Source of the DNA: Planctomycetales bacterium
GTDB lineage: Bacteria; 4484-113; JAFGCY01
DNA length: 32,000 nt
Direction: 5' to 3'
Assembly (NCBI GenBank): GCA_022646745.1
Contig: CP060262.1
Span: 3,630,001 to 3,662,000 of the forward strand
Shown here: piece by piece, positions 1-32,000 of the stretch
Position numbering within the stretch: the stretch's first letter is position 1
How the letters are laid out: every line of letters begins with the position of its first letter
Notes under the pieces: model-generated
Databases searched by the model: none
Told to the model about the DNA's origin: nothing
Seen by the model: only the letters and a program-made list of their open reading frames with translations
Program-made: the position numbers and the translations under genes

Positions 1-106
1 GCGTAGGGCAGCACCTCTGCGTGCTGCCAAAGAATGGCAGGGCGTGGAAGCCCTGCCCTACATTATTCATTTCACCGCCGGCAATACCCCGAGCCTCCCC
101 GCTCCC

Positions 107-1558
<1,452 letters not shown>

Positions 1559-1657
1559 TCAAATTACCAATTACTGATATCACCTATATGATATCACCGT
1601 TTTGCAATCAGGCACCTACATGAGAATTGTGTAATTCCCCTAAAACGGGCAAACAGC

Positions 1658-2350
1658 TTAATGTTTGCGCGTATGCAGCAGGTTCGGCTTGCCCTCGCTG
1701 GCCAGCCTCTCCTGGATTTCCCAGTAACTCTTGCGGCTGGAGCTGTAGAAGCTGATCCCGTAAAGGCTGTTATATGGCACACGGGCCCACTCACGGTTCT
1801 CGGCATAGATCACCGGATCGTTGAACTCCAGTTCCAGCCCTTCCCCACCCATCAGGTACATGTTGAATGACTGCAGGCCGATCCGCAGGTCCTCAAAGGA
1901 TGTGTACTCCGGCGGGCAGATCTCAAAGAAGATGTCACCAGGTCCGAGTTGTGTGATGTCCGTACTGACAACCAGCGGTTGCCACTCATTCAGCGGGTTG
2001 AGTGGCCAGCTGTCAATCAGCCCTGGTTCCACAAGCAGGCTCAGGTCCTCATTGGTCCGGCCGATTTCCTCATCAAAGCCGCCGTTGACCCGTGCTTTGG
2101 CAAGGTAGACCAGCAGCAGCATGGAGTCAAGGTAGGCCTTCAGCTCCTCGTCGCCATAATCGCCGGCCCGCATGCGGTGGCCAAGCCCAGCCACTGTGGC
2201 GTTAAGGTCTGCAAGCTGCTGCACCTCACGTGCTTCGGCTTCCTCAGAACTGATCGAAGAACCGCAGGCATCCTCATCCTGTTGGGCAAGGGCAATGGAC
2301 AGGCTGCAGGCAATGACCGCAAAAGATACGATGAGCAGGCGAACCAGCAT
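1658..2350 (-). CDS. Secreted hypothetical protein
   Basis: Long ORF. GAGGAG lies about 7 nt upstream of ATG 2350. N-terminus MLVRLLIVSFAVIACSLSIALA looks like a signal peptide. No family recognised. Confidence 0.6.
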   Translation of the reverse strand: MLVRLLIVSFAVIACSLSIALAQQDEDACGSSISSEEAEAREVQQLADLNATVAGLGHRMRAGDYGDEELKAYLDSMLLLVYLAKARVNGGFDEEIGRTNEDLSLLVEPGLIDSWPLNPLNEWQPLVVSTDITQLGPGDIFFEICPPEYTSFEDLRIGLQSFNMYLMGGEGLELEFNDPVIYAENREWARVPYNSLYGISFYSSSRKSYWEIQERLASEGKPNLLHTRKH

Positions 2351-2471
2351 GAGCAACTCCTCTGCGATGGCTGAACCGAGCGCCACCGGCAATGGGAAAT
2401 GCTAACCCGGCAGCAGCCCCAAGGTCAAGTGCCAGAAGCCTTGGAATAGCCTGCGGCTGAAGCGGCAGCCA

Positions 2472-3626
2472 CTATTCGACCCAGCTCTTCCAGTAGTGCT
2501 TGTCCTCGATATCCAGGGCTGGCTTGGCAACCTTGAGCGGGCGGAATGTGTCAATCATCACCGCCTTCTCGTCCGTGTACTCCTTGCCGATGCTGCCCTC
2601 ATAGCGTCCGGGGTGCGGGCCGTGCGGGATGCCGTCCGGGTGCAGGGTCATGCTGCCCCACTCGATGCCCTTGCGGCTCATGAAGTCGGCGGAGAAGTAG
2701 TACAGCACCTCATCACTCATCACGTTTGAGTGGTAGTACGGTGCCGGGATCGCCTCCGGATGGAAGTCAAAGGGCCGCGGCGCGAAGTTGCAGACCACGA
2801 AGGCATCGCCCTGCAGGATCTGGTGGATCGGGGGCGGCTGGTGGATAGTGCCGGTGATCGGCTCGAAGTCATTGAAGTTGAACTTCCAGGGGAAGAAGAT
2901 CCCGTCCCAGCCCACGACGTCAATCGGATGGTGGTCAAGGATGAAGCGGTTCATGCCGCCGCGCTGGCGCACGCGCAGCTCGAATTCACCCTTCTCATCA
3001 CGCGGGTTGAGCTTCTCCGGACCGTGGATGTCACGCTCGGAGAAGGGCGCGCCCTCGATCAGCTGGCCGTATTCATTGCGGTAGCGCTTCGGGGTGCGCA
3101 GGTAGCTGTTGCTCTCAAGGATCAGCAGTTCGTTCTCCTTTGTGGAGAACTGCCAGCGGTGGATGATGCCCTGCGGGATGATCAGCTGGTCGTCCTGGCC
3201 GAAGCTTAAATCGCCCATCTGGGTCTCCAGCACGCCCTCACCCTTGGCAACGAAGACGTACTCATCCTGGCTGCCGTTGCGGTACCAGTAGTCATCGTTG
3301 ACATTCGGCTTGCTGTAGCAGATCGCGCAGTCATTGTTGAAGAAGATCGGCACGCGGTCCATCACCGGGCTGCCGGCGGCATGCAGCTGGGCCGTCATCA
3401 CATGCCGCATGCGCAGCATCGGATGGTCCTCCTCCTCGTAGACCCAGTTGCGCAGGTGTTCGGTGCGCAGCACGGCCGTCGGGGGGTGGATGTGGTAGAG
3501 CAGCGAGGCCGGGCCGGTGAAGCCGTAGTTGCCAATCAGGTGCTCCTGGTAAATGCCACCCTCAGCCTTGTGGTGCTGGATGTGGCGCTTCTTCGGAATG
3601 CTTCCCATTCTGTGATAGAAAGGCAT
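2472..3626 (-). CDS. hmgA: Homogentisate 1,2-dioxygenase (short, about 384 aa cupin type)
   Basis: N-terminus MPFYHRMGSIPKKRH..YQEHLIGNYGFTGP..LLYH and the cupin core LIIPQGIIHRW and HPDGIPHGPHPG resemble HGO. GAGGAG RBS before ATG 3626. Sits beside hppD and an FAH-family gene. Confidence 0.8.
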   Translation of the reverse strand: MPFYHRMGSIPKKRHIQHHKAEGGIYQEHLIGNYGFTGPASLLYHIHPPTAVLRTEHLRNWVYEEEDHPMLRMRHVMTAQLHAAGSPVMDRVPIFFNNDCAICYSKPNVNDDYWYRNGSQDEYVFVAKGEGVLETQMGDLSFGQDDQLIIPQGIIHRWQFSTKENELLILESNSYLRTPKRYRNEYGQLIEGAPFSERDIHGPEKLNPRDEKGEFELRVRQRGGMNRFILDHHPIDVVGWDGIFFPWKFNFNDFEPITGTIHQPPPIHQILQGDAFVVCNFAPRPFDFHPEAIPAPYYHSNVMSDEVLYYFSADFMSRKGIEWGSMTLHPDGIPHGPHPGRYEGSIGKEYTDEKAVMIDTFRPLKVAKPALDIEDKHYWKSWVE

Positions 3627-3665
3627 GTCTCTCCTCGCTATTGTGCTGTTGTCAGTTTGTCAGTG

Positions 3666-4445
3666 TCAGCCTGCGCTGGCAGCGGCTCCGGCGACCTTGT
3701 TGCTGATCTTGCCGAGGCCCTCGATCTCGAGATCGACGACGTCGCCACTCTTGATCCAGCCACCGGTGTTCTCCGGGCCAAGCTCCAGGATGCAGCCGGT
3801 GCCGACGGTACCGCTGCCGATCAGTTCGCCGGGATAGAGCGTCACGCCATTGGAGGCGCGCTCGATCATCTCGCCGAAGCTGAAGTGGATGCTGTTCCAG
3901 TTGCCACGGCTGATCTCCCTGCCGTTGACATGGCAGGTCATCTGCAGGTCGAAGCCCTTGCCGCTGCGCTTTGCCTCCAGCTCATCCGGAGTGACAAGCA
4001 CCGGGCCCAGCGTGGTGGCGAAGTCCTTGCCCTTGGCCGGACCGAGGTTCATCACCATCTCCGCCTTCTGAGCGTCGCGCAGGGACCAGTCGTTGATCAC
4101 GGTGTAGCCGAGGATGTACTGCTCGGCATCCTCCGCCTTGACGTTGCGGCACTCCCTGCCGATCACCGCCCCGACCTCCAGTTCGAAGTCCAGCCACTCA
4201 CCGGCGGAGGGGAACTGCAGGTCCTCACCGTCCAGCAGCAGGCTGTGCGAGTTGCTGAAATAGAACACGGCGATCTTGTACCAGTCAGGGATCATGTCAA
4301 CGCCGCGCCTGGCGCGGGCGGCCTTCACATGCTGCTCGAAGGCGTAGAAGTCGCGGAAGCTGCGGATCGGCAGGCGGCCGTCCGGGGTCTCGACGGCGAC
4401 CACGCCGCCTTCATTCGGGTTGATGCGTACGAAGTTGTATCTCAT
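3666..4445 (-). CDS. Fumarylacetoacetate hydrolase (FAH) family protein, short 259-aa form
   Basis: Blocks DFELEVGAVIG, GYTVINDWSLRD, GPAKGKDFATTLGP and GELIGSGTVGTG are typical of the FAH-domain fold. ATG 4445 lies 1 nt after the hppD stop (4447..4449), implying translational coupling. The longer 316-aa ORF start looks like an antisense-type extension. Confidence 0.8.
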   Translation of the reverse strand: MRYNFVRINPNEGGVVAVETPDGRLPIRSFRDFYAFEQHVKAARARRGVDMIPDWYKIAVFYFSNSHSLLLDGEDLQFPSAGEWLDFELEVGAVIGRECRNVKAEDAEQYILGYTVINDWSLRDAQKAEMVMNLGPAKGKDFATTLGPVLVTPDELEAKRSGKGFDLQMTCHVNGREISRGNWNSIHFSFGEMIERASNGVTLYPGELIGSGTVGTGCILELGPENTGGWIKSGDVVDLEIEGLGKISNKVAGAAASAG

Positions 4446-4446
4446 A

Positions 4447-5562
4447 TCAGAGGTTGCCCCTTCTCTCCTGCTCCTGCTCGATGGCCTCGAACAGCGCCTT
4501 GAAGTTACCCTTGCCAAAACCACGGCTGCCGCGGCGCTGGATGATCTCGAAGAACAGCGTCGGGCGGTCCTCCACCGGCTTCGTGAACAGCTGCAGCAGG
4601 TAGCCCTCGTCGTCACGGTCGATCAGCACGCGCAGTTCCTTCAGCACGTCCATTGGCTCCTTGATCTCCCCGATGCGCTCCGCGATGCCGTCGTAGTAGC
4701 TGCGGGGCACGTTGAGGAACTCCACGCCATTCTCGTAGAGCTTGGTCAGGGTCTCGATGATGTCGTCCGTCAGCAGGGCCACGTGCTGGGCACCGGCCCC
4801 CTCATAGAAGTCGATGTACTCCTCGATCTGGCTCTTCTTCTTGCCCTCGGCGGGCTCATTGATCGGGAACTTGATTGCGTATGTATTGTTGCTCATCACG
4901 ATGGACATCAGCGCGCTGTACTCAGTGGAAATGTCCTCGTCGTCAAAGGTGATGTAGCGGTGGAAGCCGAACACGTTCTCGTAGAACGCGGCCCACTCAT
5001 TCATGCGGCCCAGCTCAACGTTGCCAACGATGTGGTCGATGCGCAGGATGCCCGCGTCTCGCCCGGGGGCCTCGTTGACGGTGAATCCCGGCAGGAATGG
5101 CCCCTTGTAGTCGACGTGCTGGATCAGGCTGTGCACGGTGTCACCGTAGGTGCCGACAACAGCCCAGCGCACTGTGCCGTGCTCATCGGTCACGTCATGC
5201 GGCTCGACGATGCCCTTCGCTCCCTGGCTCGTGGCATAGGCGTAGGCCTTGTCGCAGTCGTCAACCTCGAAGGCGATGTCCTGCACACCGTCGCCATGCT
5301 TTGATAGGTGCTCGTTGATGCGGTGCCGTGAATTCAGAGGCGTCGTCAGCAGGAACACCGCATTGCCCTGGCGCAGGGCGTAGGATGTTGCCTCGCGGTT
5401 CTTCGTCTCGAGCCCGCTGTAGGCGAAGCGGCTGAAGCCGAAAGCGTTGCGGTAGTAGTAGTCAGCCTGCTTGGCGTTGCCCACCCAGAACTCGACGTGG
5501 TGCACCTGTTTCAGGCCGCAGGGGTTCTCGGTGCGTACCCTGTTCTCGCTAGTCACACTCAT
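4447..5562 (-). CDS. hppD: 4-hydroxyphenylpyruvate dioxygenase
   Basis: [98 protein letters not shown] are hallmark HPPD blocks. GGGAGG lies 6 nt upstream of ATG 5562. Confidence 0.92.
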
Positions 5563-5603
5563 GTAATGCCTCCCGTGACCGATGGGTCCTTGCATTTGAC
5601 ATG

Positions 5604-5644
5604 GAAAAGGTCACCCGCCCGGCATGAATGCCAAACGGATGACC
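5604..5644 (-). terminator. Possible rho-independent terminator or attenuator between the HDO-like gene and hppD
   Basis: On the minus strand GGTCATCCG...CGGGTGACC (9-bp stem with one G-U) encloses an inner GGCAT/TGCC hairpin and is followed by TTTT. Confidence 0.45.
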
Positions 5645-5664
5645 TTAATTCTAGTACGCGATTA

Positions 5665-6510
5665 TCAGGCCTGGGCCTTGGCGGCGATCTCGTTGCGCTG
5701 CTTCATCAGGCCGTCCCAGAACACCTGGGTGCCATCCAGCATTTCCATGCCGGCGCGGATGAACTCCTCCTGGTTGAACTCAGGCTCCTCGAACATCTCA
5801 TGAAGCTCGTCCCAGACGTGCTCCTTGTGCTGCTCCTCGATCTTGTCATGCCAGGTGAAGAAGGCCAGCGGGATCTCGGGGCACTTGTTGGCCTTGAAGT
5901 TCTCGAGGCCGGCGATCAGGTCCTTCCAGAAGCCGGCAGCGGCCCAGTTCTCGATGGCGAAGCTGGAACCCTGGGCGGCGTTGTAGTCATCAGCACCGAA
6001 CAGGCGGAACAGCTCGTCACAGAAGTGCAGGGTCTCCTTGGTGCCGTGCTTGCGCTTGCCCATGTCGTCGAAGGTCAGGCCGACGGGGGCGCCGAACTTC
6101 AGCAGCCACTCGAAGTGCGCGGCCTGGAAGCGGAAGGTACCACCCTGGACGGAGCCCTCGGTGCTGACCACGGCCGGGTCACCATCGCGGTCCTTGTCGG
6201 CATCGCTCATTTCGGCGGCGGGCGCGGCAGCCTTCTTGTTGTTGTAGATCACGCCCAGCTCGTTCATGAGGATTTCCTTGGTCTCACGGGCGCTCTCGAG
6301 GTTGCCGGCGTTGATCACGCGGTTGAGGCAGGCCAGCAGGAACAGGTTGCTGAACACGCTGAACTGCACGGCGAATGCCGCCACTTCCTCCTTGGTCAGG
6401 TCGGCGTCACGGAACCACTGGCAGTACTTGTTGTCAACGACAACGGGGTGCTGCATAAAGGTGTTCTCGATCTTCTCCTTGAACTGGTCAAAGGTCAGTT
6501 TCTCGGCCAT
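5665..6510 (-). CDS. Heme-oxygenase-like (TenA/PqqC/CADD-type) iron-containing redox enzyme family protein
   Basis: All-helical protein with FAIENWAAAGF and WHDKIEEQHKEH (H-x3-E-x2-H, the carboxylate/histidine motif of heme-oxygenase-like di-iron enzymes). GGGAGAG lies upstream of ATG 6510. Confidence 0.6.
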   Translation of the reverse strand: MAEKLTFDQFKEKIENTFMQHPVVVDNKYCQWFRDADLTKEEVAAFAVQFSVFSNLFLLACLNRVINAGNLESARETKEILMNELGVIYNNKKAAAPAAEMSDADKDRDGDPAVVSTEGSVQGGTFRFQAAHFEWLLKFGAPVGLTFDDMGKRKHGTKETLHFCDELFRLFGADDYNAAQGSSFAIENWAAAGFWKDLIAGLENFKANKCPEIPLAFFTWHDKIEEQHKEHVWDELHEMFEEPEFNQEEFIRAGMEMLDGTQVFWDGLMKQRNEIAAKAQA

Positions 6511-6726
6511 TCTGGTCTCTCCCTGGTTTGTATTGGTGTTCGGGCCGCGCACGGGGGCAGCCCCTGCATAGTATGTACCTAGTATATACGAAATGCTTTT
6601 GCAAAATGTTCGAGAAAGTGTCTCAATTGACCCGTTTCACACGCAATCTTTCTTATTAAGATTAAGCGCAAGCCCTGATGCGGGCTGAGACAAACGCGTG
6701 AAACAGGACCGGTTGCCAGTTTAGGT

Positions 6727-7212
6727 TCAGCCGCCCTGCTCCGCCTTCAGTTCCCCGATTGCCATCACGATCAGGTCCGTCATCACCGGCTCACCTCCTG
6801 CTTCACGGACGGAAGAGGCGACCTGCGCGCGGTGGTACTGACCGTGCAGCATGCTATGGGTCAGGATGTCGCCAAGGCGCACTGAGATGTGCATCCCCTT
6901 CGGGTTGACATAGCTGATCACCCGCGGCATGTCGTCTTCCGTCAGGCTATCGAGGTAAGCCGGCACAGCTAAATTCATCTCCGCCAGCAGGTCCTCCACC
7001 TCATTCCAGGAGAGGTCCGGCCAGGAATCCAGCTTGCCATCCGGCGTATCGTGGATCCGCCCAAGCCACATCTTCTTCGAGGTGAGGATGTGTGCCATCA
7101 GCTTGCGGCAGCGCTCGCTCTCCTCCGGCAGTGCGCGGGACATGTCGATCGCGCGGCGGTTGGCCCACAAGTCGTGGTGCAGCAGTCGCTTGAGCATTGG
7201 CAGCATTGACAT
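6727..7212 (-). CDS. DinB-family (DinB/YfiT-like four-helix bundle) protein
   Basis: N-terminal LLHHDLWANRR and C-terminal HSMLHGQYHRAQV (H..H.RGQ-like) are the DinB-family signature. Length is 161 aa. Confidence 0.75.
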   Translation of the reverse strand: MSMLPMLKRLLHHDLWANRRAIDMSRALPEESERCRKLMAHILTSKKMWLGRIHDTPDGKLDSWPDLSWNEVEDLLAEMNLAVPAYLDSLTEDDMPRVISYVNPKGMHISVRLGDILTHSMLHGQYHRAQVASSVREAGGEPVMTDLIVMAIGELKAEQGG

Positions 7213-7236
7213 GCGGCGATTATAGCGGAGTACGGA

Positions 7237-8307
7237 TCAGCCGCCGACGGCCCAGCCGTACTGGTAGGGCCAGGCCGGCTGCGCCTGCAGCTCTCGTGCC
7301 GCCTTGATCGCCCAGTATGGTTCGCGCAGCAGCTCACGGGCCAGGAGCACCATGTCCGCCCTGCCGCTGGCAATGATGTCCTCGGCCTGCTGCGCTTCGG
7401 TGATCATGCCGACCGCCATCGTAGGGATCCCAGCTTCGCTGCGAACGCGTTCTGCAATGTGCACCTGGTAGCCGGGGCCGACCGGGATGTCCGCCTTAGG
7501 GATGTTGCCACCGCTGCTGCAGTCAATGATGTCAACGCCAAGCTGCTTCAGCTCACGGGCATAGGCCACACTGTCATCGACTGTCCAGCCATCAGGATGC
7601 CAATCCGTGCCGCTGATCCGCACCGCCAGCGGCAGCTCATCCGGCCATACAGCACGCACCGCCTCCACCACTTCCAGCGGGAAGCGCATGCGGTTTTCGC
7701 GACTGCCGCCGTATTCATCAGAGCGGAGATTTGACAGCGGGGAAAGGAAGCTGTGCAGCAGGTAGCCATGGGCGTTGTGCACTTCCAGCAGCTTGAACCC
7801 CGCTCGTTGCGCGCGCAAGGCGGCATCGACCCACTTCTGCTTCAGTGTTGCCAGTTCAGAGACAGTCAGCTCATGCGGGATACGCCAGCCGGCATCAAAC
7901 GGTACTGCACTTGGCGCGACGGCCTGCCAGGCATCAGCTTCATCAACGATGCCGCGACCATCCGACGGGCGCTTCGTTCCGGCCTTGCGTCCGGCATGCG
8001 CGATCTGGATGGAGGGCACGGCCCCCTGGGATTCGATGAATGCCGCAACCAGGGTCCAGGCCGCGGCCTGCTCGTCATTCCAGATGCCGGCATCCTGTGG
8101 GCTGATCCTTCCTTCAGGCTCGACCGCGGAAGCCTCCGCAATAATCAGCGAACAGCCTCCGGCAGCACGCGAACCGAGATGGGACAAATGCCAGGCATTG
8201 GGCATGCCGTCCATTCCATCGCAGGAGTACATACACATCGGGCTCATGCCGATGCGGTTTCGCAGGGTGACTGAGCGCAGCTCAAGCGGTTCAAACAGTT
8301 GAGGCAT
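7237..8307 (-). CDS. namA: NADPH dehydrogenase / Old Yellow Enzyme, YqjM-NamA type ene-reductase
   Basis: LFEPLELRSVTLRNRIGMSPMCMYS, HAGRK, EVHNAHGYLLHSFLSPLSN.R.DEYGGS.ENR.RF and GRADMV..AREL are canonical OYE/YqjM blocks. Confidence 0.88.
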   Translation of the reverse strand: MPQLFEPLELRSVTLRNRIGMSPMCMYSCDGMDGMPNAWHLSHLGSRAAGGCSLIIAEASAVEPEGRISPQDAGIWNDEQAAAWTLVAAFIESQGAVPSIQIAHAGRKAGTKRPSDGRGIVDEADAWQAVAPSAVPFDAGWRIPHELTVSELATLKQKWVDAALRAQRAGFKLLEVHNAHGYLLHSFLSPLSNLRSDEYGGSRENRMRFPLEVVEAVRAVWPDELPLAVRISGTDWHPDGWTVDDSVAYARELKQLGVDIIDCSSGGNIPKADIPVGPGYQVHIAERVRSEAGIPTMAVGMITEAQQAEDIIASGRADMVLLARELLREPYWAIKAARELQAQPAWPYQYGWAVGG

Positions 8308-8328
8308 GAAGCCTATATATCACGAGGC

Positions 8329-9120
8329 TCAGTACATCCTTTCATCGGGAGCCGTATTGAAGTAGATCACGTAGCCATCGGTGTCCTTGAGTTCCGTACC
8401 CCAGCTGTCGTCACTTTCATGCCTGGCATCGTAGTTCAGCTCCAGCCCGGCTGACTTCAGGCGATCCGCAATCGCCTGTACATCGCCACCCCTGAAGTTG
8501 ATGATCTGCTTCGGCCAGCTGCCCTGGTGGTCCGTGGACATCAGAGCGATCTTGCACCAGCCGTCAGAAAGCACCACGAATCCGTACTGGCGCATATCCA
8601 GGCTGAGGGGCATCCCGAGCTGCACCCACCAGTCTATGCAGTCCATCAGGTTGTCAACGAAACAGCAGACGGACATTACGCCGAGCAGCGGCTGGCCCTC
8701 CCCCAGGCTGCCGTCGGAGTCGCCGACTGCCAGCCGGTTCCCGGCTGTGAAGCGCTCCAGTTCGTCAGGTGCAGTGTCCATGAACAGGCGATTGCCGGCC
8801 GGGTCATCCAGCATGAAGCTGCCGCTGCCCTGTCCGTTGGTCTTCGGTTCCGTGTGGAATGCAAAACCCAGTTCCCTGACCCTGGCTGCCAGCTCATCAA
8901 TGTTGGCACCACGGAAGTTGAGGGTCGTAGCTCCTTCCTCCCCATGGCCGCTGTAAAGGGCGAGCTCCGTGCCTGCATTGTGCATGATGGCCCAGCCCTG
9001 GGAGCGGTCGCCGTCAACCTGTACGAACCCGATCTTCTCATAGAAGTCGCAGGACTTCTCGATGTCAGCAACGTTGAGGCAGTAGTGCAGCCAGCCAAGT
9101 GGTTTCAGCTCATTTCCCAT
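8329..9120 (-). CDS. Two-domain VOC (glyoxalase/bleomycin-resistance/extradiol dioxygenase) family protein
   Basis: Two repeats of the beta-alpha-beta-beta-beta VOC pattern (HYCLNVADIEKSCDFYEKIGF...; FMLDDPAGNRLF; ...ELKDTDGYVIYF). AGGAG lies 6 nt upstream of ATG 9120. The track ORF starts 2 codons earlier at a TTG. Confidence 0.7.
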   Translation of the reverse strand: MGNELKPLGWLHYCLNVADIEKSCDFYEKIGFVQVDGDRSQGWAIMHNAGTELALYSGHGEEGATTLNFRGANIDELAARVRELGFAFHTEPKTNGQGSGSFMLDDPAGNRLFMDTAPDELERFTAGNRLAVGDSDGSLGEGQPLLGVMSVCCFVDNLMDCIDWWVQLGMPLSLDMRQYGFVVLSDGWCKIALMSTDHQGSWPKQIINFRGGDVQAIADRLKSAGLELNYDARHESDDSWGTELKDTDGYVIYFNTAPDERMY

Positions 9121-9195
9121 TGTCAACTCCTGTTCCTGTAGTTAATGCCGGCCCGTTCAATGTCAAGGATCTGTCCCACTTTCAACAGCTGGTTA

Positions 9196-11166
<1,971 letters not shown>

Positions 11167-11325
11167 ATGACTATTCTAGCGAGCAGGAGCGTAACCCTAA
11201 ACCCGTGCTACGCACTGCCGATATTGAAATTGGGTTACAAATGAGAGCAGTCAGGTAAATTGCCGATTAGATCGATGGTCGGCAAACCGGGCAAGTGCTA
11301 GCGTTTGTCTTGTACAGGTTCAAAA

Positions 11326-11715
11326 ATGAGCCTTCAGGGATTTTGTATGAGTGCTATCAGGGATGTCATGCAGGTCAAGGCGAACCATATCCCGGCCGGG
11401 ATAGGTGCCTGCTACGTGCGTTACAGGCTGCCCGCTGAAATAGACCCTTTCCTGCCTGGACTGTTCAACGATGCCGTCACAGTCTTCAGCCCGATGCAGG
11501 AATGCCAGGGAGATTGCATCTGCCTGATAGAAGCATGCAGCCCGGGCCGCTACTCCGCCTGCTCCTTCCAGGGCAGCGTGGAGCTGGAGGTCTATTTCGA
11601 AGCCGGGAGCACGAGTCTGCCTGAGCTGATCAGTGGTTTCGATGCCCGAATCGAGTCCGTTGGGCTGGGCAGCGTAGAACACAGCAGGCGGATCGAAACC
11701 GTTACTGCGGACTGA
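11326..11715 (+). CDS. Hypothetical protein (strand call uncertain)
   Basis: The plus frame has higher third-position GC than the overlapping minus ORF 11320..11778. ATG starts are available at 11326 and 11347. The minus ORF only has a TTG start and would overlap the aminotransferase. No family recognised. Confidence 0.4.
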   Translation: MSLQGFCMSAIRDVMQVKANHIPAGIGACYVRYRLPAEIDPFLPGLFNDAVTVFSPMQECQGDCICLIEACSPGRYSACSFQGSVELEVYFEAGSTSLPELISGFDARIESVGLGSVEHSRRIETVTAD

Positions 11716-11757
11716 CGGGAAGTCCAGCCCCAGGCTGGCAGCGGCTAGAATGAGCGC

Positions 11758-13005
11758 ATGTCCCCAGCCCCGCAGCAATCCGGCACAGGCCCAGAGCTAA
11801 GCACACGCGCAAGCGTGATGCCTCGCAGCAGCATCCGCCGCCTTTTCACCTCCGCCTTTGCGCTGAGCAGTGAAGGGGTGAAGGTGTATGGCCTGCACAT
11901 CGGGGACCCTGACTTCGACATGCCGCAGCGCATTGCCGACGGAGTCAGTGACGCAATTGCCGCAGGCCATACTCACTATTCACCGATGGCCGGAATTCCG
12001 GCCCTGCGTGATGCGATTGTCAGTCACCGTCAGAGGCGGATGGGAATTGAAATCCCGCGAAACCGGGTGATCGTCAGCCAGGGAGCCACACAGGCGCTGA
12101 ACAGCAGCCTGCAGCTCTGTGTTGACAGCGGCCAGCGCGTGCTTTTCCCGATGATCTACTTCCCGAACTACATCCAGCAGAGCACACTGGCTGGTGTCGA
12201 AGTTGACCCCTACGAGCTGGATGAGAGCTTCCAGCCGGTGCTGGAAAAGCTGGAACAGCAGGTCACGCCCGACACGCGGGCGATGCTGATAAACACCCCG
12301 AGCAATCCGACCGGTGTGCTGTTTCCTCCAGAGACTGTCAGGGCCTTGTATGACTTTGCCCGTCGCCATAATCTCTGGGTCATTTCGGACGAGGCCTACA
12401 GTGACTTCGTCTACCGAGGGGAGTACCTCTCACCGTTGAGCATCGACTGGGAGTACCCGGAGGAAGAGCGCCGCGTGATCGCGGTTTACAGCTTCTCCAA
12501 GAGCTATGCAGCCACCGGCCTGCGCATGGGATACATGTTGGCACCGAATGACAGTGCAGCCTTCAGGCTGGAGCTGATGAATGAACCATTGACCGGTTCT
12601 CTGACAACCCCCCTCCAGTATGCGATGGTACGTGCGCTGGAAGTTGACGATACGGCTGAACGACGTGACGCACTGCTGGAGCGCTGGCAACTGGCAGGCG
12701 AACTGCTTGCTGGATGCGGGCTGAAGTTCGCCAGTCCGGATGGCGGGCTGTTCTACTTCATTGACATTTCCCCGACCGGGATGGATGGCGACACCTTCGC
12801 TGACAGGCTGCTGGCTGAGGAGCATGTTGCAGTAGTGCCCGGCAGTGGCTTTGGGCTGGTCGGCAGCCGGGATGCGGCCGGGACCCTGGCATTTACGCCA
12901 AATGCACTGGCAGCCCGTTGTGTCCGGGTGAGCTTTGCGGCACCGCGCGCGGACATGGAGGAAGGGGTGAAGCGCCTTGTTGCATTCATCCGGCGCAATT
13001 CATGA
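11758..13005 (+). CDS. Class I/II PLP-dependent aminotransferase (aspartate/aromatic type)
   Basis: GDPDFDMP, YSPMAGIPALR, NTPSNPTG, VISDEAY and SFSKSYAATGLRMGY (PLP lysine) are present. An alternative start at ATG 11818 (MPRSSIRRLF) gives a more typical length. Confidence 0.88.
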   Translation: MSPAPQQSGTGPELSTRASVMPRSSIRRLFTSAFALSSEGVKVYGLHIGDPDFDMPQRIADGVSDAIAAGHTHYSPMAGIPALRDAIVSHRQRRMGIEIPRNRVIVSQGATQALNSSLQLCVDSGQRVLFPMIYFPNYIQQSTLAGVEVDPYELDESFQPVLEKLEQQVTPDTRAMLINTPSNPTGVLFPPETVRALYDFARRHNLWVISDEAYSDFVYRGEYLSPLSIDWEYPEEERRVIAVYSFSKSYAATGLRMGYMLAPNDSAAFRLELMNEPLTGSLTTPLQYAMVRALEVDDTAERRDALLERWQLAGELLAGCGLKFASPDGGLFYFIDISPTGMDGDTFADRLLAEEHVAVVPGSGFGLVGSRDAAGTLAFTPNALAARCVRVSFAAPRADMEEGVKRLVAFIRRNS

Positions 13006-13089
13006 GGATTCCTTCACACTTGCAAGAATAATGCCTTCCGGAGGAGTATGTTTGCCAGTTTGTGGATCTTGTGTGCAATGCCTACCTGC

Positions 13090-13107
13090 CAGTCCAGTAC
13101 TGGACTG
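13090..13107. promoter_or_regulatory. Perfect 18-bp palindrome CAGTCCAGTACTGGACTG
   Basis: Verified base by base as self-complementary. It lies 85 nt after the aminotransferase stop and 208 nt before the SLH-porin ATG. There is no T-tract, so it may be an operator or a weak hairpin. Confidence 0.35.
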
Positions 13108-13314
13108 ATTCATCTTGACAACACTGTTCTTGATCATGGATTGAAACGTGATCAATTTCCCAAAGCACAGGCGTTGCTCACTCCATCTTCATCCTTGCCT
13201 AATAACCTTTCCTGAGCACCTTTAAACGCGCACGTCCGTAGTTCAAGCAGCTGGTCGGGCGCTGGAGGTGTTGCCATCCCGGCACAGGGAAATACTTTCT
13301 GTGAGGTATGTAGG

Positions 13315-14979
13315 ATGAAGAGGTTTGCACTCTCCCTGCTGGCCTGCATGGTCCTTGGATGCTCCGTTGCCTGGGCGGATTCCGCCTATGACGACGTGTC
13401 CACCGACCACTGGGCCTACAACGCCCTGGATTACCTGACGCACCGTGGTGTGCTGGAAGGTTATCCTGACGGGTTCTTCAAGGGTGACCGTACGCTGACG
13501 CGTTACGAGTTCGCCCAGGCGATCGCCCGTCTGCTCGACACTGTTGGTGAGGGATCGCCCGAAGACATCAACATCATGGCCGAAACCCTTCGCGCGGAAT
13601 TCTCTGACCAGCTCGCCAGCCTTGGCGGGCGGGTTGATGCCCTGGGCAACCAGGTCAACGACATGAACTCGACCATCTCGGATCTTGAAGGTAGTGTGGC
13701 GGACAACACCAACCGGATCGGCGACCTCGAAGGCAAGGTCAAGGACCTCAAGCCCGGACCGGAGTGGAAGGGAGAGCTGCGCTACCGCTGGCAGTTCGAG
13801 GACTGGGCGGACCGCAACCGCTTCCGCCAGCGCATCCGCTTCAAGCTGGGCTACAGCAAGCAGATCAACGACTGCGTCAAGCTGGCCTGGCAGTTCCAGA
13901 CCCAGACCGGCAACGATGCCACCTCCGGCAACCATACACTTGGCAACCAGGGACGGACAGCGGACATCTTCCTGCACGAAGCCTATGTCAAGTACAGCCC
14001 CGCCTGGTTCGGCTATTACCAGGACTGCGAGAAGCCCAAGCCTAACTGCGGTGGCTGCGGTGGCTGCAACGAATGTCAGAGCTGCGCCAAGTGCGAAGAG
14101 CTGAAGTGCGAGTGCAAGAGCAAGCTGGACATCTATGCCGGTATCTTCCCGAGCATCCTCACGGATGAGCATGAGATGGTGCTGGATGGTGACGTGAACC
14201 TGCAGGGTCTCGGCTTCGTTTACCACTTCAACCAGGACTTCCAGCTGACCAGTGTCGCCAGTGTCTTCGTCGAGAAGAACGGCAGTGACTACTTCGATGA
14301 CGACACCTACTTCTTCGCCACGGAACTGCGCCATGACGATTTCCTGATTGACGGCCTCGACGCCTGGGTGGGCAGCTACGGCTGGAAGGAAGAGAACCAG
14401 CTGCTTGCGGACTACTTCACGGGCAACGGCCTTGTTCTGGCTGACAACAGCGTGTTCGATTTCAACGGTGACGGCACCGTCAACGGCCTCGACCGCTTCA
14501 ACAGCAACTTCAGCGTCTACAAGGCCGGCCTGCAGTACACCTGGGACTGCGCCTGGGACGACAAGCCGTTCAAGATCTTCGGTGAGTACATGCTGGCCTG
14601 CGACAGCGACGCGGAGGACAACATCTCCATCGTCAACCAGGGCCTCGCCTCCCCGATCATCTATGAGACCAGCGACGATACCGGCTGGGTCGCAGGTGCG
14701 CAGTGGGGAGACAAGCCCAAGGACTGCGGCGACTGGTTCACCTTTGCCCGCTACAAGGAGATCGGGGCCAACACCATCGTCTCCGGCCTGGGTGATTCCG
14801 ATACTGGTGGCGCAAACCGCAACAGCTTCGAGTGGCACTGGGCATACATCTGGGCCCCGAACTGCACGCTCGGTATCACCTACATCCTGCAGAAGATGCA
14901 CAACGCGTATGGATTCCAGATTCCCAGCGGCCAGGACGACCGCCAGATCGTGCAGGTGGACTGGGTGTTCAAGTTCTAG
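13315..14979 (+). CDS. SLH-domain outer-membrane porin (OmpM/Slp-like: SLH + coiled-coil stalk + beta-barrel) with a Cys-rich insertion
   Basis: Signal peptide ...CSVAWA|D. SLH motif DHWAYNALDYL..GVLEGYPDGFFKGDRTLTRYEFAQAIARLL. Heptad-like stretch LGGRVDALGNQVNDMNSTISDLEGSVADNTNRIGDLEGKVKDL. Then amphipathic beta-strand patterning ending ...VQVDWVFKF (C-terminal Phe). GTGAGG RBS. Confidence 0.85.
   Translation: MKRFALSLLACMVLGCSVAWADSAYDDVSTDHWAYNALDYLTHRGVLEGYPDGFFKGDRTLTRYEFAQAIARLLDTVGEGSPEDINIMAETLRAEFSDQLASLGGRVDALGNQVNDMNSTISDLEGSVADNTNRIGDLEGKVKDLKPGPEWKGELRYRWQFEDWADRNRFRQRIRFKLGYSKQINDCVKLAWQFQTQTGNDATSGNHTLGNQGRTADIFLHEAYVKYSPAWFGYYQDCEKPKPNCGGCGGCNECQSCAKCEELKCECKSKLDIYAGIFPSILTDEHEMVLDGDVNLQGLGFVYHFNQDFQLTSVASVFVEKNGSDYFDDDTYFFATELRHDDFLIDGLDAWVGSYGWKEENQLLADYFTGNGLVLADNSVFDFNGDGTVNGLDRFNSNFSVYKAGLQYTWDCAWDDKPFKIFGEYMLACDSDAEDNISIVNQGLASPIIYETSDDTGWVAGAQWGDKPKDCGDWFTFARYKEIGANTIVSGLGDSDTGGANRNSFEWHWAYIWAPNCTLGITYILQKMHNAYGFQIPSGQDDRQIVQVDWVFKF
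14047..14064 (+). repeat. Perfect tandem 9-bp duplication TGCGGTGGC x2 (encodes CGGCGG) inside the porin Cys run
   Basis: Read directly: 14047..14055 equals 14056..14064, followed by TGC. Confidence 0.9.
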
Positions 14980-15024
14980 GCATAGGGAGCAAATCCTTCA
15001 CGCAACAGAACGTGACATTAGATG

Positions 15025-15053
15025 AGGGCGGGTCCTAGTGACTCGCCCTTTTT
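15025..15053 (+). terminator. Rho-independent terminator after the SLH-porin gene
   Basis: AGGGCGGGTC / GACTCGCCCT forms a 10-bp stem (one G-U) with loop CTAGT, followed by TTTTT. Confidence 0.7.
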
Positions 15054-15062
15054 CGATTGGAT

Positions 15063-15079
15063 TCACGATTAATTCGTGA
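15063..15079. promoter_or_regulatory. Near-perfect 17-bp palindrome TCACGATTAATTCGTGA; first of several TCACGA boxes
   Basis: 7 of 8 arm pairs match. More TCACGA(A/T)T copies lie at 15086..15093 and 15282..15289. All are in the 285-nt region upstream of the lipoprotein cytochrome gene. Confidence 0.35.
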
Positions 15080-15270
15080 GAATGGTCACGAATTTCGGTA
15101 CATTTCATCTGTTCCAAACTCTATCTCAGATATCACCTATTGAAAAAACCTCAGTTCTCTGCTATATACATACAGAACTGGCCTTCGGACTAATCCGAAG
15201 ATTTGGATCTGAACATTCGATGAGGATCAGGATCAGCGTCCAGACCGAAAGGCCAGCAGCACAAGTCACC

Positions 15271-15286
15271 TGTGAAATGGTTCACG
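15271..15286. promoter_or_regulatory. CRP/FNR-family-like site TGTGA-N6-TCACG
   Basis: TGTGAAATGGTTCACG matches 9 of 10 core positions of the TGTGA-N6-TCACA consensus. It ends 53 nt upstream of ATG 15339. Confidence 0.35.
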
Positions 15287-15338
15287 ATAAATGATCCACT
15301 CATTGGAGACCTGGGTGGCTTTTCGGCTAAGGAGGCCG

Positions 15339-17330
15339 ATGATGACAAGCAATGTTTCAACCGGGAGAGGAATTCTCCATCAGGCATTGGGAATCACAGC
15401 TGCCAGCCTCCTCGCGCTTGGCAGCTGCGCCAGCTCGCTTTCCGGCGGCGGGGGAAACCCCGATGACGGAGGCGGCGTAAACAAGGCTCCGGTGATCATC
15501 GGAAATACGATCGCTGCCAACAACCTCAGTCCTGAGACATCGCAGGTTGTGCAGTTCTCCGTATCCGCCAGTGATCCCGAAGGCAGTGCACTGACCTTCA
15601 GCTGGGATGACGGAAATGCCGCCGCCGGTACCTTCGACGGCACGGGCTCTTCCGTATTCTGGAGCACTGAGGAAGCCGGAACCTACACGATCTCCGTGAT
15701 CGCGTACGACCCGGAGCTGCTATCAGCCACTGCCAGCACTTCAACCACGGTGGCACAGGCTCCGGATCCGCCGGGACCAAACGATCCGCCGGTGTTCGAC
15801 CAGAACGGCATCCAGAAGGACGTCAGCTCCCCGGTCGCCGGACAGAAGATCATCTTCTCGGTAACCGCGTCTGACTCCGATGGCGACACGCTCAGCTTCG
15901 TCTGGCAGGATGACACCGGCCAGGACAACTTCTCCGACATCACCGTCGAGAACGGCACTTCCAAGGCCACTTGGTCTTATGACGAGGCCGGCAGCCATAC
16001 GATCACCGCAATTGCCAATGACGGCAAGGCCACCGGTACGTCAATGGTGAGCGCAGTCACAAGCCAGACCGCCACGGTGACCCTTGCGGCGATGCCGACG
16101 TCCTTCGACTTCAGCGGTGCGGAGCGTTGCGCCAACTGCCACTCCGATGTGTACGACCAGTGGGAGAACACCGGTCATGCCCACATCGAGGACACCATGC
16201 AGCAGATCGGCCGCGGCCGCCTTGAGAGCTGCCGTGAATGCCACACCGTCGGTTATGGCGAGGGTGGTTACATCAGTTACGACCTCACCCCGCAGTTTGC
16301 CAACGTCCAGTGCGAAAGCTGCCACGGCTCCGGCACCGGCCACCCGGCCAACGGTCCGCTGCCCGCATCCTTCGACCCGACCGACTCCTGTGGCCGTTGC
16401 CATACTGAGGAGCACCACCCGACATTCGAAGAGTGGCAGACCTCCGGACATGCTAACTTTGCCCTTGATGAGCACAACGCAACCGGTTCAAGCTGCGTCA
16501 AGTGCCACAACGGTGAATGGTTTGTCCGGATCCAGATCAACGGCGAGGATCCCCCTGCAGAAGACCTGGCTGAAGGCACCCATGTGACCTGCGCCACCTG
16601 CCATGATCCGCACGGCAACGGATTCGAGAACCAGCTGCGAGTCGATCCTACAGCAACGATGATCATCCCCTTTGATGACACCGAAGTTAATGCCGGTAAG
16701 GCCAACACCTGCCTTGCCTGCCACAATGGACGCCGTAACCGCGGTGACATGGAGAACACGATTGCCAAGGGTGGTCGTGGCTTCCATGCCAACAGCCAGG
16801 GCCCGATGATCTTCGGCGTTGGCGGTTTCGAATTCGATGGCTACGAGTATGACAAGTCGCATCCGCACAACTCCTGGAATGAGGAGAAGTGCATCACCTG
16901 TCACATGTACAGCAAGGAATTCGAGGACTTCGAGAACCCGGCCATCGTCGGCCACAGCTTCGCCCCGAAGATTGAATCCTGCAACGTCTGCCACACATTC
17001 GCCACCAGCGAAGAAATGGAAGCCTACAAGGAGGAATTCATCAACGGTACGCTGGCCATGCTGCTCGAGTTCGAGACTATCTGGCCTGCTGAGTGGAAGA
17101 CTGAGGATGCCGGTGTGTTCGACCTGAACAACAAGCCCTCCAGCTCTGATCCACCTAGCACCGACGGCCCGCCGCTGAATGACCCGATCGGCGACCAGTA
17201 TCGCCAGGCTTGGTGGAACTACGAGTACGTCCGAGAGGACGCGAGCAAGGGTGTCCACAACCCGGCTTACTCCCGCGGCCTGCTGCAGTCCGCCATCAAC
17301 AAGGTCAACGAACTCAACGCTCTGCCGTAA
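15339..17330 (+). CDS. Lipoprotein nonaheme c-type cytochrome with two N-terminal PKD/cadherin-like Ig repeats
   Basis: AAGGAGG lies 5 nt upstream of ATG 15339. Lipobox LLALGS|C is followed by a Gly-rich linker. Two about 95-aa repeats (VVQFSVSASDPEGSALTFSWDD / KIIFSVTASDSDGDTLSFVWQDD). Nine CXXCH motifs (CANCH, CRECH, CESCH, CGRCH, CVKCH, CATCH, CLACH, CITCH, CNVCH). Confidence 0.9.
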   Translation: MMTSNVSTGRGILHQALGITAASLLALGSCASSLSGGGGNPDDGGGVNKAPVIIGNTIAANNLSPETSQVVQFSVSASDPEGSALTFSWDDGNAAAGTFDGTGSSVFWSTEEAGTYTISVIAYDPELLSATASTSTTVAQAPDPPGPNDPPVFDQNGIQKDVSSPVAGQKIIFSVTASDSDGDTLSFVWQDDTGQDNFSDITVENGTSKATWSYDEAGSHTITAIANDGKATGTSMVSAVTSQTATVTLAAMPTSFDFSGAERCANCHSDVYDQWENTGHAHIEDTMQQIGRGRLESCRECHTVGYGEGGYISYDLTPQFANVQCESCHGSGTGHPANGPLPASFDPTDSCGRCHTEEHHPTFEEWQTSGHANFALDEHNATGSSCVKCHNGEWFVRIQINGEDPPAEDLAEGTHVTCATCHDPHGNGFENQLRVDPTATMIIPFDDTEVNAGKANTCLACHNGRRNRGDMENTIAKGGRGFHANSQGPMIFGVGGFEFDGYEYDKSHPHNSWNEEKCITCHMYSKEFEDFENPAIVGHSFAPKIESCNVCHTFATSEEMEAYKEEFINGTLAMLLEFETIWPAEWKTEDAGVFDLNNKPSSSDPPSTDGPPLNDPIGDQYRQAWWNYEYVREDASKGVHNPAYSRGLLQSAINKVNELNALP

Positions 17331-17348
17331 CAGCAGTACACCAAGAGA

Positions 17349-17377
17349 GGGCGCCCGCAATGGGCGCCCTTTTTTTT
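17349..17377 (+). terminator. Rho-independent terminator
   Basis: GGGCGCCC-GCAAT-GGGCGCCC perfect 8-bp GC stem followed by T8. Confidence 0.85.
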
Positions 17378-17533
17378 GCCTGGATCCCCTTGTATACAGG
17401 CTTGATGAAGTCTGACTAAAGACACAATTCCGATGCCCGATATCATAGATATATAGTAGGTTTGTGATAAACTTGGAGCCGGAGAACACTGTTTTCCACA
17501 GGGTAGAGGAAGAGAGAATATTGGAGGATCAGC

Positions 17534-18742
17534 ATGGCTGCGAGAAGGTCATTGATGACCATCGTGCTGATAGCCGTCGGAGTGCTGGGCTGGACTTACG
17601 TAGGACAGGCGCAGTTCTTTGATTCCCTTGAGGGAATGGAAGCTCCGGAGGATGTCAGCGGTGTTGACTGTGCAATGTGTCATGGAAGCGCGGCTCAGGA
17701 AGTCACCTTCCCGCATGCTCCGGCCTTCGAGGGCAAGTGCGACACGTGCCACCAGACAACTGGTGTCGGGGGCCATGGCGGGCTCGTCAGTGAGACCCGC
17801 TCACTGTGCCTCAATTGCCACCAGGACAAGTCAGAGCACTACCCCGCACTCACCTGCTGGACGAGCAATTGCCACAGCGACATGCACGGCAGCAACCTCG
17901 ATCCCTTCCTCAACCCCAGCCGCCAGGAGGACTACCCCGGCTTTGCCGCCTCCACGGAAGGTGCGCAGTACGTCGGTACTGAGACCTGCCTGAGCTGCCA
18001 CCAGGGCCATCGCCGGGAATGGCAGAAGTCCATGCACAGCCTGACCGACCACGGTACCCGCCCGATCAGCGAGCGTGGCTGCGAAAGCTGCCACGGACCG
18101 GGCAGCAACCACTGGGGCCGCCGCGCCGGCATCGGTGTGTTCAGCATGGCAAGCTCCAAGGAAATTGACGACACCTGCCTTGAGTGCCACAAGTCCGACA
18201 CCTACGTACCGGACTACAAGGGCACCCGTCACGTGAAGGAAGGCATGTCCTGCATCGAGTGCCATGACCCGCACATGCAGACCAACAAGCACAACCTGCG
18301 CAAGACCCCCAATTCAATGTGCCTGACCTGCCACGAGTCCACCCGCGTGGACTTCGCCAAGTTCAGCCACCACCCGCTTGACAACGAAGACCCGCGCATG
18401 GGCCTGATGTGCATTGATTGCCACAATCCGCACGGCGGCGAGGGGCACGAGATGCTCAAGCAGGTGAAGGACGACCTCTGCTTCGAATGCCACGCTGACA
18501 AGCAGGGCCCGTTCATCTTCGAGCACGCGGGATACGACCCGGCCATGGGCAACGGCTGCTTCACCTGCCACAGTGCACACGGCAGCAGCAACCCTGACCT
18601 GCTGAACTTCTCCGGACGGGGTACCTGCATGGAATGCCATACGGACCGTGCCAACCACTTCCCCGCACAGAACTGCTGGACCTCGGGATGCCATTCCGAC
18701 CACCACGGTTCCAACACTGATTTCTTCTTCTTCGGGAACTAG
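17534..18742 (+). CDS. Periplasmic multiheme c-type cytochrome, 14 predicted heme sites (12 CXXCH + 2 CX4CH)
   Basis: GGAGGA RBS. Signal peptide ...YVGQA|QFF. Motifs CAMCH, CDTCH, CLNCH, CWTSNCH, CLSCH, CESCH, CLECH, CIECH, CLTCH, CIDCH, CFECH, CFTCH, CMECH, CWTSGCH. The CH..HGSN endings recall DmsE/MtrA-type cytochromes. Confidence 0.9.
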   Translation: MAARRSLMTIVLIAVGVLGWTYVGQAQFFDSLEGMEAPEDVSGVDCAMCHGSAAQEVTFPHAPAFEGKCDTCHQTTGVGGHGGLVSETRSLCLNCHQDKSEHYPALTCWTSNCHSDMHGSNLDPFLNPSRQEDYPGFAASTEGAQYVGTETCLSCHQGHRREWQKSMHSLTDHGTRPISERGCESCHGPGSNHWGRRAGIGVFSMASSKEIDDTCLECHKSDTYVPDYKGTRHVKEGMSCIECHDPHMQTNKHNLRKTPNSMCLTCHESTRVDFAKFSHHPLDNEDPRMGLMCIDCHNPHGGEGHEMLKQVKDDLCFECHADKQGPFIFEHAGYDPAMGNGCFTCHSAHGSSNPDLLNFSGRGTCMECHTDRANHFPAQNCWTSGCHSDHHGSNTDFFFFGN

Positions 18743-18755
18743 GAGGTAGCAAGCG

Positions 18756-20462
18756 ATGCGCAACGGACTGTTAACTGCCCTCCTCGTCTTCTCCATGCTT
18801 GTCATGCTCAGCGGCGTGGCCCTCGCGGGCGATGCCTGCACCGGCTGCAACGCTGGCTGCGCTGACTGCTGTGAGTTCTGGGCCGAAGACGGTCTTGGCA
18901 ACTATGTCGAGATCGGCGGCACCAGCACGGAAGTGAATGACAACGAGGACTCCTTCAACCAGTACGGGCTCTACCCGGAGGACTGGTACACCAACGGCCG
19001 CTACAACAGCGTCGACATGGGCTGCGTGCTCAACCGCTTCGAGGCCCGCTGGCAGGATGTCAGCAGCGACAGCGGACGCGGCTGGGGCCGCCTGACGAGC
19101 TGGCCGCTCGTGCTGCAGGGTGACAGCACCCTGATCAGCGGCCGCGCCTGGAACGCCTTCGGCGCGGAGCCGGCACTGGTGCCCTACGACTGGTCACATG
19201 ACCAGTACGGCCTGCGGATCCACCACCGTGAGCTTGACAACATGGCGCTCAACTACGAGCGCATCGAGCTCAACCATGACACGGCCAGCCCGCTGCATGA
19301 CCTCAAGGTGGAGCGCCTCGGCTACCGCTGGAACCTGGACATCATCGGCATCGACACGATGGCCCAGGTCACCCAGCGTGCCACCACGATCGACACCACC
19401 CTGCCCGGCGCCTCCGGCAGCATTGACCATACCCGCGTCAAGCTGGACGCCAGGCTGAGCGATGAGCTGAAGGCCTACGGCCGGATCAACTACAAGCAGT
19501 ACCAGTACGATGACCAGCCGGATCCCGAGTTCTCCAGCGCGGACCTGACACTGGGCATGCGCTACGACCCGAGCTGCGACTGGTCCTTCAACGCGGAGTA
19601 CAGCAGCAGCGAGGCCGCCGATGACAACATCGTCAGCAGCCACGTTCAGAGCTCCAGCGAGTACGGCTTCTCGGCGGCCTGGTACCCCGGCTGTGGCAAC
19701 AGCTACGAAGCCGGCTACAAGCTGCGGCAGGTGGACTACGCCAAGCTGGACATGCAGGACAGCTCAGTGTTCAACCTGCTGCGTGGCTCCTCCGTGGTGA
19801 CACCGGCCCAGGTCGCTCCCGCGGTGACGATCCTCGCGCCTGAGTACGACACTGTCTGGTTCGACATGAAGCAGAACCTCTCGGACCGACTGAAGTTCCG
19901 TACGCACATCGACTACGAGTCGGGCAGTACCCCGGGCACTGAGCTCGTCAGTGTCGGCAGCACCAGCCTGTTCTTCGACAAGCAGCTGTCCCGCACCCAC
20001 GGCCTGTCCTGGACGGTGGACAATCACAACTCCGTTGACTTCAACATGTACGGCCAGGAATCCCGCAATGGTGGCCGTGACAGCCAGACCAACCTGACCT
20101 ATGCCGAGGGAGTCTGGATGCACCGCATCGACAGCTGCAGCCAGTTCGCTCTGTCCCTGCGTGACAGCCGCTCTGAGCTCGATATGCCGGGCATTGATGA
20201 CGAGTACAGCACCGACGACAAGACCTACGCCGCCACCTACGGGCAGCAGCTTGAGGACCATGACTACTCGCTGAACTTCGCCATGAGCGACGGCAGCGGG
20301 GCTGAGAACTACACCCAGACCAGTGCCGGGGCTGAGGTCCGCTTCAAGCGCCTCGGGCCGCTGGGCCTGCGCCTGGACTGGTACCGCAGGCTGTATGACA
20401 ACTACCCGGGCCTTGAATCAGATGCAGTCTCAGTTGCGGTAAATTACAGGATTAGCTTCTGA
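18756..20462 (+). CDS. Outer-membrane beta-barrel protein, candidate cytochrome-sheathing porin (MtrB/PioB-like role), with N-terminal Cys cluster
   Basis: The AGGAGG RBS overlaps the stop of the upstream cytochrome, and ATG lies 13 nt after that stop. Signal peptide ...GVALA|GD. CTGCNAGCADCC follows directly after cleavage. Alternating hydrophobic beta-strand pattern throughout, Tyr/Asp/Ser/Asn-rich loops, and a C-terminal ...VAVNYRISF. Confidence 0.75.
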   Translation: MRNGLLTALLVFSMLVMLSGVALAGDACTGCNAGCADCCEFWAEDGLGNYVEIGGTSTEVNDNEDSFNQYGLYPEDWYTNGRYNSVDMGCVLNRFEARWQDVSSDSGRGWGRLTSWPLVLQGDSTLISGRAWNAFGAEPALVPYDWSHDQYGLRIHHRELDNMALNYERIELNHDTASPLHDLKVERLGYRWNLDIIGIDTMAQVTQRATTIDTTLPGASGSIDHTRVKLDARLSDELKAYGRINYKQYQYDDQPDPEFSSADLTLGMRYDPSCDWSFNAEYSSSEAADDNIVSSHVQSSSEYGFSAAWYPGCGNSYEAGYKLRQVDYAKLDMQDSSVFNLLRGSSVVTPAQVAPAVTILAPEYDTVWFDMKQNLSDRLKFRTHIDYESGSTPGTELVSVGSTSLFFDKQLSRTHGLSWTVDNHNSVDFNMYGQESRNGGRDSQTNLTYAEGVWMHRIDSCSQFALSLRDSRSELDMPGIDDEYSTDDKTYAATYGQQLEDHDYSLNFAMSDGSGAENYTQTSAGAEVRFKRLGPLGLRLDWYRRLYDNYPGLESDAVSVAVNYRISF

Positions 20463-20518
20463 TCTGGGGTATTATCAAGTAAGGCAGACATATCGAATAT
20501 CTCATGGAGCCTAATAGG

Positions 20519-20538
20519 CTGGAATCCAAGGATTCCAG
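20519..20538. promoter_or_regulatory. Inverted repeat CTGGAATCC-AA-GGATTCCAG (9-bp arms, 2-nt spacer)
   Basis: Checked pairwise. It lies between the barrel stop (20462) and the tetraheme ATG (20568). The spacer is too short for a full RNA hairpin, so a dimeric-protein site or a short stem-loop is possible. Confidence 0.35.
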
Positions 20539-20567
20539 GAGAGTTGCAAGCACCAAGGAGGTGTAGC

Positions 20568-21077
20568 ATGTTCAGGAAGTATGGCTGGGTAATCGCTGTG
20601 TTCATCGTGGCGATGTTCGCCTGGGGCGCCTTCAGCGCAGAGCAGGCAAGCGGTGCCGATGCCAACGAGTATGTCGGTGACAACGAGAAGAAGTGCGGCA
20701 TGTGCCACAAGGAGCAGGTCGCAGCATGGAAGAAGTGGCCGATGGCCAAGACCTGGGACACACTGCAGGCCAGCAAGGACAAGAAGGACAGCTGCATCCC
20801 CTGCCATGTGACCGGCTTTGGCAAGCCCGGCGGCTTCGTCAGCATCGAGAAGACCCCCAAGCTCGTCAACGTGCAGTGCGAGGCCTGCCATGGCCCCGCC
20901 AAGGACCACCTTGCCGCCCCGCTCAACGATGTTGAGAAGAAGCGCAACACGATGACCAAGCCGACGGAGGCGAACTGCAAGACCTGCCACAACAAGGACT
21001 CCCCGCACTACAAGGAGTTCAAGTACGCTGATGCCGTCAAGGCACTGGCGGATCACAAGCCCAAGCCGAAGAAGTAA
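20568..21077 (+). CDS. Tetraheme c-type cytochrome (c554-like module)
   Basis: AAGGAGG lies 7 nt upstream of ATG 20568. N-terminal hydrophobic segment WVIAVFIVAMFAWGAFSA. Motifs CGMCH, CIPCH, CEACH, CKTCH. Lys-rich tail. Confidence 0.88.
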   Translation: MFRKYGWVIAVFIVAMFAWGAFSAEQASGADANEYVGDNEKKCGMCHKEQVAAWKKWPMAKTWDTLQASKDKKDSCIPCHVTGFGKPGGFVSIEKTPKLVNVQCEACHGPAKDHLAAPLNDVEKKRNTMTKPTEANCKTCHNKDSPHYKEFKYADAVKALADHKPKPKK

Positions 21078-21112
21078 GGGCATGCCCGCAGGGCATACAG
21101 ACAGACCATCCT

Positions 21113-21146
21113 ACGGGCGTCCCTCCATGGGGCGCCCGTTTCATTT
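21113..21146 (+). terminator. Rho-independent terminator after the tetraheme gene
   Basis: ACGGGCGTCCC-TCCAT-GGGGCGCCCGT forms an 11-bp stem (one G-U) followed by TTCATTT. Confidence 0.65.
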
Positions 21147-21177
21147 GTAATCTGCCTCAGCAGAGGCAAGAGTGACC

Positions 21178-22332
21178 ATGTCCAAGCAGAGTTCAACTGA
21201 AAAGCAGTCCCGCTGCCCGGTGTGCCGGGCGAGCAACCAGCCCGCCGCGCGCTTCTGCGAGCAGTGCGGTGCCGTGATGAATGCCGGCCCGGGTGGCCAG
21301 TCCGCTCCGGCTGCCAACCCGCTGCGCATCGTGATGCCGATCGTGATCGTGCTGGCGCTCGTCGGCGGCATGGTGATGCTGCAGCGCCAGCCCAAGCAGG
21401 GTGCTGATGCCATGAACCAGGCACTCGGCGGCAACCCGCACAGCCTGCCCGGCGCGGATGGCAATGCCGGCGGCGATGTCAATTCGATGGTCGAGCAGTT
21501 CAAGGCGCGGCTGGACAAGGACCCGCTGGACACCGCGGCACTGAACGAGCTGTACACTATCTACAGCAGCATCAGTGAAGCTGACAAGGTCACGCCCTAT
21601 ACGCAGGCGGCCGTCACAGCCTGGATGAAGCAGCCGGCGGACAGCCGGGAGGCCAAGCTGATTGCAGATGTGGCCGCACTGTCGATGCAGAACGGTGACC
21701 TGCTGGGGGCGGCTGCCTCGTTTGAGGCCTACAGCCAGGCCGAGCCGGAGAACTACTCCGTGATGGCAACCGTCGGCGACCTGCACCTGCAGCTCAGCCG
21801 TGTGGAGGCGGCAGGCAGCGAAGTGGCCGGCCGCGAGGCGAAGAAGGCCGAGACCTGGTACCAGCGCTTCCTTGACAACGCCAGCCCGGAAAGCCACCCT
21901 GAGCTGTACTGGGACGTGCTCGTCAACCAGGCCAGCGCGATGATGGCCCAGATGCCCGCCGAAGGTGCTGACTTCAGCCAGGTGCTGGCCAACCTCGAGC
22001 GCGCCACGACGGAGAACCCGGATTACTGGCTGGGCTGGCACAGCTACGGCATGGCCCTCAAGGCCGCCGGCAGGAACGATGATGCGATCGCGGCACTGGC
22101 CGCTGCCAAGCAGCACGGCAGCCCGCGTGAGACCTGGGAGTCCGAGCAGCAGCTGGCGATGCTGGAGAACCGCGAGCCTGACCCGGGTGACTTCGACCCG
22201 ACCGACCCGCATGCGGGGATGGACATGAGCGGAGCTGGGGGTGGTGGAAACACACCGCACGGCATGCCCAACCCGCACCGCCAGGGTGACGAAGTACCGG
22301 AGAACCCGCACAACATCGGCACCCAGGGCTAG
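21178..22332 (+). CDS. Zinc-ribbon / single-TM / TPR-like periplasmic domain protein with His/Met/Pro-rich tail
   Basis: CPVC-x12-CEQC zinc ribbon. TM segment LRIVMPIVIVLALVGGMVMLQ. Helical-repeat region resembling TPR. Tail PHAGMDMSGAGGGGNTPHGMPNPH..NPHN. High third-position GC on the plus frame. GTG 21172 is an alternative start. Confidence 0.75.
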   Translation: MSKQSSTEKQSRCPVCRASNQPAARFCEQCGAVMNAGPGGQSAPAANPLRIVMPIVIVLALVGGMVMLQRQPKQGADAMNQALGGNPHSLPGADGNAGGDVNSMVEQFKARLDKDPLDTAALNELYTIYSSISEADKVTPYTQAAVTAWMKQPADSREAKLIADVAALSMQNGDLLGAAASFEAYSQAEPENYSVMATVGDLHLQLSRVEAAGSEVAGREAKKAETWYQRFLDNASPESHPELYWDVLVNQASAMMAQMPAEGADFSQVLANLERATTENPDYWLGWHSYGMALKAAGRNDDAIAALAAAKQHGSPRETWESEQQLAMLENREPDPGDFDPTDPHAGMDMSGAGGGGNTPHGMPNPHRQGDEVPENPHNIGTQG

Positions 22333-22451
22333 CAGTCGCAGACAGCAGCATGCGTTTAACTCCCCCTTCCCGCTCAGCGATTAACTGATTGAGGAAGAGC
22401 AATCCCGCATGGGTGCCCGGAACCCCCGTGCGAGGGAAACTGGAGAAAGAC

Positions 22452-23777
22452 ATGCGGCTTATGCTGACAACGCTTGCTGCGATCCTGCTGCTTTGCAATG
22501 CGGCGCGAGCGGATGCGCCAGAGCTGGACTTTGTGGACCCTACCGATCAGGCATACAAATTTCTAGGCTCACTATTGCAGGCAGGTTACTTGCCGGATTA
22601 CCCGTCCAATTACCTTGAAGATCACCCTGTACTTACTCGCTATGAATTCGCCCAGGCGACGATCTGTTGTTTGGACAACTTCATACATCAAGATGATTCC
22701 AATGCAGAAATTCTTGCGGAGTCACTACGTGCAAACTTCAATACCGAGTTGATCAACTGGACGGGATTGAGCTCCCTGTACGGCCCGGTAGCTCCTCTTA
22801 GTGAAACGGAGATGCCCGACAAACGGCCAGAGATTGGCGCGCGCCGTGCTGATCAGCTTTTCCCCTCTGATCACTGGGCTAACCAGGCTATCGGAATTCT
22901 CGCCGACAACTGTCGAGCCAACACACGAACTAAGTTAAAGGACAAAATGCTGCTGCAACCCTGGACTTACTCCGAGACTGCAGCTGCAGTAATAGATTTG
23001 GCAAACAATCTGTCAGCAGACTCCGACCCGGCCCTGATTCCGCTGGTCGACTCCCTTGTGTGCTTATTACAGCCGGACATCAGATATCTGTTATCGGTCA
23101 GAGCAGACAAAAATCTGTACTACACAGACTGGGCAATAAGGCACTCAGTGAGTCTTGAGGAATGCCGCAAGCATGATCCATATTTTGACCTGCCGCCAGA
23201 GCCTGTCTGGATGTTGAGCCAGGAAATTCCGGTGGACAGTTTCCTATATCCCTTGCTTGATTACGCACAGAATGCGGGATTCCTGCCAAACTTCGTTCCG
23301 GGTTACTGGCAGAATCGCAACGGATCGCAAACATTTGAGGAATTGTTTCTGGCAAATGACATCCTGAAACTGACAATACACGAGGACGGTTCAGCCATTG
23401 ATAGGCTGGTTTCAAACGTTCTAGTTGAAGCGCAAAGGAATCTGGAAAGCTCTGAAAATTTCGATGACCGAAGCAACGTATGTTTTATAGGAGACATGCG
23501 TAAGTATCGCAATAGTGGAATAACTGATCTGTGGGACTCCTGGCCCGGCGAAGCCCTGTTAAAACTGCAAGAGCGTGGCTACCTTACGAATCTTCCGGTG
23601 AGCAGCTATCACTCGGTCACGGGGAAAACGCGGCTGGAAATGTCAATTGTAGTCGGTAAACTGCTCAGTGAGCTCAACGCTGATTCACCTTTGGACATCA
23701 AAATTTTGGGAGAAACCCTCAGGCGCGAGTACAGCGACCTTCTGCCGGACTGGGCTCCGCTTTCGGAGCAAGATTAG
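22452..23777 (+). CDS. Secreted protein built from about four degenerate SLH-like units, with no barrel
   Basis: Signal peptide MRLMLTTLAAILLLCNAARA. Units contain ...LTRYEFAQATI..., SDHWANQAIGIL..., ...LEMSIVVGKLL.... Trailing segments AESLRANFNTEL and GETLRREYSDLL parallel the porin AETLRAEFSDQL. Low GC. Confidence 0.7.
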   Translation: MRLMLTTLAAILLLCNAARADAPELDFVDPTDQAYKFLGSLLQAGYLPDYPSNYLEDHPVLTRYEFAQATICCLDNFIHQDDSNAEILAESLRANFNTELINWTGLSSLYGPVAPLSETEMPDKRPEIGARRADQLFPSDHWANQAIGILADNCRANTRTKLKDKMLLQPWTYSETAAAVIDLANNLSADSDPALIPLVDSLVCLLQPDIRYLLSVRADKNLYYTDWAIRHSVSLEECRKHDPYFDLPPEPVWMLSQEIPVDSFLYPLLDYAQNAGFLPNFVPGYWQNRNGSQTFEELFLANDILKLTIHEDGSAIDRLVSNVLVEAQRNLESSENFDDRSNVCFIGDMRKYRNSGITDLWDSWPGEALLKLQERGYLTNLPVSSYHSVTGKTRLEMSIVVGKLLSELNADSPLDIKILGETLRREYSDLLPDWAPLSEQD

Positions 23778-23802
23778 ATGAAAGTTATTCAGAGAAACGA
23801 GA

Positions 23803-24480
23803 ATGATTGACATGAAACAATTTATCTCAAAAGTTTCTTTTCTTCTCTTTGCTGCGATCCTGCTGCTTGGCAATGCCGCCATCGCCGGCAGTGCCGATGA
23901 CCAAGTAGGCAGGGATCATTGGGCTTACGCCCTATTCGACTACTTGGTCAACGACCCGAACGTCGAATGGAAAGTTGTCCAACCAGGTGATTTCTTCAGC
24001 AGGGAAGACCGATTGCTGACAAGGTATGAATTTGCTTCTGCAGCTCTAGTCTTTGGATATTCTATTTTTGAAAATGGCTCTGACTCACAAAAGATGCTTC
24101 TGCACATCTGCATGAATGAATTCAAAGACCAAATTGTCAGTATGGGGCACACAGACCATTTCGTCAGCCTGGAGATATCCAACCTGGGCATGAACAACGA
24201 GATCCAGGGATCAATGCGTACCGGCGCATCCGCCGATGTCCCCCCCGAGCACTGGGCATACGACGCGGTAGAGTTCTTCATTGACAGTGGAACCCTGGAA
24301 GGGTACCCGGCTGGCTTCTACGACCGCAGCAGGATCCTGACCCCCTATGAATTCGCCCAGGCAATCGCTCGACTGTTGGACATTTTGAGTGATCAGGAAA
24401 ATCCATATCCATATGAAGTACAGATTGCCGAGTGCCTGCGAGTCGAATTCAGTGACCAGCTGGATTCAATCAGCAGCTAG
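23803..24480 (+). CDS. Secreted two-SLH-domain protein, with no barrel
   Basis: Signal peptide ...FAAILLLGNAAIAG. DHWAYALFDYL...LTRYEFASAAL and EHWAYDAVEFF..GTLEGYPAGFYDRSRILTPYEFAQAIARLLD plus AECLRVEFSDQL are close to the N-terminus of the 13315 porin. Confidence 0.8.
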   Translation: MIDMKQFISKVSFLLFAAILLLGNAAIAGSADDQVGRDHWAYALFDYLVNDPNVEWKVVQPGDFFSREDRLLTRYEFASAALVFGYSIFENGSDSQKMLLHICMNEFKDQIVSMGHTDHFVSLEISNLGMNNEIQGSMRTGASADVPPEHWAYDAVEFFIDSGTLEGYPAGFYDRSRILTPYEFAQAIARLLDILSDQENPYPYEVQIAECLRVEFSDQLDSISS

Positions 24481-24579
24481 TTGGATTGTGCTTTACGGAA
24501 TTACTCTTCTGACGCGAAAGCCAGAGCTGATGACCTTGCAGGTACAGTCTGCAACTAGCCGGTACTCCCCTCTGCCTGA

Positions 24580-24801
24580 TCAGACCTCAAACAGCTGCCT
24601 TGGCAATCCACTAAGACGGATGATTCCTGAAAGAGTTCCCGTCTTGAGCTCCTTGTGGTCTGGTACTGGAACAGTCCTGCTTGAATGCTCTTGTTGCAGT
24701 TGCATGACAATATGGCTGCCTTTCCGGCGGACTTCCCGGAATCCATGATCAGCAAGTATGCGGCAGACTTCAGCTCCACTGAACCTGCCCAGACGGCCCA
24801 T
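24580..24801 (-). CDS. hicA: HicA-family type II toxin (mRNA interferase)
   Basis: 73 aa. FSGAEVCRILADHGF..VRRKGSHIVM...VPVPDHKELKTGTLSGIIR is the HicA pattern. Its ATG overlaps the hicB stop (ATGA at 24799..24803, minus strand). Confidence 0.85.
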   Translation of the reverse strand: MGRLGRFSGAEVCRILADHGFREVRRKGSHIVMQLQQEHSSRTVPVPDHKELKTGTLSGIIRLSGLPRQLFEV

Positions 24802-25028
24802 CAGTGCGGGCTTACTTCAAAGGTACTGATCTCTGTGTCAAACGGAATACGCTGCTTCAGCTCTTCTTCGCTGGCGCATTCAAGGTACAGTTCAACCGCT
24901 TCTTGCAGGTTGGCCTTGGCCACAGCAACAGTATTGCCCTGGCTGACTACATCCAGCTCCGGACACAGGGCCACGTACATGTCTTCCTCTCGGCTTATCA
25001 CTGCGGTCAGTTTGATGGGGATGGACAT
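24801..25028 (-). CDS. hicB: HicB-like antitoxin (UPF0150 fold only, no appended DNA-binding domain)
   Basis: 75 aa. EEDMYVALCPELDVVSQGNTVAVAKANLQEAVELYLE is the HicB N-terminal domain pattern. Confidence 0.8.
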   Translation of the reverse strand: MSIPIKLTAVISREEDMYVALCPELDVVSQGNTVAVAKANLQEAVELYLECASEEELKQRIPFDTEISTFEVSPH

Positions 25029-25143
25029 ACTTCAAGTTTATACCTCAATTCTCGGCCCAGGCTTCAGCAGATGCAAATCCCCTCCCCTGCCCCGAACAAA
25101 ACAGGTGTTTCACAGTCCTGTATAATTCACAGTGAGGGATGAT

Positions 25144-26250
25144 ATGAAGTACCTTATACCTATCAGTGGCCTTATCGCCGCAGTGTTGCTCTGCGTTCCC
25201 GCCAGCGCCGAGATCTTCGACCAGTCCAAGCCGAGCCTGGACCGTACCCAGGAGGAGCTCTTCAAGAGCAGCTTCCTCACGGTCGATGTGCCGGTGCCCT
25301 ACATCAAGCCCAAACTGGCAGACATCAGCCGCAACCAGACCTACGGCGCCACGGACCTGATCAACCGCTTCTTCGGCGGCCAGGGCAACGTGACGGACAA
25401 GGAGCAGATCGTGCATCCCGTCTGGGGCAATGGCACGCGCTACAAGTCCGGTATGGTGCTGCGCCTCGTGGAGAGCGGCAGCCAGACGATCAACAACTAC
25501 GAGGACATGGAGATCGTGCCGGCCTTCCTCGACGTATACAGCCGCGGCTTCGTCTACCAGAACAACGTGCCGCACCAGCCGGTGGTGAAGACCGATGTGG
25601 AAATCACGGGCACCTACAGCGCTGACATTGACACATACAACTCCTTCAATGAGAAGGAAGGCCGCACGGCCGTCGAGCGCCTGATCTCACAGATGTTCGG
25701 CGACCTGCAGGTGCCCTCAGGTTTCCAGTCCATCGTGCTGGCCGGCATCCAGGACAAGGGAGAGCGCCTGTTCTCCTACTACGCCTATCCCGAGTTCATC
25801 GCTCCCGTCGAGGTGCCTGACGTGAAAGGTGGCAACACCATCGTCGAATCCGGCGTGCCGGTGCTTGACGTGTACTGCAAGGTGCTGATGGACGGCGACC
25901 GCAACCTGGTCGGGATGGAGTACTTCTGGGACAACGGCATCAAGGCTTCCGGCGGCGTCAAGGATTGCTACAGTGCCAACCAGGCACTGGTGCTGGCCCG
26001 CGAGGCGATCTACAAGAGCTACGACAAGCACCCGCCGCTGCTGACGATCACGAACATCAAGCTTGGCTACTACCAGAGCCGTACCAATTCAGGCAAGCTC
26101 GAGCCGGGCTGGCTGTTTGATGCCTGGTACAGCCAGAAACGTGACCAGCTCAACACGCGCGGAACGACAACGTTCCAGCAGTATGAGTACGTGAATGTGC
26201 CGATGCCCTTTGCGGTGAATGCGATCACCGGGGAGTACGTGGAGCTCTAG
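25144..26250 (+). CDS. Secreted hypothetical protein, possibly with a C-terminal PepSY-like domain
   Basis: Signal peptide MKYLIPISGLIAAVLLCVPASA. GAGGGA RBS. The C-terminal ANQALVLAREAI...ITNIKLGYY...PFAVNAITGEYVEL resembles PepSY ends. Otherwise unrecognised. Confidence 0.6.
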   Translation: MKYLIPISGLIAAVLLCVPASAEIFDQSKPSLDRTQEELFKSSFLTVDVPVPYIKPKLADISRNQTYGATDLINRFFGGQGNVTDKEQIVHPVWGNGTRYKSGMVLRLVESGSQTINNYEDMEIVPAFLDVYSRGFVYQNNVPHQPVVKTDVEITGTYSADIDTYNSFNEKEGRTAVERLISQMFGDLQVPSGFQSIVLAGIQDKGERLFSYYAYPEFIAPVEVPDVKGGNTIVESGVPVLDVYCKVLMDGDRNLVGMEYFWDNGIKASGGVKDCYSANQALVLAREAIYKSYDKHPPLLTITNIKLGYYQSRTNSGKLEPGWLFDAWYSQKRDQLNTRGTTTFQQYEYVNVPMPFAVNAITGEYVEL

Positions 26251-26251
26251 C

Positions 26252-26515
26252 TCAGACGGTCCGGTCGAAGTGTGGATGCTTCTCGGCTTCCTCTTCGGAC
26301 TTCTGCTCTACGCGCACGATCCGCGTCTGCACCAGTTCTTCAACCGCATTCAGTGAGGCCAGGGACACGAGGTCATGCAGCTCCTGGTGCTCGGCCTGCT
26401 CCTCCGGCTGCTCCTCATCCTGGTGGTGCTGGTCCCGGTTGCGCCTGCTCTGCTCACTGCCGATGCCCTTCACCCGGCCCGCCGGCGCCACTCCGTCTAT
26501 GCGCTTGAAGTCCAT
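26252..26515 (-). CDS. Small acidic, His/Glu/Gln-rich hypothetical protein (87 aa)
   Basis: Very high third-position GC in this frame. ATG start. Lies downstream of the LplA-like gene on the same strand. No family recognised. Confidence 0.5.
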   Translation of the reverse strand: MDFKRIDGVAPAGRVKGIGSEQSRRNRDQHHQDEEQPEEQAEHQELHDLVSLASLNAVEELVQTRIVRVEQKSEEEAEKHPHFDRTV

Positions 26516-26551
26516 GCGTATCCGCTATATCGGCAGGGAGCGGCTGCCGGT

Positions 26552-27247
26552 TTAATCGCTGCCGGCGCTGAGGCGTGCCACAAAAGCTGCATACAGCCAT
26601 TCCCGTAGCTGTTCCTTATCCGCGGGATAGCCTTCCTCGGCCAGTCCGGTGATGAAGTCGGCATGGCTGACTCCGGGACGGTCCGGCGGGATCGGCAGGT
26701 AGCGCTCGATTGCCGTGAGCGGGCAGTGCAGCATCAGGGTGCCGTGGTGCAGCACCGCGCGGCGGGCGATACGCTGGGCATTGCCGCTCACCTTGCGTCC
26801 GTTGAGGCTGATGTCAGAAGTGCCGCTGGCAGTCCACTCTCCTCCATATACTGACAATGCCCCGATCACCAGGCTGCGGAAGAAGTCGATGTAGGCTGAA
26901 GTGCTGAGCGCACCCTCCCCCACCAGGCCGCACATTTCATTCAGCTGTGCGCGAGGCACGATGAAGGAGAAGTTCAGGTTGTCATTGTCGTGGTAGACCG
27001 TGCCACCGCCGCTGATGCGGCGCACCACCGGTATCCCGTCCGCCTCGGCCTGCGCGATGTCCACCCACTCGGATGGCTGGTTGCTGCGGCCAAGCACGAT
27101 GCAGGAGTCGTTGACATAGAACAGGCAGGCAGCCCGTTGCTCCTGCGCACACTGCTCCAGCAGGGCAGCTTCGGCAGCGAGGTTGGCACTGATCTCCCGC
27201 CCGGGCAGGACATGCAGCGCCGGCAGTTCCCTACTCACCGTTGTCAA
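26552..27247 (-). CDS. Lipoate-protein ligase A / octanoyltransferase (LplA/LipM) family catalytic-domain protein
   Basis: VRRISGGGTVYHDNDNLNFSFI and GRKVSGNAQR...LHHGTLM are hallmark BPL/LPL catalytic motifs. The start is non-ATG (TTG 27247 or GTG 27238) and overlaps the end of the upstream CE4 gene. Confidence 0.8.
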   Translation of the reverse strand: MTTVSRELPALHVLPGREISANLAAEAALLEQCAQEQRAACLFYVNDSCIVLGRSNQPSEWVDIAQAEADGIPVVRRISGGGTVYHDNDNLNFSFIVPRAQLNEMCGLVGEGALSTSAYIDFFRSLVIGALSVYGGEWTASGTSDISLNGRKVSGNAQRIARRAVLHHGTLMLHCPLTAIERYLPIPPDRPGVSHADFITGLAEEGYPADKEQLREWLYAAFVARLSAGSD

Positions 27248-29189
27248 GCACGAGGACCAGCAGCCTGCCGTCCTCCTGCACGCTGCTGCCAGCCTGCTTC
27301 GAGGTCAGGCGGCCCTGGGGATCCACCAGCACCTGCTGCCATCCCCGGAACTGCTGCGGCAGGCTGAGGCTGATGCCCGGACGCTGGCTGGCCACCATCA
27401 GCACATTGCGATCGCCTGACGAGAACAGTACTGCCTGCATGTCATCGCCGAGCTGCAGTCCGGCTGGGTCCGCTGAGCTGGACATGCCTGCGCTGAATTG
27501 CCGGATCAGCATGAACTCGCGGTAGCCGTTGGCATTTCCATCGAACAGGCTGGCCTGCTCCATCGCTGCCAGGTCCGAGCTGCGCACAGGTATGTAGTAG
27601 GACTGGCCATTGCCAAGCTCAGCCAGGTAGCGTGCCGGGTTGAACAGCCCGAGCTCCATCCGCTCCCGGCCGTCCCGGCTGGCGGCAGCGCTGAAGGGGA
27701 AGTCCAGCGGGGCCTTGCCGACGTTGAATCCGCTGGCATAGCCAAAGCCCTGCAGGCCACATAGCTGCATGTAGCTTGCCAGCCGGTTCCACTCCGAGAT
27801 GTCCGGCGAGCCGGCATAGCTGACGAAGGCAATCAGGCCGTCATCAACCGCCGGCACGCTGGCTGCATATTCACGGCTGGCGAGGTTGATGCTCAGTTCC
27901 GCGCTGCTGCCCAGGGCGACTGGCCCATCAGGGGCGGCTGCCTGTTGCGGCAGCTGCATCGCAGGCTTGCGTCCGTCCGCTGCCATCGCGTCATCCGTTG
28001 CAGCGGCTGCACTTTCCAGCTGTTCGAGATCCTTGGCCTGGCGGGCAGCTTCCGCAATCAGTTCGCCGTTCTCAATCACCGGCGTATCGATGATCTGCAC
28101 TTCCACACTGTCGCGGGCATCACGCCGGTCGCCCGGCTCCTCCACCACGGCGACTATCTGCTGCGGCGGCAGGCCGTCCAGCACCCTGAGCAGGCCGTTG
28201 CCGACCACGGACTCGCTGGCGATCATGTTGCGCGACTTGCCATCGGAAAGCACGCGGCGCAGGTCGTTGTCATCGACAAAGTTGGCATAGACCTTCAGCA
28301 CCCGCGCTGCGTTTCCGCGTGTACCTGCCGGCACGCGCTGCCAGACATCGGCATCAGCCGGGATCCCGCCACTGATGGTGCCGCTTGGCAGGTCCATCCC
28401 CGCCACGGGAGCATCCATCAGGTTGAGTGGCATGCTGTAGTCATTCACAGGGTTGAGCGTCTCCAGCGTCGCCCCGCCACTGACGAGCTGCTGCCATTCA
28501 CTGGCCGTAACGAAGGTGTATCCGTCGGCCCGCAGGTCCTTGATGATGCCCGGCAGGGCCTCGACGGTCTGGCTGACTGTGCTGTGCATCAGGATCACCG
28601 CACCAGGCCCGGCGTTGCCGACAACCCGCTTGCGGATCACGTCAGAGCCCGGACGCTGCCAGTCATTGGGATCCACGCTCCACAGCATGGTGTCCAGCCC
28701 GGCATCGGCAATCTGGTCCACCACCGTGCGGTTGAAGCTGCCATAGGGCGGCCGGAACCAGTGCGGCGTAATGCCGAGCTTCTCGAGGATGCTGCTGGTG
28801 TCGTCAATTTCCTTCTTGATCTGCGCCTTGCTCAGCGTCAGCAGGTCGCGGTGCGTGTAGCTGTGGTTGCCAATTTCATGCCCGTACTCCGCCAGTGCCA
28901 CCACCTGCTCCGGGTAGCGGTCGACATTCCTGCCAACGACGAAGAAGGTCGCGCGGATGCCCTCCTCGCGCAGGATGTCATGCACCTTCATCGTGTAGCG
29001 CACATCGGGGCCGTCATCGAAGGTCAGGGCACAGAACTTGCGTTCGCCCTTCAGCACCTGCTGGTCGATCCGGGTATTGCCGCTCGGCACGAGGTAGCCC
29101 TGGTTGAGGCTGCGTGTGGCGGAGCTGAGCAGGCTTGCAGCTGCGCAAAGCAGCATCAGCAGGGAAAGCCGCTGAATCAGGCACTTCAT
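27231..29189 (-). CDS. Polysaccharide deacetylase (CE4 / NodB homology domain) with an about 430-aa uncharacterised C-terminal extension
   Basis: Signal peptide MKCLIQRLSLLMLLCAAASLL. NodB motifs TFDDGP, GHEIGNHSYTH, FRPPYG, LWSVDPNDW and ILMH. Confidence 0.82.
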   Translation of the reverse strand: MKCLIQRLSLLMLLCAAASLLSSATRSLNQGYLVPSGNTRIDQQVLKGERKFCALTFDDGPDVRYTMKVHDILREEGIRATFFVVGRNVDRYPEQVVALAEYGHEIGNHSYTHRDLLTLSKAQIKKEIDDTSSILEKLGITPHWFRPPYGSFNRTVVDQIADAGLDTMLWSVDPNDWQRPGSDVIRKRVVGNAGPGAVILMHSTVSQTVEALPGIIKDLRADGYTFVTASEWQQLVSGGATLETLNPVNDYSMPLNLMDAPVAGMDLPSGTISGGIPADADVWQRVPAGTRGNAARVLKVYANFVDDNDLRRVLSDGKSRNMIASESVVGNGLLRVLDGLPPQQIVAVVEEPGDRRDARDSVEVQIIDTPVIENGELIAEAARQAKDLEQLESAAAATDDAMAADGRKPAMQLPQQAAAPDGPVALGSSAELSINLASREYAASVPAVDDGLIAFVSYAGSPDISEWNRLASYMQLCGLQGFGYASGFNVGKAPLDFPFSAAASRDGRERMELGLFNPARYLAELGNGQSYYIPVRSSDLAAMEQASLFDGNANGYREFMLIRQFSAGMSSSADPAGLQLGDDMQAVLFSSGDRNVLMVASQRPGISLSLPQQFRGWQQVLVDPQGRLTSKQAGSSVQEDGRLLVLVLDNGE

Positions 29190-29365
29190 CCTAACCCTCT
29201 GTTGATCATCTTTGATTGCTATCCACAGTTCTTCCGCACCCGTGGAGATGATCAACAATTTGTCCACGGATTACCCTGTCAGATTCTAACACAGCGGGGT
29301 GCTCCATCCACGTATCCACACGATGTCCCCATGCTGGCCTATCCTGAATCCACTGCCGCTGTATA

Positions 29366-30454
29366 ATGATGGGCGTGCAGAAGAAGCCCTACGATTTCCT
29401 GTTGTCACTGCTTGAATGCCACAGTCCCTCGGGGCATGAGGCAGCCGCCACCCGGGTCTGGCTGGACTACGTCACGCCCTTCGCGGATGAAGTGATGACC
29501 GATGCCTACGGCAATGCCTTTGCCGTGCTCAACCCCAAGGCGAAGCAGAGCGTGATGTTCGATGGCCACAGCGACGAAGTCGGCATGATGGTCACCTATA
29601 TCGACGAGGAGGGCTACCTCTGGGTCAGTGCCATTGGCGGCATCGACGCCAAGGTGCTGCCCGGCATGCGGGTGCTGGTGCATGCCCCGGACGGAGACAT
29701 CAAGGGTGTGGTCGGCACGATCGCCCCGCACATGCAGACCGGTGATCTTGCTGCACGCACCATCCAGATGAATGAGATTTACGTCGACATCGGTGCGAAG
29801 GACAAGGCCGATGCCGGCCGCTGGGTAAGGCCCGGAGTGACCGTCACGATTGACCATGGCCCCGTGCGACTGCTGGGGGACACGCTATGCGCCCGGGCCT
29901 GTGACAACCGTATCGGCATCTGGAGCAGCGCGGAGGCCCTGCGCCGCTGCAAGGCCGCCGGGGTGAAGCACAAGGTGATCGCCTGCTCAAACGTGCAGGA
30001 GGAGATCGGCCTGCATGGTGCCGCGATGGCGGCCTACCGCTGGGACCCGGATGTATGCCTGGTGGTGGACGTCGGCAACAGCACGGACTTCCCGGATACA
30101 TCCAAGCACATGCGCAACGACATCCGCCTCGGTGGCGGTCCCTGCCAGCGCATAGGTTCCGCCGCGCACCCGGCGGTGGTGGACAGGCTGGATGAGGTGG
30201 CGGCGCAGAAGAAGATCAAGCTGCAGCGGATCCCGATCCCGGTGCGCAGTGGTACCAACGCTGGCTCTATCTACATCAGCCGCAAGGGCATCCCCTGTGG
30301 CATCCTGAGCACACCTAACCGCTACATGCACAGCCCGAGTGAAACGATTGACTTAAACGACCTGGACGCGATCCCGACCCTGATGACGGAGTTCGTGAAG
30401 TCGATCAAGGCCGGTGAGACCTTCACCGTACACAAGGGCGGCCGCCTCAAATAG
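29366..30454 (+). CDS. M42 family metallopeptidase (glutamyl aminopeptidase / FrvX-CelM type)
   Basis: LLECHSPSGHE, DAYGN, MFDGHSDEVG, ACDNRIG, VQEEIGLHGA and RYMHSPSE match the M42 pattern. Confidence 0.85.
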   Translation: MMGVQKKPYDFLLSLLECHSPSGHEAAATRVWLDYVTPFADEVMTDAYGNAFAVLNPKAKQSVMFDGHSDEVGMMVTYIDEEGYLWVSAIGGIDAKVLPGMRVLVHAPDGDIKGVVGTIAPHMQTGDLAARTIQMNEIYVDIGAKDKADAGRWVRPGVTVTIDHGPVRLLGDTLCARACDNRIGIWSSAEALRRCKAAGVKHKVIACSNVQEEIGLHGAAMAAYRWDPDVCLVVDVGNSTDFPDTSKHMRNDIRLGGGPCQRIGSAAHPAVVDRLDEVAAQKKIKLQRIPIPVRSGTNAGSIYISRKGIPCGILSTPNRYMHSPSETIDLNDLDAIPTLMTEFVKSIKAGETFTVHKGGRLK

Positions 30455-30457
30455 CGA

Positions 30458-30479
30458 AATGCCCGCTTGCGCGGGCATT
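30458..30479. terminator. Bidirectional terminator hairpin between convergent genes
   Basis: AATGCCCGC-TTGC-GCGGGCATT perfect 9-bp stem. A T-rich stretch follows on the plus strand and TTTCG on the minus strand. Confidence 0.7.
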
Positions 30480-30507
30480 GGAATTCTTTGGTTGTTTAGA
30501 TTCAGCC

Positions 30508-30933
30508 TCAGCGGCTGTAACGGGCGTATGCCGTATCAAGCTGCATGTCGCGCTTGATGTCACTGATGTTCTGCTCGAAGCCGAAGGGATCACCATTCGG
30601 CAGGCCATTGAAGCGGTCTGAGATTCCGACATGCAGGGACAGGTTGTCGCTCAGCTGGTTGAAGTAGTTGATCGCGAAACGCAGGCGCTGGTCGAAATCA
30701 CCCTCCACACCGTTGTCGGTATAGCGCATCTCATAACCGATCGCACCATAAACCGCAGTGCGCGGCTCGGGGCAGTAATCCGCCAGGTTTGCTTCAAGTT
30801 GGTCACACATCCTGGAAGTCGCCTTGACCTGGTCAGCGATGCATTCGCAGCTGTCATCATTGGCGGAAGCGAAAACCGGCGCAAGCGCCAGGGAGCAGCA
30901 GAGCAGTGCGGTGGTTAATGCCTTCATGTCCAT
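30508..30933 (-). CDS. Secreted 141-aa protein resembling only the first beta-strands of the SLH-porin family (possible porin remnant)
   Basis: Signal peptide ...LAPVFASA. FDQRLRFAINYFNQLSDNLSLHVGI and MQLDTAYARYSR align by eye with FRQRIRFKLGYSKQINDCVKLAWQF and ADIFLHEAYVKYSP of the 13315 porin. Confidence 0.6.
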   Translation of the reverse strand: MDMKALTTALLCCSLALAPVFASANDDSCECIADQVKATSRMCDQLEANLADYCPEPRTAVYGAIGYEMRYTDNGVEGDFDQRLRFAINYFNQLSDNLSLHVGISDRFNGLPNGDPFGFEQNISDIKRDMQLDTAYARYSR

Positions 30934-31017
30934 ATATATACCATCGAATCAAGCGGCATTTCCATAAACAGTCCAATCGGGATTCTTCGCTTCCCTGCTG
31001 GCCTCAACCGCCTTCGA

Positions 31018-31803
31018 TCAGTAGCTCAACTCGAAGTCCACATCATGGGTCAGGTCTACATGGGTGATCCTGAATCCCTTGCCGCCATCCATCTGGCTGT
31101 ATTTGATGTCACCCCTGCTGCCATCAAATGAGTATGCCTTGCCCGTCATGGGATTGATGGTCGTGCTGGACAGGGGTCCGAAACCCTCTTTCACGAGTTG
31201 CTGGATGCTATCCGGATAGTGTCCATTGACATCCAGGAATGCAATCGCTGCATAGCCAAGCTGGCGGATCTGTGCGAACTGGACCAGTTGAGCTTCGTTT
31301 CCCAGCCATTCACGGATTATCTCCTGCTGGCCAGCATTCAGGTCCTGCTCCTTCATCATTTCCGCGAACCGGTCAGCATAGCTGCCCTTGTTCGTGACAA
31401 GCGGACCGTCAACGTCTTCGGTTGATCCGTTCCAGGAGTTGTACAGGCGCAGGTCAGTGATATCTCCTTCAGCCGCAGTGCTTTCTATGTAGATGTCACC
31501 TGAGAAATCAATGCTGGCATCATCCGGATTGATTCTCTCCATTCCGTAACCCAGCAGTACATTGTCAAAAATGCCCTTCTTCGTCACCTCTGACCAGGAT
31601 GCGGGATTGCGGCCGAATGCCAGCTGGAAACCCTCGAGCGCGGCCCGAACCTGGGATTCAGCAATGTCTATCGCCCCACCACGAGTCTTCAGGCCGGGAT
31701 AATCACTTGCATACGTTGTCTCAGCTGACACTGCATTGCCTGCACTGGCAATCAGCATGGCTGCGGCAATTGCCACACCGCTGAGTTGAATCGAGGTCTT
31801 CAT
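31018..31803 (-). CDS. Secreted hypothetical protein
   Basis: AAGGAG lies 8 nt upstream of ATG 31803. Signal peptide MKTSIQLSGVAIAAAMLIASAGNAVSA. No family recognised. The upstream 61 codons of the track ORF lack coding character. Confidence 0.6.
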   Translation of the reverse strand: MKTSIQLSGVAIAAAMLIASAGNAVSAETTYASDYPGLKTRGGAIDIAESQVRAALEGFQLAFGRNPASWSEVTKKGIFDNVLLGYGMERINPDDASIDFSGDIYIESTAAEGDITDLRLYNSWNGSTEDVDGPLVTNKGSYADRFAEMMKEQDLNAGQQEIIREWLGNEAQLVQFAQIRQLGYAAIAFLDVNGHYPDSIQQLVKEGFGPLSSTTINPMTGKAYSFDGSRGDIKYSQMDGGKGFRITHVDLTHDVDFELSY

Positions 31804-32000
31804 AATCCATTCTCCTTCCGGGGCGCAGCAGCAATTGCGACCGAAACCCTGTATCAGCATTCCGGACGCATATGGTGGTGGATAGTTCGGAATGAAATGA
31901 CAATGGAAAGAAAAAGCCCGGCCATTGTGACCGGGCTCATTTCGTTCAAACAAGTTGTGCTGCCTGATCAGAACAGGAAGCTCCACTCCACAACGTAGTA

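Follow-up and report, generated by a model that had tools for sequence, protein, structure and literature searches.

What does the run of multiheme cytochrome genes on the plus strand of this Planctomycetales chromosome encode, and how is it related to the systems by which other bacteria carry electrons across their outer membrane? A sequence-only reading of the window (the whole stretch of 32,000 nucleotides that was analyzed) had proposed that consecutive genes at 13315-22332 form an undescribed porin–cytochrome conduit, analogous to MtrCAB of Shewanella but with a different parts list. All of the genes in that proposal are present, on the plus strand, at these coordinates (Table 1). Our analyses indicate that the region probably encodes a divergent MtrAB-type porin–cytochrome conduit for electron transfer through the outer membrane, on the basis of four things observed here, namely the family membership of a 14-heme cytochrome (the wire), the fold of the adjoining barrel, the coupling of their genes, and their co-conservation. 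The system would be a rare, sequence-divergent relative of the "insulated wire" of Shewanella MtrAB, its wire extended to 14 hemes and its surface cytochrome of another type.

Table 1 Genes and putative terminators of the cluster, in window coordinates
Feature	Coordinates	Strand	Remarks
SLH porin	13315..14979	+	554 aa; OmpM/SlpA-type; Pfam and PDB matches
Nine-heme OcwA-like lipoprotein cytochrome	15291..17330	+	679 aa; 9 CXXCH
Intrinsic-terminator hairpin at boundary of nine-heme gene and core operon	17344..17377	+	Fold and sequence reading
14-heme MtrA/DmsE-family periplasmic cytochrome (wire)	17534..18742	+	402 aa; TIGR03508, MtrA alignment
Outer-membrane beta-barrel, ~26 strands	18756..20462	+	568 aa; AlphaFold2 model and Foldseek
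Secreted c554-type tetraheme cytochrome	20544..21077	+	4 CXXCH; Pfam, PDB
Intrinsic-terminator hairpin at 3′ end of core operon	21113..21139	+	Scan and fold
Zn-ribbon/TM/TPR protein	21172..22332	+	Pfam TPR_14, TPR_19

Scanning and folding of the sequence revealed strong terminator hairpins 3′ of the SLH porin gene (15024-15050), the nine-heme gene and the tetraheme gene, which indicates that the gene set probably comprises four transcription units, with the wire, barrel and tetraheme genes as the probable core operon (17534-21077). The hairpin that follows the nine-heme gene has a 13-bp G+C-rich stem and a T8 tail (−25.2 kcal/mol, z = −4.2; 0 of 200 shuffled sequences were equally stable), and that at the end of the core operon is of similar strength (−24 kcal/mol, z = −5.6). 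At the junction between the wire and barrel genes the TAG stop codon of the former overlaps an AGGAGG ribosome-binding site, with 13 nt to the ATG of the latter; from this arrangement the two genes appear to be translationally coupled. The coordinates, the junction and the AlphaFold2 model described below all agree with the earlier description of the barrel gene.

The sequence of the wire places it in the DmsE/MtrA family: it scores 200.5 bits against TIGR03508 (cutoff 192.2), covering model positions 1-256 of 258, and matches MtrA (6R2Q_A) with E=2e-33. The 14 hemes claimed for it are reached if two CX4CH motifs (CWTSNCH and CWTSGCH) are counted; on CXXCH motifs alone the number is 12. Of 32 members of the family that were scanned, 30 contain both CX4CH motifs and the other two one each; 12 CXXCH motifs are likewise found in 30, and most of the 32 have an aromatic C-terminal tail, FFFF being common. 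Residues ~145-395 constitute the decaheme core, and an extra four-heme module occupies residues ~33-125. An internal repeat (42% identity, E=3e-24) suggests that this N-terminal module is a duplicate of the wire's own C-terminal four-heme module.

The barrel protein has a signal peptide, a Cys-rich N-terminus (CTGCNAGCADCC) and the C-terminal residues YRISF, and contains no heme motif. The sequence-only reading had looked to profile searches to place it; these yielded no match in Pfam or NCBIfam, nor was there one among PDB sequences, and no sequence similarity to MtrB/PioB was detectable, whereas a search by fold put MtrB first. Specifically, an AlphaFold2 model that rests on a 19-sequence alignment (pLDDT 81.4, pTM 0.66; one built from 7 sequences was unusable) contains 25 strands plus one N-terminal strand, and the top Foldseek match to it, the best of 715, is MtrB (6R2Q_B; E=1.5e-8, TM 0.53, 9% identity), with the runner-up ~1000-fold weaker. 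MtrB itself has 26 strands (PMC7198977). The model thus points to a large beta-barrel with an MtrB-like fold, the structural match being a moderate one. Because the wire lies above the DmsE/MtrA cutoff and matches MtrA as closely as it does, and because the barrel has a ~26-strand MtrB fold, the wire and barrel together are a divergent homologue of MtrAB. The earlier description of the system as analogous, with a different parts list, is thus correct only in part, the core being homologous and not merely analogous.

That the barrel belongs to no assignable sequence family, and that LptD, TonB-dependent transporters and SlpA also appear in its Foldseek list (E about 1e-5), would fit a barrel that is simply a large channel for diffusion or transport, with the multiheme proteins acting purely as periplasmic carriers and no wire crossing the membrane. 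We consider this very improbable, since MtrB is the clear top structural match and an MtrA-family gene, translationally coupled, adjoins the barrel gene in every relative. Moreover, in a distant relative of the barrel (P0026) an N-terminal monoheme cytochrome domain (CGVCH) is fused to the barrel, which indicates a redox role for the family. The family is small, with 19 representatives in 1.84 billion proteins and occurrence in 4 of 185,579 species genomes.

Wire and barrel genes lie side by side in every relative seen (L001-L015 and L017-L020). A block of five genes, encoding the nine-heme, wire, barrel, tetraheme and TPR proteins, is kept in the nearer relatives L007-L009 and L011-L014, and persists down to 50% identity in the barrel and 37% in the TPR protein. 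More distantly, the island in L020 contains the wire homologue together with nine-heme (40% identity), tetraheme (50%) and barrel (38%) proteins, as well as a NapC/NirT-type 11-heme protein, a CbcL-like cytochrome-b/7-heme fusion and a 27-heme lipoprotein. The neighborhoods of L015 and L017 encode multiheme cytochromes and Ni_hydr_CYTB, with NrfD and a 4Fe-4S protein in addition in L015 and ResB/CcsA in L017. Taken together, the coupling, the invariant adjacency, the fold match and the NapC/NirT-type and cytochrome-b-fused neighbors make a trans-outer-membrane porin–cytochrome conduit, as first proposed, very probable.

The proposed conservation of the neighborhood does not extend to the SLH porin, which had been listed as a component. 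The protein consists of an SLH domain, a coiled-coil stalk and a beta-barrel with C-terminal VDWVFKF (it exceeds the Pfam cutoffs of SLH, with 34.7 bits, and of Porin_5, with 37.9 bits), and its best PDB sequence matches are OmpM-type SLH porins (8BYS, E=6.6e-21) and Deinococcus SlpA (8e-15). Its gene lies upstream of the cluster only in L011, L012 and L014, which are closely related and fully syntenic (porin identity ~91-93%); the clusters of the more distant L007, L008, L015, L017 and L019 lack it. The SLH porin is a neighbor in the genome that marks the type of envelope; it does not belong to the conserved conduit cluster.

The lipoprotein cytochrome is as first described, with exactly nine CXXCH motifs, a lipobox (LALGSC) and two N-terminal Ig-like repeats (PKD 33 bits and Big_9 25.4 bits, two stretches each, both above their Pfam cutoffs, as is Cytochrome_C554). 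Its true start is likely M18 (15342), which matches a 662-aa database entry (P0147); the GC of the lipobox is the majority consensus of the family alignment, and the L020 homologue has LLSTGC. The best PDB match is OcwA (6I5B; 6e-9 for the sequence alone, 5e-37 for the family profile), and the profile also matches 6QVM (3e-30), which we take to be the surface cytochrome OmhA of Carboxydothermus, the C-terminal helices of NrfA (5e-17) and, at only 3e-8, MtrC. On these comparisons we assign the protein to the OcwA/NrfA type, grouping with OcwA of the Gram-positive Thermincola, and reject an MtrC/OmcA identity for it. The mtrC-mtrA-mtrB-like order read into the locus consequently fails as a mirror of homology.

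OcwA is a characterized cell-surface terminal reductase with two penta-coordinate (open-coordination) hemes and low nitrite and hydroxylamine reductase activity (PMC6703420). These hemes and the slow activity on nitrite leave some chance of a catalytic role for the nine-heme protein. Together with the NrfA signal in its C-terminal region (PF02335 22 bits; E≤1e-5 in homologues), the retention of an HHP motif aligned with that of OcwA, the separate terminator of the gene and the database annotation of a homologue (P0171) as a nitrite reductase subunit, they could mean that the protein belongs to the NrfA/octaheme reductases and works in the periplasm, anchored by its lipid, with nitrite, hydroxylamine or a sulfur oxyanion as substrate, as a mere neighbor of the MtrAB-like pair. 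We regard this as improbable. The OcwA match is far better than that to NrfA, a motif count found neither CXXCK nor CX15CH in the protein, and neither nrfH nor nrfBCD lies beside the gene in the window. Furthermore, the gene stays with the conduit genes, adjoining them in L007-L009 (64% identity) and in the same island in L020, and the Ig-like domains and the Gly/Ser/Asp-rich linker that follow the lipobox look like those of a surface-displayed protein. Although found together with the core in L007-L009, L011-L014 and L020, the nine-heme gene is followed by a terminator of its own and is missing from the cluster in L015, L017, L018 and L019, and its product is thus not an obligatory partner.

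The remaining two proteins are also as listed in the sequence-only reading. The tetraheme cytochrome, whose start is likely at 20568, matches Cytochrome_C554 (69 bits) and 1BVB (1.6e-10), and its gene lies directly downstream of the barrel gene in L001-L003, L007-L014 and L019. The last gene encodes a protein with a cytoplasmic Zn-ribbon (Zn_Ribbon_1 23.7 bits, just below the cutoff of 25), a single TM helix and periplasmic TPR repeats (both TPR models above cutoff); with homologues of 26-59% identity adjoining the core or in its vicinity in L007-L009, L011-L015 and L017, it is a conserved accessory.

In the conduit that we favor, the 14-heme cytochrome would thread the barrel as a wire, which the barrel would sheathe and insulate as MtrB does MtrA. 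The N-terminus of MtrA projects into the periplasm (PMC7198977), and the extra four-heme module here may lengthen the heme chain on that side by perhaps 30 Å, our extrapolation from the 80 Å that MtrA spans with ten hemes. The c554-like tetraheme protein would be a soluble periplasmic shuttle between the periplasmic end of the wire and inner-membrane quinol dehydrogenases encoded elsewhere; consistent with the earlier account, the rest of the window contains no quinol dehydrogenase or cytochrome-maturation genes. The separately transcribed nine-heme lipoprotein, carried on its two Ig-like domains, would likely replace MtrC as the partner at the outer face, and the Zn-ribbon/TM/TPR protein is a probable maturation or assembly factor for the complex.

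The caveat that the direction of electron flow cannot be read from sequence is upheld. We lean towards outward flow, that is, towards reduction of an extracellular acceptor such as Fe(III), Mn(IV), humics or electrodes, because the characterized proteins most closely related to the nine-heme cytochrome act as terminal reductases. MtrA-family conduits run both ways in known organisms, however, and we think it unlikely, if less so than the alternatives above, that the same hardware runs inward as in MtoAB and PioAB, passing electrons from extracellular Fe(II), Mn(II) or a cathode into the respiratory chain. Inward flow would suit L019, where a multicopper oxidase adjoins the cluster and, as in MtoAB/PioAB, no large outer cytochrome lies next to the core. 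Arguing against it are the conserved nine-heme partner closest to OcwA, the NapC/NirT-like and CbcL-like neighbors in relatives, proteins that are typical of outward electron-transfer pathways, and the lack of Cyc2, cbb3 oxidase or carbon-fixation genes near any cluster examined. The origin of the host, an uncultured wastewater bacterium from an aerated sludge tank (PMC8495973), and the dioxygenase-family catabolic genes of the window also speak for the inward direction. Aromatic amino-acid catabolism genes flank the cluster upstream, and from the dioxygenase-family genes, together with the aerated tank, we read the host as growing aerobically; anaerobic metal respiration would then have to be facultative.

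With MtrAB, MtoAB, PioAB and DmsEF, and with Shewanella MtrCAB (6R2Q) in particular, the locus shares a DmsE/MtrA-family wire, a barrel for which MtrB is the best fold match and a cytochrome gene immediately upstream of the barrel gene, and the tetraheme protein would fill the role of STC/CctA. It differs from MtrCAB in having 14 hemes instead of 10, a copy of the C-terminal four-heme module having been added at the N-terminus, in the two CX4CH sites, in the shorter barrel (568 aa; the MtrB chain has 649 residues) without detectable similarity to MtrB/PioB in sequence, in an outer cytochrome of another type, in the added Zn-ribbon/TPR protein, and in its host, a member of an uncultured candidate phylum whose envelope is of the OmpM type. 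The nine-heme protein resembles OcwA of Thermincola potens (6I5B; related entry 6QVM) in its nine CXXCH motifs, c554-like hemes 1-4, NrfA-like C-terminal helices and HHP motif, and by association a role in extracellular electron transfer is implicated. Unlike OcwA, to which its sequence identity is low, it is a diderm lipoprotein, bears two Ig-like domains at its N-terminus and is associated with an MtrAB-type conduit, not with a Gram-positive cell wall.

The combination of a periplasmic multiheme cytochrome with a porin-like protein and an outer lipoprotein cytochrome is also the logic of the OmaB/OmbB/OmcB and ExtABCD complexes of Geobacter, and the CbcL-like inner-membrane partners in relatives add to the likeness; no specific homology was found, the wire being of the MtrA family and scoring 187.8 bits against the GSU2203 decaheme model (cutoff 325) and only marginally against the ExtKL model. 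The fused domain of P0026 recalls Cyc2, but the barrel in the window lacks a heme motif and, with ~26 strands, is larger than the 16-stranded barrel of Cyc2.

The novelty of the arrangement had been overstated, as a 2026 report describes sequence-divergent Mtr-like porin–multiheme clusters (EET1-4), encoding MtrA-like and OcwA-like cytochromes, from peat Acidobacteriota and Verrucomicrobiota (bioRxiv 10.64898/2026.05.27.727921). By their description, those clusters are likewise syntenic, occur in uncultured Gram-negatives and resemble Mtr structurally with low identity to characterized components; they belong to other phyla and have 8-13 hemes, and a 14-heme duplicated wire and a Zn-ribbon/TPR accessory go unmentioned in the available description of them.

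Six genes on the plus strand make up the cluster, as the sequence-only reading had listed them, and our ORF listing and motif counts bear that list out. Pfam searches support SLH, Porin_5, two PKD/Big_9 repeats, cytochrome domains and TPR among their products. The stop codon of the 14-heme cytochrome gene (whose product we call the wire) overlaps an AGGAGG site, and the ATG of the barrel gene lies 13 nt downstream of the wire gene. Strong T-tailed hairpins occur 3′ of the SLH porin, nine-heme and tetraheme genes, and because these hairpins end those three genes, wire, barrel and tetraheme likely form the core operon, and the nine-heme and TPR genes would each be a unit of their own. A promoter scan was uninformative (3 sites versus 3.5 expected by chance). 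Outside the cluster, the window carries genes for aromatic amino-acid catabolism and others of a similar kind, such as those for an acetoacetyl-CoA-synthetase-like enzyme, an aminotransferase and a polysaccharide deacetylase; as had been noticed earlier for inner-membrane quinol dehydrogenase and ccm genes, our gene scan found no quinol dehydrogenase or cytochrome-maturation genes there. Long antisense ORFs are numerous in the window.

Genes of the cluster and other features of the window, with occurrence in related loci of other genomes or assemblies (L-numbers)
Feature	Window coordinates	Strand	Product or content	Related loci
SLH porin	13315-14979	+	554 aa	only L011, L012, L014 (closely related genomes, all flanking genes syntenic)
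Nine-heme lipoprotein cytochrome	15291-17330	+	679 aa, 9 CXXCH, lipobox LALGSC	L007-L009, L011-L014, L020
Wire (14-heme cytochrome)	17534-18742	+	402 aa, 12 CXXCH + 2 CX4CH	every locus, beside barrel
Barrel	18756-20462	+	568 aa, no heme motif by CXXCH count, C-terminal YRISF	every locus, beside wire
Tetraheme cytochrome	20544-21077	+	177 aa, 4 CXXCH	downstream in L007-L014 and L019; same island in L020
TPR protein	21172-22332	+	386 aa, Zn-ribbon, one hydrophobic helix, TPR	L007-L009, L011-L015, L017
Genes resembling a tyrosine/phenylalanine degradation set	2472-5595 and 9196-13005			
Example of a long antisense ORF	13243-14901	-	552 aa	
Two further SLH-like-repeat proteins	22389-24480		462 and 225 aa	
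GC dip	23001-25000		0.49-0.51, from about 0.6	

Comparison of the wire with the NCBIfam model TIGR03508 (DmsE family decaheme) gave 200.5 bits against a curated cutoff of 192.2, with residues 148-395 aligned to positions 1-256 of the 258 in the model, and the wire matches MtrA of the Shewanella Mtr complex (6R2Q, chain A) with E=2e-33. On this sequence evidence the wire belongs to the DmsE/MtrA decaheme family, which settles in the affirmative a comparison that the earlier reading had proposed. Whereas MtrA carries ten hemes, the wire carries 14, comprising an intact ten-heme core and a four-heme N-terminal module added by duplication. Specifically, the extra module (residues ~33-125) duplicates the C-terminal four-heme module (42% identity, E=3e-24). 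This ~400-aa form is represented by about 34 database clusters; 30 of the 32 members scanned have 12 CXXCH motifs, and 30 of the 32 have both CWxxxCH motifs, while the nearest sequences beyond this form are ordinary decahemes, roughly 290-370 aa long and sharing about 32-42% identity. We considered the CX4CH motif as a peculiarity of the wire family and rejected it, since 59 of the 88 nearest decaheme relatives carry CX4CH at the last heme; the motif is therefore a feature of the clade and not a novelty. The C-terminus of MtrA faces outward and its N-terminus reaches ~20 Å into the periplasm (PMC7198977). Because the N-terminus of MtrA projects in this way, the added four-heme module should, by analogy, extend the periplasmic end of the wire. 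Most of the scanned 14-heme wires (the one in the window and the database homologues P0027-P0058) end after the last heme in an aromatic tail, HGSNxxFFFFxx, commonly with FFFF. By the same analogy this tail would sit at the outer mouth of the barrel, where it might serve as a docking or electron-transfer element.

The barrel is a sequence orphan. The searches against MtrB/PioB and other outer-membrane protein families that had been suggested for it came back empty: no Pfam or NCBIfam family matched, the MtrB_PioB and MtrB models included, none of the 19 members of the barrel family matched Pfam at E≤10, and the barrel-family profile found nothing among PDB sequences at E≤10. A rival explanation, with which this silence would agree, is that the barrel is an ordinary porin. 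Pfam likewise misses the barrel beside the classical decaheme of an Acidobacteriia MAG (L016), and failure to match MtrB_PioB therefore says little outside Proteobacteria. The structural comparison points to MtrB. A model built from a 7-sequence alignment was unusable (pLDDT 27), and distant relatives from an exhaustive HMM search were added to give 19 sequences, from which AlphaFold2 returned a model with pLDDT 81.4 and pTM 0.66 that has 25 long strands and one short N-terminal strand, about 26 in all. A Foldseek search of the PDB with this model placed MtrB (6R2Q chain B) first (E=1.5e-8, TM 0.53/0.48), and the runners-up, SlpA, OprC and LptD, were about 1000-fold weaker. MtrB itself has 26 strands (PMC7198977). 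The barrel is thus predicted from the model to have an MtrB-type fold of about 26 strands, although it has no sequence match to MtrB/PioB.

The barrel family is small, with 7 clusters in a word-indexed search of 5.8 billion proteins, 19 representatives in an exhaustive profile search of 1.84 billion proteins, and presence in 4 of 185,579 species genomes. We rejected the L016 barrel as a family-level match, the barrel-family profile giving it 4.7 bits over about 60 residues. At its mature N-terminus (residues 26-42) the barrel of the window has a Cys-rich stretch, CTGCNAGCADCC, whose C28, C31 and C38 do not vary among the seven closest homologues; the SLH porin has another, CEKPKPNCGGCGGCNECQSCAKCEELKCECK, at residues about 238-270, and the stretches of both barrels may be metal-binding or disulfide clusters. 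Two further variants were seen among relatives. The remote relative P0026 (675 aa; E=1.3e-8 to the barrel-family profile) has a monoheme cytochrome c domain (CGVCH) fused N-terminally to the barrel, and is a Cyc2-like architecture that arose within an MtrB-like barrel family. The L019 barrel (GCA_020849855.1, 11201-13342; 713 aa) has an Ala/Glu/Ser-rich N-terminal extension of roughly 150-180 residues, and P0008 is a barrel of the same length and type.

Members of the OmcA/MtrC family have ten hemes in a staggered cross and two beta-barrel domains, and the sequence-only reading had given the nine-heme lipoprotein the place of MtrC in an mtrC-mtrA-mtrB-like order. By family this role did not hold up. 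The OmcA/MtrC model TIGR03507 found no match in the 679-aa protein, and in PDB searches with a family profile built from 26 sequences MtrC came at 3e-8, as against 5e-37 for OcwA of Thermincola potens (6I5B), 3e-30 for 6QVM, about 5e-17 for the C-terminal regions of NrfA and 6e-15 for c554. The single sequence likewise had OcwA as its best match (E=6e-9), and the match spans five segments, C-terminal helices included. By sequence the protein therefore lies outside the OmcA/MtrC family. It matches Pfam Cytochrome_C554 (43 bits), and it also matches PF22113 (44.6 bits), a match that all three cytochromes of the cluster share and that is therefore generic. OcwA is a nine-heme cell-surface reductase of Thermincola in which hemes 1-4 resemble c554, hemes 5-9 resemble NrfA and the C-terminus forms a helical bundle; two hemes are penta-coordinate, and nitrite reduction by OcwA is slow (PMC6703420). 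The penta-coordinate ones are hemes 2 and 5, and a His-His motif lies on the distal side of each. Like OcwA, the protein in the window combines nine CXXCH motifs with an N-terminal part that is c554-like and a C-terminal helical bundle that is NrfA-like. One HHP motif (H375-H376) aligns with that of OcwA; the equivalent of the OcwA heme-2 pocket gave no reliable alignment, and in the family alignment the invariant or almost invariant histidines outside the motifs number only eight, against nine hemes.

An alternative, with which the NrfA-like bundle would agree, is that the nine-heme protein has a catalytic role in the periplasm. Active-site hemes are marked by CXXCK in NrfA, CX15CH in MccA and a P460 context in HAO. 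A catalytic NrfA/HAO-type site, which the earlier reading had named, alongside co-variation with nitrogen or sulfur oxyanion metabolism, as evidence that would count against a conduit, did not emerge: a motif scan of the 679-aa protein found neither CXXCK nor CX11-17CH, and HAO matched the family profile at 2e-3. The sequence thus appears to lack an active-site motif of the NrfA, HAO or MccA kind. As to location, the majority consensus of the family alignment has GC at the lipobox position and the L020 homologue also has a lipobox. The presence of a lipobox in this protein and its homologues, together with the Ig-like domains that follow it, is suggestive of the cell surface. Relatives of the heme domain number more than 2,700 in the database; where a source is named, it is mostly Ca. 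Eisenbacteria or Krumholzibacteria, and in one case Verrucomicrobia.

Matches to Pfam (69 bits) and to PDB 1BVB (1.6e-10) mark the tetraheme protein as c554-like, and it has a signal peptide. The TPR protein has its Zn-ribbon in the cytoplasm and its TPR domain in the periplasm, with a single transmembrane helix between them; no informative structural relatives were found for it. The SLH porin scores above cutoff for Pfam SLH and Porin_5, reaches 66 bits against the NCBIfam model por_somb (cutoff 100), and matches 8BYS (6.6e-21, over residues 2-119) and SlpA (8e-15) in the PDB. Its sequence places it with the OmpM/SlpA type, with predicted N-terminal SLH, coiled-coil stalk and C-terminal porin barrel.

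To assess co-conservation we searched related loci with the window proteins by tblastn and consulted gene tables. The cytochrome gene directly 5′ of the barrel gene is an MtrAB-type arrangement, and the two genes are adjacent in all related loci. The neighbourhood proposed for conservation survived in part: the nine-heme, wire, barrel, tetraheme and TPR genes occur together in L007-L009 and L011-L014, whereas the SLH porin does not accompany them beyond its three closely related genomes. A 554-aa protein downstream of the L008 cluster was considered as a relocated SLH porin and rejected; it shows no similarity, and we therefore dropped the SLH porin from the system. Among more distant loci, the L020 island holds homologues together with a 27-heme lipoprotein, a 7-heme/cytochrome-b fusion (CbcL-like), an 8-heme protein and an 11-heme NapC/NirT-type protein; L015 and L017 have multiheme cytochromes with Ni_hydr_CYTB, joined in L015 by NrfD and a 4Fe-4S protein and in L017 by ResB/CcsA; and L021, which has a more distant nine-heme homologue, has NapC/NirT, a CbcL-like fusion, a c554-like protein and ResB/CcsA alongside. 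The relatives place these genes in the setting of a respiratory extracellular electron-transfer pathway. A rival reading keeps the conduit and runs it inward.

An ArsR/HTH_5-type regulator gene adjoins the wire-barrel pair in L015 (13079-13543), L017 (13425-13892) and L020 (12060-12470), which are more distant relatives, and is absent from the cluster in the window; it may be a dedicated regulator in those lineages. A three-domain multicopper oxidase gene adjoins the L019 cluster on the opposite strand (L019 14042-15565). For the Logan assemblies L009 (3639-4826) and L010, stored gene calls put two antisense ORFs (89 and 249 aa) over the 14-heme gene, and tblastn finds an intact 14-heme homologue at the site (71% identity, 99% coverage). 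These antisense calls are a gene-calling artefact of high-GC DNA, one that would hide the conduit in automated surveys.

Taken together, the cluster probably encodes a divergent MtrAB-type conduit with an elongated wire, in which the c554-like tetraheme protein would act as periplasmic shuttle, the OcwA-like lipoprotein would stand in for MtrC, and the TPR protein would be an accessory. To our knowledge, OcwA-type surface cytochromes are known experimentally only from monoderm Firmicutes. We think it unlikely, though worth stating, that the cluster represents a bridge lineage in which an OcwA-type cytochrome is the outer partner of an MtrAB-type conduit in an OmpM/SLH-tethered diderm, with the duplicated 14-heme wire as an adaptation for spanning that periplasm. 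If it did, the surface cytochromes of Gram-positive extracellular electron transfer could have originated as outer components of diderm conduits and outlasted the outer membrane itself, and the Zn-ribbon/TPR protein would be a dedicated conduit assembly factor.

MtrAB-type conduits are the best understood electron route across the bacterial outer membrane, and annotation pipelines detect them through MtrB/PioB and decaheme models. Because the barrel has diverged beyond sequence recognition, a whole sub-family escapes searches with MtrB/PioB models, one that would join a 14-heme wire, an orphan barrel, an OcwA-like lipoprotein, a c554-like shuttle and a TPR accessory in uncultured candidate-phylum bacteria of a saline activated-sludge plant. 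The conduit principle and the core homology are already known, and the known principle is unchanged. A 2026 preprint describes sequence-divergent Mtr-like clusters with MtrA-like and OcwA-like cytochromes in peat Acidobacteriota/Verrucomicrobiota (bioRxiv 10.64898/2026.05.27.727921). Literature searches on UBP7 multiheme cytochromes and on 14-heme MtrA found no paper describing the present cluster. What appears to be new is the duplicated 14-heme wire, a barrel family that is orphan by sequence and comes with a fixed set of accessories, and its presence in a candidate phylum whose envelope is of the OmpM type. The locus offers a natural experiment in which a heme wire was lengthened by module duplication, brings together parts that are otherwise found separately, in Gram-negative (MtrAB) and Gram-positive (OcwA) systems, and provides marker sequences with which to extend surveys of extracellular electron transfer.

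With regard to the host, the barrel is 99% identical to one in the MAG UBP7 HKST-UBA01 (JAGRNR010000007.1), exact copies occur in assemblies labelled WANG18-1, and a relative at 54% identity lies on a contig whose name contains "Bacteria_4484_113". The HKST-prefixed UBP7 label appears to match a study that followed saline activated sludge at Shatin, Hong Kong, by metagenomics over nine years and yielded three UBP7 MAGs (PMC8495973). UBP7 as currently described has small genomes of 36-53% GC (PMC11382960); the GC of the window is about 60%, so that 4484-113 may suit it better than UBP7. The degradation-set genes upstream of the cluster encode a 4-hydroxyphenylpyruvate-dioxygenase-like protein, a weak match to the homogentisate dioxygenase N-terminus, a fumarylacetoacetate hydrolase, an acetoacetyl-CoA-synthetase-like AMP-binding enzyme and an aminotransferase. 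Because dioxygenases of the 4-hydroxyphenylpyruvate and homogentisate types use O2, this set suggests a host that uses oxygen for respiration or at any rate tolerates it. Beyond the cluster, the two SLH-like-repeat proteins are encoded in the stretch with the GC dip, and the larger of them is only 31% identical to its L011 counterpart, whereas flanking genes are 95-99% identical; this region looks like a hypervariable or replaced surface-protein cassette.

Follow-up and report, generated by a model that had tools for sequence, protein, structure and literature searches.

Cysteine is as a rule nearly absent from outer-membrane barrels. The stretch of DNA analysed here (32,000 nucleotides of contig CP060262.1 from a Planctomycetales bacterium, hereafter the window) encodes a porin in which nine cysteines are packed into 30 residues of a single barrel turn, raising the question of where such a cluster comes from, which side of the membrane it faces and what it might do. 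The exception extends to a whole porin family, in which cysteines are predicted on one face of the barrel and one turn has grown into a cysteine knob of variable length.

An OmpM-type porin

The product of the porin gene (Table 1) matches UNM08094.1/MCB1220494.1 (P0263 in our set), which is encoded on a 4.11-Mb contig, residue for residue. A preliminary description of this DNA had taken it for an SLH porin, and Pfam together with profile and fold matches to OmpM1 of Veillonella parvula bears this out. The SLH domain PF00395 was found with E 1.8e-8 and scored 34.7 bits where the cutoff is 20.8, and a profile of the porin family matched the OmpM1 SLH domain with E 1e-33. In a PDB profile search the same profile matched the OmpM1 stalk as well as solved trimeric coiled coils. 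Pfam Porin_5 (PF16930), an annotation also carried by the porin's homologues, was found with E 1.1e-9 (37.9 bits against a cutoff of 22), with only residues 165–229 aligned. The AlphaFold2 model of a relative with two cysteines in the turn also has 16 strands, so that two independent models agree, and the top Foldseek match was OmpM1 (8bys; E 2e-17, TM 0.72), with OmpF-type porins next.

The protein is an OmpM-type porin, with an SLH domain, a stalk and a modelled 16-strand barrel homologous to those of OmpM1. OmpM1 (8BYS/8BYM) likewise combines an N-terminal SLH domain, a trimeric coiled-coil stalk and a C-terminal 16-strand barrel, and the family profile aligns with it from the SLH domain through the stalk and on across strands 1–4, although barrel sequence identity is 12–14%. 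Strand 4, which aligns with OmpM1 ‘DRAYVDHK’ in the family profile, is the best-conserved barrel strand (column entropy 0.85, the lowest among barrel segments). In diderm Terrabacteria, OmpM tethers the outer membrane and acts as a general porin; by analogy, the porin described here would form a trimer, link outer membrane and cell wall, and provide a channel. Cyanobacterial SLH porins (NF033921 ‘iron uptake porin’, SomB type) and Porin_5 proteins share the order of SLH domain followed by barrel, and NF033921 aligned with residues 24–205 at a score of 66, below its cutoff of 100, the match being driven by the N-terminal part. A search of a representative library with the porin returned mostly SLH-domain matches.

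Table 1. Features of the porin gene and its 3' flank (positions are those of the window).
Feature	Position	Strand	Basis or remark
Porin gene	13315..14979	+	ORF and translation: 554-aa OmpM-type SLH porin
Signal peptide, residues 1-21, ends AWA	13315..13377	+	Predicted from hydrophobic N-terminus before conserved A-x-A / SAYDDV boundary (family alignment)
SLH (cell-wall binding) domain, residues 25-67	13387..13515	+	Pfam PF00395
Coiled-coil stalk, residues 83-145	13561..13749	+	AlphaFold2 helices 83-95, 97-143
16-strand beta-barrel, residues 152-554	13768..14976	+	AlphaFold2 secondary structure, pLDDT mostly >90
C187, periplasmic turn T1	13873..13875	+	Cys at column in 8/83 relatives, all in expanded clade
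Strand 4 with kink, IFLHEAYVKYSPAWFGYYQD	13966..14025	+	AlphaFold2 strands 218-227, 234-238; runs into knob
Cysteine-rich knob, turn T2, residues 238-267, nine Cys	14026..14115	+	Sequence, family alignment, CEKPKPNCGGCGGCNECQSCAKCEELKCEC
Perfect tandem duplication, TGCGGTGGC x2, encodes CGGCGG	14047..14064	+	Sequence; Tandem Repeats Finder
9-bp unit CAGAGCTGC = Q255 S256 C257	14077..14085	+	Absent from L001-L003 (DNA alignment)
C260, first of ancestral Cys pair	14092..14094	+	Cys at column in 70/83 full-length relatives
C267, second of ancestral Cys pair	14113..14115	+	Cys at column in 75/83 relatives
Strand 5, KSKLDIYAGIF, conserved hairpin return strand	14116..14148	+	AlphaFold2 strands 265-269, 271-278; column entropy 1.08
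C412, periplasmic end of strand 10	14548..14550	+	Cys in 72/83 relatives
C471, periplasmic turn T6	14725..14727	+	Cys at columns 470/471 in 45/83 relatives
C517, periplasmic start of strand 15	14863..14865	+	Cys in 21/83 relatives
Intrinsic terminator-like hairpin and T-run, 3' of porin gene	15024..15050	+	11-pair stem, 7 G-C pairs

The cysteine-rich turn and its side of the membrane

The cluster sits at an early barrel turn, as had been proposed, namely T2 between strands 4 and 5. Positions 14026–14115 are indeed the codons of residues 238–267, although the string quoted for them in the preliminary description also took in D237. A recount gave nine cysteines in these residues (238, 245, 248, 251, 254, 257, 260, 265 and 267) where ten had been reported. 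The six at residues 245–260 do stand exactly at every third residue, as claimed, which makes five consecutive CxxC intervals and not six repeats of C-x2-C. At the cysteine background of the window's other genes (1.07%), the probability of at least nine cysteines in a given 30 residues is ∼2e-11. Cysteine makes up 30% of the knob (9/30 residues) in CxC and CxxC motifs, and phenylalanine, tryptophan, tyrosine and histidine are all absent. Searches with the knob alone gave no match in Pfam or among PDB sequences, its low complexity probably defeating the filters, and no c-type haem site (CxxCH or CxxxxCH) occurs in the whole porin.

An assembly artefact was considered and rejected, as the identical protein is on record and the knob is also present in related assemblies. 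Orthologues from three other genome assemblies (L001–L003) carry a version with eight cysteines, and two metagenome proteins of an 80%-identity cluster carry eight (P0002) and nine (P0267).

Structure prediction, which had been suggested for placing the loop, puts T2 on the periplasmic rather than the external side. Because the stalk lies in the periplasm and the barrel has 16 strands, a knob that follows an even-numbered strand falls in a periplasmic turn; on these models T2 very probably faces the periplasm. The turns on the knob side other than T2 are 2–9 residues long in the AlphaFold2 model and the opposite loops 11–41, except for the 2-residue L1. In the model of the two-cysteine relative, T2 comprises eight residues (TDENCKEC) with a pLDDT of about 85, while residues 243–261 of the knob have a pLDDT <50. 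It is well supported that T2 and its flanking strands form a short hairpin, which juts out beneath the barrel on the side of the stalk's exit; the knob's placement with respect to the three-fold axis is taken from OmpM and OmpF architecture.

Family-wide cysteine counts are strongly one-sided when sides are assigned from strand parity in the models. Cysteine accounts for 4 of 12,695 residues (0.03%) in predicted outer loops, 110 of 2,247 (4.9%) in predicted periplasmic turns and 259 of 1,130 (23%) in T2. The periplasmic rim of the window's porin carries four cysteines besides the nine in T2 (Table 1). Certain cysteine columns co-occur in the family (e.g., 354 with 412; 346/347 with 354), but this pattern, considered as a guide to disulfide partners, is confounded by phylogeny and was set aside.

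Ancestry of the turn

Among the 83 full-length relatives that make up the family set, T2 usually has just two cysteines (D-C-x-x-C), as in 49 of them. This two-cysteine state is both widespread and basal, and expansion to 4–15 cysteines is found in at least three clades; a few relatives have none or one. Length variation in the porin is concentrated mainly in T2 (3–53 residues), nearly all other segments being length-invariant, and the strands on either side of it are the best-conserved part of the barrel. The three paralogues of the lineage are all expanded, each with a different sequence, and Cys-rich expansions in independent clades use different spacers. Relatives differ in how far apart the two ancestral cysteines stand (CxC, CxxC, CxxxC or CxxxxC), which speaks against an exact redox-active CxxC site.

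Beyond the phylum, SLH porins have 0–5 cysteines and no dense run (37 loci), in line with the earlier statement that OmpM/Slp porins are generally not cysteine-rich; the more distant Porin_5/SLH relatives (26–30% identity) have 0–2. It is well supported that the Cys cluster arose by lineage-specific enlargement of a conserved turn with two cysteines. The alignment with homologues therefore upholds one half of the original proposal of a lineage-specific insertion, the lineage specificity, and replaces the other half, a foreign insert, with growth of a turn already present in the relatives.

The mature protein has an odd number of cysteines in 42 of the 83 members and an even number in 41. Thus, in about half of the family at least one thiol is left without an intrachain partner. 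Within T2 itself the count is even in 60 of the 83.

Repeats, indels and selection

The tandem pair of TGCGGTGGC was found as first described, and Tandem Repeats Finder reports 14046–14067 with a period of 9, 2.4 copies and a score of 44. The preliminary description had proposed that this repeat could expand or contract by slippage. Comparison of related genes gave a mixed answer, as the peptide copy number of the perfect 9-mer is constant whereas another unit of 9 bp, located 12 bp downstream, occurs in some alleles and is missing from others. The CGGCGG unit peptide occurs twice in four of the four closest genes, while the DNA copies of the 9-mer differ synonymously in L001 and L002 and are identical again (TGCGGCGGC) in L003. 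Ongoing slippage of the perfect 9-mer was rejected on these grounds, namely the doubled peptide, the unconserved perfection of the DNA, the modest repeat score and the lack of a tandem repeat in the L005 paralogue. The downstream unit, CAGAGCTGC, equals one C-x-x and is the sole indel of the porin gene among close orthologues; in the 80%-identity sub-lineage P0267 has it and P0002 lacks it.

Codon-pair differences within the knob among four orthologues (the window and L001–L003) comprise 29 synonymous and 6 non-synonymous changes, and the non-synonymous fraction is 0.17 in the knob against 0.28 in the comparison. All eight shared knob cysteines are retained among the four. These codon comparisons indicate that the knob is under purifying selection among close orthologues.

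Neighbouring genes

The barrel encoded at 18756–20462 does start with a cysteine cluster, as had been noted. Its N-terminal GDACTGCNAGCADCC is a conserved motif, and N-terminal Cys clusters are present in other nearby exported proteins too. The neighbouring cytochromes contain 9, 12 and 4 CxxCH motifs. The suggestion that the porin's cysteines are functionally tied to this cytochrome cluster did not survive comparison with related loci. A terminator separates the two; the MHC1-MHC2-barrel-tetrahaem-TPR module is conserved in L081 and L082 with the porin absent upstream; the genome of L009 has the cytochrome module, yet its porin has two cysteines; and paralogues with 6 and 12 cysteines are located away from the cytochrome cluster. 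The cytochrome cluster is a module independent of the porin. The porin was also considered as a component of an MtrAB-type electron conduit, a candidate rejected for lack of conserved co-occurrence with the cytochrome-barrel module and for the terminator between them.

Possible roles of the cysteines

The likeliest role that we can propose for the knob is in disulfide or metal chemistry on the porin's inner side. Our best explanation, which we hold tentatively, combines the expanded two-cysteine periplasmic turn with a thiol/disulfide patch and stepwise C-x-x evolution. The knob and the family's other periplasm-facing cysteines would together form such a patch on the trimer's inner face, where thiols may pair inside the knob, across protomers or with further Cys-bearing proteins of the envelope. 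These disulfides could stiffen or lock the flexible junction of stalk and barrel. In OmpM1 the end of the stalk touches the periplasmic end of strand 2 of the neighbouring protomer, and a hinge is located there (PMC10628300). The disulfides might also make the outer-membrane tether part of a covalent network, as is thought for the periplasmic cysteines of MOMP (the major outer-membrane protein in chlamydiae), whose Cys-rich periplasmic region is partly disordered and expected to form intermolecular disulfides (PMC13254160). The length of the knob would change stepwise by C-x-x units, with selection holding the cysteines while the spacer residues drift. It should be noted that the disulfides, their partners and the redox state of the knob are all ones that we infer by analogy.

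The main alternative, a metal-thiolate site of metallothionein type, is possible, if on the unlikely side. Reduced knob cysteines would then bind soft metal ions (Cu, Zn, Cd or Fe) where the channel opens into the periplasm, buffering or capturing incoming metals. On sequence composition (30% cysteine and an absence of aromatics) the knob would suit a metallothionein-like metal site equally well. The CxxC and CxC spacing, the abundance of Gly, Ser, Lys, Asp and Glu in the spacers, cysteine positions that are kept while the spacers drift, and the tolerance of odd cysteine counts also speak for such a site, as does the predicted poor order of the knob without a ligand; furthermore, the source was saline activated sludge (PMC8495973). 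However, the ancestral state comprises just two cysteines at variable spacing, the knob alone gave no match in Pfam or among PDB sequences, and no metal-resistance genes flank the gene among the window ORFs scanned against Pfam. Moreover, periplasmic copper sites usually rely on methionine and histidine, as free thiols become oxidised in the periplasm, and this too counts against metal-thiolate binding.

The cysteines could instead form an intramolecular disulfide knot that rigidifies a longer periplasmic hairpin, with neither cross-linking nor ligand roles. The ancestral pair lies in an eight-residue turn at the tip of a hairpin that a single disulfide could clamp, T2 counts are mostly even (see above) and the knob is under purifying selection. 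Nevertheless, we consider this account unlikely. Expanded knobs are often odd (5, 7, 9 and 15), that of the window included; cysteine number and spacing vary freely between clades, unlike in conserved knot scaffolds; and the periplasmic-rim location of the family's other cysteines is left unexplained. A strict intramolecular disulfide ladder likewise fits poorly because of the odd mature counts (41 even against 42 odd).

It seems decidedly improbable that the knob is a tolerated low-complexity expansion of slight or absent function, a permissive turn lengthened by replication slippage of 9-bp units that contain TGC. In favour are the concentration of indels in T2, the perfect 9-bp duplication, the one-unit 9-bp indel between alleles and the few relatives with 0–1 cysteines, which have lost theirs. 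Against this stand the lowered non-synonymous fraction in orthologues, the expansion of all three lineage paralogues with differing sequences and the convergence of independent clades on a Cys-rich T2 with different spacers. In addition, the DNA repeats are mostly degenerate, and no tandem repeat was found in the L005 paralogue.

Least probable of all is modification by an MNIO, an iron-dependent peptide-modifying enzyme that would turn the knob cysteines into thiooxazole or oxazolone-thioamide before Sec export to give a copper-chelating collar at the channel's periplasmic mouth. Bufferin precursors have Sec signal peptides, as does the porin, which counts for this reading. A BufB-like MNIO (NF050167, E 5e-61) is encoded in L004, L005 and L079, in a cluster that lies immediately 3' of the 12–15-Cys paralogue and also holds a partner gene and one for a membrane protein whose sequence ends in CSSCSSCGGGGCGGGCGGGCGGCG; tails of this Cys/Gly/Ser kind have been put forward as MNIO substrates exposed to the periplasm (PMC12452194). 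However, the adjacency is limited to closely related genomes, the operon already has this candidate substrate of its own, a 554-aa barrel protein is not known as an MNIO substrate, and no MNIO match was found among the window ORFs scanned against Pfam. In L005 and L079 strong terminators, equivalent to the one behind the window's porin gene, stand between the paralogue and the MNIO genes; a single operon of both was rejected on this ground, and the adjacency is kept as a lead.

Comparison with known systems

The words cysteine and disulfide are absent from the OmpM paper, and homologues from Veillonella and Selenomonas have 0–4 cysteines and no dense run, in contrast to the nine in T2 and four on the rim here. 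Chlamydial MOMP offers a parallel, being a trimeric outer-membrane barrel that is unusual in having cysteines (PMC13254160). Five of its eight cysteines are periplasmic, among them a CxxCxxxC stretch on a flexible loop and the CxC of a tight turn (PMC13254160), and in the models of the porin family cysteines likewise lie on the periplasmic face of the barrel. Unlike the porin, MOMP is a non-homologous 10-strand barrel that lacks SLH domain and stalk, belongs to an obligate intracellular pathogen and has a fixed, not hypervariable, number of cysteines; it is reported to be a non-porin in the elementary-body form (PMC13254160). The Foldseek and PDB profile matches listed include OmpM, OmpF-type porins and AlgE but no MOMP. 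If the thiols of the porin family cross-link, the family would be a free-living counterpart of the disulfide-bonded chlamydial outer membrane, built on the OmpM tether, and would give bacteria without Lpp, Pal or OmpA a second, covalent stabilisation of the outer membrane.

Metallothioneins and MNIO substrates (bufferins and TIGR04222 C-terminal tails) resemble the knob as short, low-complexity, periplasm-exposed segments of about 25–30% cysteine with Gly/Ser spacers, and a TIGR04222-like gene and the MNIO gene adjoin the 12–15-Cys paralogue. The knob differs from them as an internal barrel turn, neither a small soluble protein nor a C-terminal tail, and no metallothionein or MNIO-substrate profile matched it. 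Should the thiols bind metals or be modified enzymatically, metals would be handled right on the main diffusion channel, and an MNIO-modified knob would be the first such modification of an integral outer-membrane barrel. The family itself forms a natural series, with 0, 1, 2 and 4 to 15 cysteines on a common scaffold.

Identity and topology of the porin

The protein that carries the cysteine-rich stretch is an SLH porin, as the preliminary description held: Pfam finds an SLH domain and Porin_5 in it, and both profile and fold matches lead to OmpM1. Built from 90 relatives, the family profile has a PDB match in Veillonella parvula OmpM1 that extends over the SLH domain, the stalk and barrel strands 1-4. 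The AlphaFold2 model (mean pLDDT 84.6) contains 16 beta strands besides a signal peptide, the SLH domain and a long helix (residues 97-143); its top fold match is OmpM1 (8bys, E 2e-17, TM 0.72), with OmpF-type porins next. OmpM is a trimeric 16-strand porin that anchors the outer membrane to the peptidoglycan by means of a coiled-coil stalk and an SLH domain (PMC10628300).

As the stalk is periplasmic, strand 1 begins in the periplasm, so that every even-numbered strand leads into a periplasmic turn and the cysteine-rich one is T2. The connection lengths agree with this placing, since other turns on the T2 side have 2-9 residues and connections on the opposite side 11-41, except for the two-residue L1. 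Residues 243-261 were modelled with pLDDT <50. The model of P0010, a relative with two cysteines, has the same 16 strands, and its T2 is an eight-residue turn, TDENCKEC (pLDDT ~85). Taking strand parity, the loop-length pattern and homology together, a periplasmic position for T2 is very probable.

Features of the window and of the porin (nucleotide positions in the window, or residues of the porin)
Feature	Position	Strand	Remark
Tyrosine or homogentisate breakdown set	2472-5595	-	
OmpM-type SLH porin	13315-14979	+	554 aa
SLH domain	residues 25-67	+	Pfam
Strand 4	residues 218-238		AlphaFold2 model; kink at SPAWFG
Cysteine-rich stretch	14026-14115 (codons 238-267)	+	follows strand 4
Perfect 9-bp tandem repeat	14047-14064		
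Variable 9-bp unit	14077-14085		Q255-S256-C257
Strand 5	residues 265-278		AlphaFold2 model
Terminator-like hairpin	15024-15050	+	at end of porin gene
Porin-cytochrome-type module	15291-22332	+	
Cytochrome, PKD/Ig-bearing	15291-17330	+	9 haem motifs
Cytochrome	17534-18742	+	12 haem motifs
Second barrel	18756-20462	+	568 aa
Tetrahaem cytochrome	about 20568-21077	+	
Zinc-ribbon/TPR protein	21172-22332	+	
Exported protein with SLH-like segments	22389-23777	+	
Exported protein with SLH-like segments	23803-24480	+	
Small exported protein	30508-30933	-	141 aa
ORF	31018-31986		322 aa

The asymmetry of cysteines between the two faces provides independent support for this topology. Among 83 full-length relatives, the predicted extracellular loops hold 4 cysteines in 12,695 residues (0.03%), the periplasmic turns except T2 hold 110 in 2,247 (4.9%), and T2 holds 259 in 1,130 (22.9%). 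Cysteines within strands lie mainly at the periplasmic ends (column 412 is Cys in 72 of the 83). The periplasmic face of the window protein also carries C187 (T1), C412, C471 (T6) and C517, and one cysteine, C429, lies at the outer end of strand 11. On the predicted topology, these counts show the stretch to be an extreme form of a family-wide habit of placing cysteines on the periplasmic side. In eleven of the 83 relatives, the 15-Cys P0004 among them, the column of window residue 144 is a cysteine at the stalk end nearest the barrel (...DCLKPGPEW), an extra thiol right at the stalk-barrel junction.

The cysteine-rich turn and its family

The stretch reads CEKPKPNCGGCGGCNECQSCAKCEELKCEC and contains nine cysteines (238, 245, 248, 251, 254, 257, 260, 265 and 267). 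The preliminary description had counted ten, with C-x2-C six times; six cysteines do stand at every third residue, giving five CxxC intervals. At the background frequency of 1.07% in the other genes of the window, nine cysteines in a given 30 residues have P ~2e-11. An assembly artefact, considered there as a possible refutation, is contradicted by other records: an identical protein (UNM08094.1/MCB1220494.1) lies on a 4.11-Mb contig, and orthologues from three other assemblies, 91-93% identical, have an eight-cysteine version. The finding is real, and a better name for it is a periplasmic turn, cysteine-rich and hypervariable, in an OmpM-type porin. The literature searches brought up no description of it, and the words cysteine and disulfide are absent from the OmpM paper (PMC10628300).

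Close relatives found by protein search number 87 (41-93% identity), and the alignment figures below refer to the 83 full-length ones. The flanks of strand 4 (AYVKYSPSWFGYY) and strand 5 (PKLDIYAGIFPN) are the best-conserved parts of the barrel, and the segment between them (3-53 residues, median 4) is the main length-variable part, nearly all other segments having zero length variation. T2 contains exactly two cysteines in 49 of the 83, 0-1 in 12 and 4-15 in 22. The usual two-cysteine form is D-C-x-x-C, with CxC, CxxxC and CxxxxC spacings also occurring, and the ancestral pair corresponds to C260 (70 members) and C267 (75 members). In a neighbour-joining tree computed without T2, the two-cysteine state is basal and widespread, and expansions occur in at least three clades. 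All three porin paralogues of the window lineage are expanded (8-9, 11-12 and 6 Cys), and other genomes of the group have two-cysteine paralogues only. The stretch has grown from a conserved two-cysteine turn. As the preliminary description supposed, SLH porins from other phyla are not cysteine-rich: those checked in Negativicutes, Atribacterota, Armatimonadota and others contain 0-5 cysteines, never in a dense run. Judging by the related locus L008, the 6-Cys paralogue (P0276, UNM08111.1) is expected just past the window end, beyond 32000 (-), immediately upstream of the 322-aa ORF.

Sequence evolution of the turn

Four orthologues of the porin gene have 88-93% DNA identity, and the sole indel in the 1.66-kb gene is the 9-bp unit CAGAGCTGC, which among the four is found in the window only. 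In a sub-lineage at 80% identity P0267 has it and P0002 lacks it, and its presence or absence tracks the residue at position 262 (Glu or Asp) in both lineages. This distribution points either to two alleles that recombination has exchanged or to an indel that has recurred. The perfect tandem repeat is present as first described, with TGCGGTGGC twice in tandem (Tandem Repeats Finder: period 9, 2.4 copies, score 44). The slippage proposed for it has left no sign among the four closest genes, because all four encode the peptide CGGCGG twice and in two of them the DNA copies differ by synonymous changes.

Comparison of the four orthologues gives, for the stretch, 29 synonymous codon-pair differences and 6 non-synonymous ones (non-synonymous fraction 0.17, versus 0.28 for the whole gene), and all eight shared cysteines are kept. 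The stretch is constrained and not a neutral spacer. Of the genes compared with the closest genome, HKST-UBA01, the porin shows the greatest divergence (92.8% protein identity; most neighbours 95-99.5%), its 33 substitutions being spread across strands and loops.

Possible roles of the cysteines

Odd and even cysteine counts of the mature proteins are equally common (42 and 41 of the 83), which excludes a closed intramolecular ladder as the general rule. The stalk end of OmpM1 touches strand 2 of a neighbouring protomer at its periplasmic end, and the stalk has its hinge at this junction (PMC10628300); T2 is placed two strands beyond, on the same barrel side. In function, the nearest precedent is the trimeric barrel MOMP of chlamydiae, which is unusual among such proteins for containing cysteines. 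It has eight, of which the five periplasmic ones lie in a flexible loop and in a tight turn and are expected to form intermolecular disulfides in the cross-linked outer membrane complex (PMC13254160). On account of the count parity, the OmpM1 stalk contact and hinge, and the MOMP precedent, we tentatively favour a reading in which the turn would belong to a patch of thiols and disulfides in the periplasm by which the tether is locked or cross-linked.

A metal-thiolate site, to which the metallothionein-like composition of the stretch points, is rather doubtful. Improbable in turn is a purely structural knot within the loop, and more so a tolerated low-complexity expansion of a stretch whose substitutions show constraint. 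Enzymatic modification of the cysteines draws on a four-gene operon downstream of the 12-15-Cys porin paralogue in three related loci (L005 12486-14525; L004 12509-13237; L079 11844-14539). The operon encodes a nucleotidyltransferase, a zinc-ribbon membrane protein with the C-terminal tail CSSCSSCGGGGCGGGCGGGCGGCG, which has no profile match despite its likeness to TIGR04222, a BufB/HvfB-like MNIO, or iron-dependent peptide-modifying enzyme (E 5e-61, below the family cutoff), and a partner protein. Tails such as CSSCSSCGGGGCGGGCGGGCGGCG have been proposed as periplasmic MNIO substrates (PMC12452194). The operon adjoins the paralogue, but a strong terminator separates the two, so modification is only a lead, and a most improbable one.

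Neighbouring genes

The order aminotransferase, porin, MHC1, MHC2, barrel, TPR is kept in three related loci (L001-L003). In two more distant genomes (L081, L082) the porin-cytochrome-type module is kept as a block and recurs without the upstream porin; one of these two, JAFGCY01, has a two-cysteine porin (L009). The mature N-terminus of the second barrel (residues 24-38, GDACTGCNAGCADCC) has five cysteines. The motif C-x-x-C-x3-C-x2-CC or a variant occurs in all seven homologue clusters (50-99% identity), each retaining the initial CxxC and two or more later cysteines. To judge from these homologues, the motif is the second barrel family's own feature; we take it to recall the N-terminal CxxC of MtrB. 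Cysteine-rich barrels as a theme of the locus is true as a description, but the porin and the second barrel are not one system.

SLH-like segments (HWAY..., LTRYEFAQA...) are repeated in two exported proteins, which match the porin N-terminus at ~35% identity (tblastn) and have no Pfam match even at E 10. The small exported protein, conserved in L008 (98%) and L012 (85%) and likewise lacking a Pfam match, has a signal peptide, then a helix with four cysteines (DDSCECIADQVKATSRMCDQLEANLADYC) and then some four strands similar to strands 1-4 of the porin. It ends at DTAYARYSR, the point where porin strand 4 leads into the cysteine turn. Several copies of it may build a small barrel, or it may be a porin fragment that has been retained. 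The breakdown set comprises homogentisate dioxygenase-like, fumarylacetoacetate hydrolase and 4-hydroxyphenylpyruvate dioxygenase-like proteins, and its oxygen-dependent enzymes suggest that the organism meets oxygen.

Follow-up and report, generated by a model that had tools for sequence, protein, structure and literature searches.

A nine-heme lipoprotein cytochrome is encoded within the 32,000-nucleotide stretch of DNA analysed here (the window), and its heme domain belongs to the NrfA/c554/octaheme superfamily, with OcwA and OmhA as its closest characterised relatives. We consider it reasonably probable that the protein is a surface-displayed terminal oxidoreductase at the outward-facing end of a porin-cytochrome conduit for extracellular respiration in an uncultured bacterium; a role at the end of a conduit is the most likely one because the heme domain is related to OcwA and the adjoining genes are those of an outer-membrane conduit. 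An earlier note on this DNA had proposed a candidate cell-surface electron-transfer protein, a proposal supported by the kinship with OcwA and OmhA, by the MtrA-like, barrel and tetraheme neighbours and by an mtrCAB-like gene order, with exposure at the surface itself predicted. The features are listed in Table 1.

Table 1. Features of the nine-heme cytochrome gene and its downstream neighbours (positions in the window).
Feature	Position	Strand	Basis or remark
Shine-Dalgarno AAGGAGG	15329..15335	+	Direct sequence reading; precedes nine-heme cytochrome start
Nine-heme lipoprotein cytochrome CDS	15339..17330	+	663 aa plus stop; ORF list and translation
Signal peptide aa 1-29, lipobox L-G-S-C aa 27-30	15339..15428	+	Arg10 in n-region; hydropathy
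Gly-rich flexible tether aa 31-46, ASSLSGGGGNPDDGGG	15429..15476	+	AlphaFold pLDDT < 50 at aa 29-44
Ig-like repeat 1 (PKD-type beta-sandwich, aa 47-145), then Pro-rich linker	15477..15773	+	Pfam PKD; model
Ig-like repeat 2 (Big_9/cadherin-like, aa 146-252, DSDGD motif)	15774..16094	+	Pfam Big_9; model
c554-like module, hemes 1-4 (CXXCH aa 264, 298, 325, 351)	16107..16454	+	Pfam Cytochrome_C554 E 5.9e-11
NrfA-like module, hemes 5-9 (CXXCH aa 386, 418, 458, 518, 548)	16455..17327	+	NrfA chains, Foldseek
C-terminal helix bundle aa 557-661	within 16455..17327	+	Three long helices modelled
Intrinsic terminator, GC-rich hairpin then U8	17343..17378	+	Directly 3' of nine-heme gene
MtrA/DmsE-family periplasmic and trans-outer-membrane multiheme cytochrome, 402 aa, signal peptide	17534..18742	+	TIGR03508
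Putative outer-membrane beta-barrel, 568 aa, signal peptide, orphan family	18756..20462	+	Weak OMP_b-brl, BBP2_2 matches
Secreted tetraheme c554-like cytochrome, 177 aa	20544..21077	+	Pfam Cytochrome_C554 E 5.1e-19; kept in synteny
Terminator-like hairpin closing MtrA-like/barrel/tetraheme unit	21113..21139	+	Scan; -30.5 kcal/mol, z = -4.07
Zinc ribbon, hydrophobic segment and TPR protein beside cluster	21172..22332	+	Pfam TPR, Zn_Ribbon

A predicted lipoprotein with two Ig-like repeats

The open reading frame of the nine-heme cytochrome extends from 15291 or 15339 to 17330, and the strong Shine-Dalgarno sequence, with spacings of 3 nt to the ATG at 15339 and 6 nt to the ATG at 15342, indicates by its placement that one of these two codons is the start. 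Public gene calls begin at 15342 (662 aa) or at a TTG at 15387 (647 aa). A protein identical to that of the window is present in public data (P0001), the 647-aa NCBI entries UNM08095.1 and MCB1220493.1 are members of its 90% cluster, and at least one public copy carries an automatically assigned NrfA label.

The lipobox and Gly-rich tether described in the earlier note are both present. The N-terminus, MMTSNVSTGRGILHQALGITAASLLA-LGS-C30, fits the n-region, h-region and lipobox criteria for lipoproteins ([LVI][ASTVI][GAS]C), Gly at -2 being a less common lipobox residue, and the 19-residue window of highest hydropathy (aa 16-34) marks the hydrophobic core. Cys30 is the only cysteine outside the heme motifs and is the predicted lipidated N-terminus; a lipobox-like Cys behind a signal peptide is found in most complete homologues. 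The tether that follows has pLDDT values below 50 and is therefore predicted to be disordered.

The two repeats of about 95 aa also noted previously are borne out, with 38 of 103 positions identical (37%) and a local alignment score of 139 against 34 +/- 6.4 for shuffled sequences (z = 16). Both match Pfam domains above cutoff (PKD, 32.6 bits against 23.5; Big_9, 25.5 bits against 23.6) and both are modelled by AlphaFold as beta-sandwiches, the strands of repeat 1 with pLDDT > 90; the PDB sequence matches of repeat 2 are PKD and protocadherin domains, and in structure comparison the full-length model resembles the tandem Ig modules of cadherins, adhesins and S-layer proteins. PKD and Big domains are frequent passive spacers, and Ig-like matches are generic. 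Family members have between about 1 and 4 Ig-like domains ahead of the heme domain, a variation that fits the stalk or spacer role that the earlier note had assigned to them.

Nine hemes in a c554-like and an NrfA-like module

The protein contains exactly nine CXXCH motifs, as first counted, all of them invariant among 80 homologues, and no CXXCK or CX3-4CH motif was found in its sequence. Nine covalent-heme motifs together with conserved axial histidines rule out a chance origin. The model of the heme domain is confident (pLDDT 94.5, pTM 0.90).

In the c554-like module H280 and H371 are invariant, and a pocket motif, H359-H360 (nt 16413-16418), is His in 54 of 80 homologues at the first position and in 76 of 80 at the second. 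By the family profile, H359-H360-P-T-F-E-E-W aligns with S-H-H-L-Q-Y-P-E-W of OcwA and is the counterpart of OcwA H281/H282. In the NrfA-like module H425, H483, Q487, H539 and H640 are invariant. The DASKGVHNPAYSRGLL helix (aa 634-649, nt 17238-17285; invariant G638, H640 and N641) aligns with the equivalent helix of OcwA and with NrfA structures, in agreement with the NrfA/HAO-type terminal helix recognised earlier. Pfam Cytochrom_C552 (PF02335) aligns with aa 502-657 at 22.1 bits, under its cutoff of 24.1, and only over profile positions 232-374 of 438.

H280, H371, H425, H483, H539 and H640 would, by homology, be the distal ligands of six bis-His hemes. By analogy with OcwA, five-coordination is probable for hemes 2 and 5, and open-coordination hemes of the OcwA type have probably been kept in the nine-heme protein. 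Around H483 the sequence is R480-G481-F482-H483-A484, where the consensus of the family is F-G-P-H-H-S-x-Q, ending in the invariant Q487. In the profile alignment, in which the local register is uncertain, H483 pairs with the OcwA His at about chain position 354 (numbered H383), and R480/G481 stand at the positions of OcwA H380/H381.

OcwA and OmhA as the closest characterised relatives

A family profile compared with PDB sequences gives OcwA as the best match (E 6e-38), followed by OmhA (7.5e-34), c554 (1bvb; 5.7e-18) and NrfA (1.8e-16), and the best Foldseek matches of the heme domain are likewise OcwA chains, 6i5b_B and 6i5b_A (E 3.8e-9, query-normalised TM 0.62), with octaheme nitrite reductases, NrfA, MccA and HAO ranked below. 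The earlier note, which had suggested such HMM and Foldseek comparisons, did not name OcwA. It had judged the protein unlike MtrC, OmcA and the Geobacter Omc cytochromes, and none of MtrC, OmcA, UndA and OmcS is among the 50 Foldseek matches listed, which end in nine unrelated chains of antibodies, hemagglutinin and regulators (E 2-5). Both OcwA and OmhA have been characterised by experiment as terminal reductases at the cell surface (PMC6703420, PMC9250108). The wider family comprises more than 1,500 proteins, unnamed or mislabelled NrfA, from many diderm phyla.

Three other assignments were rejected. Membership of the MtrC/OmcA/UndA decaheme family is contradicted by the lack of a TIGR03507 match in the NCBIfam search, by the presence of nine hemes and by the listed Foldseek matches. 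The Pfam Mtrc-MtrF_II-IV_dom model (PF22113) does score 44.4 bits, above its cutoff of 30, and this looks like a generic response to CXXCH-rich sequence because the neighbouring MtrA-like protein (31.7 bits) and small tetraheme cytochrome (30.9 bits) match it too. An assignment to NrfA is contradicted by the nine motifs, all of them CXXCH, by the PF02335 score below cutoff and by the lack of an NrfA model among the NCBIfam matches; the NCBIfam ONR, HAO and MccA models also give nothing at cutoff. MccA is defined by copper-site cysteines and a CX15/17CH eighth-heme motif (PMC9250108), and it was rejected because Cys30 is the only cysteine outside the CXXCH motifs and no CX15/17CH motif is present.

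OcwA (Thermincola potens JR, PDB 6I5B) is a nonaheme outer cell-wall cytochrome, and its nine CXXCH motifs occur in the identical order: heme 1, His, hemes 2-4, HH, GH, hemes 5-9 and GVHN are colinear in the two proteins. Both consist of a c554-like N-terminal and an NrfA-like C-terminal module with a helix bundle containing G-V-H-N, the six conserved non-motif histidines match the six bis-His hemes of OcwA, and the role proposed for both is that of a terminal extracellular reductase. There are nevertheless clear differences. Identity is only about 18%, and the beta-sheet insertion between hemes 1 and 2 of OcwA (aa 75-156, also in MccA) is missing, helices being modelled in its place, such that the two motifs are 30 residues apart rather than about 110. 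The second His-His motif of OcwA (H380/H381, heme 5) is not evident, subject to the uncertain local register. The lipobox and the two Ig-like domains are additions, and the genomic context is of a diderm type (MtrA-like cytochrome, barrel, SLH-porins), whereas OcwA belongs to a Gram-positive cell wall. OmhA (Carboxydothermus ferrireducens, PDB 6QVM) is an undecaheme relative of OcwA.

More distant relatives resemble parts of the protein. NrfA and the octaheme nitrite reductases (TvNiR/ONR) have a homologous five-heme C-terminal module and helix bundle, but the protein has in addition the c554-like tetraheme module, the Ig-like domains and the lipid anchor, and no CXXCK motif. Hemes 1-4 match both the Pfam family and the PDB sequence of c554 (Nitrosomonas europaea, PDB 1FT5/1BVB); c554, however, is a soluble four-heme carrier of ammonia oxidisers, and here the module is fused within a nine-heme lipoprotein.

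MtrA-like, putative barrel and tetraheme genes lie downstream

The MtrA-like cytochrome has 12 CXXCH and 2 CX4CH motifs, giving 14 heme sites with four additional sites at the N-terminus, and it matches TIGR03508 at 200.5 bits (cutoff 192.2) and MtrA chain 6r2q_A with E 2e-33. The 568-aa protein encoded next is heme-free, has an invariant N-terminal CxxC (C28, C31) and C38, and ends in a beta-signal, ...VAVNYRISF. Weak OMP matches, this C-terminal signal and strand periodicity (14 alternating 9-mers against 6.8 +/- 2.6 in shuffled sequences) suggest that it forms an outer-membrane barrel, and no internal transmembrane helix was found in it. Its family is small, a search of 1.84 billion proteins yielding just 19 representative relatives; neither it nor eight relatives match the MtrB_PioB Pfam model up to E 1, a PDB sequence search gives no match, and hhalign against Verrucomicrobial porins returns a probability of 3.7%. 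The 177-aa tetraheme cytochrome is a free-standing form of the c554-like module (33% identity to hemes 1-4 of the nine-heme protein, E 1e-17) and is a candidate periplasmic shuttle. The protein encoded at 21172..22332 has a 37%-identical homologue in L001 and occupies an equal position in L085, L086 and L087.

The hairpin immediately downstream of the nine-heme gene folds with -27.4 kcal/mol (z = -4.65), and none of 200 shuffled sequences is equally stable. This strong terminator makes co-transcription of the nine-heme and MtrA-like genes doubtful; no counterpart was found in the relatives L001 and L085. We observed neither an inner-membrane quinol dehydrogenase nor an NrfH, NrfB or NrfCD partner in the window, and no obvious regulators of anaerobic respiration. 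Aromatic amino-acid catabolism genes neighbour the cytochrome cluster, and several SLH-domain proteins are encoded near the nine-heme gene.

The order of lipoprotein cytochrome, MtrA-like cytochrome and putative barrel is that of mtrC-mtrA-mtrB. It is kept in at least four related contigs, including KDL44 (81% identity), L001 (65%) and L085/L086, with L087 retaining it in part, and the synteny of the nine-heme gene with the MtrA-like and barrel genes spans 50% to 81% identity. In Shewanella MtrCAB (PDB 6R2Q; MtrC, 4LM8) a lipoprotein multiheme gene similarly lies just upstream of MtrA-family and barrel genes, and the predicted job in both cases is that of an extracellular electron outlet. The fold is nonetheless unrelated to that of MtrC, with nine hemes rather than ten, and the split-barrel flavin-binding domains and CX8C disulfide of MtrC are absent, the latter because Cys30 is the only spare cysteine; the putative barrel likewise has no detectable homology to MtrB.

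At about 16 of 84 related loci, mostly from Verrucomicrobiota, a heme-domain homologue lies immediately upstream of an MtrA-like cytochrome, which is followed by a heme-free protein of 570-780 aa ending in YRF, INF or YKW. Clusters predicted from genomes of freshwater Verrucomicrobia encode a porin together with an 8-heme cytochrome of the periplasm and, in some cases, an extracellular multiheme cytochrome, and in the portion of He et al. 2017 (PMC5615132) considered here no structural family is given for the last of these. The approximately 16 loci match these putative porin-multiheme clusters (PMC5615132). The Verrucomicrobiota resemble the window in that heme-domain homologues directly precede a 7-8-heme MtrA-like cytochrome and a porin-like protein of about 710-780 aa; they differ in that the barrel sequence is unrelated and the MtrA-like protein of the window has 14 heme sites. 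In the Verrucomicrobial homologues P0092, P0097, P0103 and P0109 the signal peptide is of the ordinary kind, with no lipobox, and the N-terminal domain is a different one.

Not all relatives have such neighbours. A relative with equal architecture and 58% identity (L002/L003) has no MtrA or barrel gene adjacent, and the gene that follows it encodes a protein with 11 hemes whose N-terminus is of the NrfH/NapC type (NrfH E 1.6e-15), an arrangement that resembles a periplasmic nrfHA-type pair; the relative in L004 stands by itself.

Proposed electron path and alternative explanations

Under the interpretation that the nine-heme protein is the outlet of a conduit, electrons from the quinol pool would exit through an inner-membrane dehydrogenase encoded elsewhere than in the window and would plausibly cross the periplasm by way of the co-encoded c554-like tetraheme cytochrome. 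They would be received by the 14-heme MtrA-family wire, sheathed in the co-encoded putative barrel, and passed to the nine-heme domain at the cell surface. This domain, in which a c554-type tetraheme module is joined to a pentaheme module of the NrfA type with a C-terminal helix bundle, would be compact and held on a stalk formed by the tether of about 16 Gly-rich residues and the two Ig-like domains, with Cys30 as the lipid anchor. The acceptors that it reduces would be insoluble or macromolecular, for example Fe(III) or Mn(IV) oxides or humic substances; alternatively, in the final step a small substrate may be bound at an open heme.

Several observations count against this interpretation. 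A lipoprotein can also face the periplasm, the barrel has no detectable relation to MtrB/PioB or to Verrucomicrobial porins, an intrinsic terminator separates the nine-heme gene from the MtrA-like gene, the L002/L003 relative is without MtrA and barrel genes and that of L004 is alone, and no inner-membrane quinol dehydrogenase is encoded in the window. A less probable explanation, but one to be taken seriously, is therefore that the protein is tethered to a membrane facing the periplasm, where it either turns over a small N- or S-oxyanion in the manner of NrfA, ONR or OTR or serves as a hub that collects electrons, the adjacency to the MtrA-like gene reflecting shared regulation rather than a physical complex. 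The fold is that of an enzyme superfamily whose characterised members all contain one or more five-coordinate hemes (PMC9250108). The gene is flanked by a Shine-Dalgarno sequence and a terminator of its own, and in some members of the family Asp occupies position +2 behind the lipobox Cys. The enzymatic role that the earlier note left open is still a valid caveat, given the conserved OcwA-type His-His pocket over heme 2 and the NrfH/NapC-type membrane cytochrome that follows the L002/L003 relative.

Against a periplasmic enzyme, there is no CXXCK motif, the Pfam NrfA match is below cutoff and confined to the C-terminal third, none of the NCBIfam NrfA, ONR, HAO and MccA models reaches cutoff, and an MccA-type site would lack both spare cysteines and CX15CH. 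Among characterised proteins its nearest relatives work as reductases at the cell surface and show no more than a trace of nitrite activity (kcat about 1 per min; PMC6703420), the synteny with MtrA-like and barrel genes persists at 50% to 81% identity, and a periplasmic role is already filled by the separate soluble tetraheme cytochrome.

Electron flow in either direction is compatible with the sequence, and MtrA-family conduits are used both ways. We think it rather unlikely that the conduit runs inward. In that case the nine-heme protein at the surface would accept electrons, whether from Fe(II), reduced humics, a cathode or a partner cell, for delivery to the MtrA-like wire, in the direction proposed for MtoAB and PioAB (summarised in PMC6344600). 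The absence of obvious anaerobic-respiration regulators from the window and the neighbouring aromatic amino-acid catabolism genes would be compatible with inward flow, but the known Fe(II)-oxidising MtoAB and PioAB systems have no extracellular multiheme subunit (PMC6344600), and OcwA and OmhA, the closest characterised homologues, are reductases (PMC6703420, PMC9250108).

Very improbable is an envelope or S-layer cytochrome whose Ig-like domains adhere to cells, minerals or polymers and whose hemes serve as electron sink, capacitor or detoxifier independently of a conduit: the tandem-Ig resemblance to cadherins, adhesins and S-layer proteins, the SLH-domain proteins encoded close by, the S-layer association of OmhA (PMC9250108) and the suggestion that OcwA detoxifies nitrite and hydroxylamine (PMC6703420) are in keeping with it, but such Ig-like matches are generic and often denote passive spacers, the Pfam matches of the protein include no wall-binding module, whether SLH, sortase or other, and the conserved MtrA-family synteny favours a wired function.

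Possible relationship to Gram-positive surface reductases

A further and more speculative proposal, which we hold to be improbable on present evidence, is that the protein represents an unnamed large diderm branch of the OcwA/OmhA clade: nonaheme cytochromes with two open hemes on a lipid-anchored Ig-like stalk, connected by a barrel unrelated to MtrB to a conduit of the MtrA type, that would be true extracellular enzymes acting at hemes 2 and 5 on soluble or colloidal substrates and the reservoir from which OcwA and OmhA derive. If this were so, the nine-heme protein would be an extracellular multiheme enzyme rather than a passive outlet, comparable to the arrangement in which DmsEFAB feeds a surface DMSO reductase, and the Gram-positive surface reductases OcwA and OmhA would stem from a diderm family.

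The nine-heme lipoprotein and its relationship to OcwA

The elements that the earlier note had seen in the nine-heme protein, a lipobox cysteine, a Gly-rich tether, two repeats and nine CXXCH motifs, all withstand closer analysis. The plus-strand open reading frame has its stop at 17330 and encodes 663 residues from the ATG at 15339. Public gene calls start either at 15342 (P0001; 662 aa, 100% identical) or at a TTG codon at 15387 (647 aa); we prefer a start at 15339 or 15342 because initiation at the TTG would leave the signal peptide without its charged n-region. The N-terminus reads MMTSNVSTGRGILHQALGITAASLLALGS and is followed by C30, the lipobox residue and sole cysteine outside the heme motifs, and residues 29–44 are predicted to be disordered (pLDDT <50). 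The repeats (residues 47–145 and 146–252) are identical at 38 of 103 positions, with a local score of 139, where shuffled sequence gives 34 ± 6.4 (z = 16); these Ig-like repeats exceed the PKD and Big_9 thresholds of Pfam, and both are modelled by AlphaFold as confident beta-sandwiches. The CXXCH motifs are at residues 264, 298, 325, 351, 386, 418, 458, 518 and 548, and 9/9 are invariant in an alignment of 80 sequences; a motif check of the protein found neither CXXCK nor an extended heme motif. The C-terminal helix, previously likened to those of the NrfA/HAO/octaheme family, contains G638, H640 and N641, which are invariant in the same alignment.

OcwA (PDB 6I5B), the surface nonaheme cytochrome of Thermincola potens, is the best solved relative in a single-sequence search. 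With a profile built from 80 homologues, PDB sequences score in the order OcwA (E = 6e-38), OmhA, the undecaheme relative from Carboxydothermus ferrireducens (6QVM; 7.5e-34), cytochrome c554 (5.7e-18), NrfA (1.8e-16), octaheme nitrite reductase (1e-13) and MccA (1.8e-10). In Foldseek, a full-length model matches only tandem-Ig, cadherin and titin structures and is uninformative on the heme domain, and residues 250–663 were therefore modelled separately (pLDDT 94.5, pTM 0.90). The fold comparison proposed in the earlier note then gives OcwA as the top PDB match (E = 3.8e-9, TM 0.62), with octaheme nitrite reductases, NrfA, MccA and HAO following in the ranking. No MtrC, OmcA, UndA, OmcS or OmcZ structure is among the Foldseek matches listed, in agreement with the initial impression that the protein resembles neither MtrC/OmcA nor the Geobacter Omc proteins.

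Membership of the MtrC, OmcA or OmcS groups was rejected, as both fold and family models fail to match, and identity as NrfA was rejected because CXXCK is lacking, the Pfam score is under the cutoff, and there are four extra hemes. An above-cutoff match to PF22113 looks non-specific because the MtrA-like and tetraheme proteins match it too; no curated Pfam or NCBIfam family spans the whole heme domain.

The nine-heme OcwA acts as a terminal reductase at the cell surface of Gram-positive T. potens and is described as consisting of a c554-like tetraheme scaffold and a pentaheme unit that is NrfA-like and has a three-helix bundle; a His-His motif lies above each of the five-coordinate hemes 2 and 5, six hemes have bis-His ligation, and heme 9 has His/Met ligation (PMC6703420). 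The window protein is colinear with OcwA motif for motif, and its H359-H360 (HHPTFEEW) align to OcwA HH281/282 (HHLQYPEW), with H360 being His in 76 of the 80 homologues. Exactly six non-motif histidines are invariant in the 80-sequence alignment (H280, H371, H425, H483, H539 and H640), the same as the number of bis-His hemes in OcwA, and M490, conserved in 56/80 homologues, aligns to an OcwA methionine. However, the two proteins share only about 18% identity, the window protein lacks the OcwA beta-sheet insertion between hemes 1 and 2, and a second His-His motif, corresponding to heme 5, is not evident; the window protein instead reads R480-G481-F482-H483-A484, with an invariant Q487. Axial ligands were assigned from the OcwA alignment and from conservation and, because of these differences, we treat the ligation of hemes 2, 5 and 9 as inferred by homology.

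Organization of the locus

The order lipoprotein cytochrome, MtrA-like cytochrome, barrel is the mtrCAB order. The five-gene arrangement is also present in KDL44, a metagenome-assembled genome with an 81%-identical relative, in the related loci L001 (65% identity), L085 and L086, and in part in L087. A very strong intrinsic terminator separates the nine-heme gene from the MtrA-like gene; it was missed by the consensus scan, seen by reading the sequence, and confirmed by folding. We sought a counterpart in the longer intergenic regions of L001, L085 and L086 and did not find one. A promoter-like site follows, and then the three closely spaced genes for the MtrA-like, barrel and tetraheme proteins. 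The zinc-ribbon/TPR gene lies directly after the tetraheme gene in every related cluster examined, and its product may have a role in assembly or regulation of the conduit.

Coordinates of features in the window and in related loci
Feature	Position	Strand	Observations
Three proteins: homogentisate-dioxygenase-like, fumarylacetoacetate-hydrolase-family, 4-hydroxyphenylpyruvate-dioxygenase-like (glyoxalase fold)	2472-5595	-	
SLH-domain porin	13315-14979	+	Partial porin match: Pfam Porin_5 (aa 165-229), NCBIfam por_somb N-terminal region
Terminator-like hairpin	15024-15050		After SLH porin gene; consensus scan
Shine-Dalgarno AAGGAGG	15329-15335	+	Ahead of adjacent ATGs 15339 and 15342
Nine-heme lipoprotein	15339-17330	+	
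Intrinsic terminator	17343-17378	+	-27.4 kcal/mol, z = -4.65, U8; self-complementary GGGCGCCC arms
Promoter-like site	17419-17446		Between terminator and MtrA-like gene
MtrA/DmsE-family cytochrome	17534-18742	+	TIGR03508, 200.5 bits (cutoff 192.2)
Putative outer-membrane barrel, 568 aa	18756-20462	+	Secreted, heme-free; OMP-type C-terminus VAVNYRISF
Tetraheme cytochrome	20544-21077	+	Secreted, c554-like; 33% identical to hemes 1-4 module of nine-heme protein
Terminator-like hairpin	21113-21139		3' of tetraheme gene
Zinc-ribbon/TPR protein	21172-22332	+	N-terminal zinc ribbon, TPR repeats, one hydrophobic segment
Zinc-ribbon/TPR homologues	L001 16120-17262; L085 10638-11648; L086 7367-8509; L087 4270-5448		
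Two SLH-like proteins	22389-24480	+	Weak SLH-like N- or C-terminal matches (NCBIfam por_somb region, E 8e-4 and 3e-7)
GC dip	23001-25000		About 0.60 to 0.49-0.51
ORF-poor gap	24480-25130		
11-heme protein	L002 12264-13622; L003 4636-5994		Downstream of 58%-identical nine-heme relative

Several other features were observed around these genes. The SLH porin has a Cys-rich insert with 10 cysteines in 30 residues (aa 238–267, CEKPKPNCGGCGGCNECQSCAKCEELKCECK), and its gene is directly upstream of the nine-heme gene both in the window and, judging by consecutive accession numbers, in the closest genomes. The two SLH-like proteins further downstream have no Pfam match, and the GC dip and the ORF-poor gap lie around and after them respectively. 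The minus-strand block near the start of the window is probably for aromatic amino-acid catabolism and looks unrelated to the cytochrome cluster.

The MtrA-like protein and the putative barrel

The MtrA-like protein matches MtrA of PDB 6R2Q (E = 2e-33) and has 14 candidate heme sites, 12 CXXCH and two CX4CH, four of them in an N-terminal extension. The unusual CX4CH motifs, CWTSNCH at residue 108 and CWTSGCH at residue 381, are each followed by HGSN. The N-terminal segment of about 115 residues appears to be a duplicate, with four hemes, of the C-terminal end, and this extension would lengthen the wire on the periplasmic side.

The 568-aa putative barrel lacks an internal transmembrane helix, is enriched in alternating hydrophobic 9-mers, and matches outer-membrane barrels weakly in Pfam. 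Its N-terminus contains an invariant C28-x-x-C31 and C38 within a Cys-rich stretch (CTGCNAGCADCC); the CxxC is reminiscent of the CXXC motif at the MtrB N-terminus. Seven relatives were found in a word-indexed homologue search, and an exhaustive profile search of 1.84 billion proteins found only 19 representatives. Neither PDB sequences, homologue and profile searches nor Pfam including distant members connected it to MtrB/PioB or to a named porin, and hhalign gives a probability of just 3.7% for a relationship to the Verrucomicrobial porin-like proteins.

Distribution of the heme domain and its genomic settings

At least 1,545 relatives of the heme domain are in the protein database, and at least 463 stretches of representative genomes match it, the closest of these, among the matches listed, having 38% identity. 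The matches include Eisenbacteria, Verrucomicrobiota, Planctomycetota/Phycisphaerae, Calditrichota, Ignavibacteria, Gemmatimonadota, Acidobacteriota, Zixibacteria and Armatimonadota. Most complete members retain nine hemes and a lipobox-like cysteine, with the first heme motif at about residue 130, 260 or 330–450, equivalent to one to four Ig-like domains, which fits a stalk of variable length.

We took a census of 84 loci. In about 16, mostly from Verrucomicrobiota, a gene for an MtrA-like cytochrome is directly downstream of the heme-domain homologue, and the gene after it encodes a heme-free protein of 570–780 residues whose C-terminus is YRF, INF or YKW. Such loci match the putative porin-multiheme clusters that He et al. 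proposed on the basis of freshwater Verrucomicrobia genomes (PMC5615132). Other loci adjoin different sets of multiheme and porin-like genes, and some, such as L004, stand alone.

In L002 and L003, the 11-heme protein has an N-terminus matching NrfH/NapC quinol dehydrogenases and a remainder resembling c3/c7 cytochromes; no MtrA-like or barrel gene was found near the nine-heme relative in these two loci, which suggests that this organism feeds the same outer module differently. In Gemmatimonadota (L049, L055 and L073) the homologue is beside an 18-heme protein, a heme-free secreted protein of about 500 residues, and a 16-heme protein, and in Calditrichia and others (L022, L042, L044 and L081) it is beside a secreted protein of about 420 residues and 11–12-heme, 7-heme and tetraheme proteins. 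These last two sets may be further uncharacterised conduit types.

A proposed surface outlet or a possible periplasmic enzyme

The most economical reading is that the nine-heme lipoprotein is an OcwA-type terminal oxidoreductase that stands in for MtrC as outer subunit in a porin-cytochrome conduit. The tetraheme cytochrome would serve as a periplasmic shuttle, the MtrA-like cytochrome as the trans-membrane wire, the 568-aa putative barrel as its sheath, and the nine-heme lipoprotein as the outlet, with the Ig-like stalk projecting the heme domain beyond the outer-membrane surface. We found no inner-membrane entry point of the pathway within the window.

A less likely alternative is that the nine-heme lipoprotein faces the periplasm or acts as an enzyme, the latter a role that the earlier note had also considered. 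The terminator 3' of the nine-heme gene, the putative status of the 568-aa barrel, the NrfH-like partner in one relative, and the probable open-coordination hemes all leave room for this. In the Shewanella DmsEFAB system a surface enzyme is fed through an MtrAB-type module (named in PMC9732548), and surface location and enzymatic activity are therefore not mutually exclusive.

Annotation and implications

In NCBI records the locus is H7A35_14775-14785 (UNM08093-UNM08097), with the cytochrome labelled as a hypothetical protein. MCB1186236.1, from the same 90%-identity cluster, carries the automatic label ammonia-forming cytochrome c nitrite reductase subunit c552, and further cluster members that of hypothetical protein; the NrfA label is unsupported because CXXCK is absent and the Pfam score is below the cutoff. 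Copies of the heme domain often have further multiheme and porin-like genes as neighbours; their usual label is hypothetical protein or, in error, NrfA, and such mislabels could inflate nrfA counts in metagenome surveys.

Extracellular electron transfer in diderms is known mainly from the Shewanella MtrCAB and Geobacter Omc/porin complexes, and OcwA and OmhA have been described as Gram-positive solutions. According to a 2022 evolutionary study, the database it analysed contained few representatives of either (PMC9250108). The OcwA fold, MtrA-type wires, lipoprotein outer cytochromes and genome-predicted Verrucomicrobial porin-cytochrome clusters are each already known separately. We found no description in the searchable literature of the combination seen here, in which a diderm encodes an OcwA-like nonaheme domain carried on a lipid-anchored Ig stalk together with a 14-heme MtrA and an orphan barrel, all in mtrCAB order, nor any link there between OcwA-like cytochromes and diderm porin-cytochrome clusters; a 2026 preprint about conserved multiheme machinery in peat mentions neither OcwA, nonaheme cytochromes nor PKD.

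The locus adds that an OcwA-type nine-heme domain can sit on a lipoprotein stalk, that its gene can lie in mtrCAB order beside an MtrA-family wire and a barrel without detectable named-porin relatives, and that such a lipoprotein is present in an uncultured lineage, with 4484-113 as the label of related assemblies. If the surface role is true, then the domain would mark, at the sequence level, extracellular respiration or electron uptake across many environmental phyla, conduits would prove to be modular assemblies of unrelated outer subunits and barrels, and the protein would be a tractable candidate on which to ask whether open-coordination hemes at the cell surface are catalytic.
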